From a virus (taxonomy: Duplodnaviria; Caudoviricetes), in the IMG/VR virus record IMGVR_UViG_3300043414_000203, positions 1 to 61,180 of that record: a DNA stretch of 61,180 bases. One strand, 5' to 3'. How positions within the stretch are numbered: position 1 is the stretch's first letter; the number at the start of each line of letters is the position of its first letter. This document shows positions 1-61,180 of this stretch, in pieces. The notes under the pieces were generated by a model. The model saw nothing but the letters and a program-made list of their open reading frames with translations. It ran no database searches and had not been told where the DNA came from. A program made the position numbers and the translations under genes.

Positions 1-127
1 AGATGGACACAAAACAAGTTAAAAAGATCGCTACTAAGGAAGTTAAGTCACACGAAAAGCGTATGCACAAAGGCATGGCAAAAGGTGGCGTAACTACTGA
101 TTCCATGGAAAAATACGGTCGCAATAT
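1..127. repeat. Terminal direct repeat, copy 1 (circular assembly overlap)
   Basis: 1..127 is identical to 61054..61180; 127 is a typical assembler k-mer length. Confidence 0.95.
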
Positions 128-170
128 AGCTCGCGCTATGAACCAAAAATCCAACGGAAGAGGTCGATAA
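3..170 (+). CDS. Small basic protein (55 aa) with MAKGG motif; spans the circular junction (also starts at 61056)
   Basis: Manual translation MDTKQVKKIATKEVKSHEKRMHKGMAKGGVTTDSMEKYGRNIARAMNQKSNGRGR*; RBS AGGAG at ~61045; stop overlaps next ATG. Confidence 0.8.
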   Translation: MDTKQVKKIATKEVKSHEKRMHKGMAKGGVTTDSMEKYGRNIARAMNQKSNGRGR

Positions 171-433
171 TGGCTAAGTTCTCGCAGAAGGTTATGGGTA
201 AAGAAGTAGGTCAGGCTGCTGTGTATGCTGCTCCTCACGATATGAAGGGTAAAGCTACTAGCATTCAAGCTGATTCTGCTTACACCACTGGTGCTAAGGT
301 TATGGACAACATGAACATCTCTGTTGCCGGTATAAGCAAGGGTAATACTAAGCCTGCTAAGACTGACGGCATCAAGGTTCGTGGTACAGGTGCAGCTACT
401 AAAGGTTTAATGGCTCGTGGGCCAATGGCATAA
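170..433 (+). CDS. Small basic virion-module protein
   Basis: ORF coupled to both neighbours; C-terminal RGTGAATKG resembles the RxDGxAxRGKT tag. Confidence 0.75.
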   Translation: MAKFSQKVMGKEVGQAAVYAAPHDMKGKATSIQADSAYTTGAKVMDNMNISVAGISKGNTKPAKTDGIKVRGTGAATKGLMARGPMA

Positions 434-1111
434 ATGAACTACACCCAGTTAAAAGCCGCGATTCAGTCCTACACGGAGAACTATGAGACCGAGTTTGAGT
501 CTTATATTCCTACGTTTGTACAGCAAACTGAAGAGCGTGTTTATAACACTGTTCAACTTCCGCCATTACGTTCCAACAAAACGGGCGTATTGACTACTGG
601 TAACAAGTATTTGCCCTGCCCAAATGATTTCCTGTCGGTGTATTCGATGGCAGTTATTGAGAACTACGGTACTGCAAATGAAGTATTCCACTACCTGCTA
701 AACAAGGATGTGAACTATATTCGTGAGGCATATCCAACGCCCGCAGATACAGGACTACCTTCGTACTATGCAATATTTGGTTCAGCAGTAAGTAGTAATA
801 CAGTATCAAATGAATTAACATTTATACTTGGCCCCACGCCGAACGCATCATATACGGCAGAATTGCATTACTACTATTATCCAGAATCAATTGTTACTGC
901 TGGCACAACTTGGCTTGGTGACAACTATGATCCAGTGCTGTTGTATGGCTCCTTGCGCGAAGCTTACCTGTACATGAAAGGTGAGCAGGATTTGATTGCC
1001 AACGTAGAAGCAAAGTACAACGAAGCATTAGGTCAGTTGAAACGTCTGGGTGATGGCATGGAGCGTCAGGATGCGTACCGCAGTGGTCAGACTAGGGTGA
1101 GAGTCACATGA
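434..1111 (+). CDS. Putative head-tail adaptor / tail tubular protein
   Basis: MNYTQLKAAIQ..., LGPTP, YYYYP, LLYGSL motifs typical of podophage adaptor proteins; position. Confidence 0.6.
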   Translation: MNYTQLKAAIQSYTENYETEFESYIPTFVQQTEERVYNTVQLPPLRSNKTGVLTTGNKYLPCPNDFLSVYSMAVIENYGTANEVFHYLLNKDVNYIREAYPTPADTGLPSYYAIFGSAVSSNTVSNELTFILGPTPNASYTAELHYYYYPESIVTAGTTWLGDNYDPVLLYGSLREAYLYMKGEQDLIANVEAKYNEALGQLKRLGDGMERQDAYRSGQTRVRVT

Positions 1112-1530
1112 CAATCTATCAAGGACTGACTACAAGCTTCAAGGTTGACATGTTGAACGGTGAGCAGAACATTGCTTCCGACACATTGAAGATGGCGTTG
1201 TACACGGCGTATGCCACGTTAGATCAGGATACTGCTGCGTACACAACAGGCAATGAGATTAGTGGTACTGGTTACACTGCTGGCGGTCAAACGCTATCTA
1301 ACGTAACTATTCGGAGTGGTGGCAATACGGCGTATGTAAGCTTTAGCAATGTGGTTTGGAGTCCTGCTCAGTTTACAACTAGAGGTGCATTGATTTATAA
1401 CGCAACAAAATCAAACGCTTCGATAGCAGTATTGGACTTTGGTTCTGACAAGATTCAAACTGGCAACAACACATTTACAGTAACTTTGCCGCCTGACACA
1501 GAGTCCAGTGCGCTAATTCGTATAACGTAA
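1108..1530 (+). CDS. Virion structural (tail-associated) protein
   Basis: LKMALYT..NEISGTGYTAGG..RGALIYN..VLDFGSDK, a recurring phage structural family. Confidence 0.6.
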   Translation: MTIYQGLTTSFKVDMLNGEQNIASDTLKMALYTAYATLDQDTAAYTTGNEISGTGYTAGGQTLSNVTIRSGGNTAYVSFSNVVWSPAQFTTRGALIYNATKSNASIAVLDFGSDKIQTGNNTFTVTLPPDTESSALIRIT

Positions 1531-1539
1531 GGAGTAATC

Positions 1540-2115
1540 ATGGGTATCGAAAATTCTAAATCCAGTGAAATTGTTGTAGGCACAACTGCGCGTAAGACTG
1601 GTTTTGTTGAAGATATGTCAGCGGGCGGCGTGTTTACTGTCACTTGCATGGACAAAGACGGCAACGAGAAGTGGGTAGATATTGCACCTAACTTGGTTGT
1701 TAACACTGGCCTGCAAGACATGAACACTAAGTTCTTTAGTGGATCTGCTTATACCGCTGCTTGGTATGTTGGTCTGGTTAACGGTACATCTGCTTCCACT
1801 ACATTCTCTGGTGGCGATACGTTAGCTACTCACGCTGGTTGGACTGAGAACACTAGCTACGGCGGTAATCGTAAAGCAGCTACCTTTGGTGCAGCTACAT
1901 TGGCTGATCCATCTAACATCAACAACGCAACGTCTACTGCTTCGTTTACTATGAATGCGACTGCTACTATTGCTGGCGCGTTCCTAACAAATGTGGCGAC
2001 AGGCACCACAGGATTATTGTTCTCTGAATCAGATTTTCAGTCTCCTGGTGATCGTAGTGTTGTGAGTGGTGACGTTTTGCTAGTTACATACTCGTTCAAC
2101 CTTGACGCAACTTAA
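1540..2115 (+). CDS. Virion structural protein
   Basis: RBS AAGGAG; NLVVNTG, WYVGL motifs; Thr/Ala-rich. Confidence 0.6.
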   Translation: MGIENSKSSEIVVGTTARKTGFVEDMSAGGVFTVTCMDKDGNEKWVDIAPNLVVNTGLQDMNTKFFSGSAYTAAWYVGLVNGTSASTTFSGGDTLATHAGWTENTSYGGNRKAATFGAATLADPSNINNATSTASFTMNATATIAGAFLTNVATGTTGLLFSESDFQSPGDRSVVSGDVLLVTYSFNLDAT

Positions 2116-2127
2116 TAGGGGATAAAG

Positions 2128-2298
2128 ATGTTTAAAAAAGGCGACGTAGTTAAGGTTAAGACTGTTCTGCCAGAAGGCCCAATCGTTAAGATGCGCATGG
2201 ATGATGACGGCACTATTTTTTACCTATTGGCATGGGCTACAGATGGCGTAGAGCATGAGCGTTGGTTCACGGAAGATCAGCTTGTTGCTGTGGGGTAA
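2128..2298 (+). CDS. Small YodC/DUF2158-like protein (56 aa)
   Basis: Manual translation MFKKGDVVKVKTVLPEGPIVKM...HERWFTEDQLVAVG*; fills the gap, RBS AGGGG. Confidence 0.7.
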   Translation: MFKKGDVVKVKTVLPEGPIVKMRMDDDGTIFYLLAWATDGVEHERWFTEDQLVAVG

Positions 2299-2301
2299 TG
2301 T

Positions 2302-2979
2302 GTGGCGCAAGTTGATGGCGGCTATAGCAGTGGAAACTGGGGCGAGCCTGCGGCGTGGGGCTGTTCGGTTTATTACCCAGTAATCTCTAACGCAGGTTGG
2401 GGATTAGGTGCTTGGGGCTATGATGTATGGGGTTTAGGTAACGGTGGTTTAGTTAGTGCATCAGATACGGTAGGGTACTTAACGGCTTTTGAAGGCACCG
2501 TATCTGAGACGGTTAATGTAACGGATGTGGTTTCTAGACCGAGCGAAAATATATCAGTAAGTGTTATTGAAACAGTAAATATTGCTGACGAAGTATCTGG
2601 AAATGTAGCAGCTCCTATGCTTGGAACTGTTTCAGAAACAGTAAATTCCTCAGATGAAACAAGTGGAAACATAACAGTATCTATAACTAGCTTTATAAAT
2701 GAAGCGGCTAACATCGCTGACACTACAAGCGCGAATGCAACTTTTGTTGTAACGGTTCAAGAGACAGTTAATGCAGAAAGCATAGTAAGTACGCTAGGAA
2801 TTTTTATTGTAAATGTTGATGAGACAAGCAATGTAACGGATCAGTTTTTACCCAATGGAGTGTTTTCTCTGAGGGTTATTGAGACGGTTAATGCGCAGGA
2901 TAGTGTGAATAGAAGGCGGTTGTGGGAGCTAATTGACACCGGAACTACCGAAGATTGGTCACTCATAAATACTTATTAG
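2302..2979 (+). CDS. Virion structural protein with WG N-terminus and ETVN-type repeats
   Basis: Repeated (S/I/Q)ETVN(V/I/A)xD units; WGxGxWG motifs. Confidence 0.6.
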   Translation: MAQVDGGYSSGNWGEPAAWGCSVYYPVISNAGWGLGAWGYDVWGLGNGGLVSASDTVGYLTAFEGTVSETVNVTDVVSRPSENISVSVIETVNIADEVSGNVAAPMLGTVSETVNSSDETSGNITVSITSFINEAANIADTTSANATFVVTVQETVNAESIVSTLGIFIVNVDETSNVTDQFLPNGVFSLRVIETVNAQDSVNRRRLWELIDTGTTEDWSLINTY

Positions 2980-2991
2980 TAAGGAAGAATC

Positions 2992-4092
2992 ATGGCAAGC
3001 ACATATAGCAGCCTAAAGATTGAGTTAATTGGCACTGGCGACCAAGCTGGTACGTGGGGTAATACCACAAACACCAACCTTGGAACTGCCATTGAAGAAG
3101 CTGTCACTGGTTCTTCTAACGTCACTTTTGCTAGCGCGAACGTGGCAATAGCATTGGCAGATACGAATGCGGCTCAAACTGCGCGTAATCTACGGCTTAA
3201 TTTAGTTGGAACAATTGCCAACGTACAGACATTGTTTGTGCCTGCGATTGAGAAACAGTACCTAGTTACAAACGGTCTGTCCAACTCAGTCATTATTTCC
3301 AACGGTTCAAACGCTTCTCCGACAGGTACTACTGTTACTGTTCCAACAGGTAAATCGGTGGTTATATTTAACGACGCAACTAACATTGCGGAGACTACTA
3401 ATTACATAAATAACTTGTCAATTGGTACTTTAACAATTAATGGCGGCACGGCTAACGCGCTGTCTTTAACTAACGTAACAATTTCAAGCGGTTCAATAAC
3501 TTCTAATGCAGCCACGTTTACAAACGTCAGCATTACTAGCGGCAATATAAACAGCGTCACTTCCAACGCATCCACGTTTAGCAACGTATCAATTGTTAGC
3601 GGAAACATAAACAGCGTTACATCAAATGCGTCTACGTTTAGTAATGTAACCATCAACGGTGGTACATCAAACGGTGTTTCATTTAGTAATGCAACTATTA
3701 ACGGCGGCACAGCTAACGGTGTAACGTCTAGCAATGTAACTATTATTGGTGGCACAGTAGGTAACACAACAATCAATGCTTATACTGAAAACGTATTAGT
3801 AATTGGTAATACTGGATCAACGCAAACCCTGAATATTGCTAACGCAACAGTAATTACAGCCAATTTAACTGCAAGCTGTACGTGGACAATGCCTGCTACT
3901 ACCGCAGGCAAATCATTTATTTTGCTTCTTAAAACAGGATCTGGAAGCTATACATCGACTTGGACTGGGGTAAAGTGGGTTGGTAATACTGCGCCTACTA
4001 TTACGGTTACTGCAAACCGTATGGATATTTTGACGTTTATAGCTGACGGTGCAAATTGGTACGGTAACTATGCTCAAGGATATGTACCTTAA
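2992..4092 (+). CDS. Tail fibre/spike-like protein
   Basis: N-terminal MASTYSSLKIELIGTGDQAGTWG anchor-type motif, Asn/Thr/Ser repeat middle, C-terminal VKW..APT..DIL..DG.NWYG domain. Confidence 0.65.
   Translation: MASTYSSLKIELIGTGDQAGTWGNTTNTNLGTAIEEAVTGSSNVTFASANVAIALADTNAAQTARNLRLNLVGTIANVQTLFVPAIEKQYLVTNGLSNSVIISNGSNASPTGTTVTVPTGKSVVIFNDATNIAETTNYINNLSIGTLTINGGTANALSLTNVTISSGSITSNAATFTNVSITSGNINSVTSNASTFSNVSIVSGNINSVTSNASTFSNVTINGGTSNGVSFSNATINGGTANGVTSSNVTIIGGTVGNTTINAYTENVLVIGNTGSTQTLNIANATVITANLTASCTWTMPATTAGKSFILLLKTGSGSYTSTWTGVKWVGNTAPTITVTANRMDILTFIADGANWYGNYAQGYVP
3500..3740 (+). repeat. Degenerate ~60-bp (20-aa) tandem repeat inside tail fibre
   Basis: SNAATFTNVSITSGNINSVT / SNASTFSNVSIVSGNINSVT / SNASTFSNVTINGG. 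Confidence 0.75.
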
Positions 4093-4105
4093 TAGGGGTT
4101 AATAG

Positions 4106-4903
4106 ATGCTTACCTATACAAAATTAATGCAGACAATGGGTGGTGCTGCTTTGCCATATATTGCTGAATATATGATTATTGCTGGTGGTGGTGGTGGCTC
4201 TGGCGGTGGCGGTGGTGCTGGTGGGGTTATAGAGGGAACGATAGTTTCCCCGGCAGGAGCTTACGCTGTAACAATTGGTGGCGGTGGGCCTCCGGGAAGG
4301 CAAACAGCAGCTAATGCTGGCTCCGGAAATCCTACAAACCTTGGATTGTTAATAGCATCAGGTGGTGGATACGGAGCTGGCACACTTAATAATGGTGGGC
4401 CGGGTGGCTCTGGTGGTGGAGCATCTGCGAATTCTGGATCATCTACTGGTGGTACTGCAACGTCAGGACAAGGTAATGCTGGCGGTAATGCAACATATTT
4501 TTCAGGTTGGGCTGGTGCTGGTGGTGGTGGAGCAGGAGCTGTTGGTACTAGTGTATCTGGTTATGATACTGGTAACTCATCCCCTTTTGGTGGAGCAGGA
4601 GGAACCGGTAAAACATCGTCAATAAGTGGTACGTTTACGACTTACGCAAAAGGCGGTCAGGGTTATTTTTCAAGTACAGAAACTGGAGACGCTACAGCAA
4701 ATTCTGGCAATGGTGGTGGTGGTGCGCAAGCTCAAAATCAATCAAGTGTTGGATGGAACGGCGGCTCAGGTGTTGTGATAATTGCTTTTCCTAATACTTT
4801 TCCAGCAGCAACGTGGACAGGATTAACTGTTAGCGAGCCAACACGCTCTGGATATAGGGTTTATTTAATTACTGGCGGCAGCGGAACCTTTACGTTTAAT
4901 TAG
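4106..4903 (+). CDS. Glycine-rich tail-associated protein
   Basis: IAGGGGGSGGGGGAGG...GGSGVVII, typical phage glycine-rich domain. Confidence 0.7.
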   Translation: MLTYTKLMQTMGGAALPYIAEYMIIAGGGGGSGGGGGAGGVIEGTIVSPAGAYAVTIGGGGPPGRQTAANAGSGNPTNLGLLIASGGGYGAGTLNNGGPGGSGGGASANSGSSTGGTATSGQGNAGGNATYFSGWAGAGGGGAGAVGTSVSGYDTGNSSPFGGAGGTGKTSSISGTFTTYAKGGQGYFSSTETGDATANSGNGGGGAQAQNQSSVGWNGGSGVVIIAFPNTFPAATWTGLTVSEPTRSGYRVYLITGGSGTFTFN

Positions 4904-4909
4904 GAAAAA

Positions 4910-5281
4910 ATGATGGCTCATTACGCATTTCTTGATGAAAACAATATTGTTACTCTAGTCATTTCTGGTAAAGACGAAGGCGAAGATGGTATTGATTGGG
5001 AACAATGGTACGGTGACTTTCGTGGTCAAGTATGTAAGCGCACTAGCTACAATACTATAGAGAATGTTCACACCAATGGCGGCATTCCGTTTCGTGGAAA
5101 CTATGCTGGCATAGGTTTTACTTACCGTGCTGACATTGATGCGTTTGTTCCTCCGCAGCCATTCCCAAGTTGGACATTAGATTCCAATGTTGTTTGGCAA
5201 CCGCCAGTTCCTCTTCCATTAGATGGCAATATGTATTCATGGGATGAAGCTACTACATCGTGGATCCCCTTACCCTCCTAG
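4910..5281 (+). CDS. Tail fibre-associated hypothetical protein
   Basis: MAHYAFLD..KRTSYN..FRGNYAGIG..DAFVPPQPFPSW family, common beside Gly-rich genes. Confidence 0.7.
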   Translation: MMAHYAFLDENNIVTLVISGKDEGEDGIDWEQWYGDFRGQVCKRTSYNTIENVHTNGGIPFRGNYAGIGFTYRADIDAFVPPQPFPSWTLDSNVVWQPPVPLPLDGNMYSWDEATTSWIPLPS

Positions 5282-5970
5282 CCGCTGCTAATGCCGCTGT
5301 TCTTGCGGTAAAGAAGGGATGTCAGCTATACAAAGACATCAAGAGCGCAAGTGGAGATGTCAGTGCGGTACTAAAAGATTTACGAGAGCAGTATCACAGG
5401 ATAGTTGACCCAAGCCCTCAGCAGAAAATGCAGTACAACGCAGAAGTTCAGCGTGTGCAGGAGATAGCCAAAGCCGATCCAAATGATGTGTTTAGTGAGA
5501 TTGGTAATCAGCTAGGTGTGTTAATGGATGCTTATGACGCTCTTAGTAAGGCACTGATGCAAGAAGAGATTTCAGGTAAGAAAGTATATAAAGGAGAAGA
5601 AAGTATAGGCCGTCGTGCTTTGCGCAGAATCATTATTACATCTAGACTAGATGCGATGCTTGCGGAAATACGCGAAACAATGGTCTATAGATCCCCTCCT
5701 GAATTAAACGGATTGTGGGCTAAGTTTGAGACGATGTGGGAGCGTATTGTTGCCGAGCAGGAAGCAGCACATGTCGAAGAACTTAAGCAGAATCAGGTTG
5801 CAAAATGGCGACGGGCAAATATAAGAAAAAAGCTCAAGGAACAACTAACGTCAGTGATCGCGGTGCTGTTCATAATATTGTGGTACGTATGGGTAATGAT
5901 AATGATAAGGATGAGCCACACATACCGTGGTCACTTCTCGTCGCCGTTTTGGTCTTGTGTCTTGTGCTAG
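5260..5970 (+). CDS. Hypothetical protein with C-terminal TM helix
   Basis: Long ORF; hydrophobic VIAVLFIILWYVWVMIMI. Confidence 0.65.
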   Translation: MDPLTLLAAANAAVLAVKKGCQLYKDIKSASGDVSAVLKDLREQYHRIVDPSPQQKMQYNAEVQRVQEIAKADPNDVFSEIGNQLGVLMDAYDALSKALMQEEISGKKVYKGEESIGRRALRRIIITSRLDAMLAEIRETMVYRSPPELNGLWAKFETMWERIVAEQEAAHVEELKQNQVAKWRRANIRKKLKEQLTSVIAVLFIILWYVWVMIMIRMSHTYRGHFSSPFWSCVLC

Positions 5971-6104
5971 TTATTGCACTCCCGATTATGGGGATCATGT
6001 ACATGGACATGAACAACGCAACAGCCAAAGCGATGGAAGAGATAAAGAAGATGCGTGAGTTACGCGCTAAGATATTAATGGAAATACAGGAGGAGCAGAA
6101 ATGA
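5805..6104 (+). CDS. Membrane protein in lysis region (start uncertain, possibly 5889)
   Basis: Single TM segment then coiled coil; stop overlaps holin start. Confidence 0.5.
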   Translation: MATGKYKKKAQGTTNVSDRGAVHNIVVRMGNDNDKDEPHIPWSLLVAVLVLCLVLVIALPIMGIMYMDMNNATAKAMEEIKKMRELRAKILMEIQEEQK

Positions 6105-6613
6105 TTCCTATCATCGGTGCGTTGCTTGGGACACTTGCTGAAAGTGGACTAGGGCTGTTGTCTTCTGCAATCCAAGCAAAAGGCAAAGAGGTTGTAGAAA
6201 ATACGCTTGGCATTAAGATTCCAGACAACCCTACTCCTGCGGATGTTGAAAAACTACGCCAGCTTCAATATGAACATGAAGAACGATTACTAGAGCTTGG
6301 CATTGAAAAAGCCAAGATGGAACTAGCAGAGCTGCAACTATTAGCTGATGCTGCCAAGAACGAAGATAACAACGTGTCTAACCGATGGGATGCTGATATG
6401 GCATCCGACTCTTGGCTATCCAAGAACATTCGACCTATGAGCCTTATAGCCATTTTTATGGGCTACTTCTTATTTGCCATGATGTCTGCGTTTGGCTACA
6501 ACGCCAACGAGTCGTATGTTAATTTGCTTGGTCAGTGGGGTATGCTAATAATGGGTGCATATTTTGGTGGTCGCACAATTGAAAAACTTGCAGAGATGAG
6601 GGGTAAAAAATGA
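6101..6613 (+). CDS. Putative holin (3TM, GTA-holin-like)
   Basis: SDSWLSKNIRP and AYFGGRTIEK motifs; adjacent to endolysin. Confidence 0.7.
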   Translation: MIPIIGALLGTLAESGLGLLSSAIQAKGKEVVENTLGIKIPDNPTPADVEKLRQLQYEHEERLLELGIEKAKMELAELQLLADAAKNEDNNVSNRWDADMASDSWLSKNIRPMSLIAIFMGYFLFAMMSAFGYNANESYVNLLGQWGMLIMGAYFGGRTIEKLAEMRGKK

Positions 6614-6948
6614 GCCTCGCACAAGAACAAGCCGCTTTCCTTTTAGACGCTTGCAAGCTTATTCAGTACGCAACTGAACAAGGCTTTGTGGTTACTGGAG
6701 GTGAGTTAGCCCGCACTCCAGAGCAGCAAGCCATTTACTTTAAAAACGGTCGTTCCAAGACCATGAACAGTATTCATTTAAAGCGTTGTGCAATTGACTT
6801 AAACTTCTTTATAGACGGAAAAATCATTTGGGACAAAGCAATCCTTGCCCCGTTGGGTGTTTATTGGGAATCTTTGTATCCAAAGAACCGTTGGGGCGGC
6901 AACTTTAAAAGCCTTGTTGATTGTCCTCACTTTGAGCGCAATGTCTAA
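6610..6948 (+). CDS. Endolysin, peptidase M15 family
   Basis: RTPEQQ, SIH..RCAIDL, WGGNF..DCPHFE Zn-peptidase motifs. Confidence 0.85.
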   Translation: MSLAQEQAAFLLDACKLIQYATEQGFVVTGGELARTPEQQAIYFKNGRSKTMNSIHLKRCAIDLNFFIDGKIIWDKAILAPLGVYWESLYPKNRWGGNFKSLVDCPHFERNV

Positions 6949-6950
6949 AA

Positions 6951-9089
6951 ATGCCATTACAGAAACTACAACTTCGTCCAGGTGTTAATAGGGAAGGTAC
7001 AACCTTAGCCAATGAGGGCGGCTGGTTTGAATGCGATAAGATTAGATTTCGTTCAGGATATCCACAGAAAATTGGCGGATGGACTCCTATTTCCAGTAAT
7101 ACATTTCTTGGCGTAGCTCGTTCCCTTTGGAACTATGTAACTCTGCGCGGCTATAACCTTCTCGGTGTAGGTACAAACGTAAAGTATTACGTCGAGAGTG
7201 GCGGCGTTTATCATGACGTTACACCTATAAGAGCAACAGATACTTTAACCAATCCTTTTACCACTATCAGTGGATCATCCACAGTAACTGTTACCGACGC
7301 TGGTCATGGCGGTATTGATGGTGACTACGTTACGTTTACTGGAGCTGGTGCTGTAGCAGGCTTGGATCTCAACAATGAATACGTGATGTTCAATGTTGAC
7401 ACCAACTCATTTCAAATTACTGCTGCCACTGCGGCTAACGCATCTACTACTGGCGGCGGAACGGTAATTGCTGCATATCAAATTAACGTCGGCTTATCTA
7501 CGTTTGGTTATTTGACTGGCTGGGGTGCAGGTCTGTGGGGCGGCTTTGTATACGGCACAGCTCAGACTAAATTAAGTCTGCCACTAAGCACCAGTAATAC
7601 GACAATCTCTGTCACATCCACTACAGGGTTTGCCAACGCTACTGGCACCCTGATGATTGGTAACAGCGAGCTAACTACGTACACAGGAAATACCGCCGTT
7701 TCATTTACTGGCGCTACACGTGGTTTTGGTGGGACTTTGCCTACGGCATTTCCTGTAAATACTGCGGTTTACAACGCTGCTACGTTTACAGGCTGGGGTC
7801 AGTCTTCTGCTTACGGTATTGCACAGCAGCCGCGTATATGGTCAGAGACTAACTACGGTGAGTACCTGATTATTAATCCTCGCGGCGGCGCACTGTATCT
7901 CTGGGTACCAGACTACAGCTCATCTGGCAGCTTGCAGTTTGCTGATAGGGCTAAGTTACTTTCTCCTAATAGCTCTGGCATATACGATACAGATGCAAAT
8001 TGTCCTTCTGTTTGTAACTTTGTGATGGTGTCAGATGCGTCGAGGTTTGTTCTTACGTTTGGCGTCAATGATTACGGCGATACCATTCAAGATCCACTGT
8101 TAATTCGTTGGTCTGCGCAGGAAGATTATCAAACGTGGACGCCAGCTATTACTAATCAGGCTGGTAGCTTCCGCTTGTCTAGCGGCTCTACTATTGTTAC
8201 AGCCCAACAGACTCGCCAAGAAATCCTAGTATTTACAGATGCTGCGCTGTTTTCTATGCAGTATCTTGGCCCACCGTTTGTGTGGGGATTTAATATCCTG
8301 TCTGACAATATATCTATCGTCGGCCCGAACGCGGTAGCAACGGCTAACAACCTAACTTACTGGATGGGTGTAGATAAGTTCTACGTTTACACGGGTCGAG
8401 TGGAAACTCTTCCATGTTCACTTCGACAATACGTCTACGGTGATATTAACTTACAACAAAGCTATCAGTTCTTTGCTGGCACGAACGAAGGATTCAGTGA
8501 AATCTGGTGGTTCTACTGTTCATCTACGTCATCCGTTATTGACCGCTATGTGATCTACAACTATCTGGATCAGGTTTGGTACTACGGTAATTTGGGCAGG
8601 ACTGCTTGGAGTGACAGCCCGCTGCGTGATTTTCCTATGGGAGCCACGTACAATCAGACAGTTGTGTACCACGAGAGCGGCACTAACAATGTGGAAGTAA
8701 ACGGAACTACTCTGCCTATCACTTCATTCATTCAGTCATCTGACTTTGATATTGGTGATGGTCATAACTTTGGATTTGTGTGGAGGATGATACCTGATAT
8801 TACGTTTGACGGATCAACTACGTCTTCACCTGCCAAACCAGAAGTAACATTTAGCTTGCGTCCACGCCAGAATCCTGGTGCGCCGTATGGAACGGCTGAC
8901 AGTCCAACAGTTGCATCTGCACAGTCATACAACACAGTTAAGAACTACAATGTTCAGGAATTTACCCAGATTGTGTATACAAGACTGCGCGGTCGCCAAA
9001 TGGCTTTCAGGATTAGCTCGGATCAGTTGGGATGCCAGTGGCAATTAGGTGCGCCAAGGATTGATGTACGCAGCGACGGTCGGAGATAG
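6951..9089 (+). CDS. Tail nozzle / DNA-stabilisation (tail tubular B-like) protein
   Basis: 712 aa, beta-rich, IRWS..ED, C-terminal RLRGRQ..R.D.RR; position before ejection proteins. Confidence 0.65.
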   Translation: MPLQKLQLRPGVNREGTTLANEGGWFECDKIRFRSGYPQKIGGWTPISSNTFLGVARSLWNYVTLRGYNLLGVGTNVKYYVESGGVYHDVTPIRATDTLTNPFTTISGSSTVTVTDAGHGGIDGDYVTFTGAGAVAGLDLNNEYVMFNVDTNSFQITAATAANASTTGGGTVIAAYQINVGLSTFGYLTGWGAGLWGGFVYGTAQTKLSLPLSTSNTTISVTSTTGFANATGTLMIGNSELTTYTGNTAVSFTGATRGFGGTLPTAFPVNTAVYNAATFTGWGQSSAYGIAQQPRIWSETNYGEYLIINPRGGALYLWVPDYSSSGSLQFADRAKLLSPNSSGIYDTDANCPSVCNFVMVSDASRFVLTFGVNDYGDTIQDPLLIRWSAQEDYQTWTPAITNQAGSFRLSSGSTIVTAQQTRQEILVFTDAALFSMQYLGPPFVWGFNILSDNISIVGPNAVATANNLTYWMGVDKFYVYTGRVETLPCSLRQYVYGDINLQQSYQFFAGTNEGFSEIWWFYCSSTSSVIDRYVIYNYLDQVWYYGNLGRTAWSDSPLRDFPMGATYNQTVVYHESGTNNVEVNGTTLPITSFIQSSDFDIGDGHNFGFVWRMIPDITFDGSTTSSPAKPEVTFSLRPRQNPGAPYGTADSPTVASAQSYNTVKNYNVQEFTQIVYTRLRGRQMAFRISSDQLGCQWQLGAPRIDVRSDGRR

Positions 9090-9091
9090 GT

Positions 9092-9406
9092 ATGTCAACT
9101 GGTACTACAAAAGCGCCAAACTTACCAATAGCTCCGGTAGAATATAGCAGAGCGTATCAAGATCAATTAAACAACGTTTTCCGCTTGTATTTCGCGCAGT
9201 TGGATACTCCCGGCATAAGTGCTGGGTCAGCGCAAAGAACAGGTAACACGGTTATAGCTGCATTAAATTTCAGCACTATTGAACCAACGACTGGAAATAC
9301 TGTGGTCAGCTTTGCTACTAGCGTGGATGAATCAGCTGGAAGATTACGAATAGGCGATGTCTACTATGACGTTGCAACAACTGCATTAAAGATAAAGGTG
9401 TCTTAA
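9092..9406 (+). CDS. Hypothetical virion protein
   Basis: APNLPIAPVEY..LRLYF-like motif; coupled ORF. Confidence 0.65.
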   Translation: MSTGTTKAPNLPIAPVEYSRAYQDQLNNVFRLYFAQLDTPGISAGSAQRTGNTVIAALNFSTIEPTTGNTVVSFATSVDESAGRLRIGDVYYDVATTALKIKVS

Positions 9407-9407
9407 C

Positions 9408-12400
9408 ATGAGCCTGCACACATTAGCTAACCATCTCCAGACCGCCGGTCGCGGTGAGGACAAGGTACTTGTACACATGACCCCAGGCGAGGTCAACGGA
9501 TTACAGTCCTTGGCTATGGCACACGGTGGTTCGTTATCTATCAACCCTGAAACTGGATTGCCAGAAGCTGGATTCTTGTCGAGCATTCTTCCTATGATAG
9601 CTGGTGCTGGTTTGATGATGATTCCAGGTATGCAACCACTTGGTGCCGCCGCTATTACTGGAGCCGTTGGTGCTGCAACAACAGGTAGCCTTAGCAAAGG
9701 TCTTATGATGGGCTTGGGTGCCTATGGTGGTGCTGGTTTAGGCGCTGGATTTGGATTAGGTAGTGCTGCTAGTTCTGGTGCTAGTGCTGCATCATCTTTA
9801 GCTAGTGGGGCACAATCAGTAGCTCCAGAAGCTGCTAAAGCGGGCGCGGCTGCTGCAAGCGCAGGAAATGATGTATATGGCCGTATATTGGCAAATGGTG
9901 CTAATGCTGGACAAGCAACATTTAATCCAGCAGCAAATTTTTCTGGAATACCTGGTACAAATGTTGCGGCTATGCCTAACGCTATTAACCCAGCATTGTC
10001 TAGTGCAACTCAAGCAGCACAAGCACCTCTTGTTTCTACTCCTAATGCGCAAAATATTTCTTTAGGTCAACCATCAGCGCCATCTGTATTAGACAACATT
10101 AAAAACTTTCCAGGAAAGGTTTCTGATCTTTTAACAAAATCTGGAACAGAAGGTGACAAAGCCCGTGAAGATTTTTTAAAGGAAAACAAAAAATATTTAC
10201 TATCTGGTGGTGTTAGCGCACTTATGTTGTCGCGTGATGATCCTAGGGCTGCACCAAAAGAAGCAGAAACTCTAAAATTTAACCCTAACTATTATTCAGG
10301 CACAGGACAATACAATGCAGGCCCCATGTCAGGTAATAGCGGCGAGAGAACGTACTCATTCTATGCCGACGGTGGATCTGTAGGTCAGCCTGTAGAGCAA
10401 ATGTCACAACAGAATTCTGTAGGCGCTAATACTAACTACCCTATGGCTAACATAAAACCGTTTGGATATGCTGTTCCTAAGAATGTACCTGTATCACAGA
10501 ACGTATTCCAGCCTGAAAGTTATGAACGCCTAGACCCCTATACTGGTGAGCAACAGCTTGCGGGCGGCGGGCTGGCAACGCTGCATTTCAAATCAGGTGG
10601 CGCGTTTATCTCCAAGTTAAAGCCAGTAACGGCTCCTAAGAAAGCCACGCCTAAGTTGGCAGATACTAAAAAACTAGAAACTGAAATTTCCGGTTTGCAG
10701 AAGTACGGTTCGTATGATGACCAAATGGGCACATACAACGACAGAGGCAATCAGATTAAAGAACGTCAGGCAGACAAACAGAACAAAGCTAAAGAACTTG
10801 CTGAACGTCAGAAGTCTTACAACGCAGATTTAAAAAGAATGCAGGGTGAAGTAAATAAGCGTAAAGCAGAAATCAATACTGAGTACACAACAAAGATTAA
10901 TGACTTTAACAGAGAGACTAATTCTGAGATAAATAATAGAAAAAAGTCTATGAATCAAGAGCTTGCCCCGCGTCAAAATGAAGTTAACAGAATTAAAAAC
11001 AAAGCCGAAAGACGCGCAGCTCAAGCAGAGTTAAACGAGGCAAAAATAAATTCTACTAATGATTTAACTAACTATAAGAAAGATCGTGATAGTGAATTAG
11101 CCAACATCAATAAAGACAAAACCAATTCTCTTAATGATGCTGGTAACGACATTAAAAACTTTACCAACGACTTTAACAACTTTAAAAGTGAAATATCTCA
11201 GTTTAATAAAGATGCTGATTTTGAGATTGCAAAAGCAACTAAAGAACAGTCAGATGCTAAAGCAGCTGCTGGATTTGCAAAGCAGCGTCAAGAAAAAGAA
11301 GTGCAGTTTGAGAAAACAAGAGCAGCTAATGAATCGTTGACTAACAAAGCCAATGACGATTATGAAACTGGTATGAGCAAGTTTAATGAATACCAGAATT
11401 CTTTGAAGGATGAGCAGTCTAAGTACGAAGAACAAACCAAGCGTCAAGCTACTGGTATATCTTCCTTGCGCGCTCAATCAACAACAGCGCCTATTGGAGT
11501 TAAAGCTAATCAAGCAGAAATTAATCGGTTAGAACAAGAATTAAATTCTATGTCAAGCCTAGGTTTAGGTGCGTCCGGAGAAAGATCTAAGATACAACAA
11601 CAGATTGACGCCCTTAAATCTGGTACGTCTGGAGCTGCCGGTACATCTGCTGGCGTATATACACCGGAGTACATGAAAGACCCGCTTACAGGTAAGCTGG
11701 TTCCGTATCAAGATAAAGCATCATTTAAAAAGTACACCAAAGCTCCTGGTTACGATACGTCTACTCGTATTATGGATGAGTCAGATGTTAACAATCTGTT
11801 CCAAGATGTGGCTGGTCGTCGTCCAACACCAGAAGAGATGGATCAGTATGTTGGGACAAAAACTTCTGATGCCGCACTTGCTGGTCAGATTATGAAGTTG
11901 CCAGATGTTGCTGGCAAAACAACATTCTCTGATGAAGATTTGGCAGATAACTTTAAGTATTACGCAGGCCGCGATCCTACTAAGGGCGAGCTTGCTAACA
12001 TGAAGAAGTCAAAGTTAGATACGTTCAATGCGGTAAGAAATTATGTGCAATCACAACCAGCGTATGTAGATAACTTGAACAAAGTTGGCATGTCTTTGTT
12101 TGGTCAAGCTATGGAAACGCAGGCAACTGCTGCAGCTCAAGAAGCCCGTGGCAACAGACCATTAACAGCAGATGAAGTTGCAACAGCATATAAAGATACG
12201 TTGAATCGTGATCCAAACATGGATGAGTTGCGCAAGTACATGGGTACAAGTGCGCTGCCTACAGATATAACAAACCAATTAAAATCATCTGATGAGTATT
12301 TAGCATCGTTAACTAAACCTTTAGTTCCGGGATTGCAGCAAGGCGCTATTAGTCAAGCTCCTGCTGTAGCTCCTATTAACTTTACCAAGTATGCACCAGG

Positions 12401-13070
12401 CACTTCTTTGTCATATACGCCTGAGCAACAAGCACAGTCTGGTTTGGGTTCTATTACTGGCGGCCTAGCTCCAACAGCTACAGGTATGCAGCAACCTACG
12501 TTGCGTGGCCCTGTAACTATTGAAGGCGCTATGCCGTTAAATCCTACTGGGCAAGAACAGTTAGGATTGCAAACATTGTTTGGTCAGTTAGCTAACCAAG
12601 CCCCAGCTTTACAAACTGGTATGAACTTTGCCGCACCTGAACAAAGTATGTTTGGCTTCCAGCCTTATGGCGCGCAACAGAATCCTCAATCTATGGAAGC
12701 TATTTTGGCGGCGCTTAAAGCTCAACAGATGCAACAAGCTGCCCCTACTGGCATGGCTGCTGGTGGTATGGCTGATGGTGGTTACAACTTGGGAGGTTAC
12801 TCCGATGGCGGCAGATTACTCCGTGGCCCAGGCGATGGCGTTAGTGATTCTATTCCAGCTACTATTGGTAATCGTCAGCCTGCTCGTCTTGCTGATGGAG
12901 AATTCGTCGTACCTGCAAGGATTGTTTCAGAACTCGGAAACGGAAGCACAGACGCCGGAGCAAAAAAACTCTACGCTATGATGCAACGTATTCAACAAGC
13001 TCGCGGTAAAACAGTTGGCAACGGTAAGGTTGCAGTTAATAGTCGAGCAGAAAAACTTCTGCCCGCATGA
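9408..13070 (+). CDS. Large internal virion / ejection protein
   Basis: 1220 aa; hydrophobic Gly/Ala segment, central coiled coil, several xxGG motifs, C-terminal GPGDGVSDSIPA..LADGEFVVP domain. Confidence 0.7.
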   Translation: MSLHTLANHLQTAGRGEDKVLVHMTPGEVNGLQSLAMAHGGSLSINPETGLPEAGFLSSILPMIAGAGLMMIPGMQPLGAAAITGAVGAATTGSLSKGLMMGLGAYGGAGLGAGFGLGSAASSGASAASSLASGAQSVAPEAAKAGAAAASAGNDVYGRILANGANAGQATFNPAANFSGIPGTNVAAMPNAINPALSSATQAAQAPLVSTPNAQNISLGQPSAPSVLDNIKNFPGKVSDLLTKSGTEGDKAREDFLKENKKYLLSGGVSALMLSRDDPRAAPKEAETLKFNPNYYSGTGQYNAGPMSGNSGERTYSFYADGGSVGQPVEQMSQQNSVGANTNYPMANIKPFGYAVPKNVPVSQNVFQPESYERLDPYTGEQQLAGGGLATLHFKSGGAFISKLKPVTAPKKATPKLADTKKLETEISGLQKYGSYDDQMGTYNDRGNQIKERQADKQNKAKELAERQKSYNADLKRMQGEVNKRKAEINTEYTTKINDFNRETNSEINNRKKSMNQELAPRQNEVNRIKNKAERRAAQAELNEAKINSTNDLTNYKKDRDSELANINKDKTNSLNDAGNDIKNFTNDFNNFKSEISQFNKDADFEIAKATKEQSDAKAAAGFAKQRQEKEVQFEKTRAANESLTNKANDDYETGMSKFNEYQNSLKDEQSKYEEQTKRQATGISSLRAQSTTAPIGVKANQAEINRLEQELNSMSSLGLGASGERSKIQQQIDALKSGTSGAAGTSAGVYTPEYMKDPLTGKLVPYQDKASFKKYTKAPGYDTSTRIMDESDVNNLFQDVAGRRPTPEEMDQYVGTKTSDAALAGQIMKLPDVAGKTTFSDEDLADNFKYYAGRDPTKGELANMKKSKLDTFNAVRNYVQSQPAYVDNLNKVGMSLFGQAMETQATAAAQEARGNRPLTADEVATAYKDTLNRDPNMDELRKYMGTSALPTDITNQLKSSDEYLASLTKPLVPGLQQGAISQAPAVAPINFTKYAPGTSLSYTPEQQAQSGLGSITGGLAPTATGMQQPTLRGPVTIEGAMPLNPTGQEQLGLQTLFGQLANQAPALQTGMNFAAPEQSMFGFQPYGAQQNPQSMEAILAALKAQQMQQAAPTGMAAGGMADGGYNLGGYSDGGRLLRGPGDGVSDSIPATIGNRQPARLADGEFVVPARIVSELGNGSTDAGAKKLYAMMQRIQQARGKTVGNGKVAVNSRAEKLLPA

Positions 13071-13498
13071 AGCTAAACATAAGTCTTGTACCGTATGGCG
13101 GATTGTCTAAAGCAGTAATGGCAATCATGCCGTACTTAGAAGAGTCGGCTGTAAGAAGTAGAGGTCGGTCTTCTGTAGATGACATATTGAAGTTTCTGTT
13201 TACTGGACAGATGGCGTTATGGGTTGTGTTTGACGAAGAGACGCATGAGGCGCACGGTCAGTTTATTACAGAGGTTAAGCAGTATCCGCAATCAAGCATG
13301 TTGGTAATTCAGTATGCTGCCATGTTGAACAATCACATGGATGAGATTGAGGATCTGATGCAGGAATATGCACAGGTGTATGCAAAAGATACTGGATGCC
13401 GTGGGATAGAGTTTATTGGCAGGCCAGGGTGGAAGAAACATGCAACTAAATATGGTTACCAAGCGCAGAGCGTAACGTACCAGAAATTCTTTGAATAG
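13067..13498 (+). CDS. GNAT-fold protein in ejection module
   Basis: GCRGIEFIGRPGWKK...GY motif of phage acetyltransferase-like proteins. Confidence 0.6.
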   Translation: MKLNISLVPYGGLSKAVMAIMPYLEESAVRSRGRSSVDDILKFLFTGQMALWVVFDEETHEAHGQFITEVKQYPQSSMLVIQYAAMLNNHMDEIEDLMQEYAQVYAKDTGCRGIEFIGRPGWKKHATKYGYQAQSVTYQKFFE

Positions 13499-13506
13499 AG
13501 GCGATT

Positions 13507-14613
13507 ATGAGCCGAGTATCGTATGCAATGATGGAAGCTGGGTTTATACCTGGTGACTTGGGCGCGTTCAAAAAAGAAGGCGGCAAGATCAAGTTGTATG
13601 ACGGCGGCGGTCAACAGACTCCTACCAGTACAACCCAGACAACTCTGTCTTACCCAGCTGAGTACAAGCCTATTGTTAATGAGGCTACTCAACGTGCGGT
13701 GGCAGAAGCTTCCACTCCGTACACTGCATATAGAGGCGAACGTATAGCTGGGTTTGATCCATTCCAGCTTACTGCGCAGCAAGCTGTAGCAAACATGGGG
13801 CCAGCTCAACAACTAGGCCCAGCTACCCAGTATGCTGCTTCTGCTGGCGCACGAGCCGGAGATATTCAGTATCAACCACAGACTAACTTTGGCGCACCTA
13901 GCTTTACGCAGCCAGGTCTAGCAGGTCTGTACATGTCTCCGTATGCACAGAACGTAGTAGACATACAGAAACGTGAAGCACAACGTCAGGCAGATATAGC
14001 AGGTCAACAACAACAAGCAGGTGCTGTTAAGCAAGGTGCTTTTGGTGGATCGCGTCAGGCTATTTTGCAGGCAGAGGCTAATAAAAATTTAGCTCAACAG
14101 ATGGGTGATATCCAGAAAGCTGGCAGTCAAGCGGCTTACGAGCAGGCTCAGAATCTGTACAGCAACGAAGCGCAGCGTCAGATGGCAGCGCAGCAGGCTA
14201 CAGAACAATCTCGCCAGTACGGTGCTGGTCTTGGTTTACAAGGACTATCCACTCAGTTACAAGCTGCACAGCAGTTGGGTACATTGGGCGGAGAACAAAT
14301 GAACCAACAGCAGTCGATTATTAACGCATTGCAAAATGTTGGTCAGCAGCGTCAAGCTATGAACCAGCAGCAGATGTCACAGCAGTATCAAGATTTCCTA
14401 ACGCAGAAACAATATCCATATCAGCAGCTATCTTTCTTAATGGAAATGCTGAAGGGCGTACCACAAAACACTACGCAGCAAGTTTATCAAGCGCCTGCAT
14501 CTAGCACCGCAATGATGGCAAGTGCTGCCCCACTGCTGTATGGTGCTAATAAAATATTTGGCGCAGAAGGCGGCTTGATGGGGTTGGGCGTACATAATTT
14601 GTCTAGGGGTTAA
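13507..14613 (+). CDS. Internal virion / DNA ejection protein
   Basis: Gln/Ala-rich; YMSPY..NVV, GAFGGSRQ motifs. Confidence 0.7.
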   Translation: MSRVSYAMMEAGFIPGDLGAFKKEGGKIKLYDGGGQQTPTSTTQTTLSYPAEYKPIVNEATQRAVAEASTPYTAYRGERIAGFDPFQLTAQQAVANMGPAQQLGPATQYAASAGARAGDIQYQPQTNFGAPSFTQPGLAGLYMSPYAQNVVDIQKREAQRQADIAGQQQQAGAVKQGAFGGSRQAILQAEANKNLAQQMGDIQKAGSQAAYEQAQNLYSNEAQRQMAAQQATEQSRQYGAGLGLQGLSTQLQAAQQLGTLGGEQMNQQQSIINALQNVGQQRQAMNQQQMSQQYQDFLTQKQYPYQQLSFLMEMLKGVPQNTTQQVYQAPASSTAMMASAAPLLYGANKIFGAEGGLMGLGVHNLSRG

Positions 14614-14615
14614 TC

Positions 14616-16022
14616 ATGTTTGGTGAGATAAATGCAATCCGTGCGCTTGCTACTAAGTACAGCAAGCCACAGTTAGCAAACTTGGTGCAGACTGGTCAGC
14701 TTGAGCCGCAGAAAGCTGTGATGGCTGGCATGATGATTGACCGCATAGCCAAGTCAGCTATGGATCCCCCGCAGACTACAGTAGCTCAAGATGTCTTGGG
14801 ACAAGCGCCGACAGCTGGACAAATGCCTCTTGGTCAAATGCCACCACAAGCTATGCAAGGTCAACCTCCACAGATGCCTCCGCAAATGGCGGCACATGGT
14901 GGTCTTATGGGTATGTTGCCACAGAGCCATGGTGTAGCTGCTTTGCATTCCGGCCTGCATGATATGGCTGGCGGCGGGATAGTTGCGTTTGCGCACGGTG
15001 GAGATGTTCCTGGCTACGCAGGTGGCACAGTACCTGATGCTGCTCCACAGCCTACCTACTTGCCAAACAATATTGATTTTGAAAAAGGTAATGTTCCTGT
15101 ATATCGCACAGAAGCACCTAAAGAAGTAACTCTTTCTTCTGCTACTGAACAAAGAAAAACAGCAGAGACCCAAGCTGGGTTAGATCCAAAGTTCTATGAA
15201 ACTTTAAAAAATGAAGTTCTCAAAGACAAAGAAGATTTTACTAAGCAAAAAGATGAAGCTAAAGGTATGGCTGCACTACAGTTTGGTCTTGGTTTAATGG
15301 GCGCACGTAAGGGTCAGGAATTCCAAACTGCTTCTACCGCAGGACAACAAGCATTAGCCCAGTATGGTTCTACACTAAAAGATATTAAAGCATCAGAGAA
15401 GGAGATGAAGAAAGATCTTCGTCAACTTACTATGGCTGAACAAGCATACAAACAATCCAACTCTGATAAAGATTTGGCAAAGGTTGATACGTATCAGAAC
15501 AAACTTCAAGACAGCAAAGAGAGCTACACCAAAGCTCTTAATGATGCAATCAGAATGCAAGAAGACGTCTTTAAAGCTAAAAAACAAGCAGAAACACAAC
15601 TTACAGTTGCAGATAAACAATCGGCTAGTGCTAGAGAGACTACCGGAATGCGCGAATCTGGAGCTGATAGAAGAGCTTTATTACCTGATGCACAAGAAAG
15701 AATTATTAACAACACGCTTGAGTCTCTTCGTAAAACAAATCCAGATGCAACTTATGCAGATGCTGTGCAAGCTGTTAAAAATGCAGGTGGTACATCAGCA
15801 GCATCGTTAGCAGATAAAGCATACGACAACGTAATGAAGAGAGCGCAAGTTGATATGGCATTTCAAATGCAAATTAGTAAAGATCCTTCTGCATTACAAA
15901 CTGCGATTGATGCAGAAACTCGCAGGATCCAAGCCGGTGGTGGCGGTGGAAGATCTTCCACTCCTGCGCCCGGAGGACAGCGAGGTCAAGTAGATACTAG
16001 AAACCCTTTACTTGCTGGTTGA
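14616..16022 (+). CDS. Internal virion / ejection protein
   Basis: MAGGGIVAFAHGG motif, helical C-terminal half; position. Confidence 0.65.
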   Translation: MFGEINAIRALATKYSKPQLANLVQTGQLEPQKAVMAGMMIDRIAKSAMDPPQTTVAQDVLGQAPTAGQMPLGQMPPQAMQGQPPQMPPQMAAHGGLMGMLPQSHGVAALHSGLHDMAGGGIVAFAHGGDVPGYAGGTVPDAAPQPTYLPNNIDFEKGNVPVYRTEAPKEVTLSSATEQRKTAETQAGLDPKFYETLKNEVLKDKEDFTKQKDEAKGMAALQFGLGLMGARKGQEFQTASTAGQQALAQYGSTLKDIKASEKEMKKDLRQLTMAEQAYKQSNSDKDLAKVDTYQNKLQDSKESYTKALNDAIRMQEDVFKAKKQAETQLTVADKQSASARETTGMRESGADRRALLPDAQERIINNTLESLRKTNPDATYADAVQAVKNAGGTSAASLADKAYDNVMKRAQVDMAFQMQISKDPSALQTAIDAETRRIQAGGGGGRSSTPAPGGQRGQVDTRNPLLAG

Positions 16023-16029
16023 GGCATAC

Positions 16030-19000
16030 ATGCCAAGCTTAACTGAAATACTTAAAGATCCTAATTACGTTAACGCCAACGAGGCTACAAAGCGGGCTAT
16101 TTTTGATAAGTATTCTACTCAGGATCAAAACTATTCTGGCGCAAACGATGCAACAAAAGATGCCATACGCCAGAAATTTGGTGTCGTTACAGAGGCTCGC
16201 GCAGAACCTGCCGCTCCTAAAGAGCGCACCATGGTTGAAGCAGCCAAAGATATAGGTGCTGGCTTGGTATCTGGCACTGGCGCTCTTACGCAACTGCCTG
16301 GTCAAATCTACGGTTTAGCTACAGGTGACTTCTCTGATACTGGACTAACTAAAGTCGGGCGCGAAATGCGCGAGTACGGCGAGTCTATGAAGTCAGAAGA
16401 GTTAAAGCGCAGAGAAGTAGAGCGTTCAGCTAAGATTTCAGCCGCAGAAAAAGAAGGTCAGATATCTGCTGGTGTTACTGCATTCATGGAGACTATCAAA
16501 GATCCAGCTCTCCTTACCAACTTCATAGCAGAGCAAGCCCCTAATCTTATTCCTGGGCTTGGTGTTGCTCGTGGACTCAAGGCTGCCGGTATGGGAGCGC
16601 AGGCTGTTAGAGGTGCCATAGGTACAGGCGCAGTCCAACAAGGTGCTGATATTGGCGCTCAAACCTACGAAGAGTTATACAAAGAACTTAAAGATAAAGG
16701 CATGTCAGATGGCGAGGCTGCCGGTAGGGCGCTAGGCTATGCCCGTGCTACTGGCGCTGGCGCTGCGGTTATATCTGTATTGGCACAAAGACTACCCGGC
16801 GCTCGTGCTATTGAAGAAGCTATGGCTGGCGTGGAAGGTAAGGCTGCTACTGGCATTCTTGCTAAAGCAGGTAGAGCAGGTCGTGCTGTAAGTGGCGCTG
16901 CCGGTGAAGCTGGTAGTGAGATAGCAGAAGAGACTGGCGGTAAATTGGCTCAGAACATTGCTATGGCGCAGGAACGCCCAGACTTTAGTCTTACTACTGG
17001 GTTAGGACAAACTGCTGGTATGGCGGCTGTGGGTGGCGTAGGGATGGGCGGTGTCTCTGGTGCTATAAGCAGGGGACAAGTGGAAACTCTTCCACCTGAA
17101 ACACCACCAGAGAAGCCGGTAGAGAAACCAGTAGGGGTCGAGACTCCACCAGGTGCTATTCCGACACCTAAACTCAATCGTGCTAGTGACGATGAGATTA
17201 AGAGACTAGATACGTATTACGAAGGCAAACCGGAAGACTTTGGTTTATCACTGGCTGATATACAAAACCGTGACCGCTCTAAACCTTCGTATGTAGGGCA
17301 GATGCAGTCGATAGCGGCTAAACCTAACTATGACCGTATCAGCGTATCCCGCGAGTTTGCGTCCGGCGCGCCCGTAGTTATCAGTGATATTCAATTACCA
17401 GATACACAACTAGGTAGGATTGAGACGGTAGCATCAGAAGATAACACTCGTTTCCCTATTCGTTATGCCGTAGTAGACGCTGGTCAATTAACTCCATCCC
17501 ATTTGGTAGATGGTACAGCCGTTCAAAACTATGGTGACCCAAGTGTAGAAGGTATACGTCCTGTCGCTGGCAACGGTCGCGTAGCTGGATTAATGCAAGC
17601 GTATAAACAAGGAACGGCTGAAAATTATAAAACAATGATGATGGAAGATACTGATCACGGTATCAATCCAGAAGTAATTCAGCAGATGGCTAACCCTGTG
17701 TTGGTTCGTATCATGCCTAAAGCTGACTTAACTTCAGACATAGCAGATAAAAGTAATGTTGCTGGGCAAATGCGCATGACCCCAGCCGAGCAGGCAAAAG
17801 TAGACCTTGGCAGGTTTGATGTTACTAAAGTTGATTTCATGGCAGATGGCGCGCCAAGCTATGAATCATTGGTACAGTTTATTAACTCCATGCCAGAGAG
17901 TGAGCGTGGAGAGTTGATGGATGAGGGCGCTCCTAGTAAAGAAGCAGTTACTCGTGTAAACAACGCTATTTTCTCCCATGCCTACGACAGCCCACAGTTG
18001 ATGAGGTTGTTCTCCCAAGCTATAGATCCAGAAGCGGCAACTGTTATGCGGGCGGTAGCACTGGCGGCACCAAGTATGCACAAGCTTAATGAGGCTGGTG
18101 AATATGACTTCCGCGACAGGTTAATTAACGCAGCGCAGGAGATTGTTAACGCTCGGCGTCGTGGCATTAGCCTAGCCACATTCCGTCAGCAACAAGACAT
18201 AGACCGTGATCCTTACACAGCTAAGATCATGGACTTCTTTATAGATAACTTGCGCGCACCACGCAGGATGGGTGATGTGTTGACAGAGTTAGCAGATGCC
18301 GCGCACCAGCAATCTGTAACTGGCGAGGATATGTTTGGGGAAGTGCCTAAAGTTCCTATGCAGGATATCTTCAACAGAATACTTGGTGGTGATCCTATCA
18401 CTCAACCATTTACGCAAAAAACTGTAGAGGTTGAAGAGCCGGAGGTTAAAGAACGCATTCCATTTGAAATAGATAAATCTGTACATGAAATAGCAAAAGA
18501 AATTTATGGAATGAGCGTTCCACAGTTGTCACAGTGGATGATTGATAACGCGCCTAACAGTGCTGCCAAAGCTATTGCTGAAGCTATACATAATCGCATT
18601 AAAGAATACGATAGCCTTGGCGTTAGCATGACACTTGAAATTTTACAAGGCAAAAAAAGAGATAAAACTGCGCTTGGTTCGGCACAATTTATTCCAACAA
18701 CACAAGGAACATCTTTTGTTGTTAGATTAAACGCGCCACCTACTGCAAATAATACTGATATCTTAACTGGAACAGAATACGAAACAATAATTCACGAGTT
18801 TCTGCATGTTGTTACGCAAGTGCAAATTGGTCTTTTGCCAAAAACAGATCCAAGAATACAAGAGTTAGAAAATTTATTGGATACCGTTAATCGCCAAATA
18901 GAAAAAGATATGGCGTCTGGTAAAAATAATGATCAACTTCATCCAATGATTTTAGTTTTCTTAAATGAAAAAAGATACGCCCCTAAAAAATGGAAGCAAT

Positions 19001-22000
19001 GGGGGCCAAGAAGAAACATAAGTGAATTAATTGCATGGGGATTAACAGATCCTGATTATCAAAGTTATTTGTCTACTATAAAAGTAGGTGACAAAACTGC
19101 ATTTTCAAAATTTGTTGATGCTCTGCGTAAATTATTAGGATTAAAAGAACAGTATCAAACTGCTCTTGAGAAGGTTGCTTACATAACAGAACAGCTTGTT
19201 ACTGAAAATGTTGCAGAAACAGAAAAATTAATTGAGTCTGTTGGTGGAAAGTTTGGTCTTAAACCATTAATGAGTCCATCTCAAGCATTTACTTCCAAGT
19301 CTGAGGTTGGATCCAATAGTGAGATCAGCAAATTTCTTGAAGAGAAATGGCAGCGTCTGGTGGATGGCCCACCAAAAACTAAGCCTAAAGGGTTTGATCA
19401 CGTACCCGATGACTACTGGGATGGCATCAACCCAATCTTCTATCCGCAGGGTAAGAACATCTTCAAGAAGATGGATGACATGCGTCCTACTTTTTGGAAA
19501 CGGTTGGCGCAGGGTATTGCAGATCAGTACCGTTCTATCAAAGACTATAGTGAAGAAGCCTACATGCTGGCACGTATGTCCAAGACTGTGGATGGCGCGC
19601 TAGAAGGACTGATGTTCTTTGGGCAGGTGATGTTAGATAACGGCGCTCTTAATATCAAGCCAGACACCAAAGGGTTGTTAGATATATTTAAGCCACTAGG
19701 TGAAGAGGTTGATACCTTTATGATTTGGCAGGCTATGAGCCGTGATGCAGAGTTAGCTGCAAACAATCGCGCTCCATCTATTAAGCAAGAACTTGTTGCT
19801 AAACGCAAAATATTGTCTGACGGAACGATGCCTGACGGTAAAAACCGTTTGGAATTATATGAATCAGTACAAAAAGATTTAAATCAACTCAATCGTTCTG
19901 TGCTTCGTATTGCTTACAAGCAAGGACTGATAGACAAGAAAGCGTTTGCTATATTCTCACGCGACATTAATTACATCCCGTTCTACAAAGTGATGGAAGA
20001 TAATGGTGACGTCCAGGCTGCGGCTACTAAGTCTGGCTTAGTTAACCAGTACATGTCAAAGGCTCTTAAAGGCGGAGAGAAACCTTTTGGTGATTTGATG
20101 GAGAACACGATTCGTAACTGGAGTCACATCTTATCTGCCGCACAAAAGAATGCTGCCGGTGGGGCTACGATTAAAGCTGCTGTAGAACAAGGCGGGGCGT
20201 TTCCTAATCTTAAATCTGATCTTGGTTGGCAAGACGGCAAAGTATATGCAACCAAGCGTATGGCTTCAGTAGACAAGATTAATGACAATGATGAGCTAAG
20301 TGATTCACAAAAGCAGGCAAAGATTGATCGCATAATGAAACCGTATGTTGACGCTATCAATGAGCGCACAGACATAGATCAATCACGCAAAGATAATCTA
20401 ATAGAAGGTTTGTACGAAGGTCTGGCTAACGGTGATGGAAAGCTTATCCCAGAGATGACTACATCCGAGGGTAAGGGTATATCCAAGGTTATGATTGGCG
20501 GTCAGCCAACGTACTTCAAAGTAGAAGATCAACTGTTGATGGAGGCTATTGCTTCTATTGGATACATGGGGCCAAAGTCTAAATTCTTGGATGTTGCTCG
20601 TGATTTTAAAAACATGCTGCAATTCGGCGTGACTATTAGTCCAGCGTTTAAAGTACGTAACTTGTTCCGTGATTCTATAGCCGCTATGGCTGTCAGTGAT
20701 CTGAAGAAGCAACCATGGGCTAACGTGGTTAAAGGCTGGGCTGAGTCTGAGCGAAATAATCCTGCACACATATCTGCTCTAGCGGGCGGCGCTATCTTTA
20801 ACTTTGGATCTGCCTATGAGGGTGACCAGGCAAAGATGATCCGCCGGTTAATTAAGATGGGTGTGAAAGAAAACGACATCCTTGATACACCAGAGAAGAT
20901 TAAAGCTGGATTATCAAAGATGTGGGATGCCTACCAAGAGTTTGGCAACAAGTCTGAATCTGCCAACCGCATGGCGCTGTACACCCAGCTACGCGAAAAG
21001 AATATGGATCACCTACAGGCGTCTTTCTATGCCAGAGATATGTTGGACTTCTCTATGCAAGGTTCTTGGCCTGCTGTCCGTATGGTTACGCAAGTAGTGC
21101 CGTTTTTAAACGCTCGCGTACAAGGTTTGTACAAACTGGGCAGGGATGGTCTTAATCCTACTGTTCGTGTTATCTATAACTCAGTAACAGGTAAACCTCT
21201 TGAGCTAACTGACAAACAGAAAGCTCAACAGTTCTCTACTGTTATGACTGCTGTGGCTTTAGCTTCTTTGATGCTGTACATGGCATTTAAAGATGATGAA
21301 GATTTTAAAAAACGCGAAGAGTGGGATAGAGATAACTTCTGGTGGTTCAAACTACCTGGTATGGAGACAGCTATTCGCATACCTAAGCCGTTTGAAATTG
21401 GCGCGTTTGGAACTATAGCGGAAAGAACAGCCGAGCAGATTATGGACAAGAGCGCAGAAGGTAAGACGTTTGAGAAAAGCTTAAAGCGCATGTTGACAGA
21501 TACGTTTGCTATTAACCCTGTACCACAAATGATTCGCCCGTTGGTAGATTTGTACGCTAACAAGGACAGCTTTACTGGCGCGCCTATTGAGACCGCAGGC
21601 ATGGAAAGACTTTCCAAAGAACAACGTATAGCTGAGAAGACTAGCCCGCTGGCTATAGCTTTATCAAAAGTAACAAATGTGTTCTTACCTGAAAGTTCGG
21701 AAATATCCCCTGTGCAGACAGACTACGCTATCAAGTCTTACTTTGGATGGCTGGGTGGTACTGCTTCTGCTACGTCTCACTATGCTGTCATGCCGTTCTC
21801 TAAGTCTGCTTACCCAGATCAAGATTGGAAAGAAACAATGTCGCTGGGATTTATCAAATCACTTCCAACGGCACAGTCAAAATATGTGACAGCGTTTTAC
21901 GAGAGCAATAAAGAGATTAGCCAGGCTTATGCTGACATGCGCCACTTCATGGAAATAGGCGAGATGGATAAAGCTCAGAAGATCATGCAAGAGAAGGGTG

Positions 22001-22197
22001 ATCAGATTGCCTTAGCTAAGTTCTATGACAAAGCATCAAAAGATATGTCAAAAGTAAGGCAAGTAATTTTACATATCCGCGCAGATGACACTATGAATGG
22101 CGCGCAAAAGAAAGAAGAGATTGACCGACTAAAAATATTAATCGGTGAGATTGCGCAGCAGATGGAAGAATCCCGCAAGACTCTTAGTCAACGCTAG
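16030..22197 (+). CDS. Giant polyvalent ejection protein (DdrB-like ParB, zincin-like, LPD38-like domains)
   Basis: QNRDRS/GAPVV/RYAVVDA..PSH/GNGRVAGL; IHEFLH; RDNFWW..RIPKPFEIG. ATG 16030 preferred (RBS GAGG). Confidence 0.75.
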   Translation: MPSLTEILKDPNYVNANEATKRAIFDKYSTQDQNYSGANDATKDAIRQKFGVVTEARAEPAAPKERTMVEAAKDIGAGLVSGTGALTQLPGQIYGLATGDFSDTGLTKVGREMREYGESMKSEELKRREVERSAKISAAEKEGQISAGVTAFMETIKDPALLTNFIAEQAPNLIPGLGVARGLKAAGMGAQAVRGAIGTGAVQQGADIGAQTYEELYKELKDKGMSDGEAAGRALGYARATGAGAAVISVLAQRLPGARAIEEAMAGVEGKAATGILAKAGRAGRAVSGAAGEAGSEIAEETGGKLAQNIAMAQERPDFSLTTGLGQTAGMAAVGGVGMGGVSGAISRGQVETLPPETPPEKPVEKPVGVETPPGAIPTPKLNRASDDEIKRLDTYYEGKPEDFGLSLADIQNRDRSKPSYVGQMQSIAAKPNYDRISVSREFASGAPVVISDIQLPDTQLGRIETVASEDNTRFPIRYAVVDAGQLTPSHLVDGTAVQNYGDPSVEGIRPVAGNGRVAGLMQAYKQGTAENYKTMMMEDTDHGINPEVIQQMANPVLVRIMPKADLTSDIADKSNVAGQMRMTPAEQAKVDLGRFDVTKVDFMADGAPSYESLVQFINSMPESERGELMDEGAPSKEAVTRVNNAIFSHAYDSPQLMRLFSQAIDPEAATVMRAVALAAPSMHKLNEAGEYDFRDRLINAAQEIVNARRRGISLATFRQQQDIDRDPYTAKIMDFFIDNLRAPRRMGDVLTELADAAHQQSVTGEDMFGEVPKVPMQDIFNRILGGDPITQPFTQKTVEVEEPEVKERIPFEIDKSVHEIAKEIYGMSVPQLSQWMIDNAPNSAAKAIAEAIHNRIKEYDSLGVSMTLEILQGKKRDKTALGSAQFIPTTQGTSFVVRLNAPPTANNTDILTGTEYETIIHEFLHVVTQVQIGLLPKTDPRIQELENLLDTVNRQIEKDMASGKNNDQLHPMILVFLNEKRYAPKKWKQWGPRRNISELIAWGLTDPDYQSYLSTIKVGDKTAFSKFVDALRKLLGLKEQYQTALEKVAYITEQLVTENVAETEKLIESVGGKFGLKPLMSPSQAFTSKSEVGSNSEISKFLEEKWQRLVDGPPKTKPKGFDHVPDDYWDGINPIFYPQGKNIFKKMDDMRPTFWKRLAQGIADQYRSIKDYSEEAYMLARMSKTVDGALEGLMFFGQVMLDNGALNIKPDTKGLLDIFKPLGEEVDTFMIWQAMSRDAELAANNRAPSIKQELVAKRKILSDGTMPDGKNRLELYESVQKDLNQLNRSVLRIAYKQGLIDKKAFAIFSRDINYIPFYKVMEDNGDVQAAATKSGLVNQYMSKALKGGEKPFGDLMENTIRNWSHILSAAQKNAAGGATIKAAVEQGGAFPNLKSDLGWQDGKVYATKRMASVDKINDNDELSDSQKQAKIDRIMKPYVDAINERTDIDQSRKDNLIEGLYEGLANGDGKLIPEMTTSEGKGISKVMIGGQPTYFKVEDQLLMEAIASIGYMGPKSKFLDVARDFKNMLQFGVTISPAFKVRNLFRDSIAAMAVSDLKKQPWANVVKGWAESERNNPAHISALAGGAIFNFGSAYEGDQAKMIRRLIKMGVKENDILDTPEKIKAGLSKMWDAYQEFGNKSESANRMALYTQLREKNMDHLQASFYARDMLDFSMQGSWPAVRMVTQVVPFLNARVQGLYKLGRDGLNPTVRVIYNSVTGKPLELTDKQKAQQFSTVMTAVALASLMLYMAFKDDEDFKKREEWDRDNFWWFKLPGMETAIRIPKPFEIGAFGTIAERTAEQIMDKSAEGKTFEKSLKRMLTDTFAINPVPQMIRPLVDLYANKDSFTGAPIETAGMERLSKEQRIAEKTSPLAIALSKVTNVFLPESSEISPVQTDYAIKSYFGWLGGTASATSHYAVMPFSKSAYPDQDWKETMSLGFIKSLPTAQSKYVTAFYESNKEISQAYADMRHFMEIGEMDKAQKIMQEKGDQIALAKFYDKASKDMSKVRQVILHIRADDTMNGAQKKEEIDRLKILIGEIAQQMEESRKTLSQR

Positions 22198-22474
22198 TGT
22201 TATGGAGAATCTCTATGGTCATCGCCATTAGATCCCACTCTGAGAGCCTATAACGTGTATAAAACCCCCTGCTTCCTAACCCATGGTATCCCGACTTTCC
22301 GACATGATGCTCAGGACAGAGGGGGATTACCAACCAGTCTGACGCCCGCTGCGCCCCACCCACTGCATCGCGGGGATGGTGGAGAACGGCAGGCGAGTAA
22401 CCGTTCCCAAGGTGGTGGCACATCACGCACCCTATGCCAGCTACTTCGTTCATATACTCTTTAACTGACTTCAC
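22184..22474 (-). CDS. Ref/DUF968-like HNH-type nuclease
   Basis: GCVMC..HH..IPLCPEHH..GYHG; GTG start assumed. Confidence 0.7.
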   Translation of the reverse strand: MKSVKEYMNEVAGIGCVMCHHLGNGYSPAVLHHPRDAVGGAQRASDWLVIPLCPEHHVGKSGYHGLGSRGFYTRYRLSEWDLMAMTIEILHNTSVD

Positions 22475-22658
22475 TCTGACCCCTTGTGCGAATAGCCTCA
22501 CCCAACTTTTCAATTTCTACACACTCATCTGCCATACGCGCACACGCCTCGCGTTCTTCCTGTATTGCACCATTAATAATCAACCGGACTTCTTCTTCTG
22601 AGTATTCTTTTTGACCAGCTCGTTGCAATCTAATTTGTCTATCCATAAATTCAGTCAT
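22461..22658 (-). CDS. Hypothetical protein (EREACA motif)
   Basis: Coupled ORF; EEREACARMA..AIRTRG. Confidence 0.65.
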   Translation of the reverse strand: MTEFMDRQIRLQRAGQKEYSEEEVRLIINGAIQEEREACARMADECVEIEKLGEAIRTRGQSEVS

Positions 22659-22852
22659 TCTTCGCTCCTATATTTCTTTGGTAGTTTGTAAGTTTTATCC
22701 CAAATCTGCTGCGGGATTTCTATAGACGCAAACTTGTGCCCACATTCACGACACACACGTTGGCGTTGAACAAAGTCAAACGTATCTGTTATGTCTCTGT
22801 ACTTGCGAGTGTCTGTAACCTGAGTGGGTTTATCGCACGATGGACACCACAT
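22655..22852 (-). CDS. NrdR N-terminal-like zinc-ribbon protein
   Basis: CPSC..QVTDTR..RQRVCRECGHKFASIE. Confidence 0.7.
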   Translation of the reverse strand: MWCPSCDKPTQVTDTRKYRDITDTFDFVQRQRVCRECGHKFASIEIPQQIWDKTYKLPKKYRSEE

Positions 22853-23012
22853 TCTTTTTCTTCCTCGCTTCTATATTGGCTAAACATTCTTTACAAACCC
22901 AGCGTGGGCTGCCCCTAGTTTGTTTCATGCCGCCGCCGTCCGGTGGTTTGAACGTGTTGCAGTGGGCACAATACTTACGGTCGTAGTTCATTCGTTTTCG
23001 CCACAGACTCAT
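22830..23012 (-). CDS. Small zinc-finger protein
   Basis: CAHC...RWVCKEC. Confidence 0.6.
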   Translation of the reverse strand: MSLWRKRMNYDRKYCAHCNTFKPPDGGGMKQTRGSPRWVCKECLANIEARKKKNVVSIVR

Positions 23013-23920
23013 TAAAGAATCTTGTCTACAGCTAAGAAGATGTTCTCAATAGAAGACAGAGTAGGTCTGTAACCTAAAGCATACGCAGCAGTATTGACTG
23101 AGTAATACTTTTCCTTCACGCCCGTAGCTGGTAGTCCTACCTGCGCTCCTACCGTCTCGTACTCTAGCTTGTATCTCTGTGCCATGTGAGTAAGCAGGCT
23201 GTCTTTAGAAACCGGCTGGCGGCTGTACATGTCCAAAGCAGTATTCATCTTGCCCTGTCGCAGCATGACGTTGATCATCTGGAAGAAGTCTAGTGGGCCA
23301 ACATAGTCACGCACGATAGGAGTACGGTCTACTTTGTACACAGTCTTTTCTTTGATGGTGCGAATCATGTCAGTGATCATGTACCGATAGTTAATGTTTA
23401 CCATCGGGCTGAAGTAATTGAACACTCGAAGGTCAAAGATATTGCGGTCTGTAATCCTGTGCCGGACTTCTGCCATCGCCTTGGCGTACCCGTAGTAATG
23501 TTTGGGTTGAAGGTCATTGAGAGGAAACGCGGATACTTTGTCAATGTCTGCCGGTGTGCTGAAGTTGTCTCCAAAGACTGCTCCGCTGGAGATGAAGATG
23601 TATTTACAGTCACGATATTTACCTATGTAATCCAATGCCATTTGGTCAAACGACTCGGTGATCTCAAAGATCTGCTCGCCCAGCTTGATGACCTTCTCAG
23701 GACTGCCAGCGCCTACGAAGTTGATGATGGCTTCTATGTCGCGGGCGTGTTTGAATTCTGCATAACTCTGCGATGTAAAGTTGCGCAGATCATTTTCTAA
23801 CATCCATGCAGTCACATCACTGATGCGGCGTGAGTAGAGTTCTAACTTATGCTCGTCGCTAAAAGATAGGATCAAGTCTTTAGCTATGGCGCTAGTTGCA
23901 CCCAGTATGGCTATCTTCAT
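23012..23920 (-). CDS. NAD-dependent epimerase/reductase (extended SDR)
   Basis: ILGATSAIA, FISSGAVFG, YGYAK catalytic YxxxK, VRDYV. Confidence 0.85.
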   Translation of the reverse strand: MKIAILGATSAIAKDLILSFSDEHKLELYSRRISDVTAWMLENDLRNFTSQSYAEFKHARDIEAIINFVGAGSPEKVIKLGEQIFEITESFDQMALDYIGKYRDCKYIFISSGAVFGDNFSTPADIDKVSAFPLNDLQPKHYYGYAKAMAEVRHRITDRNIFDLRVFNYFSPMVNINYRYMITDMIRTIKEKTVYKVDRTPIVRDYVGPLDFFQMINVMLRQGKMNTALDMYSRQPVSKDSLLTHMAQRYKLEYETVGAQVGLPATGVKEKYYSVNTAAYALGYRPTLSSIENIFLAVDKIL

Positions 23921-24648
23921 AGTTTCACCACCATTTCTTGTTGGAGTTCTTCGTCACTGAGGAAAGGAATCATGTCATGTAAGGGTGCTTGCTTGCCGTC
24001 TTTGAATGACTGAGCTGGCAGGACTTGCTGGTCTGTCTTGCAATTACAGTTAAAAATTATTGGGTCTCCACTATGCAAAGAAAGTTTAAAACCTACTTCC
24101 ATAGTTTCTGCATTTGCAATAAATGAATAGTGCATATTAAATGCCGTTGCTACATCTTTAAATTCAGGAAACCATACGCCAGTCTTGGGGCCAGTACCGT
24201 ATACCCTTCCTTCGTAAAACTTTGACTGTGTATTTTTAATACTCATATAGCCACTGTTGTTTAGGATAACAATCTTGATAGGCAAGTTGTGTTCGCGAAT
24301 GGTTGCTAGTTCCTGCATGTTGGACATAAAGCTGCCGTCCCCAACGACACAGATAACATTCTTTGCTCCCGCCTTAGCTACGCCGATAGCCGCAGGTAGC
24401 GCCCAGCCCATGTCACCCTGAGACTGGCTCATAATTAAACGCTGAGTACCTTTAAACTTAAACGCTTGCGGGATAACAAAGTAAGCCGTGCCAGCGTCGC
24501 ACATAATTACAGCGTCATCTGGAGCATAGGTGCTGATGGCATCTACTACGGAATAGATATCCAAGCCATTGTCATCTGGTAGTTGTTCGTGATGCGACCA
24601 CTTCTTTTTCCAGTGGGCACACTTATCTAACCATTCTTGTTTTGTCAT
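23917..24648 (-). CDS. ThDP-dependent enzyme, C-terminal (PP) domain; acetolactate synthase/YerE-like
   Basis: MGWALPAAIG and GDGSF..ELATI..ILNN ThDP motif. Confidence 0.85.
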   Translation of the reverse strand: MTKQEWLDKCAHWKKKWSHHEQLPDDNGLDIYSVVDAISTYAPDDAVIMCDAGTAYFVIPQAFKFKGTQRLIMSQSQGDMGWALPAAIGVAKAGAKNVICVVGDGSFMSNMQELATIREHNLPIKIVILNNSGYMSIKNTQSKFYEGRVYGTGPKTGVWFPEFKDVATAFNMHYSFIANAETMEVGFKLSLHSGDPIIFNCNCKTDQQVLPAQSFKDGKQAPLHDMIPFLSDEELQQEMVVKL

Positions 24649-25658
24649 AGCATGGCTCCAAAGAATTGATCTAACGGCACCTGTATCTTTTCTTGTACTG
24701 AAATAATATCTTTGTTTAATTCACCAGATTGAATATCTACATAGATCTTGTAGCTCTGTGGGCTAAACTGTTTAGGGTCGTACCCTATTACTGGCGCTCC
24801 CAAAGATGTGCCGAGAATAAGAAGCGTGTCTGCGTTCTGCATGGAAAAGTTTCCAGCGCGGCTGCCTCTAAGTCCAACAGCGCCCATGTTTAGCGGGTGA
24901 TCAAACGGCGCATAGTCCTGCGCTCCGTAGGTAGTAACAAACGGTAGTTGGTACTTCTCCACAAACCTTATAAATGCAAGATGACATCCAGCCTGACGAA
25001 GACCCACGCCAGCCAAGACTACCGGTCTTTCTGCAAGGTGCAGTTGTGACGTTAGTTTCAAATGATCAAAAGTTACCTTTGATGGTTTGCGTGATACGTA
25101 TTCTAAAGACGTATGCTCTGGCATCTGTGCTGCTTGTATGTTGCTAGGCACATCTATCCATACTGGCCCTGGTCTGCCGCGTGTGGCTTGATCTACAGCC
25201 ATGTGCATCATGTACTCAACATTTTCTGGTTGACTAATAAACCCAGCAACTTTGGTAATGGACTTAACTGTGTCTATGATGTGATGTTCTTGCGCCCCGT
25301 AATGCCTGACATCAACAGATTTATAAGTCTTCAACCAGTGAGCTGTGTTATCAGTGCGCACGTTGCCTGACAGGAATAGAACTGGCACACCATCTTGCCA
25401 AGCGTTCAGCACACTGGTTATGCAGTTAGTACCACCGCAGCCTGTAGTGGGGTTCACCACAGAGAACGTGCCTGTGTACTTGGCTTCGCCTATAGCAGCA
25501 TGTCCAGCGCCCTGCTCGTGGTGGTAGCAAATGTATTCAATGCCCTTGTGTTTGATAAAGCCATCATTCAAGCCCGCTGCGCCACCGCCCATCAGGCCAT
25601 GCACTCTGCTGACTCCTATCTCCCACAGGTAGTCTGCTATCCAATCAGCTACTCTCAT
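24645..25658 (-). CDS. ThDP-dependent enzyme, N-terminal and central domains
   Basis: MRVADWIA..HHEQGAGHAA..TTGCGGTN..GRPGPVWIDVP; ATG 25658 overlaps rfbH stop. Confidence 0.85.
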   Translation of the reverse strand: MRVADWIADYLWEIGVSRVHGLMGGGAAGLNDGFIKHKGIEYICYHHEQGAGHAAIGEAKYTGTFSVVNPTTGCGGTNCITSVLNAWQDGVPVLFLSGNVRTDNTAHWLKTYKSVDVRHYGAQEHHIIDTVKSITKVAGFISQPENVEYMMHMAVDQATRGRPGPVWIDVPSNIQAAQMPEHTSLEYVSRKPSKVTFDHLKLTSQLHLAERPVVLAGVGLRQAGCHLAFIRFVEKYQLPFVTTYGAQDYAPFDHPLNMGAVGLRGSRAGNFSMQNADTLLILGTSLGAPVIGYDPKQFSPQSYKIYVDIQSGELNKDIISVQEKIQVPLDQFFGAML

Positions 25659-26890
25659 CAATAGTCCCTTATAAATTTGTTGATGGTCTCTGCCACGTAG
25701 GTCAGCATCTCGCGGGTGAGAGCAGGTTGAACCCCGACCCAGAACGTGTTGTTCATAACCTCGTCTGTCTTCTCTAACTTGCCGTGGATGCGGTAGTTCT
25801 GACCTTTCATGAACGGCTGTTTGGTAGCGTTGCCAGCAAAGACTAGCCGCGTTCCAATCTTGTGTTCGTTTAGATACCAAGTCAGTTCATCCCGTTTGAA
25901 CTTAGCTTTAGGCGAGACAGTAATAGGAAGTCCAAACCATGAAGGCCACGCATCTGGATAAACTGTTGGAAATAACAATTGATAGTTGTGTGACAACGCA
26001 CCTTTTAAAAAGTTGTAGTTGTCTCTGCGCATCTGAACAAATCTTTCCAGTTGTTCTAGCTGTCCCCAACCACAGGCTGCCTGCATCTCTGTGATCTTCA
26101 TGTTGTAGCCAACGTGCGTGAAGACGTACTTGTGGTCGTACCCTTCTGGCAGGTCTTCAAACTTCTGGCAGAACCGCTGCTTGCAAGTGTTGTCCTTGCC
26201 AGGCTCGCACCAACAGTCACGACCCCAATCCCTGAAAGACTCAACAAGTCTGGTCAGCTTGGTGTTGTTAATGACCACCGCACCGCCTTCGCCCATTGTG
26301 ATGTGGTGAGCTGGAAAGAATGACAGCGTAGCCAAGTCACCGAACGTACCTACCTTCTTGTTTTTCCACTCCGCACCCAGCGCGTCGCAGCAGTCTTCTA
26401 TCAGCCACAGGTTGTACTTCTTAGCTAGAGCTACCACTTCTTCTACGTTGAAAGGATTGCCCAGTGTGTGAGCTAGGAAGATAGCTTTAGTCTTGCTGGT
26501 GATAGCGTTCTCTATTTCCTTAGTGCAGATGTTTAGCGTCCAATTCACATCTAGGAATACTGGCACCGCGCCGTACTGTAGGATCGGGTTGATCGTAGTA
26601 GGAAACCCGCAGGCAACAGAGATAACTTCATCACCCTTCTGGATAGCCCTGTCCCCCAACTTCGGGGAGGTCAGAGCTGAAAAGGCTATTAAGTTAGCAG
26701 AGCTGCCTGAGTTCACAGTACGCACGGCCTTGCACCCAAGATACTTGGTTAGACCATCCTCAAACCAGCGGTTATATTGACCGGCAGTAAGCCAGCCTTT
26801 ATCCACCGCGTCGTGCATGTAGTCTTTCTCTATATCCCCTATCACCTGCCCAGAGGCAGGGACGAAGGTTTCTCCTGGGACAAAACTCAT
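25658..26890 (-). CDS. rfbH: CDP-4-keto-6-deoxyglucose 3-dehydratase (E1, RfbH/DdhC)
   Basis: VNSGSSANL, EDCCDALG, SFFPAHHITMGEGG (His in place of the aminotransferase Lys), DWGRDCWC..NTC, GYDHKY. Confidence 0.9.
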   Translation of the reverse strand: MSFVPGETFVPASGQVIGDIEKDYMHDAVDKGWLTAGQYNRWFEDGLTKYLGCKAVRTVNSGSSANLIAFSALTSPKLGDRAIQKGDEVISVACGFPTTINPILQYGAVPVFLDVNWTLNICTKEIENAITSKTKAIFLAHTLGNPFNVEEVVALAKKYNLWLIEDCCDALGAEWKNKKVGTFGDLATLSFFPAHHITMGEGGAVVINNTKLTRLVESFRDWGRDCWCEPGKDNTCKQRFCQKFEDLPEGYDHKYVFTHVGYNMKITEMQAACGWGQLEQLERFVQMRRDNYNFLKGALSHNYQLLFPTVYPDAWPSWFGLPITVSPKAKFKRDELTWYLNEHKIGTRLVFAGNATKQPFMKGQNYRIHGKLEKTDEVMNNTFWVGVQPALTREMLTYVAETINKFIRDY

Positions 26891-27669
26891 ACAGGCGTTC
26901 CTTGTGGTGCTTGTTGTTGGAGATACTGTTCAGGTTGCGGAGTTAAGATGCCGTCGAACATGTGTGTGCCGATATGTGCAAGCTTCGCCCACGGCGCTGC
27001 CCACACAGTGCCGCCGCACTTCTCACGCCATTCCTTACAGAAGTGATAGTCCTCAGACAGCAGACGTTCACCCAGTGGCTCGATGCTAGTAGCAAAAAAC
27101 TCAGAGATACGTTCCTTACCAATGTTGCCACCCAGATCGTGCGTGTCGTTGATATAGCTAGGTACGTGATCCTTTAGCTGTTCAAACACTTCGCGCTTGA
27201 TTAACATGAATCCTGTACCGCCATTCCAGATTTCTACTGGCGAGTTCACATCGACTTGAACTTGTTCGGCGTAGTTCATAAGGTTCACCACAAATGAACC
27301 GGAGAAATGACGGAGCTGGTCTGCCGGTACACCTGCTTGTGCTGCCTTGTGAATCTGATTCCAGTTGATCTCTTTCTTGGGATAGATGCCGCAGATGATT
27401 GGCTTGTCTGCCAACATCATTGGAAGAACATCGGCTGGGTCAAAGCGAATGTCTGCATCTATAAACAATAGATGAGTGTGGTCTGTCTTCATAAAACCGT
27501 GCGCCAAGGCATTACGTGCGCGTTGGATCAGTGACTCGTTGAACAGGAAGCTGACAGCGGTGTCAATCTTGTTCTGCTGCAACTGTGTCTGCAGGGTCAT
27601 GATTGCTTGTGTGTAGTAGCCGTAGCATAGGCCGCCGTACATAGGTGTCGCAATAAACAATTTTGCCAT
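26887..27669 (-). CDS. Glycosyltransferase (GT-A fold, phage type)
   Basis: IATPMYGG, ESLIQRARN, FIDADI, GTGFMLIKR, LSEDYHFC. Confidence 0.8.
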   Translation of the reverse strand: MAKLFIATPMYGGLCYGYYTQAIMTLQTQLQQNKIDTAVSFLFNESLIQRARNALAHGFMKTDHTHLLFIDADIRFDPADVLPMMLADKPIICGIYPKKEINWNQIHKAAQAGVPADQLRHFSGSFVVNLMNYAEQVQVDVNSPVEIWNGGTGFMLIKREVFEQLKDHVPSYINDTHDLGGNIGKERISEFFATSIEPLGERLLSEDYHFCKEWREKCGGTVWAAPWAKLAHIGTHMFDGILTPQPEQYLQQQAPQGTPV

Positions 27670-27679
27670 TTTTATTTTC

Positions 27680-28396
27680 CTAGAAATTAAAGATATGTTT
27701 TTTTGTCCATGAGTAATCAGGACGGTTTAATAACATCCAGCCGTTGTTGTTAAGAAATTTCTCTGCCGTCATACCTCCCGTGCCATCCGCAGATAGTCTG
27801 TAATTGACAGAATGTTTGCCGGTACTTCCGCATCGAATCTTGGCCCGCATGAGTTCAGATTGAAAACTTCTATCCGAGACAATGGGGACGTACCAAGCAT
27901 GGCTATGTCGGCGCGCAACATCTGTTCTAACAACGTAACAGGAGTTGTCAACGAGGTACTGGTTAACTGAGTTGGGGATACATCCAATAGATTCGCAGTT
28001 GTCATCACAGATAAAATTTCCTTCATTGTTTACAATCTTTCTCAGGCTGTACGCCCATCCAAGGTCATGCTTCTCTATCATTTCAACGAGTGATTCGATA
28101 TGGTCTGGCTCGTACCAGTTGTCATCGTCGAGGTAACAGATGACGTCTTCTGTGATGGCAAATGGAGCAAGAGCAAAAACAGGAGCCATGCCATAACCCC
28201 CGCCACCATTAGCGCGAGGTAGGTGAACGGCGACCGTATCATTCGCCAAGTGAGGGATGGTTTTGTCGGAATACTCCGCACCGTGTATGAATACATAATG
28301 AGTAGCCTTCCTAGTTTGATCTTTAACACTTTGTATCGCCTTGGTTATGGTTGATCTACCCTGTGTGCTGGTCACCACCGCTACGGATAAGCTCAT
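27680..28396 (-). CDS. Glycosyltransferase family 2-like
   Basis: AIQSVKDQT, YLDDDNW DxD motif. Confidence 0.8.
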   Translation of the reverse strand: MSLSVAVVTSTQGRSTITKAIQSVKDQTRKATHYVFIHGAEYSDKTIPHLANDTVAVHLPRANGGGGYGMAPVFALAPFAITEDVICYLDDDNWYEPDHIESLVEMIEKHDLGWAYSLRKIVNNEGNFICDDNCESIGCIPNSVNQYLVDNSCYVVRTDVARRHSHAWYVPIVSDRSFQSELMRAKIRCGSTGKHSVNYRLSADGTGGMTAEKFLNNNGWMLLNRPDYSWTKKHIFNF

Positions 28397-28397
28397 G

Positions 28398-36476: not shown

Positions 36477-36682
36477 AGGCGTTTCCAAACGGAATAATTA
36501 CTAATGAAAAAGGTTTAATTGTTGGCGGTCAAACAGGCATGGACTTGCGGGATTACTTCGCAGCCAAAGCTATGCAAGCATTAGCTGATAAATACAATAG
36601 GGATGTTCTTGCAGTGATAGCCTACAAATGCGCAGATGAAATGATGAAAGCGAGGGAGGAAACTAAAAATGAAGCCACGTAA
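36473..36682 (+). CDS. Conserved phage protein (GMDLRDYFAAKAMQ family)
   Basis: Widespread motif; RBS GGGGAG. Confidence 0.75.
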   Translation: MKAFPNGIITNEKGLIVGGQTGMDLRDYFAAKAMQALADKYNRDVLAVIAYKCADEMMKAREETKNEAT

Positions 36683-36917
36683 TTACGTAGCTAGAGCGCA
36701 GCAGTCAGGCGCGGGCAGGCACAACAGTGGACATGCAGCTAGGTTAAAAGAACAGGCGAAGAGAGCGTTACTGCACGAAGTAGAAGCCCTCGAACAAAAC
36801 GACTTACATTCTCATTTCTTTGGGGTTCCTAACGAGCCAGTTCGTGAAATACGCAAACGCTTAGATCCAAAATTAATGTCGCATGAGATACGCGAAATAA
36901 ACAACGATAAGGACTAA
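36669..36917 (+). CDS. Hypothetical protein
   Basis: RBS GGAGG; KPRNYVA..GAGRH. Confidence 0.6.
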   Translation: MKPRNYVARAQQSGAGRHNSGHAARLKEQAKRALLHEVEALEQNDLHSHFFGVPNEPVREIRKRLDPKLMSHEIREINNDKD

Positions 36918-37026
36918 TCACAAAGTTACACAAAGTGACATTTGCCAATGAAACATCATGTCCGAAAGGAATATACAGATTTCGGACAAGGAAGAACCAG
37001 AATCCACACAAGCGAAAGGATAATCA

Positions 37027-38145
37027 ATGATCCAGTTCAATAGATACAAACTGCCAAATGAATCTTATGACTTCAACCTGTCGTTCATTGGGCTATGCAA
37101 TGCAATCATGGTTGAAATTAACGGCGACTGTCACAGATCAATTGGATTACTTATGTCCATGTCTGAGCGTTACCCTAGCAATGAACGGCTGGCAGCGGTG
37201 GCAGCGCGCCTGTACTTTTGGGGCAAGATTAGTTGGTCAGTCATTGAAAAAATGATTCCAGAGAAGCTTCCAAGTAACTTCCTGTACAAACAAGAGTTGG
37301 TAGGTTGTTTGGGGTTTGAGCAAGCATCCCGCAAATGGCGGATTACCGAGGACGATTGGGATTTGTATCAAGGTTTTACACACGATACACATTTTCAACA
37401 GCAGCAGGGAATCCAACAAGTTAGATACTGCCCACGCAATTCAGGATTCTTTTCGGTGGTAGAGAACATTGCAGCCGCTCAAATCTTGGCAGAGATGGAA
37501 GGCAAACAACTGTTAGTTGATTTAAACGGCAACTGGTGGGGATACAAAGAACCATTTGAAGAGATCTTTAATGAGTCATTTATGTTCACACGACTTACTA
37601 ATGTTCCAGAGATGTCATTTGATTATGTCAGAAACGCATGGTCGGATCCGACAGATGAAATAGCATCGTACTTAGCTGATATGAAACTGTGGTTATACAC
37701 CGCAATTATTGATGACATTAGCAAGTTTGCACCATCCGTTCCTTGCGTTGATTCATCTGGCGTGATGTTTGTCAGAGGCGGTGACAAGTTGCAGACTGAG
37801 ACCATCCTACCCCCGATGGGATTGATACAACGAGAGCTGCGGTGGATGAGCCGTCGTTGCGAGGAGCGTTACATTTTGTCTGATGACAAAGACTTGGGTG
37901 AAAGATATGCTGCATTAGATGCGTTTGCGATAAACAACAGCGATCAAATTGAAGGTGGTTATTATCACAAATTCGGTCAGAAGATAAGCTGTCTGCCTAT
38001 TCTTAAAAACTTTATGTACATGGTGGAAGCAAAAGAAAACTTTTCTTGCCCGTCATCAAACATTGTCAACGCCGCGAACTGGAGCAGGAACGATGGCCAG
38101 AATTACAGCCTATCTAATCCAGTCTATCGGTATCTTTTAATTTAG
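37027..38145 (+). CDS. Putative fucosyltransferase-like (NodZ/GT23-type) protein with N-terminal extension
   Basis: SGFFS, VRGGDK (cf. HVRRGDK), YILSDD, SSN motifs. Confidence 0.55.
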   Translation: MIQFNRYKLPNESYDFNLSFIGLCNAIMVEINGDCHRSIGLLMSMSERYPSNERLAAVAARLYFWGKISWSVIEKMIPEKLPSNFLYKQELVGCLGFEQASRKWRITEDDWDLYQGFTHDTHFQQQQGIQQVRYCPRNSGFFSVVENIAAAQILAEMEGKQLLVDLNGNWWGYKEPFEEIFNESFMFTRLTNVPEMSFDYVRNAWSDPTDEIASYLADMKLWLYTAIIDDISKFAPSVPCVDSSGVMFVRGGDKLQTETILPPMGLIQRELRWMSRRCEERYILSDDKDLGERYAALDAFAINNSDQIEGGYYHKFGQKISCLPILKNFMYMVEAKENFSCPSSNIVNAANWSRNDGQNYSLSNPVYRYLLI

Positions 38146-38152
38146 GTGTGGC

Positions 38153-38269
38153 ATGGAAACTTTTGAATTGCTTACGTTGTTGGGTGGCATCATGATTGGT
38201 CTTGGTGTCTGTTTACTTTTACTTGCGGCAGCAGCCGCTTATTTCTTAGGGGAATTTGATGAATCTTAA
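38153..38269 (+). CDS. Small membrane peptide (38 aa)
   Basis: Manual translation METFELLTLLGGIMIGLGVCLLLLAAAAAYFLGEFDES*. Confidence 0.5.
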   Translation: METFELLTLLGGIMIGLGVCLLLLAAAAAYFLGEFDES

Positions 38270-39059
38270 TCTTGATAAAATTAAAATCGACGGCGGCACA
38301 CAAAGCCGTGCAAAGATAGATCAAGATGTTGTAGCAGAGTATGCTGATTTAATTAAAAGCGGCACAATCTTTCCACCCATCATAGTCTTTTATGATGGCG
38401 TGGATTACATCTTGGCTGATGGTTTCCATCGTTACTTTGCCAATCGTAAAGCAGGCACACCGAACTGCGAAGTGCAGTTGCATGAAGGTACTTTGCGCGA
38501 TGCAATTCTGTTTAGCTTCTCTGCCAATCATTCACATGGCCTGCGCCGCACGACAGCAGACAAACGCAAAGCAGTGACGGCAATGCTAGAAGATATCGAA
38601 TGGCAGGATTGGAGTGACCGAGAGATAGCCAAGCATTGTAATGTCAGCCCGATGTTGGTTGGTACTATCCGCAAAGAGTTGGGTGCAACAAAAAAAGAAA
38701 CAACGTACACCCGCGATGGCAAGCAGCAAACAATGAGGCAAAAAGCTGATAACAAAAAGCAAGACGAAAAGTTTGACGAAGCAGCACTAGCAGCAGAAAT
38801 GCAAAAAGCAGCGGCAGATACTTTACAGAAAGAGAATGAGGATTTGCAGGATAAGCTGACTGTAGCAATGGCCTCTGGCACTGATGATGTTGAGAAAGAA
38901 AAAGCACAGTCAATCATCAAAGATTTACGCGCACAGATCAGGCTGTTGGAGATAGAATTAAAAGCTGTCACCACTTCGCGTGACCAATTCCAAAGAGAGA
39001 ATGCACAGCTCATGAAGCAGGTAGCTATGCAACAAAAGAGTCTAAAAAAATTAGCTTAA
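38259..39059 (+). CDS. ParB/Srx N-terminal domain protein with HTH and coiled coil
   Basis: FPPIIVF..LADGFHRY..ANHSHGL, WSDREIAKHCNVS. Confidence 0.8.
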   Translation: MNLNLDKIKIDGGTQSRAKIDQDVVAEYADLIKSGTIFPPIIVFYDGVDYILADGFHRYFANRKAGTPNCEVQLHEGTLRDAILFSFSANHSHGLRRTTADKRKAVTAMLEDIEWQDWSDREIAKHCNVSPMLVGTIRKELGATKKETTYTRDGKQQTMRQKADNKKQDEKFDEAALAAEMQKAAADTLQKENEDLQDKLTVAMASGTDDVEKEKAQSIIKDLRAQIRLLEIELKAVTTSRDQFQRENAQLMKQVAMQQKSLKKLA

Positions 39060-39103
39060 TCAAACCCAAGCCAGCGGGTTAGTGCTGGCAGCGAGAGGGA
39101 TCA

Positions 39104-40579
39104 ATGGCATTAAATTTACGCTCTTATCAGGAGCAAACATTAGTAGCTTTGCGTGAAGGATTTGCAAAGGGTAGGAAGGCACAGATACTTTATGCCCCTA
39201 CAGGTGCAGGCAAAACTGAGATGGCTATCGCTCTGATGGCTGCGACACAAACCAAAGGCAACAAAGCGGCGATGTTATTAGACCGCGTGGTTCTTTGCGA
39301 CCAGACTAGTAAACGATTAGAGAAGTACGACATAGCGCATGGTGTTATGCAGGCAGGTCACTGGAGATACAGACCATACGAAAACATTCAAGTATGTTCA
39401 GCTCAAACGCTTGAGCGGCGCGGTTCATTTCCAGGATTGAATCTTCTGATCGTTGACGAGTGTCACCAAACCCGCGAGCAGACAGTCCAGTTCATTAAAG
39501 ACAATCCCAATGTGAGAGTAATAGGTCTGACTGCTACTCCGTTTACGAAGGGTTTGGGCAAGATATACGACAACGTAGTGTCTGTTGTTACCACTAAACA
39601 ACTGGTAGATGACAAGGTGTTGGTTCCTCTGCGCGTGTTCATAGCCAAAGAGATCAACATGGAAGGCGCTAAGAAGATTGGCGGCGAGTGGTCAACGGAA
39701 GAAACAACCAAGCGCGGCATGGTAATCACAGGCGATGTGGTAGCAGAGTGGGTAAAGAAAACCCACGAGATATTCGGGCGGCCTCGCAAGACGATTGTCT
39801 TTGCATCAGGCGTAGAGCATGGCGTTCACCTCGCCCGCAAGTTCCAAGAGCAGGGACATAACTTTATCTGCATATCGTACAAAGATGATGACGAATGGAA
39901 GAAGCAGGTTATCGAGGACTTTAGCAAGCCTGATACGCAGATCACTGGCTTGATTGCTACTGACATATTGACCAAAGGGTTCGATGTGTCGGACGTAATG
40001 ATCGGCGTATCTGCTAGACCGTTTAGTAAATCCTTGTCATCGCACATTCAGCAAATGGGCAGAGTTATGCGCGGGCATGATGATAAAGAATTTGCGGTGT
40101 GGCTAGACCATTCAGGTAACTATCTCAGGTTCAGGGAAGATTGGGATCAAGTCTTTGAGGAAGGCGTAGATACTCTGGACGAGGGCAAAGAGAAGGCCAA
40201 GAAGGAACCAACGGATAAGTTAAAGGAGCAGAGCAAGTGTCCTAAGTGTTCAGCTCTGTGGCCTACGGGGTCGGATACTTGCTACAACTGTGGTCATGTC
40301 AAAGAGAAGAAGAACAAGGTGTTCTCTCTTGACGGCGAGATGGTCGAGTTGACTGGAAACATTTCCAAAGACAGTAAGCAGGAGTTCTGGAGTCAGTTGG
40401 TCTGGTATATGCGCGTCCAGGGGTGGTCTAAAGGTAGGGCGGCTAACACATACAAGGATAAGTTCGGCGTCTGGCCTCGCGGGTTGCGGGATGATACTCC
40501 TGCCATGCCAAGTGATGATACGAGAAAGTTTATAGACAAGAAGTTAAAACAGTTCTTGCGTAGTGTGGGGAAAAGATAA
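39104..40579 (+). CDS. Superfamily II DNA helicase with C-terminal zinc ribbon
   Basis: APTGAGKT, DECH, GLTATP, QQMGRVMR, CPKC..CYNC. Confidence 0.9.
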   Translation: MALNLRSYQEQTLVALREGFAKGRKAQILYAPTGAGKTEMAIALMAATQTKGNKAAMLLDRVVLCDQTSKRLEKYDIAHGVMQAGHWRYRPYENIQVCSAQTLERRGSFPGLNLLIVDECHQTREQTVQFIKDNPNVRVIGLTATPFTKGLGKIYDNVVSVVTTKQLVDDKVLVPLRVFIAKEINMEGAKKIGGEWSTEETTKRGMVITGDVVAEWVKKTHEIFGRPRKTIVFASGVEHGVHLARKFQEQGHNFICISYKDDDEWKKQVIEDFSKPDTQITGLIATDILTKGFDVSDVMIGVSARPFSKSLSSHIQQMGRVMRGHDDKEFAVWLDHSGNYLRFREDWDQVFEEGVDTLDEGKEKAKKEPTDKLKEQSKCPKCSALWPTGSDTCYNCGHVKEKKNKVFSLDGEMVELTGNISKDSKQEFWSQLVWYMRVQGWSKGRAANTYKDKFGVWPRGLRDDTPAMPSDDTRKFIDKKLKQFLRSVGKR

Positions 40580-41424
40580 TGGACTTCATTCAATTCGCCC
40601 GCAGTCATGGCATCCTTATCGACAATCTGCCGCCGCTTGGCGTGTGGAAACGGTTTCCAACAGAAGATCATCCACGTTCTAAGAACGGCGCGGTGAAGTA
40701 TATGGGTGACGTTGGTTTCATTCAGAATCATGCGACAAGCACAGTCGTATCTATATGGAAGCCTGACTCTCGCAATGTAACTATAGATCGTTCGTCTGCT
40801 CTTATATCAATCAAGAAGGCAGAGGACGAGCAGAAGAAGAAGCAGCATACAGCCATGCAGCGCGCCGTCGGAATGCTTAACGGTAGCGGCATGAGTACGC
40901 ATCCGTACCTTGAAGCTAAAGGATTTAAGGACGAGCAGGGAAATGTACTGTGGCAGGACGGCAAGCCTGTTCTTCTGATCCCAATGAGGGTGGCAGGTAA
41001 CTTGGTCGGCTTGCAGCAGATCGACGAGGGCGGCGGCAAGAAGTTCTTGTACGGTCAGCGTACAACTGGCGCGGTGTTCACGTTTGATAACAAGGGTATG
41101 AATGTACTGTGCGAGGGCTACGCTACTGCTCTGTCTGTTCGTCTGGCCTTCAAACAAATGAAACAACGGTACACGCTGCACGTTTGCTTTAGCGCAGGGA
41201 ACATGGCGAAGGTGGCGGCAGGGCTTGAGGCTGGGCTTCTGATCGCAGATAACGACGCCTCTGGTACAGGGCAGCGCGTGGCAGAAGAAAGCGGCTGGAA
41301 GTATTGGCTGTCTGATCGTGTCGGCGAGGACGCTAACGACTTTCATCAACGGGTTGGACTGTTTCAGTTTACGCAAAGCCTGACCCGCTCAATGCAGAAT
41401 GTCGGTGCGGTTCGGCATACCTAA
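40579..41424 (+). CDS. TOPRIM-domain primase
   Basis: HPYL..KG, CEGYATA, IADND, DANDF. Confidence 0.85.
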   Translation: MDFIQFARSHGILIDNLPPLGVWKRFPTEDHPRSKNGAVKYMGDVGFIQNHATSTVVSIWKPDSRNVTIDRSSALISIKKAEDEQKKKQHTAMQRAVGMLNGSGMSTHPYLEAKGFKDEQGNVLWQDGKPVLLIPMRVAGNLVGLQQIDEGGGKKFLYGQRTTGAVFTFDNKGMNVLCEGYATALSVRLAFKQMKQRYTLHVCFSAGNMAKVAAGLEAGLLIADNDASGTGQRVAEESGWKYWLSDRVGEDANDFHQRVGLFQFTQSLTRSMQNVGAVRHT

Positions 41425-41592
41425 CATTAGTGCGCCGTTGGTAAGGGGGGCGATAGCACTAAGTGATTGCATGATCTCTATTCCTAGATTCAGGCATCTC
41501 TCGCCCTCTCCAGACCAGTCGGAAACAACCCGCACGTTCCCATCCTCATCTTCTAAAATGTGGATGGAAAACGTGGCGGGGTGGTTATTCAT
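41389..41592 (-). CDS. Hypothetical protein (end of mini-gene array)
   Basis: Coupled to upstream array gene. Confidence 0.55.
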   Translation of the reverse strand: MNNHPATFSIHILEDEDGNVRVVSDWSGEGERCLNLGIEIMQSLSAIAPLTNGALMLGMPNRTDILH

Positions 41593-41794
41593 GAGCAGAG
41601 TTTAACTCATGGTCGAAAGCATACGTTGACGCTACTGGTTCGGTATAAACCTTTTTTTCCATTTCTTTTTTATCGTAAACGTCTAACAGTATTCCCTCTC
41701 CTGTTGTAATAATTTGGATAGCAAACCCGCGAACATCAATCCAGATTGCGCCCTCGTCATCCATTTTGTAGTGCCCATCATGTAATGTTTTCAC
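41585..41794 (-). CDS. Array mini-gene (69 aa)
   Basis: Leader AGGAGATCAGACG-GTG. Confidence 0.75.
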   Translation of the reverse strand: MKTLHDGHYKMDDEGAIWIDVRGFAIQIITTGEGILLDVYDKKEMEKKVYTEPVASTYAFDHELNSAHE

Positions 41795-41805
41795 CGTCTG
41801 ATCTC

Positions 41806-41982
41806 CTATATAGATTTAAAGTAATGAATCCATGCGTTGATTGTTTCTGTATCGAACCAATCTTCCTTGCGTATCATTAACTGCAAAACCTGTCGCGCTT
41901 CGTCATTGGTCAGGCTGTTGTCAATCTCTTGAATGTCAGTAAAATGTAATCCGATGGTTATTTCATCTGGTAATTGTGTCAT
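41806..41982 (-). CDS. Array mini-gene (58 aa)
   Basis: Manual translation MTQLPDEITIG...HYFKSI*; stop overlaps next leader. Confidence 0.8.
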   Translation of the reverse strand: MTQLPDEITIGLHFTDIQEIDNSLTNDEARQVLQLMIRKEDWFDTETINAWIHYFKSI

Positions 41983-41993
41983 CGTCTGATCTC

Positions 41994-42167
41994 CTAGTTG
42001 TCAGTAACTTCAAGTTCTTCTTGTAACCAAGCCATAGCGGTGCATATATCGCTCCACTCGGCATCGTAGTCTGCATCTCCTTCAGGTATGCAGTTATCGC
42101 GGTATTTAAACAGCGCGTCCCAAATGGTTTCCATCCATGTATCTTTGTCATTCGCTCTAAGTATCAT
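41994..42167 (-). CDS. Array mini-gene (57 aa, acidic)
   Basis: Manual translation MILRANDKDTW...WSDICTAMAWLQEELEVTDN*. Confidence 0.8.
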   Translation of the reverse strand: MILRANDKDTWMETIWDALFKYRDNCIPEGDADYDAEWSDICTAMAWLQEELEVTDN

Positions 42168-42178
42168 CGTCTAATCTC

Positions 42179-42478
42179 CTATTCAGTTTCATCTATTTGC
42201 ATCTTTGATATTGCATCCGCGCAATTCTGCCCATCGCCGTCGGTTCCAATGTTCTCGCAAACTAAATAACATCTATCACGCTCAAACCGAATGGCATCGC
42301 GCCATACGTTGTAACAATCCGTCAGCGTTGTGTAGTATTCGCCATACTTACCTGCGTAAAATGAATCATCATCGCCAGTTTCCATAAAAGCGGTTGTTGC
42401 GTCGGTAGGTATTCCGTTGTTGTCCATCGCGGCTATGAAAGCCTGTTGGAAGCTGCTTTGTAGTGTTGTGTCGTTCAT
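42179..42478 (-). CDS. Array mini-gene (99 aa)
   Basis: Leader AGGAGATCAGAAGATG. Confidence 0.8.
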   Translation of the reverse strand: MNDTTLQSSFQQAFIAAMDNNGIPTDATTAFMETGDDDSFYAGKYGEYYTTLTDCYNVWRDAIRFERDRCYLVCENIGTDGDGQNCADAISKMQIDETE

Positions 42479-42489
42479 CTTCTGATCTC

Positions 42490-42666
42490 CTATTCATTCC
42501 AAAAATTAAATAGTGCCGAACATTCAGAGCACACTTCCACCGAGTAATCATCGCGTGACTCCAGTAAGTCGGTGCGTGCGCCGTCGAACGGACAGGCGTT
42601 GTAATGATCTTCTGAAACTAGCAAATCAATTGGCTGTTTAAATTTCTGCCGATCTAGCTTATTCAT
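42490..42666 (-). CDS. Array mini-gene (58 aa, zinc-ribbon-like)
   Basis: Manual translation with CPFD...CSEC. Confidence 0.75.
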   Translation of the reverse strand: MNKLDRQKFKQPIDLLVSEDHYNACPFDGARTDLLESRDDYSVEVCSECSALFNFWNE

Positions 42667-42680
42667 AATTGTCTGATCTC

Positions 42681-42815
42681 CTATTCAAACCAATCAATAA
42701 TTACCCGCTTAACACTAGACTCACTTATCCCTAGTATCTCGCTCACCTTGTGCGTGTTTTGCTTAACGCGATATAACTCGCATATTTTTAGTATTAAGGC
42801 TGCATCTGTAATCAT
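42681..42815 (-). CDS. Array mini-gene (44 aa, HTH-like)
   Basis: THKVSEILGISESSVKRVI helix-turn-helix pattern. Confidence 0.75.
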   Translation of the reverse strand: MITDAALILKICELYRVKQNTHKVSEILGISESSVKRVIIDWFE

Positions 42816-42827
42816 CGTCTAATCTCC

Positions 42828-43262
42828 TTACCAACTAGCGCAATATTCAAATTCCCAAGTGTCGTCTAACTCTGCGAGCAGGGTTTCGATCTCGGCGGCG
42901 GTGCGTCTGATGTCATGCCAATAGTCATCATTGACTTCTGCGCTACCAAAAAAGAATCCTTCCTGCGGCGGTAGTACGGTGCTGTCCTTCTGATCTAATG
43001 CTTTTCTACAATCTGCTAACAACATTTCCAATTGCTCTTTACTCACATAATGCGGCTTACATTCATCCAAACCATCTTGCACATTGTCCACAAACCAACT
43101 ATGAATCTGGTTTGCTTTACGCCAGTACATTGCTTCGATTGAAACTTCTTTAACTCTGCGCTGTACGTTTATTTTTTCCTGAATTTCTTTTGCAACTTGT
43201 GTGTCTCCATCGTTAAAACTCCACAAGTATTTTTTAGCGGATAAGTACATATCTAAACCCAT
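42828..43262 (-). CDS. Conserved phage protein (MGLDMY..YWRKANQIH family)
   Basis: Widespread motif incl. GFFFGS and YxASW end. Confidence 0.85.
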   Translation of the reverse strand: MGLDMYLSAKKYLWSFNDGDTQVAKEIQEKINVQRRVKEVSIEAMYWRKANQIHSWFVDNVQDGLDECKPHYVSKEQLEMLLADCRKALDQKDSTVLPPQEGFFFGSAEVNDDYWHDIRRTAAEIETLLAELDDTWEFEYCASW

Positions 43263-43273
43263 GATTTAATCTC

Positions 43274-43513
43274 CTATCGAAATTGGCTGCAATGAATTGC
43301 TTTATCTAAAATAACGTCACCATCGGCGGTAAATGCTTCCAAATAAACGTGGTCATTTTCTAACCTAAGTCGAACATAACCACCAAAATGGTCGTGGTCT
43401 TTTGCATCATCAAATGAAAGCAATACGCATTGACTCTCGCCGTTGTCGTGCGTATCTAGTACAGGCGTTAATCCTGCTTGTTCTGCAAATACTTCTATTG
43501 GTTCGTAAATCAT
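43274..43513 (-). CDS. Array mini-gene (79 aa)
   Basis: Exact leader fixes start at 43513 (MIYEPIEV). Confidence 0.8.
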   Translation of the reverse strand: MIYEPIEVFAEQAGLTPVLDTHDNGESQCVLLSFDDAKDHDHFGGYVRLRLENDHVYLEAFTADGDVILDKAIHCSQFR

Positions 43514-43524
43514 CGTCTGATCTC

Positions 43525-43710
43525 CTAGAATGTTGGTGTATGAATTACTTGCTGCATTTCGCTGTTTACTGGTTTTTCGCACAGCATTACCGTTACTTCG
43601 TAACTTTTTTTAGCTTTAAATATTTTTGCTGCTGCTTCCTGTGCATCAAATGAACGTAATGCGTACACTTCGCAGGTTTTACCTTTATAAAAACATTTGT
43701 ATCCAAACAT
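43525..43710 (-). CDS. Array mini-gene (61 aa)
   Basis: Variant leader AGGAGATGAGTGATG. Confidence 0.8.
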   Translation of the reverse strand: MFGYKCFYKGKTCEVYALRSFDAQEAAAKIFKAKKSYEVTVMLCEKPVNSEMQQVIHTPTF

Positions 43711-43907
43711 CACTCATCTCCTATTATTAAATCAGGCATATATTTCGACACTTCATTTAATAAATCTGCGTCACCTAACTTTTCTAATTTTTCCCATAGC
43801 ACCTCTGCGGCATATTGCTGCAATGTTTTCGTGTCCATACCATCGACTAAATTGTCAACATACGTTTCAATAATTTCTAATCTCGTCATTATTTGTTTTG
43901 TTTTCAT
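43710..43907 (-). CDS. Array mini-gene (65 aa)
   Basis: Leader AGGAGATCAGACTATG. Confidence 0.8.
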   Translation of the reverse strand: MKTKQIMTRLEIIETYVDNLVDGMDTKTLQQYAAEVLWEKLEKLGDADLLNEVSKYMPDLIIGDE

Positions 43908-43918
43908 AGTCTGATCTC

Positions 43919-44101
43919 CTATATGCCAGCTAAGTGTTTTGCTTTAACGACTGCGTGAGCAAGCGTTTGAAAGCGCATTAACAGGCATACACGTTCGTCT
44001 GCGTCTGTATCAAACAGCGCGACGTTAAAACCTTTGTCCGTCTGATAAATGCGTGATTCGATGCCGTATTCTGCGTTTGGGTAGGTTGCTATTTGTTTCA
44101 T
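43919..44101 (-). CDS. Array mini-gene (60 aa)
   Basis: Leader AGGAAATCAGACGATG. Confidence 0.8.
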   Translation of the reverse strand: MKQIATYPNAEYGIESRIYQTDKGFNVALFDTDADERVCLLMRFQTLAHAVVKAKHLAGI

Positions 44102-44113
44102 CGTCTGATTTCC

Positions 44114-44281
44114 TTATTGTTGGCACTCGGCACATACGCCGCTCATCTCAGGGTTTTCGCGTACCCATCGCAGGGCGGCTGACTTGGTATCAAATCTCTG
44201 CCAGTTGAAATAACCGCCTTGTCCATCTGCGACCATCTCAAAGCATTTAATCCATCCGTACTCGTTAAAGATAAGTTTCAT
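44114..44281 (-). CDS. Array mini-gene (55 aa)
   Basis: Manual translation MKLIFNEYGW...CAECQQ*. Confidence 0.75.
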   Translation of the reverse strand: MKLIFNEYGWIKCFEMVADGQGGYFNWQRFDTKSAALRWVRENPEMSGVCAECQQ

Positions 44282-44293
44282 CGTCTGATCTTC

Positions 44294-44461
44294 TTATAAG
44301 TCGGTGTCATCTTCGGCTAGTTCTGGTTCACTAGCGATTAACGATACTAGGTCATTGTCTAAGCTGAAGTGGTATTGGACTTCACCTGCTAAATGCTCGG
44401 CGGCTTCTTCTGGTGTATTGCCGCGAACAAAAACGGTACAGTCAAATCGGTATAAGTTCAT
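44294..44461 (-). CDS. Array mini-gene (55 aa, acidic)
   Basis: Manual translation MNLYRFDCTVFVRGNTPEEAA... Confidence 0.8.
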   Translation of the reverse strand: MNLYRFDCTVFVRGNTPEEAAEHLAGEVQYHFSLDNDLVSLIASEPELAEDDTDL

Positions 44462-44475
44462 CGTCTGATCTCCTA

Positions 44476-44604
44476 TTAATATGAATCAAATAAATCTGAC
44501 AAAATTTCGTACAGCACGTTTGCCTGTAATCCTGTGATTACAAGTAAATCTGCCCATGTAAGTTTTCCTTCAATAAAGTTTTCGCGTATCTGTTCGTTGG
44601 TCAT
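44476..44604 (-). CDS. Array mini-gene (42 aa)
   Basis: Manual translation MTNEQIRENF..LTWADLLVITGL; exact leader. Confidence 0.75.
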   Translation of the reverse strand: MTNEQIRENFIEGKLTWADLLVITGLQANVLYEILSDLFDSY

Positions 44605-44630
44605 CGTCTGATCTCCTGTTGTAATAGGTT

Positions 44631-44658
44631 ACATTAAAACTGTCTATTGCATTGTCAA
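44631..44658 (-). promoter_or_regulatory. Internal array promoter
   Basis: TTGACA-N16-TAATGT; a second TTGACA 22 bp upstream (ATTGTCAAGC direct repeat). Confidence 0.6.
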
Positions 44659-44685
44659 GCCTGACTCAGTTAATTGTCAAGCGTT

Positions 44686-44838
44686 TTATACCGTCTGATT
44701 TCCTAATCGTTTTAGCGCGGCGTAGTGCAGCAAAACATGGGTGCGCGTCATGTATTTACTCGGGTTTTCTGCGCTGCGTCTGATCTCGTCTGGAGTAAAC
44801 AAGCGCAAAACAGCGTCTAAGTATTGGCGGCGTTGCAT
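44686..44838 (-). CDS. Array mini-gene (50 aa, basic)
   Basis: Manual translation MQRRQYLDAVLRLF...; leader AGGAGATTAGACCATG. Confidence 0.7.
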   Translation of the reverse strand: MQRRQYLDAVLRLFTPDEIRRSAENPSKYMTRTHVLLHYAALKRLGNQTV

Positions 44839-44852
44839 GGTCTAATCTCCTG

Positions 44853-45140
44853 TTAAAACAGCGTTATGGTGGTGTCAACCTGCGGGTTAGCGGATTGAAT
44901 TGTCAGCGTGAAATAGTCGGCGGCGGTGCTATCCTGCGGCGGTTTTGTTATCGGCTCGAATTGTCCGGCTTCGCCGTTCCAGAAAAAATCAGGGTCGGCG
45001 GTGACTTTCAATTGCTTCGCGGCGGCGAGGGCATCGGCGGCGGTTTCCTTATCGGTGCAAATTGTTTGCTCTTGGCATATCACTCGCCACAATCCGCGAC
45101 TGGTGGAAAGATAACAGCGCGGGGTCTTAATTGGTTGCAT
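44853..45140 (-). CDS. Array mini-gene (95 aa)
   Basis: Leader AGGAATTAGACCATG. Confidence 0.75.
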   Translation of the reverse strand: MQPIKTPRCYLSTSRGLWRVICQEQTICTDKETAADALAAAKQLKVTADPDFFWNGEAGQFEPITKPPQDSTAADYFTLTIQSANPQVDTTITLF

Positions 45141-45411
45141 GGTCTAATTCCTTGTTAGTAAAGTACAGTCTGCAGGTATAGCAGTCCGCATGTAATCCGC
45201 TAACTTCATCAACTGCGAATTGTGTTTCCTGTCTGCCATAATGTGCGTCCGTAAAATCAAGCGTGGCATCTGGCAGCTTCCAGTAGTCGCGCATAAATGC
45301 GTTTAGGTCGGCGGCTTCGCGGTCATCCAGTCCAGAATAGTCGGCGTTGAAAAGCGCGGGTAAGTAGTGCGCGGCAAGTGTCAGTTCGTAATAGTCATTA
45401 AGTAGTGGCAT
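45127..45411 (-). CDS. Array mini-gene (94 aa; YLPALFNADYSGL family)
   Basis: Leader GGAGCTTAGACCATG. Confidence 0.8.
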   Translation of the reverse strand: MPLLNDYYELTLAAHYLPALFNADYSGLDDREAADLNAFMRDYWKLPDATLDFTDAHYGRQETQFAVDEVSGLHADCYTCRLYFTNKELDHATN

Positions 45412-45414
45412 GGT

Positions 45415-45615
45415 CTAAGCTCCGGCTAGGTGCGCGAAAGTGCGCGGGGTTGATTGCTCGATCTCGATTGAATAACCGAGAGCGCGGATAGTGTCTAGCG
45501 CGTGGCGCGTCAGCGTCTTAGTTCCTGCCAACTTCGCAAGTAGGCGGCTAGAATCGCATGATGGGTAAGCGGTTTCTATTCCGTAATTTTTCTCGATTTT
45601 AATTGTGATTATCAT
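45415..45615 (-). CDS. Array mini-gene (66 aa)
   Basis: NYG..YP..LAGTKTLT..LGY, recurring phage family. Confidence 0.75.
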   Translation of the reverse strand: MIITIKIEKNYGIETAYPSCDSSRLLAKLAGTKTLTRHALDTIRALGYSIEIEQSTPRTFAHLAGA

Positions 45616-45619
45616 TTTA

Positions 45620-45916
45620 TTAACCCTTTAAAATCAGTTTACGAAGTGTCTGCATTTCATCTGTCCAAGACTGCCCACAGATGTAATAGGGTGCGCGGTC
45701 GTTATCGTCGGCAATAATCAAGCGGGAGAAAATGCCATAAGAGGGAAACAAGGCGAGCGGCATACGCAAGCGGCGGGAAAGCCTGTCTTTTGTATCTGCG
45801 CGGCAGCCTTTACCAATAATTGACAGAATCTCGGCTTGCTGATGGTCGGTCAGCGCGGGTTGACTATCGGGCGAGAATTTTGCGTCATGTATTGCGCGGT
45901 CTAATGAATATTGCAT
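45620..45916 (-). CDS. Array mini-gene (98 aa)
   Basis: Leader AGGAGATCACCATG. Confidence 0.75.
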   Translation of the reverse strand: MQYSLDRAIHDAKFSPDSQPALTDHQQAEILSIIGKGCRADTKDRLSRRLRMPLALFPSYGIFSRLIIADDNDRAPYYICGQSWTDEMQTLRKLILKG

Positions 45917-45929
45917 GGTGATCTCCTGA

Positions 45930-46004
45930 TTAAATTGATAAAAGCAAAAACAAAAACAGCCAGAAAATAAAGAATCCGGCTATACCTGTCAGAATTTCAT
46001 TCAT
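45930..46004 (-). CDS. First array gene: 24-aa membrane peptide
   Basis: MNEILTGIAGFFIFWLFLFLLLSI*; RBS AGGAG. Confidence 0.6.
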   Translation of the reverse strand: MNEILTGIAGFFIFWLFLFLLLSI

Positions 46005-46051
46005 TGTTCACTCTCCTAAGTAGTGCGCTCAGGGTTAAGCGCATGCATAGG

Positions 46052-46079
46052 ATATTAGCGGATTGATGCAATATGTCAA
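46052..46079 (-). promoter_or_regulatory. Promoter at head of mini-gene array
   Basis: TTGACA-N16-TAATAT, then hairpin TGCGCT..AGCGCA. Confidence 0.65.
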
Positions 46080-46206
46080 GAGGGTTTATATATTGTATGT
46101 TCTAATCAATAGTTATGTTTTAATAGGTTTTGACTATTCTGGGATTGTTCCTGTATATTGTCGGCATTATTTGGGCGCGAACGAGCGCGAGCGAGAACAG
46201 TTCAAT

Positions 46207-47031
46207 ATGAAAACCATCACAAGGAAACAAGCCAGGGAAGCTATACAGTCTAAAGGCATCGGTTCTGCTATAGGCGTGGGCAAGTTACAAGGCGTAACTG
46301 CAAAGCAGCGCAAGTTTGCTGAAAGCATTGTTATGGACGGCTTGAACGCTTCCGATGCGTATAGAGCGGCTTACGATACCAGCGCAAAGTCCAACACAAT
46401 AAATGTCAATGCTAGCAAACTACTGCATAGCACTAAGGTATCAAATACCATCGACGCACTAGAACGGGCGAAAGAGGCGAGCGCATCGCATTCTGCTGAA
46501 AGCTTGAGGGCTTTATGCGTTTCAACATTGGTTGACGTTGCCTGCAATAGCGACCGAGACGCTGTGCGCGTTGCTGCGGTTCGCGTGTTAGGTAGCGTTG
46601 TCGGTGTAGATGCGTATCGTGAGACTAAGCGCATAGAGACGGTAAAGGATAGCGACGACATCAAAGCCCAGATCATGCTGCAGCTTAAAACTATGATGCT
46701 AGGCAATGCGGATGCCGAGACGGTCGACGCTTCCGACCTGCTAGCCGAATTGACAATTCAGGAAGATGACGACCCCACCGTACCCCCACCATGCCATTCT
46801 GACAATGGGACTCCGACTATCATTGAACATACTATTCCACTCGAACAGTCAGAAGAATTTTTGGATTCAGAAGATTTTTTGAATGAGCTAGAGCAGCCTA
46901 TCCTCTCCAGCGAACCCACCCCCATGTCTTTAGAATCATCACCCACCCCGGGGGATATATTTTTAGAAGATGAGGATAGTTATCAAGATGTTACTGTAAG
47001 TTCTTACAGTAAGCAAATGACAACAAAATGA
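46207..47031 (+). CDS. terS: Terminase small subunit
   Basis: TAKQRKFA..SDAYRAAY..NASKLL motif; upstream of terL; acidic tail. Confidence 0.75.
   Translation: MKTITRKQAREAIQSKGIGSAIGVGKLQGVTAKQRKFAESIVMDGLNASDAYRAAYDTSAKSNTINVNASKLLHSTKVSNTIDALERAKEASASHSAESLRALCVSTLVDVACNSDRDAVRVAAVRVLGSVVGVDAYRETKRIETVKDSDDIKAQIMLQLKTMMLGNADAETVDASDLLAELTIQEDDDPTVPPPCHSDNGTPTIIEHTIPLEQSEEFLDSEDFLNELEQPILSSEPTPMSLESSPTPGDIFLEDEDSYQDVTVSSYSKQMTTK
46991..47012. promoter_or_regulatory. SOS-box-like palindromic operator, copy B
   Basis: TTACTGTAAG-TT-CTTACAGTAA containing CTGT-N8-ACAG, just upstream of LexA-like gene. Confidence 0.7.
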
Positions 47032-47330
47032 CGGTTCTTTTAATAAATAGGGATATGACGGCAAAGAGGAAAGATTTGTCGTTTGAAGAATGTGTGGAGA
47101 AGGATATGACGCCAGCTCAGAGGGAAGTGTTTTTGTGTATAGATGAGTGGTGGAAGAAGTATGGGTTTGGGCCGTCTATACGGGATATATGTAATGTTAG
47201 AGGTAAAGCTGGTATGGGGAATACGTCGGAGATTATTAGCCGGCTTGTGAAGATAGGCGTTCTGAAGAAGGTAAAGGGAGCTGGTCGTAGCGTTCGCCCG
47301 GTTTACATAAACTTTCGCACGTTGGAGTGA
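47028..47330 (+). CDS. LexA DNA-binding-domain-like repressor (no peptidase domain)
   Basis: MTPAQREVF..I..WW.KYGFGPSIRDI..L..IGVLKK..GRSVR. Confidence 0.75.
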   Translation: MTVLLINRDMTAKRKDLSFEECVEKDMTPAQREVFLCIDEWWKKYGFGPSIRDICNVRGKAGMGNTSEIISRLVKIGVLKKVKGAGRSVRPVYINFRTLE

Positions 47331-47379
47331 TGCTCAGAAATGGGCGTTATTGGGCATATAAATAGATACGTGTATACAT

Positions 47380-47577
47380 ATGACAGATAGAGAATTGTTA
47401 ATAGAATCGTTTGAGCTGCTATATACCATTTACCGTAATCAACATGGCACGCGGTATGGAAGGGAGATAAGTGTTTACCCTACGCTATCGAAAATTCAAA
47501 AGCAATTAGAAGAAACTATTGATAGTGGGTATAGTCCTGCTGAAGAAAGAAAGAAGGCGAACGGACAGTGGACTTAA
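47380..47577 (+). CDS. Hypothetical protein
   Basis: ORF in operon. Confidence 0.55.
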   Translation: MTDRELLIESFELLYTIYRNQHGTRYGREISVYPTLSKIQKQLEETIDSGYSPAEERKKANGQWT

Positions 47578-48089
47578 ATAACAAACAGGCGTGGTGTGAA
47601 GAGTATGGTGACAAGATAGAACGGTCGTTCTGTGTAAACAGGCTGTACGACTTGGGACTGTCGGGCTTTATGAATTTAGAAAAACAAAAGAACGTATATG
47701 CCCACGATATGTTTACTGTATTCCAGTCCGATTTGAAGACAGTTCGGACGCCATTCTTTAAGGCATGGGAAAAGTTTGAGATAGATTCCCAGTATGCGGT
47801 GACAATAAATATGAAAGACATGCAGCGGTATAAGGATCTGTATCCCAATATCGTGGTGGTGTTTGACGTACTGTGGGATGAGAAGATTTGTAAAAAGTTT
47901 ATAGAAGGCGTGGAGTATGGGGTAAAACCTATGCACGAAACCTACGCTGGCTTTATTCAGGACATACGCTCGGCGGTCGTGGCCTGCGGGAATAAGAAGG
48001 TGGAGTACCAAGGGCGGGTAAATGATACTGGCGGGAATGCTAAAGCTAGTTATGTATTTGATGTACGTAAATTACAACATCTAGGTTAA
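47568..48089 (+). CDS. Hypothetical protein, possible PD-(D/E)xK-like fold
   Basis: HD..SDLKT pattern; coupled to terL. Confidence 0.6.
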   Translation: MDLNNKQAWCEEYGDKIERSFCVNRLYDLGLSGFMNLEKQKNVYAHDMFTVFQSDLKTVRTPFFKAWEKFEIDSQYAVTINMKDMQRYKDLYPNIVVVFDVLWDEKICKKFIEGVEYGVKPMHETYAGFIQDIRSAVVACGNKKVEYQGRVNDTGGNAKASYVFDVRKLQHLG

Positions 48090-49564
48090 TGGATTTATCT
48101 GAACTGATAGGCAAGCTTCCCGCCAACGAGCAGGAGAAACTACTGGAGCAGGTAAGCCAGTATAAGGATGCTGTCACGCGGGAGAAAGCTCAGAAGTCGT
48201 TTATGGCGTTCGTGTATGAAATGTGGCCTGGGTTTATTCACGGTAGACATCATGCTCTTATGGCTAAGAAGTTTGAAGAGATAGCTGCGGGGAAGTTAAA
48301 GAGACTGATCATCAACATGCCGCCGCGTCATACCAAATCTGAGTTTGCCAGCTTCTTACTTCCTAGCTGGTTCTTAGGGAAGTACCCAGACAAGAAGGTT
48401 ATCCAAACATCTAACACGGCTGAACTTGCAGTGGGATTTGGTAGGAAGGTTAGGAACTTAGTTGATAGCGAACAGTATTCAAAGATCTTCCCAGGCGTCG
48501 GTCTCCGTGCGGATTCCAAGGCGGCGGGACGTTGGGCTACTAGCCACGGTGGTGATTATTTTGCTATTGGTGTTGGCGGCACTGTTACTGGTAAGGGTGC
48601 TGATCTTTTAATAATAGACGATCCCCATTCGGAACAAGAAGCAAAGCTGGCTCAAGGCGATCCCGGCGTCTTTGATAATGTCTACGAGTGGTATACCTCT
48701 GGCCCGCGTCAACGTTTACAACCAGGCGGTGCCATTATTATCGTAATGACCCGCTGGTCGGACAAAGATCTTACTGGCAAGGTCTTAAAGAGTGATGCAA
48801 CTGACTGGGAAATAATAGAACTACCGGCAATTCTTCCATCGGGAAACAGTCTGTGGCCTGAATTCTGGCCTTTAGAAGAACTGGAAGCGTTAAAAGAAGA
48901 ACTTCCGGTGTACAAATGGAATGCTCAGTACCAACAAAAGCCTACAGGTGAAGAGGGTGCGTTAGTAAAGAGGGATTGGTGGCAGCGTTGGGAGTCAGAT
49001 AGAGCGCCGCCATGTGAATTTATCATCCAAAGTTGGGATACTGCGTTCACAAAAAGTCAGCGGGCTGACTATTCTGCGTGTACAACATGGGGTGTGTTCC
49101 ACAAAGACGAGAATGAGAGTGATGTAAACATCATTTTGCTCGATGCGTGGAAGGATAAGCTGGAGTTTCCTGAGTTAAAGGCTAAAGCCAAGGAAATGTA
49201 CGACGAATGGGAGCCAGATTCTTGCATTATTGAAGCAAAAGCTGCTGGAGCGCCGTTGATATTTGAGTTGAGAAGGATGGGCGTGTACGTACAGGACTAC
49301 ACGCCAACCCGTGGCAACGATAAGTTTGTGCGTTTGAACAGCGTGACGGACTTATTTTCATCCGGTAAAGTGTGGGCGCCTGAGACTCGGTGGGCAGACG
49401 AGGTTATAGAAGAGATGGCAAGGTTTCCGAACGCAGAACACGATGACTTGGTGGATAGTTCCGTACAAGCATTGATGCGATTTCGGCAGGGCGGATTTTT
49501 GCGGCTTAATTCTGACGAAGAAGACGATCCTATCGAATTCCGTCGTAAGCGCGTTTACTACTAA
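48089..49564 (+). CDS. terL: Terminase large subunit
   Basis: INMPPRHTKS, LIIDDP, MTRW, SWDTA, HDDLVDS. Confidence 0.95.
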   Translation: MDLSELIGKLPANEQEKLLEQVSQYKDAVTREKAQKSFMAFVYEMWPGFIHGRHHALMAKKFEEIAAGKLKRLIINMPPRHTKSEFASFLLPSWFLGKYPDKKVIQTSNTAELAVGFGRKVRNLVDSEQYSKIFPGVGLRADSKAAGRWATSHGGDYFAIGVGGTVTGKGADLLIIDDPHSEQEAKLAQGDPGVFDNVYEWYTSGPRQRLQPGGAIIIVMTRWSDKDLTGKVLKSDATDWEIIELPAILPSGNSLWPEFWPLEELEALKEELPVYKWNAQYQQKPTGEEGALVKRDWWQRWESDRAPPCEFIIQSWDTAFTKSQRADYSACTTWGVFHKDENESDVNIILLDAWKDKLEFPELKAKAKEMYDEWEPDSCIIEAKAAGAPLIFELRRMGVYVQDYTPTRGNDKFVRLNSVTDLFSSGKVWAPETRWADEVIEEMARFPNAEHDDLVDSSVQALMRFRQGGFLRLNSDEEDDPIEFRRKRVYY

Positions 49565-49572
49565 GGACTAAC

Positions 49573-52023
49573 ATGGCTACAAATTTTGACAAAGCTCTCT
49601 ATCAAGCTCCACAAGGACTAGATTCTATGGACGATATGGACGGGATTGAGATTGAGATTGAGGATCCTGAGTCTGTATCTATAGGACTAGGTGATATAGA
49701 GATTGATATCGAGCCAAACAAAAAGTCAACCGACGATTTTGACGCCAATCTTGCGGAATACATGGATGAGAGCGAGCTTCAAGAGCTGGCTGGAGACTTG
49801 TTATCTGACTTTGATGACGATATTGACGCCCGCAAAGACTGGATGCAGACGTATGTGGACGGTTTAGAACTATTGGGGATGAAAATTGAAGAACGATCAG
49901 AACCATGGGAAGGTGCATGTGGCGTTTATCATCCGTTGTTATCTGAGGCTCTTGTCAAATTCCAAGCCGAGACGATTATGGAGACATTCCCAGCTGCGGG
50001 GCCAGTTAAAACTAAGATTATTGGTAAGGAAACACCTTCGAAGAAGGAATCTGCTGAACGTGTGCAAGACGACATGAACTATCAGCTTACCGAAGTAATG
50101 ACTGAGTACCGTCCAGAGCATGAGCGCATGATTTGGGGCTTAGGTCTGTCAGGTAATGCGTTTAAAAAGGTCTACTTTGATCCTAGTCTAGATAGACAGG
50201 TATCTTTGTTTGTCCCAGCCGAAGATGTAGTGGTTCCTTATGGCGCTTCTAACTTAGAAACAGCCAACCGCATGAGTCATGTCATGCGCAAGACCAAGAA
50301 TGAACTTCGCCGTTTGATGGTTGCTGGCTTCTACAAGGATATAGACCTGCCAGAGCCACAGAATACGCTAGATGATGTAGAGAAAAAGATTGCCGAACGC
50401 ATGGGTTTCCGTGCTACGTCGGACGATAGGTACAAACTGCTAGAGATGCAGGTATATCTAGACTTGCCTGGCTATGAAGATAAAGACGAGAAGGGTAAGG
50501 AGACTGGTATTGGTCTTCCATACATTGTAACTATTGAAAAAACTTCTCAAGAGATTTTAGCTATCAAGAGAAACTGGCATCCTGAAGATGAAACCTGTCA
50601 AAAAAGGAACCACTTTGTTCACTACCCATATATTCCAGGCTTTGGCTTCTATGCCTTTGGCCTTATTCATCTTATCGGTGCTTTTGCTAAGTCTGGTACT
50701 TCTATTATTAGGCAGCTTGTTGATGCTGGCACTTTATCGAACCTTCCTGGGGGTCTCAAGACTAAGGGAATGCGGGTCAAGGGAGATGACACTCCAATTT
50801 CTCCCGGCGAGTTCCGAGATGTGGACGTCGCGTCCGGCACCATTAGAGACAACATCCTCCCTCTCCCCTACAAAGAGCCAAGTCAAGTCCTCTTAGCGTT
50901 AATGAACCAGATCGTTGACGAAGGTCGGCGTTTTGCTGGTGCAGCAGACTTAAAGATTGCAGATATGTCTTCCAATTCACCAGTGGGTACAACACTGGCT
51001 ATATTGGAGAGAACTCTCAAGGTAATGTCAGCAGTTCAAGCGCGTGTTCACTACGCGATGAAGCAAGAACTGAAGCTGCTGAAGGAAATCATTGCTGACT
51101 ACACGCCGGAAGAGTACGACTACGAGCCAGTAGAAGGATCGCGTCGTGCTAAGAAGTCTGACTACGACAAAGTGGATGTTATTCCAGTATCTGATCCTAA
51201 TGCGGCAACTATGGCGCAGAAGGTTGTCCAGTATCAGGCCGTTATGCAGATGGCGCAGGCCAATCCACAGATATATGACTTGGTAGAGCTAAACCGCCAG
51301 ATGCTAGAAGTCTTAGGTATCAAGAACATTGGTAAGTTAGTGCCAAGCGCGGAAGACTTTAAACCTAAAGACCCAGTGCAAGAGAACATGAACATCCTTA
51401 ATGGCAAGCCTGTTAAGGCGTTCATCTATCAGGATCACCAAGCGCACATCCAAGTACACCAGTCAGCTATGCAAGACCCAAAAATTGCACAGATTGTTGG
51501 TCAAAACCCCAAAGCTCAGATGATTCAAGCGGCTGCTATGGCGCATATCAATGAGCATGTGGCGTTTGAGTATCGCAAACAGATAGAAGAGCAACTGGGT
51601 ATTCCTTTGCCAGAGATGGATAAAGAGTTACCTAAAGATATGGAAGTAGAAATATCCCGAATGATGGCGTTGGCAGCACAAAAACTGTTGACTAAAGATC
51701 AGGCGGAAGCTGCACAAAAGCAGGCGCAACAAGCGGCCCAAGACCCGATTGTTCAAATGCAGCAGCAGGAGTTGATGTTAAAGCAGAAGGAAGTGGAGTT
51801 GAAAGAGAAGAAACTTGCGATGGACGCTACTGCAAAAGCAGACGAAATCGAGCTAGAGAGAGAACGTATCGAAGCCCAGAAGGAAATTGCTGGTATGCAG
51901 GTCGGATCAAAAGTCGCTGCGGAGAAAGCAAGATTCGAGGGTGAGATGCAGATCAAAGGTCTGGAAATTGGTTCCAAAATAGCCAAAGAACGGATGGATA
52001 TGGGTAACAAGAAAGGTAAATAA
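49573..52023 (+). CDS. Portal protein
   Basis: Follows terL; 816 aa; GNAFKKVY, QLVDAGTLSN, C-terminal coiled coil. Confidence 0.85.
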   Translation: MATNFDKALYQAPQGLDSMDDMDGIEIEIEDPESVSIGLGDIEIDIEPNKKSTDDFDANLAEYMDESELQELAGDLLSDFDDDIDARKDWMQTYVDGLELLGMKIEERSEPWEGACGVYHPLLSEALVKFQAETIMETFPAAGPVKTKIIGKETPSKKESAERVQDDMNYQLTEVMTEYRPEHERMIWGLGLSGNAFKKVYFDPSLDRQVSLFVPAEDVVVPYGASNLETANRMSHVMRKTKNELRRLMVAGFYKDIDLPEPQNTLDDVEKKIAERMGFRATSDDRYKLLEMQVYLDLPGYEDKDEKGKETGIGLPYIVTIEKTSQEILAIKRNWHPEDETCQKRNHFVHYPYIPGFGFYAFGLIHLIGAFAKSGTSIIRQLVDAGTLSNLPGGLKTKGMRVKGDDTPISPGEFRDVDVASGTIRDNILPLPYKEPSQVLLALMNQIVDEGRRFAGAADLKIADMSSNSPVGTTLAILERTLKVMSAVQARVHYAMKQELKLLKEIIADYTPEEYDYEPVEGSRRAKKSDYDKVDVIPVSDPNAATMAQKVVQYQAVMQMAQANPQIYDLVELNRQMLEVLGIKNIGKLVPSAEDFKPKDPVQENMNILNGKPVKAFIYQDHQAHIQVHQSAMQDPKIAQIVGQNPKAQMIQAAAMAHINEHVAFEYRKQIEEQLGIPLPEMDKELPKDMEVEISRMMALAAQKLLTKDQAEAAQKQAQQAAQDPIVQMQQQELMLKQKEVELKEKKLAMDATAKADEIELERERIEAQKEIAGMQVGSKVAAEKARFEGEMQIKGLEIGSKIAKERMDMGNKKGK

Positions 52024-52025
52024 TT

Positions 52026-52217
52026 ATGGATAAGGCGTTTGAAATTCTCATTCAACAAGTGAGAGATAAGCGTCAGCAGATAGTCGAGGCCGTTTCAACC
52101 AACGCTGCCAAAGACTACTCTGATTATCAAAAACTTTGCGGCGAGATTCGGGGTCTCTCGATTGCAGAGGGTTTTATATTAGACCTTGCAAAAACTATGG
52201 AGTTATCTGATGAGTGA
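52026..52217 (+). CDS. Small head-module protein
   Basis: Y..LCGEIRGL motif common after portals. Confidence 0.75.
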   Translation: MDKAFEILIQQVRDKRQQIVEAVSTNAAKDYSDYQKLCGEIRGLSIAEGFILDLAKTMELSDE

Positions 52218-52611
52218 AATCGCAATCGCCACCGAAGACGGCGAGGTATCAACTCTGCCACAAACAGCAGAAGAGAAAGCGAAACAATTACCGGAACCAA
52301 CTGGATATCACATCCTAGTAGGACTGCCGGACAAAGAAGAAAAATTCGACAGCGGCCTGTTAAAAGCAGACCAAACCATGAATCACGAACAGATTCTGGC
52401 TACCGTATTTTTCGTAATCAAAATTGGGCCAGATTGCTACAAAGACGCAAAACGGTTTCCAAATGGCCCATGGTGTAAGGAAGGGGATTTTATTCTCGCC
52501 CGCCCTAACACTGGTACTCGCTTGAAGATTCATGGTCGTGAGTTTCGACTCATTAACGACGATGTAGTTGAAGCAGTTGTGGATGATCCTCGTGGTATAT
52601 CCAGGGCTTAA
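52210..52611 (+). CDS. groES: GroES-like co-chaperonin
   Basis: PTGYHILV, SGLL, IGPDCY, WCKEGD, FRLINDD.VEAVV. Confidence 0.8.
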   Translation: MSEIAIATEDGEVSTLPQTAEEKAKQLPEPTGYHILVGLPDKEEKFDSGLLKADQTMNHEQILATVFFVIKIGPDCYKDAKRFPNGPWCKEGDFILARPNTGTRLKIHGREFRLINDDVVEAVVDDPRGISRA

Positions 52612-52625
52612 CAAAGGAGAAACAA

Positions 52626-53576
52626 ATGGCTACAAATAGAATGGATGCGGAAGACTTTAAGTTTCCCGATGAGAAGGAAGAAACATCTTCTTCTGCGGAA
52701 GAATTTGAGATAGAGATTGAGGACGATACTCCGCCGGAGGATAGAGACCGGCAGCCTTTACCTAAAGATATAGTTGACGAGCTTGAAGATGATGAGCTTG
52801 AAGAATATAGCGAAGGGGTAAAGACTCGTCTGAAGCAAATGAAAAAGGTCTGGCACGACGAGCGCCGTGAGAAAGAGCAGGCATTACGGGAGCAGCAAGA
52901 AGCTGTAGCGTATGCCAAGCAGATGATGGAAGAGAACCGTTCCCTTAAAGGACGGCTATCTACGGGTGAGCAGCACTTTATTGACACCTACAAATCTGCG
53001 GCAGAGTTGGAGCTAGACAATGCTAAACGGGATTACAAAGACGCCTATGACATGGGTGATTCTGACCTTTTGCTGAATGCTCAGGAAAAGTTAAATCAGG
53101 CTCAGTTCAAAATTCAGAAAGCAAAAGAATTTGTTCCGTCTAGACAACCTGAAGAAAGTGATGTACAACCCGCAACTAATACAGTACCTCGCCCTGACCA
53201 ACGAGCGATTGCGTGGCAAGAGCGCAATGAATGGTTTGGTAAGGATGAGGAAATGACTAGCTTGGCTCTGGGATTACATCAGAAGCTAGTTGCTCAATAC
53301 GGGACGTCATATCCGTCCACGGATGAGTATTGGAAGAAGGTTGATGACACTATGCGTCGTCGATTCCCGGAGAACTTTGGGGACAAGGAAGAGGAAGCAG
53401 CGCCACAAAAAACGCAGCGTTCCAAACCCGCCTCTGTCGTAGCTTCTGCTGATCGCAGCACACCCTCCAAAAAGGTGAAGCTGAAACAGTCGCAAGTCCT
53501 GATTGCCAAGAAATTAGGATTAACACCAGAACAGTACGTCAGAGAAATGATGAAATTGGAGGCTTCAAATGGCTGA
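52626..53576 (+). CDS. Capsid scaffolding protein
   Basis: Acidic N-terminus, coiled coil, C-terminal IAKKLGLTPEQY. Confidence 0.7.
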   Translation: MATNRMDAEDFKFPDEKEETSSSAEEFEIEIEDDTPPEDRDRQPLPKDIVDELEDDELEEYSEGVKTRLKQMKKVWHDERREKEQALREQQEAVAYAKQMMEENRSLKGRLSTGEQHFIDTYKSAAELELDNAKRDYKDAYDMGDSDLLLNAQEKLNQAQFKIQKAKEFVPSRQPEESDVQPATNTVPRPDQRAIAWQERNEWFGKDEEMTSLALGLHQKLVAQYGTSYPSTDEYWKKVDDTMRRRFPENFGDKEEEAAPQKTQRSKPASVVASADRSTPSKKVKLKQSQVLIAKKLGLTPEQYVREMMKLEASNG

Positions 53577-54015
53577 GAATAGAACACCCCGTAATGTAGA
53601 AACGCGCGTCCAAGCGGAACGCCCTAAGCAGTGGCAACCCGCAGAGCTTCTGCCAGAACCAGATAAGCTCCCAGGATATGCGTATAGATGGATTCGTGTT
53701 GGGCTTCAAGGAACTGCTGATCCCCGTAACTACTCTGCCAAACTCAGAGAAGGTTGGGAACCGGTAAAGATTGAAGAGCAACCAGCATTTCAACTGCTAG
53801 TCGATGAAGGTAGTCGTTTTAAAGACGGCATCGAAGTCGGCGGATTGTTACTTTGCAAGACACCGATTGAGTTTGTGGAACAGCGTAATAGCCACTATCT
53901 CAAGCAATCTGAAAATCAGATTCTTGCTGTGGATAACAATTTAATGAAGCAAAACGACCCTCGTATGCCCCTGTTCAAAGAGTCAAAATCATCGACTTCT
54001 AGAAGTGGTGGCTAG
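53569..54015 (+). CDS. Head-module hypothetical protein
   Basis: YRWIR, REGWEPV, GGLLLCK. Confidence 0.7.
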   Translation: MAENRTPRNVETRVQAERPKQWQPAELLPEPDKLPGYAYRWIRVGLQGTADPRNYSAKLREGWEPVKIEEQPAFQLLVDEGSRFKDGIEVGGLLLCKTPIEFVEQRNSHYLKQSENQILAVDNNLMKQNDPRMPLFKESKSSTSRSGG

Positions 54016-54035
54016 TTAATTTTTTGGAGTAAACA

Positions 54036-54701
54036 ATGGCTTATCCTACTGTTAATGCCCCTTACGGGCTTCTGCCGATCAATTTGATCGGCGGACAGGT
54101 GTATGCCGGTGCGACTCGCTATTTTACAATTGCCAGCGGTTATAACGTTGACATGTTCTTTGGCGATCCAGTCAAACTCGCAAGCAATGGTACCGTTACT
54201 AAAGAAACGGGCACATCGACTGCGAATCCGGTAGGCATCTTTATGGGCTGTACTTATACCAACCCAAGCACCAAGCAGAAACTGTTCTATCAGAACTGGC
54301 CTGCTGGTACTGTTGCATCTGATGCGCAAGCAGTTGTTGTTGATGATCCCGATATTCTGTTTAAAGTAGTAACTGTTTCTAGTGGCACTACTGTGGCTTT
54401 TTACGGCCCAGCTATTGTTGGCGAGAATGCAGTTCTAGTTCAGAACCAAGGTTCTAATAACACTGGTGATTCGTCTATTGCAATTTTTGGCGGCAACACA
54501 GCAGTTACTGCTTCGTTCCCGATCCGCATTGTTGACTATGTAACTGATACTGGTAATAGCTCTAACGGCTATTGCGAGTGGATTTGCAAATTTAACTCAC
54601 CGTATGCGGTTACAACAATTGTTGTTAACTTGGCTGGAGCAAATACAGCTACAACCACAATGACCGGCGGGCATCAGTACCTCAACCCGACTGGCGTTTA
54701 A
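54036..54701 (+). CDS. Putative capsid decoration/minor capsid protein
   Basis: PYGLLP, FFGDPV, VGIFMGC, VVDDP; directly before MCP. Confidence 0.65.
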   Translation: MAYPTVNAPYGLLPINLIGGQVYAGATRYFTIASGYNVDMFFGDPVKLASNGTVTKETGTSTANPVGIFMGCTYTNPSTKQKLFYQNWPAGTVASDAQAVVVDDPDILFKVVTVSSGTTVAFYGPAIVGENAVLVQNQGSNNTGDSSIAIFGGNTAVTASFPIRIVDYVTDTGNSSNGYCEWICKFNSPYAVTTIVVNLAGANTATTTMTGGHQYLNPTGV

Positions 54702-54711
54702 GGAGTAAGTC

Positions 54712-61180: not shown

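What the first reader, a model, noticed from the sequence alone, without database searches (positions are those of the whole stretch)
41585..46079. Cassette-like array of ~20 mini-genes built on a standard 16-nt junction
Seen: unrelated 24-144-aa ORFs, nine missed by the ORF track, nearly all starting with AGGAGATCAGACGATG or a close variant. In 11 cases the upstream stop codon overlaps the junction (TAG-GAG / TAA-GGAG type), so each unit is exactly leader plus ORF. Many units are 180-197 bp. Inference: an integron-like but integrase-free cassette system. The junction would act as microhomology for gain, loss and shuffling (the phage encodes ERF and an exonuclease), as a coupling signal and as a shared regulatory target. 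The cargo is a likely pool of host-takeover or anti-defence proteins.
Basis: partly seen in the sequence, partly recalled or inferred. Interest (0 to 1): 0.88.

Follow-up and report, generated by a model that had tools for sequence, protein, structure and literature searches.

The report
Phage mini-gene array with standard junction
An uncultured freshwater phage carries a row of 21 tiny genes, most of them joined by the same 16-letter ribosome-binding junction, and related phages have gained, lost and reordered whole genes exactly at that junction.

Summary
On the minus strand, 46004 to 41389, a complete 61,180-bp phage genome carries 21 head-to-tail mini-genes of 24-144 aa. Twelve or thirteen start with AGGAGATCAGACGATG or a near variant (15 matches against 0.37 expected by chance). 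No other gene of the phage uses this spacer.

The junction is shared by a clade of uncultured phages. There are 253 distinct junctions in front of 80 unrelated gene families. Arrays hold 4-21 genes in many different orders.

Between close relatives, 23 of 34 in-array whole-gene indels have the motif at both ends and at the empty site. In the window, 81 of 116 homology-block ends lie within 5 nt of a motif. The mini-genes are under purifying selection.

My reading is a hyperplastic accessory operon. Its standardised stop-SD-spacer-start junction acts as a translation start site and as a short homology patch for cassette shuffling.

It is not an integron: there is no integrase and no attC. It combines two known kinds. 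These are PeSL-type modular shuffling in T4-like phages and the start-associated sequences of Cluster K mycobacteriophages.

The recombination mechanism, any regulatory role and the cargo functions remain untested.

The parts
46052..46079 (-). Promoter-like site at the head of the array (TTGACA-16-TAATAT, 10 of 12)
   Evidence: This is a consensus scan only, and the number of sites in the region is no higher than in shuffles.
45930..46004 (-). Gene 1, a 24-aa hydrophobic peptide. Conserved upstream anchor (family 4, in 36 loci). Its start region is AGGAGAGTGAACAATG.
   Evidence: dN/dS 0.26.
45620..45916 (-). Gene 2, 98 aa, with no standard junction
   Evidence: dN/dS 0.16; no Pfam or PHROG match.
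45415..45615 (-). Gene 3, 66 aa. The most conserved anchor (family 1, in 54 loci). No standard junction.
   Evidence: AF2 model with pLDDT 86. No PDB fold match at E <= 0.001. The Atlas returns viral hypothetical proteins only.
45127..45411 (-). Gene 4, 94 aa, an anchor (family 3, in 40 loci). Variant junction GGAGCTTAGACCATG.
   Evidence: weak DUF6926 match (E 0.049, below the cut-off).
44853..45140 (-). Gene 5, 95 aa. Variant junction GGAATTAGACCATG. Overlaps gene 4 by 14 nt.
   Evidence: dN/dS 0.20.
44686..44838 (-). Gene 6, 50 aa. Junction AGGAGATTAGACCATG (2 mismatches). Its last codons read through a degenerate junction copy at 44689-44704.
   Evidence: reading of the sequence.
44605..44685 (-). 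The only real gap in the array (81 nt). It has two TTGACA boxes, with a promoter-like site at 44651-44680. It splits the array into an upstream and a downstream sub-array.
   Evidence: The TTGACAATGCAATAG box recurs in relative L017.
44476..44617 (-). Cassette: exact junction (44602-44617) plus a 42-aa ORF
   Evidence: dN/dS 0.08.
44294..44474 (-). Cassette: exact junction (44459-44474) plus a 55-aa ORF
   Evidence: Together with the previous cassette it is absent from L035 and skipped by a contig of run X3 (joint 44277>44601 with 14 shared letters).
44114..44294 (-). Cassette: junction AGAAGATCAGACGATG plus a 55-aa ORF
   Evidence: dN/dS 0.04.
43919..44114 (-). Cassette: junction AGGAAATCAGACGATG plus a 60-aa ORF (family 9, in 25 loci, with 13 different upstream neighbours)
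43710..43920 (-). Cassette: junction AGGAGATCAGACTATG plus a 65-aa ORF
43525..43713 (-). ORF of 61-62 aa without the standard junction. Its start (GTGATG) overlaps the upstream stop and is preceded by AGGAG.
   Evidence: dN/dS 0.06.
43274..43526 (-). Cassette: exact junction (43511-43526) plus a 79-aa ORF
42828..43275 (-). Cassette: variant junction AGGAGATTAAATCATG (4 mismatches) plus a 144-aa ORF
   Evidence: phrog_7971, function unknown, E 7e-11.
42681..42828 (-). Cassette: junction AGGAGATTAGACGATG plus a 44-aa ORF with a weak helix-turn-helix signal
   Evidence: HTH_23 at E 0.0026, below the cut-off.
42490..42682 (-). Cassette: junction AGGAGATCAGACAATT with the ATG 3 nt further on, plus a 58-aa ORF found in no other locus
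42179..42491 (-). Cassette: junction AGGAGATCAGAAGATG plus a 99-aa ORF
   Evidence: The three cassettes 42181-42811 are absent from L035 and skipped by a contig of run X3 (joint 42167>42812).
41994..42180 (-). Cassette: junction AGGAGATTAGACGATG plus a 57-aa ORF (family 90). Homologues in motif-less sister phages carry other start regions.
41806..41995 (-). Cassette: exact junction (41980-41995) plus a 58-aa ORF
   Evidence: dN/dS 0.11.
41585..41807 (-). Last cassette: junction with a GTG start (AGGAGATCAGACGGTG) plus a 69-aa ORF. Its stop overlaps the start of the next gene (ATGAATAA).
   Evidence: Skipped by contigs of run X3 (joints 41592>41791 and 41593>41786).
41389..41592 (-). Downstream anchor, 67 aa (family 2, in 48 loci). 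No standard junction. It lies tail to tail with the Toprim primase gene.
   Evidence: primase identified.

Best explanation
The region is the hyperplastic accessory-gene operon of a lytic-type, integrase-free phage of about 61 kb. It is probably two transcription units, starting near 46079 and near 44680.

In the downstream unit almost every mini-gene is a cassette of one standard form. The upstream stop codon overlaps or abuts AGGAG. A fixed 8-nt spacer, ATCAGACG, follows. Then comes the ATG and a short ORF, most often about 60 codons.

I think the junction does two things.
1. It is a standard, strong ribosome-binding start placed 11-14 nt after the previous stop. Any ORF placed behind it is translated, probably coupled to its upstream neighbour.
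2. It is repeated identically every 150-300 nt and shared by a whole clade, so it is a short patch of homology. Annealing-type recombination or template switching at this patch, during replication or co-infection, deletes, inserts and reorders whole cassettes without damaging stop, SD, spacing or start.

Cassettes that keep the consensus junction stay exchangeable. That would explain why a non-coding spacer remains nearly invariant in front of unrelated genes.

Shown: the motif, its restriction to this operon, purifying selection on the mini-genes, cassette flux among relatives, and breakpoints at the motif.

Inferred: the translation role, the recombination mechanism and its enzyme, and the early or host-directed function of the cargo.
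For: 1. Motif statistics. There are 15 matches against 0.37 expected, all on one strand and in one operon. None of 50 other gene starts in the genome shows the spacer.

2. Clade-wide use. An exact-match scan of viral contigs gave 116 stretches, and 73 of them have two or more copies at up to 2 mismatches, always on one strand. There are 253 unique junctions (up to 3 mismatches) in front of 80 gene families. Most of positions -13 to +2 carry 1.8-2.0 bits (lowest 0.8-1.3 at -4 and -1), against at most 0.7 bits just upstream.

3. Flux. The 39 arrays that hold both anchors contain 4-21 genes over 795-4616 nt, with families in many orders. The 201 unique motif junctions give 169 different neighbour pairs.

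4. Linkage. Families with the motif keep the same upstream neighbour with median probability 0.08 (n=23). Families without it do so with 0.30 (n=23; Mann-Whitney p=3e-4). No motif-type neighbour pair recurs in 5 or more non-identical loci, against 18 pairs with 5 or more mismatches to the motif (20 pairs listed in all, 2 of them intermediate).

5. Indels between flanks at least 88% identical. Of 47 dereplicated events, 34 lie in arrays. Of those, 23 have the motif (up to 2 mismatches) at the left end, the right end and the empty site, and 5 more have it at two of the three. The shared overlap is 13-36 nt. Only 38% (213 of 554) of in-array gene junctions carry the motif, so both ends would be motif-bearing in about 15% of events by chance (nominal p=4e-12). 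Example: L017 against L015, with flanks 99.2% and 96.2% identical, differ by one 197-nt cassette with a 16-nt overlap.

6. In the window, 81 of 116 homology-block ends lie within 5 nt of a motif, against 9.8% of positions. Relative to L035 the window has two clean insertions, 44295-44604 and 42181-42811.

7. Contigs from other metagenome runs join across whole cassettes, and their loose ends pile up at junctions.

8. At 32 orthologous junction pairs the spacer is 95.7% identical, against 75.9% for third codon positions next to it.

9. The junction belongs to the lineage, not to the gene. Eleven of 69 motif families have homologues in motif-less sister phages with other start regions. One sub-lineage uses GAGATCACACAATG instead. 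The motif is present in relatives whose primase is 67-95% identical to the window's (apart from the 76-79% subgroup below) and absent from those at 50-56%.

10. The mini-genes are real: median dN/dS is 0.04-0.26 for 18 of 21.

11. ERF and a PD-(D/E)XK nuclease are encoded. An Erf/Exo pair from phage D3 recombined diverged substrates as well as lambda Red did (PMC3945230, passages read).
Against: - The motif is nearly the whole space between genes. Any gene-precise event will therefore map to it, and selection for intact genes could give the same picture.
- All 13 indels outside the arrays lack the motif and have overlaps of only -30 to 14 nt; those printed lie at gene ends. Motif-less relatives also have arrays of small genes at the same place. 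The motif is thus not required for plasticity.
- ERF is present in 5 of 5 complete relatives, including the 2 without the motif.
- Sixteen nucleotides is short for annealing recombinases. From my own recall, lambda Red efficiency falls steeply below about 30 nt.
- Minor variants inside the motif could not be assigned to the upstream or the downstream gene, so crossovers were not mapped within it.
- No deletion or circle was seen within a population. Only contigs were available, and the source sample shows a single form.
- The events counted are not phylogenetically independent. Gene calls and families come from my own crude scripts. Metagenome contigs could in principle be chimeric at repeats.
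Confidence: 0.58

Rival explanations
1. The motif is first of all a cis-regulatory element. It would resemble the start-associated sequences of Cluster K mycobacteriophages, or the stoperators of Cluster A at the DNA level. A phage or host factor (translational repressor or activator, RNase, or DNA-binding repressor) would recognise the SD plus spacer and switch the whole sub-operon together. On this view the spacer is conserved by purifying selection, and cassette shuffling is a side effect of having identical repeats. This rival can be true together with the best explanation.
For: - The spacer is 95.7% conserved even at junctions whose neighbours have not changed.
- The motif is confined to one transcription unit downstream of the internal promoter-like gap, and the upstream unit uses a different variant.
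- There are precedents. SAS is a 13-bp motif containing AGGAG, 3-7 bp before start codons, in 11-19 copies, in one orientation, in non-structural genes, with function unknown (PMC3203893, passages read). Stoperators are repressor sites distributed across the phage genome that terminate transcription elongation (PMC9283540, abstract seen).
- A LexA-type HTH protein (47028-47330) and a weak HTH cassette are encoded.
Against: - No candidate factor was identified. RegA and RegB families were not found, but those searches had no positive control.
- There is no trans copy of the motif or of its complement elsewhere in the genome at up to 3 mismatches.
- There is no Rfam match.
- Predicted pairing of the motif is the same as that of its flanks (0.48 unpaired; Wilcoxon p=0.70).
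- One subgroup of sister phages, with primase 76-79% identical, does without the standard motif; some of its members carry a diverged variant.
Confidence: 0.25
2. Nothing special: these are ordinary strong ribosome-binding sites. The similarity would come from common descent of tandemly duplicated units, or from chance convergence. The mosaic pattern would come from illegitimate recombination followed by selection for intact genes.
For: - AGGAG with an 8-nt spacing is a standard good SD.
- Indels without any motif also occur outside the array (13 events; those printed lie at gene ends).
- Motif-less relatives have variable arrays too.
Against: - The 8-nt spacer has no known pairing role, yet most of its positions carry 1.5-2.0 bits (lowest 0.8-1.3 at -4 and -1) in front of 80 families that share no protein similarity.
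- The other 50 gene starts in the same genome vary freely.
- Motif junctions are enriched as indel ends relative to all gene junctions, 23 of 34 against about 15% expected.
- The same gene family carries the motif in this lineage and other start regions in sister lineages.
Confidence: 0.07
3. Assembly artefact: the short repeats cause metagenome assemblers to join cassettes from co-occurring strains, which inflates the apparent shuffling.
For: - All relatives are metagenome contigs.
- Some overlaps reach 25-36 nt.
Against: - Most overlaps are 13-22 nt. From my own knowledge this is below common assembly k-mers and far below read length, and the cassettes of about 190 nt are spanned by read pairs.
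- The window's array is reproduced without a single difference in contigs of two runs, though these are from the same sample.
- Several loci are 99.5-100% identical over 7-10 kb between different contig records.
- The motif itself is in the sequence whatever the assembly did.
Confidence: 0.05

Closest known systems
PeSL cassettes (promoter-early stem-loops) of T4-like phages. Arbiol et al. 2010, PMC2839356: abstract and sections 13 and 21 read. Comeau et al. 2014, PMC4122927: abstract read.
   Same: - A conserved regulatory junction repeated upstream of ORFan genes in hyperplastic regions.
- Indels and replacements between close relatives end at the junction.
- The authors read it as a Botstein-type linker for homologous recombination without a dedicated integrase, and they also compare it with integrons.
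   Different: - A PeSL is a composite of a sigma-70-like promoter, a stem-loop terminator and an SD, so each cassette is its own transcription unit.
- Here the junction is only 16 nt (stop, SD, spacer, ATG) with no promoter or terminator. One search finds no terminator-like site on the minus strand. The cassettes sit in one polycistronic unit.
- PeSL mini-circles were shown experimentally. Nothing of that kind could be tested here.
Start-associated sequences (SAS) of Cluster K mycobacteriophages. Pope et al. 2011, PMC3203893: passages read. PMC12699233: passages read.
   Same: - A short asymmetric motif that contains AGGAG and sits just before start codons.
- Some 10-20 copies per genome, in one orientation, only in non-structural genes.
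- It precedes genes of different families, and the upstream stop codon sometimes lies inside it.
- Conservation goes beyond what 16S rRNA pairing explains.
- It is lost or reduced in some sub-lineages.
   Different: - The sequence is different (GGGATAGGAGCCC).
- SAS lies a variable 3-7 bp from the start, whereas here a fixed spacer is conserved right up to the ATG.
- SAS sites are scattered among genes and half of them have extended inverted repeats. Here they tile a contiguous array.
- The passages I read propose no role in gene shuffling.
- The hosts are Actinobacteria, whereas the host here is unknown.
Integron cassette arrays
   Same: - A head-to-tail array of promoterless short ORFs behind a common promoter-like region, with conserved anchor genes at the ends.
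- Cassette content and order differ between relatives.
   Different: - There is no intI or any tyrosine or serine recombinase.
- There are no attC hairpin sites, because only 11-14 nt lie between stop and start.
- The repeat is a translation signal.
- The element is a lytic-type phage genome, and no such array was found in representative genomes of 185,579 bacterial and archaeal species.
Stoperators of Cluster A mycobacteriophages (PMC9283540: abstract seen)
   Same: Many copies of a short asymmetric site distributed across the phage genome.
   Different: - Stoperators are DNA sites bound by the immunity repressor of temperate phages and are not start-associated.
- Here the motif includes the SD and the start codon, and no repressor link is known.

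Membership tests
Integron | intI tyrosine recombinase next to the array | tested here: not met
   PF00589 gave no match in the complete genome, while 14 of 14 control genomes rang. PF00239 also gave none.
Integron | attC recombination site (imperfect inverted repeats, tens of nt) at the end of each cassette | tested here: not met
   Only 11-14 nt lie between the stop and the next start. The junction is no more paired than its flanks.
Integron | Promoterless cassettes expressed from a common upstream promoter | tested here: inconclusive
   Promoter-like sites lie at 46079-46052 and 44680-44651, at the heads of the two sub-arrays. The count of such sites is no higher than in shuffles, and there are no expression data.
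PeSL cassette system (T4-like phages) | Junction contains a sigma-70-type promoter | tested here: not met
   The junction is 16 nt of SD, spacer and ATG. None of the 12 standard junctions holds a promoter-like site.
PeSL cassette system (T4-like phages) | Junction contains a stem-loop terminator | tested here: not met
   There is no terminator-like site on the minus strand and no extra pairing at the junction.
PeSL cassette system (T4-like phages) | Indel and replacement end points between close relatives lie at the repeated junction | tested here: met
   23 of 34 in-array indels have the motif at both ends and at the empty site. 81 of 116 homology-block ends lie within 5 nt of a motif.
PeSL cassette system (T4-like phages) | Circular cassette intermediates | not testable with these tools
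   Only assembled contigs of the runs were available.
Start-associated sequences (Cluster K mycobacteriophages) | Short asymmetric motif containing AGGAG, a few nt before start codons, in one orientation, in 10-20 copies, in non-structural genes | tested here: met
   All 15 matches are on one strand and 13 are at gene starts in the accessory operon.
Start-associated sequences (Cluster K mycobacteriophages) | Consensus GGGATAGGAGCCC, in Cluster K actinophages | tested here: not met
   The consensus here is AGGAGATCAGACGATG. The nearest named relatives are aquatic phages at up to 57% TerL identity. This is an analogue, not a member.
Stoperator-type repressor sites | Bound by the phage immunity repressor, blocking transcription elongation | not testable with these tools
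   There are no binding data. The genome has no integrase but does have a LexA-type HTH protein.

The most novel reading that the evidence does not exclude
The 16-nt junction is an evolved, self-maintaining docking sequence. It would be a minimal, recombinase-free counterpart of an integron attachment site that is also the ribosome-binding site. A whole clade of freshwater phages would use it as a common plug-and-play standard to trade mini-genes of about 60 codons during co-infection. Cassettes that drift from the consensus would lose mobility. The conserved anchor genes of unknown fold at the array ends (66, 94 and 67 aa) could be part of the machinery or its control.
Probability: 0.3. Interest if true: 0.85.

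Novelty: new variant of a known kind. Interest (0 to 1): 0.62.

Why it matters
Botstein's idea that phage modules are exchanged through short conserved linkers has few clean natural examples.

Here the linker is reduced to its minimum: a 16-nt stop-SD-spacer-start junction. It is seen at more than 250 junctions in front of 80 gene families, with dozens of gene-precise gains, losses and permutations between close relatives.

That makes several questions directly testable:
- How short a homology suffices for cassette exchange in phages?
- Is a translation signal conserved for recombination or for regulation?
- How do ORFan pools turn over?

It also gives a defined catalogue of small phage proteins under purifying selection to screen for host-directed or anti-defence activities. 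It may shed light on the unexplained start-associated sequences of mycobacteriophages as well.

Tried and rejected
Named relatives by DNA. The array has no match in the phage collection with megablast or blastn. TerL reaches only 57% identity, to named aquatic phages. Their corresponding regions lack the motif.

Function of the cargo and anchors.
- PHROGs and Pfam on all 21 proteins gave only 2 families each. Re-scanning 10 of the 21 individually placed phrog_7971 on the 144-aa protein and HTH_23 on the 44-aa protein. DUF7326 and phrog_1352 belong to one of the 11 proteins not re-scanned.
- The protein Atlas returned only viral hypothetical clusters for two anchors.
- The AF2 model of the 66-aa anchor (pLDDT 86) has no PDB match at E <= 0.001.

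Regulatory readings.
- No Rfam family matched. The single hit is a microRNA model at E 0.8.
- The motif shows no special predicted accessibility or structure.
- GATC inside the motif is not unusual. The genome has 212 GATC against 234 expected, and the array has 17 against 16 expected. I dropped a Dam or restriction reading.
- RegA, RegB and T7-type RNA polymerase families were not found, but their controls rang nowhere, so this is no evidence of absence.

Mapping crossovers inside the motif from linked minor variants was inconclusive, with too few informative sites.

An identity-correlation test across junctions could not be run for motif junctions, because no such neighbour pair recurs in 5 or more non-identical loci.

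Host or prophage search. Two exact motifs 164-194 nt apart occur in none of the representative bacterial and archaeal genomes.

Expression. No RNA holder was listed among the sequencing runs. The runs laid were contigs only, so rare deletions or circles could not be seen.

Literature. The motif and its reverse complement as text gave only two unrelated animal papers. Word searches for linker, SD, gene-boundary and microhomology shuffling returned only the PeSL paper and unrelated work. Supplementary files of papers were not opened, and those of the PeSL and SAS papers may hold further junction details.

Full report
**What the window is.** The window is a complete virus record of 61,180 bp with direct terminal repeats. 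Its large terminase is at most 57% identical to named phages: phage 023Pt_psg01, DSL-LC04 and Pelagibacter phages HTVC027P and HTVC023P. The array has no DNA match in the phage collection. It lies between the Toprim primase gene (40579-41424, + strand) and the small terminase gene (46063-47031, + strand) and is read from the minus strand. Elsewhere the genome encodes an ERF-family annealing protein (31464-32150) and a PD-(D/E)XK nuclease (32458-33330). It has no tyrosine or serine recombinase, and the control genomes rang for both families.

**The observation.**
- AGGAGATCAGACGATG with up to 3 mismatches occurs 15 times, always on the minus strand and only in 41792-44851. The chance expectation is 0.37.
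- The minus-strand ORF chain has 21 genes of 24-144 aa from 46004 to 41389. Nine are shorter than 60 aa.
- The upstream stop codon overlaps the junction at 11 of 20 junctions.
- The first six genes (46004-44686) do not use the standard motif. Three of them carry the variant GGAG-TTAGACCATG.
- An 81-nt gap (44605-44685) with two TTGACA boxes follows. After it come 15 genes, of which 12-13 carry the standard junction.
- The last gene (41592-41389) has no motif, and its start overlaps the previous stop (ATGAATAA).
- None of 50 other gene starts in the genome shows the spacer.

**The mini-genes are real genes.** Families built from relatives give median dN/dS of 0.04-0.26 for 18 of the 21. The other three have too few relatives to test. 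They are unrelated to one another, with a mean column identity of 11% and a separate family each. Almost none has a known family.

**The junction is shared by a clade.**
- An exact-match scan of viral contigs returned 116 stretches. Of these, 73 hold two or more copies at up to 2 mismatches, always on one strand.
- With my own gene calls and BLASTP families, there are 253 unique junction sequences in front of 80 families. Most of positions -13 to +2 carry 1.8-2.0 bits (lowest 0.8-1.3 at -4 and -1). Positions just upstream carry at most 0.7 bits.
- Cassette lengths peak at 180-210 nt (88 of 172 unique cassettes), with a second peak near 300 nt.
- Relatives fetched through the primase carry the motif when the primase is 67-95% identical. 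The exception is one subgroup at 76-79%. Those at 50-56% lack it.
- The motif-less phages have small-gene arrays at the same place with ordinary or different start regions.
- Eleven of 69 motif families have homologues in those phages behind other start regions. One sub-lineage uses GAGATCACACAATG.

The junction is therefore a property of the lineage, not of the genes.

**Flux.**
- Thirty-nine arrays hold both the upstream and the downstream anchor genes. They contain 4 to 21 genes, and the same families appear in many orders. The window's array is the longest.
- Families with the motif keep the same upstream neighbour far less often than families without it. The medians are 0.08 and 0.30, with n=23 each and p=3e-4.
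- Some motif-less junctions mark pairs that always travel together, such as families 38-39, 78-79 and 53-34.
- No motif-type neighbour pair recurs in 5 or more non-identical loci.

**Breakpoints.**
- Between loci whose flanks are at least 88% identical I found 47 dereplicated pure indels, and 34 of them lie inside arrays.
- Twenty-three of those have the motif at both ends of the insert and at the empty site, with the two flank alignments overlapping by 13-36 nt. Five more have it at two of the three places, and six have it at fewer.
- Only 213 of 554 unique in-array gene junctions carry the motif. Random choice among gene junctions would therefore give about 15% (nominal p=4e-12). The events are not independent.
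- The 13 indels outside arrays have overlaps of -30 to 14 nt and no motif.
- In the window, 81 of 116 ends of homology blocks to relatives lie within 5 nt of a motif, against 9.8% of positions.
- Relative to L035 the window has clean insertions of two cassettes (44295-44604) and three cassettes (42181-42811). L082 has two of the window's cassettes in the opposite order.
- Contigs of other metagenome runs join across the same cassettes: 41592>41791, 42167>42812, and 44277>44601 with 14 shared letters. Their loose ends sit at junctions.
- The source sample shows one form only, but contigs cannot show rare variants.

**Constraint on the spacer.** At 32 orthologous junction pairs the spacer is 95.7% identical. 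Neighbouring third codon positions are 75.9% identical. This shows constraint or homogenisation but cannot tell them apart.

**What was not found.**
- No Rfam family.
- No special RNA pairing at the junction.
- No trans copy of the motif.
- No GATC anomaly.
- No recognisable RegA, RegB or phage RNA polymerase, though these three searches lacked positive controls.
- No fold match for the most conserved anchor protein.
- No arrays in representative bacterial and archaeal genomes.
- ERF is present in 5 of 5 complete relatives, including the two without the motif, so it is not specific to the junction.

**Interpretation.** The best-supported reading is a hyperplastic accessory operon. Its junction is both a standard translation start, placed 11-14 nt after the previous stop, and a short homology patch at which whole cassettes are deleted, inserted and reordered.

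The comparative pattern supports the second role strongly but not decisively. The motif fills the intergenic space, and intact genes are selected for. The enrichment of motif junctions over other gene junctions and the tighter linkage across motif-less junctions argue that the motif adds something. A regulatory role of the SAS or stoperator type is compatible and cannot be excluded.

**Comparison with what is known.**
- PeSL cassettes of T4-like phages work in the same way at the level of genome evolution. They are promoter-terminator composites, however (PMC2839356, sections 13 and 21; PMC4122927, abstract).
- The start-associated sequences of Cluster K mycobacteriophages resemble the motif itself, but they have another sequence and no reported role in shuffling (PMC3203893 and PMC12699233, passages).
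- Integron membership fails on both defining features.
- The motif as text is not in the searched literature.

I rate this a new variant of a known kind. It is of clear interest to phage genome evolution, and its mechanism and function remain open.

Noticed in passing
window 23012-29345 (- strand): A run of sugar-modifying genes in this phage. It includes an NAD-dependent epimerase and a thiamine-pyrophosphate enzyme split over two ORFs (24645-25880 and 23917-24648). It also includes a DegT-type aminotransferase and three glycosyltransferase-like proteins (GT2, GT10/fucosyltransferase-like, and a weak Anp1 match).
   Followed up: partly
window 16012-22197 (+ strand): A 2061-aa ORF with LPD38 and ddrB-ParB domains, that is, a 'large polyvalent protein' of the kind found in phages and conjugative elements.
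   Followed up: partly
window 44689-44704 (- strand): A degenerate junction copy (AGGAAATCAGACGGTA, without an ATG) is read through as the last codons of the 50-aa gene, just before the internal promoter-like gap. It looks like a fossil junction.
   Followed up: partly
L112, L122, L042, L043, L070, L119 (upstream of the family-2 anchor): In several relatives the last junction (with a GTG start) opens a 7-codon mini-ORF. Its stop overlaps the ATG of the conserved last gene. In the window the 69-aa last cassette starts with the same GTG junction and ends with the same ...AHE* overlap.
   Followed up: partly
relatives' cassettes: Cassette length has a sharp peak at 180-210 nt (88 of 172) and a second peak near 300 nt. 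I have no explanation for this preferred size.
   Followed up: no
L126 (phage DSL-LC04) 4634, 5223, 6128: Three small genes between the terminase genes of this distant relative share their own start region, ACATACAGGAGAAA or ACATACTGGAGAAA. This may be an independent case of junction standardisation.
   Followed up: no
window about 40566-40581 against L082 and L015: Relatives carry an extra 240-254-nt segment at the helicase/primase gene border. It is flanked by a 14-nt repeat that is the reverse complement of an SD-plus-start region. This is a gene-precise insertion outside the array, at another kind of start junction.
   Followed up: partly
window 47028-47330 (+ strand): A 100-aa protein with a LexA-type DNA-binding domain sits directly after the small terminase gene, in a genome with no integrase.
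   Followed up: no
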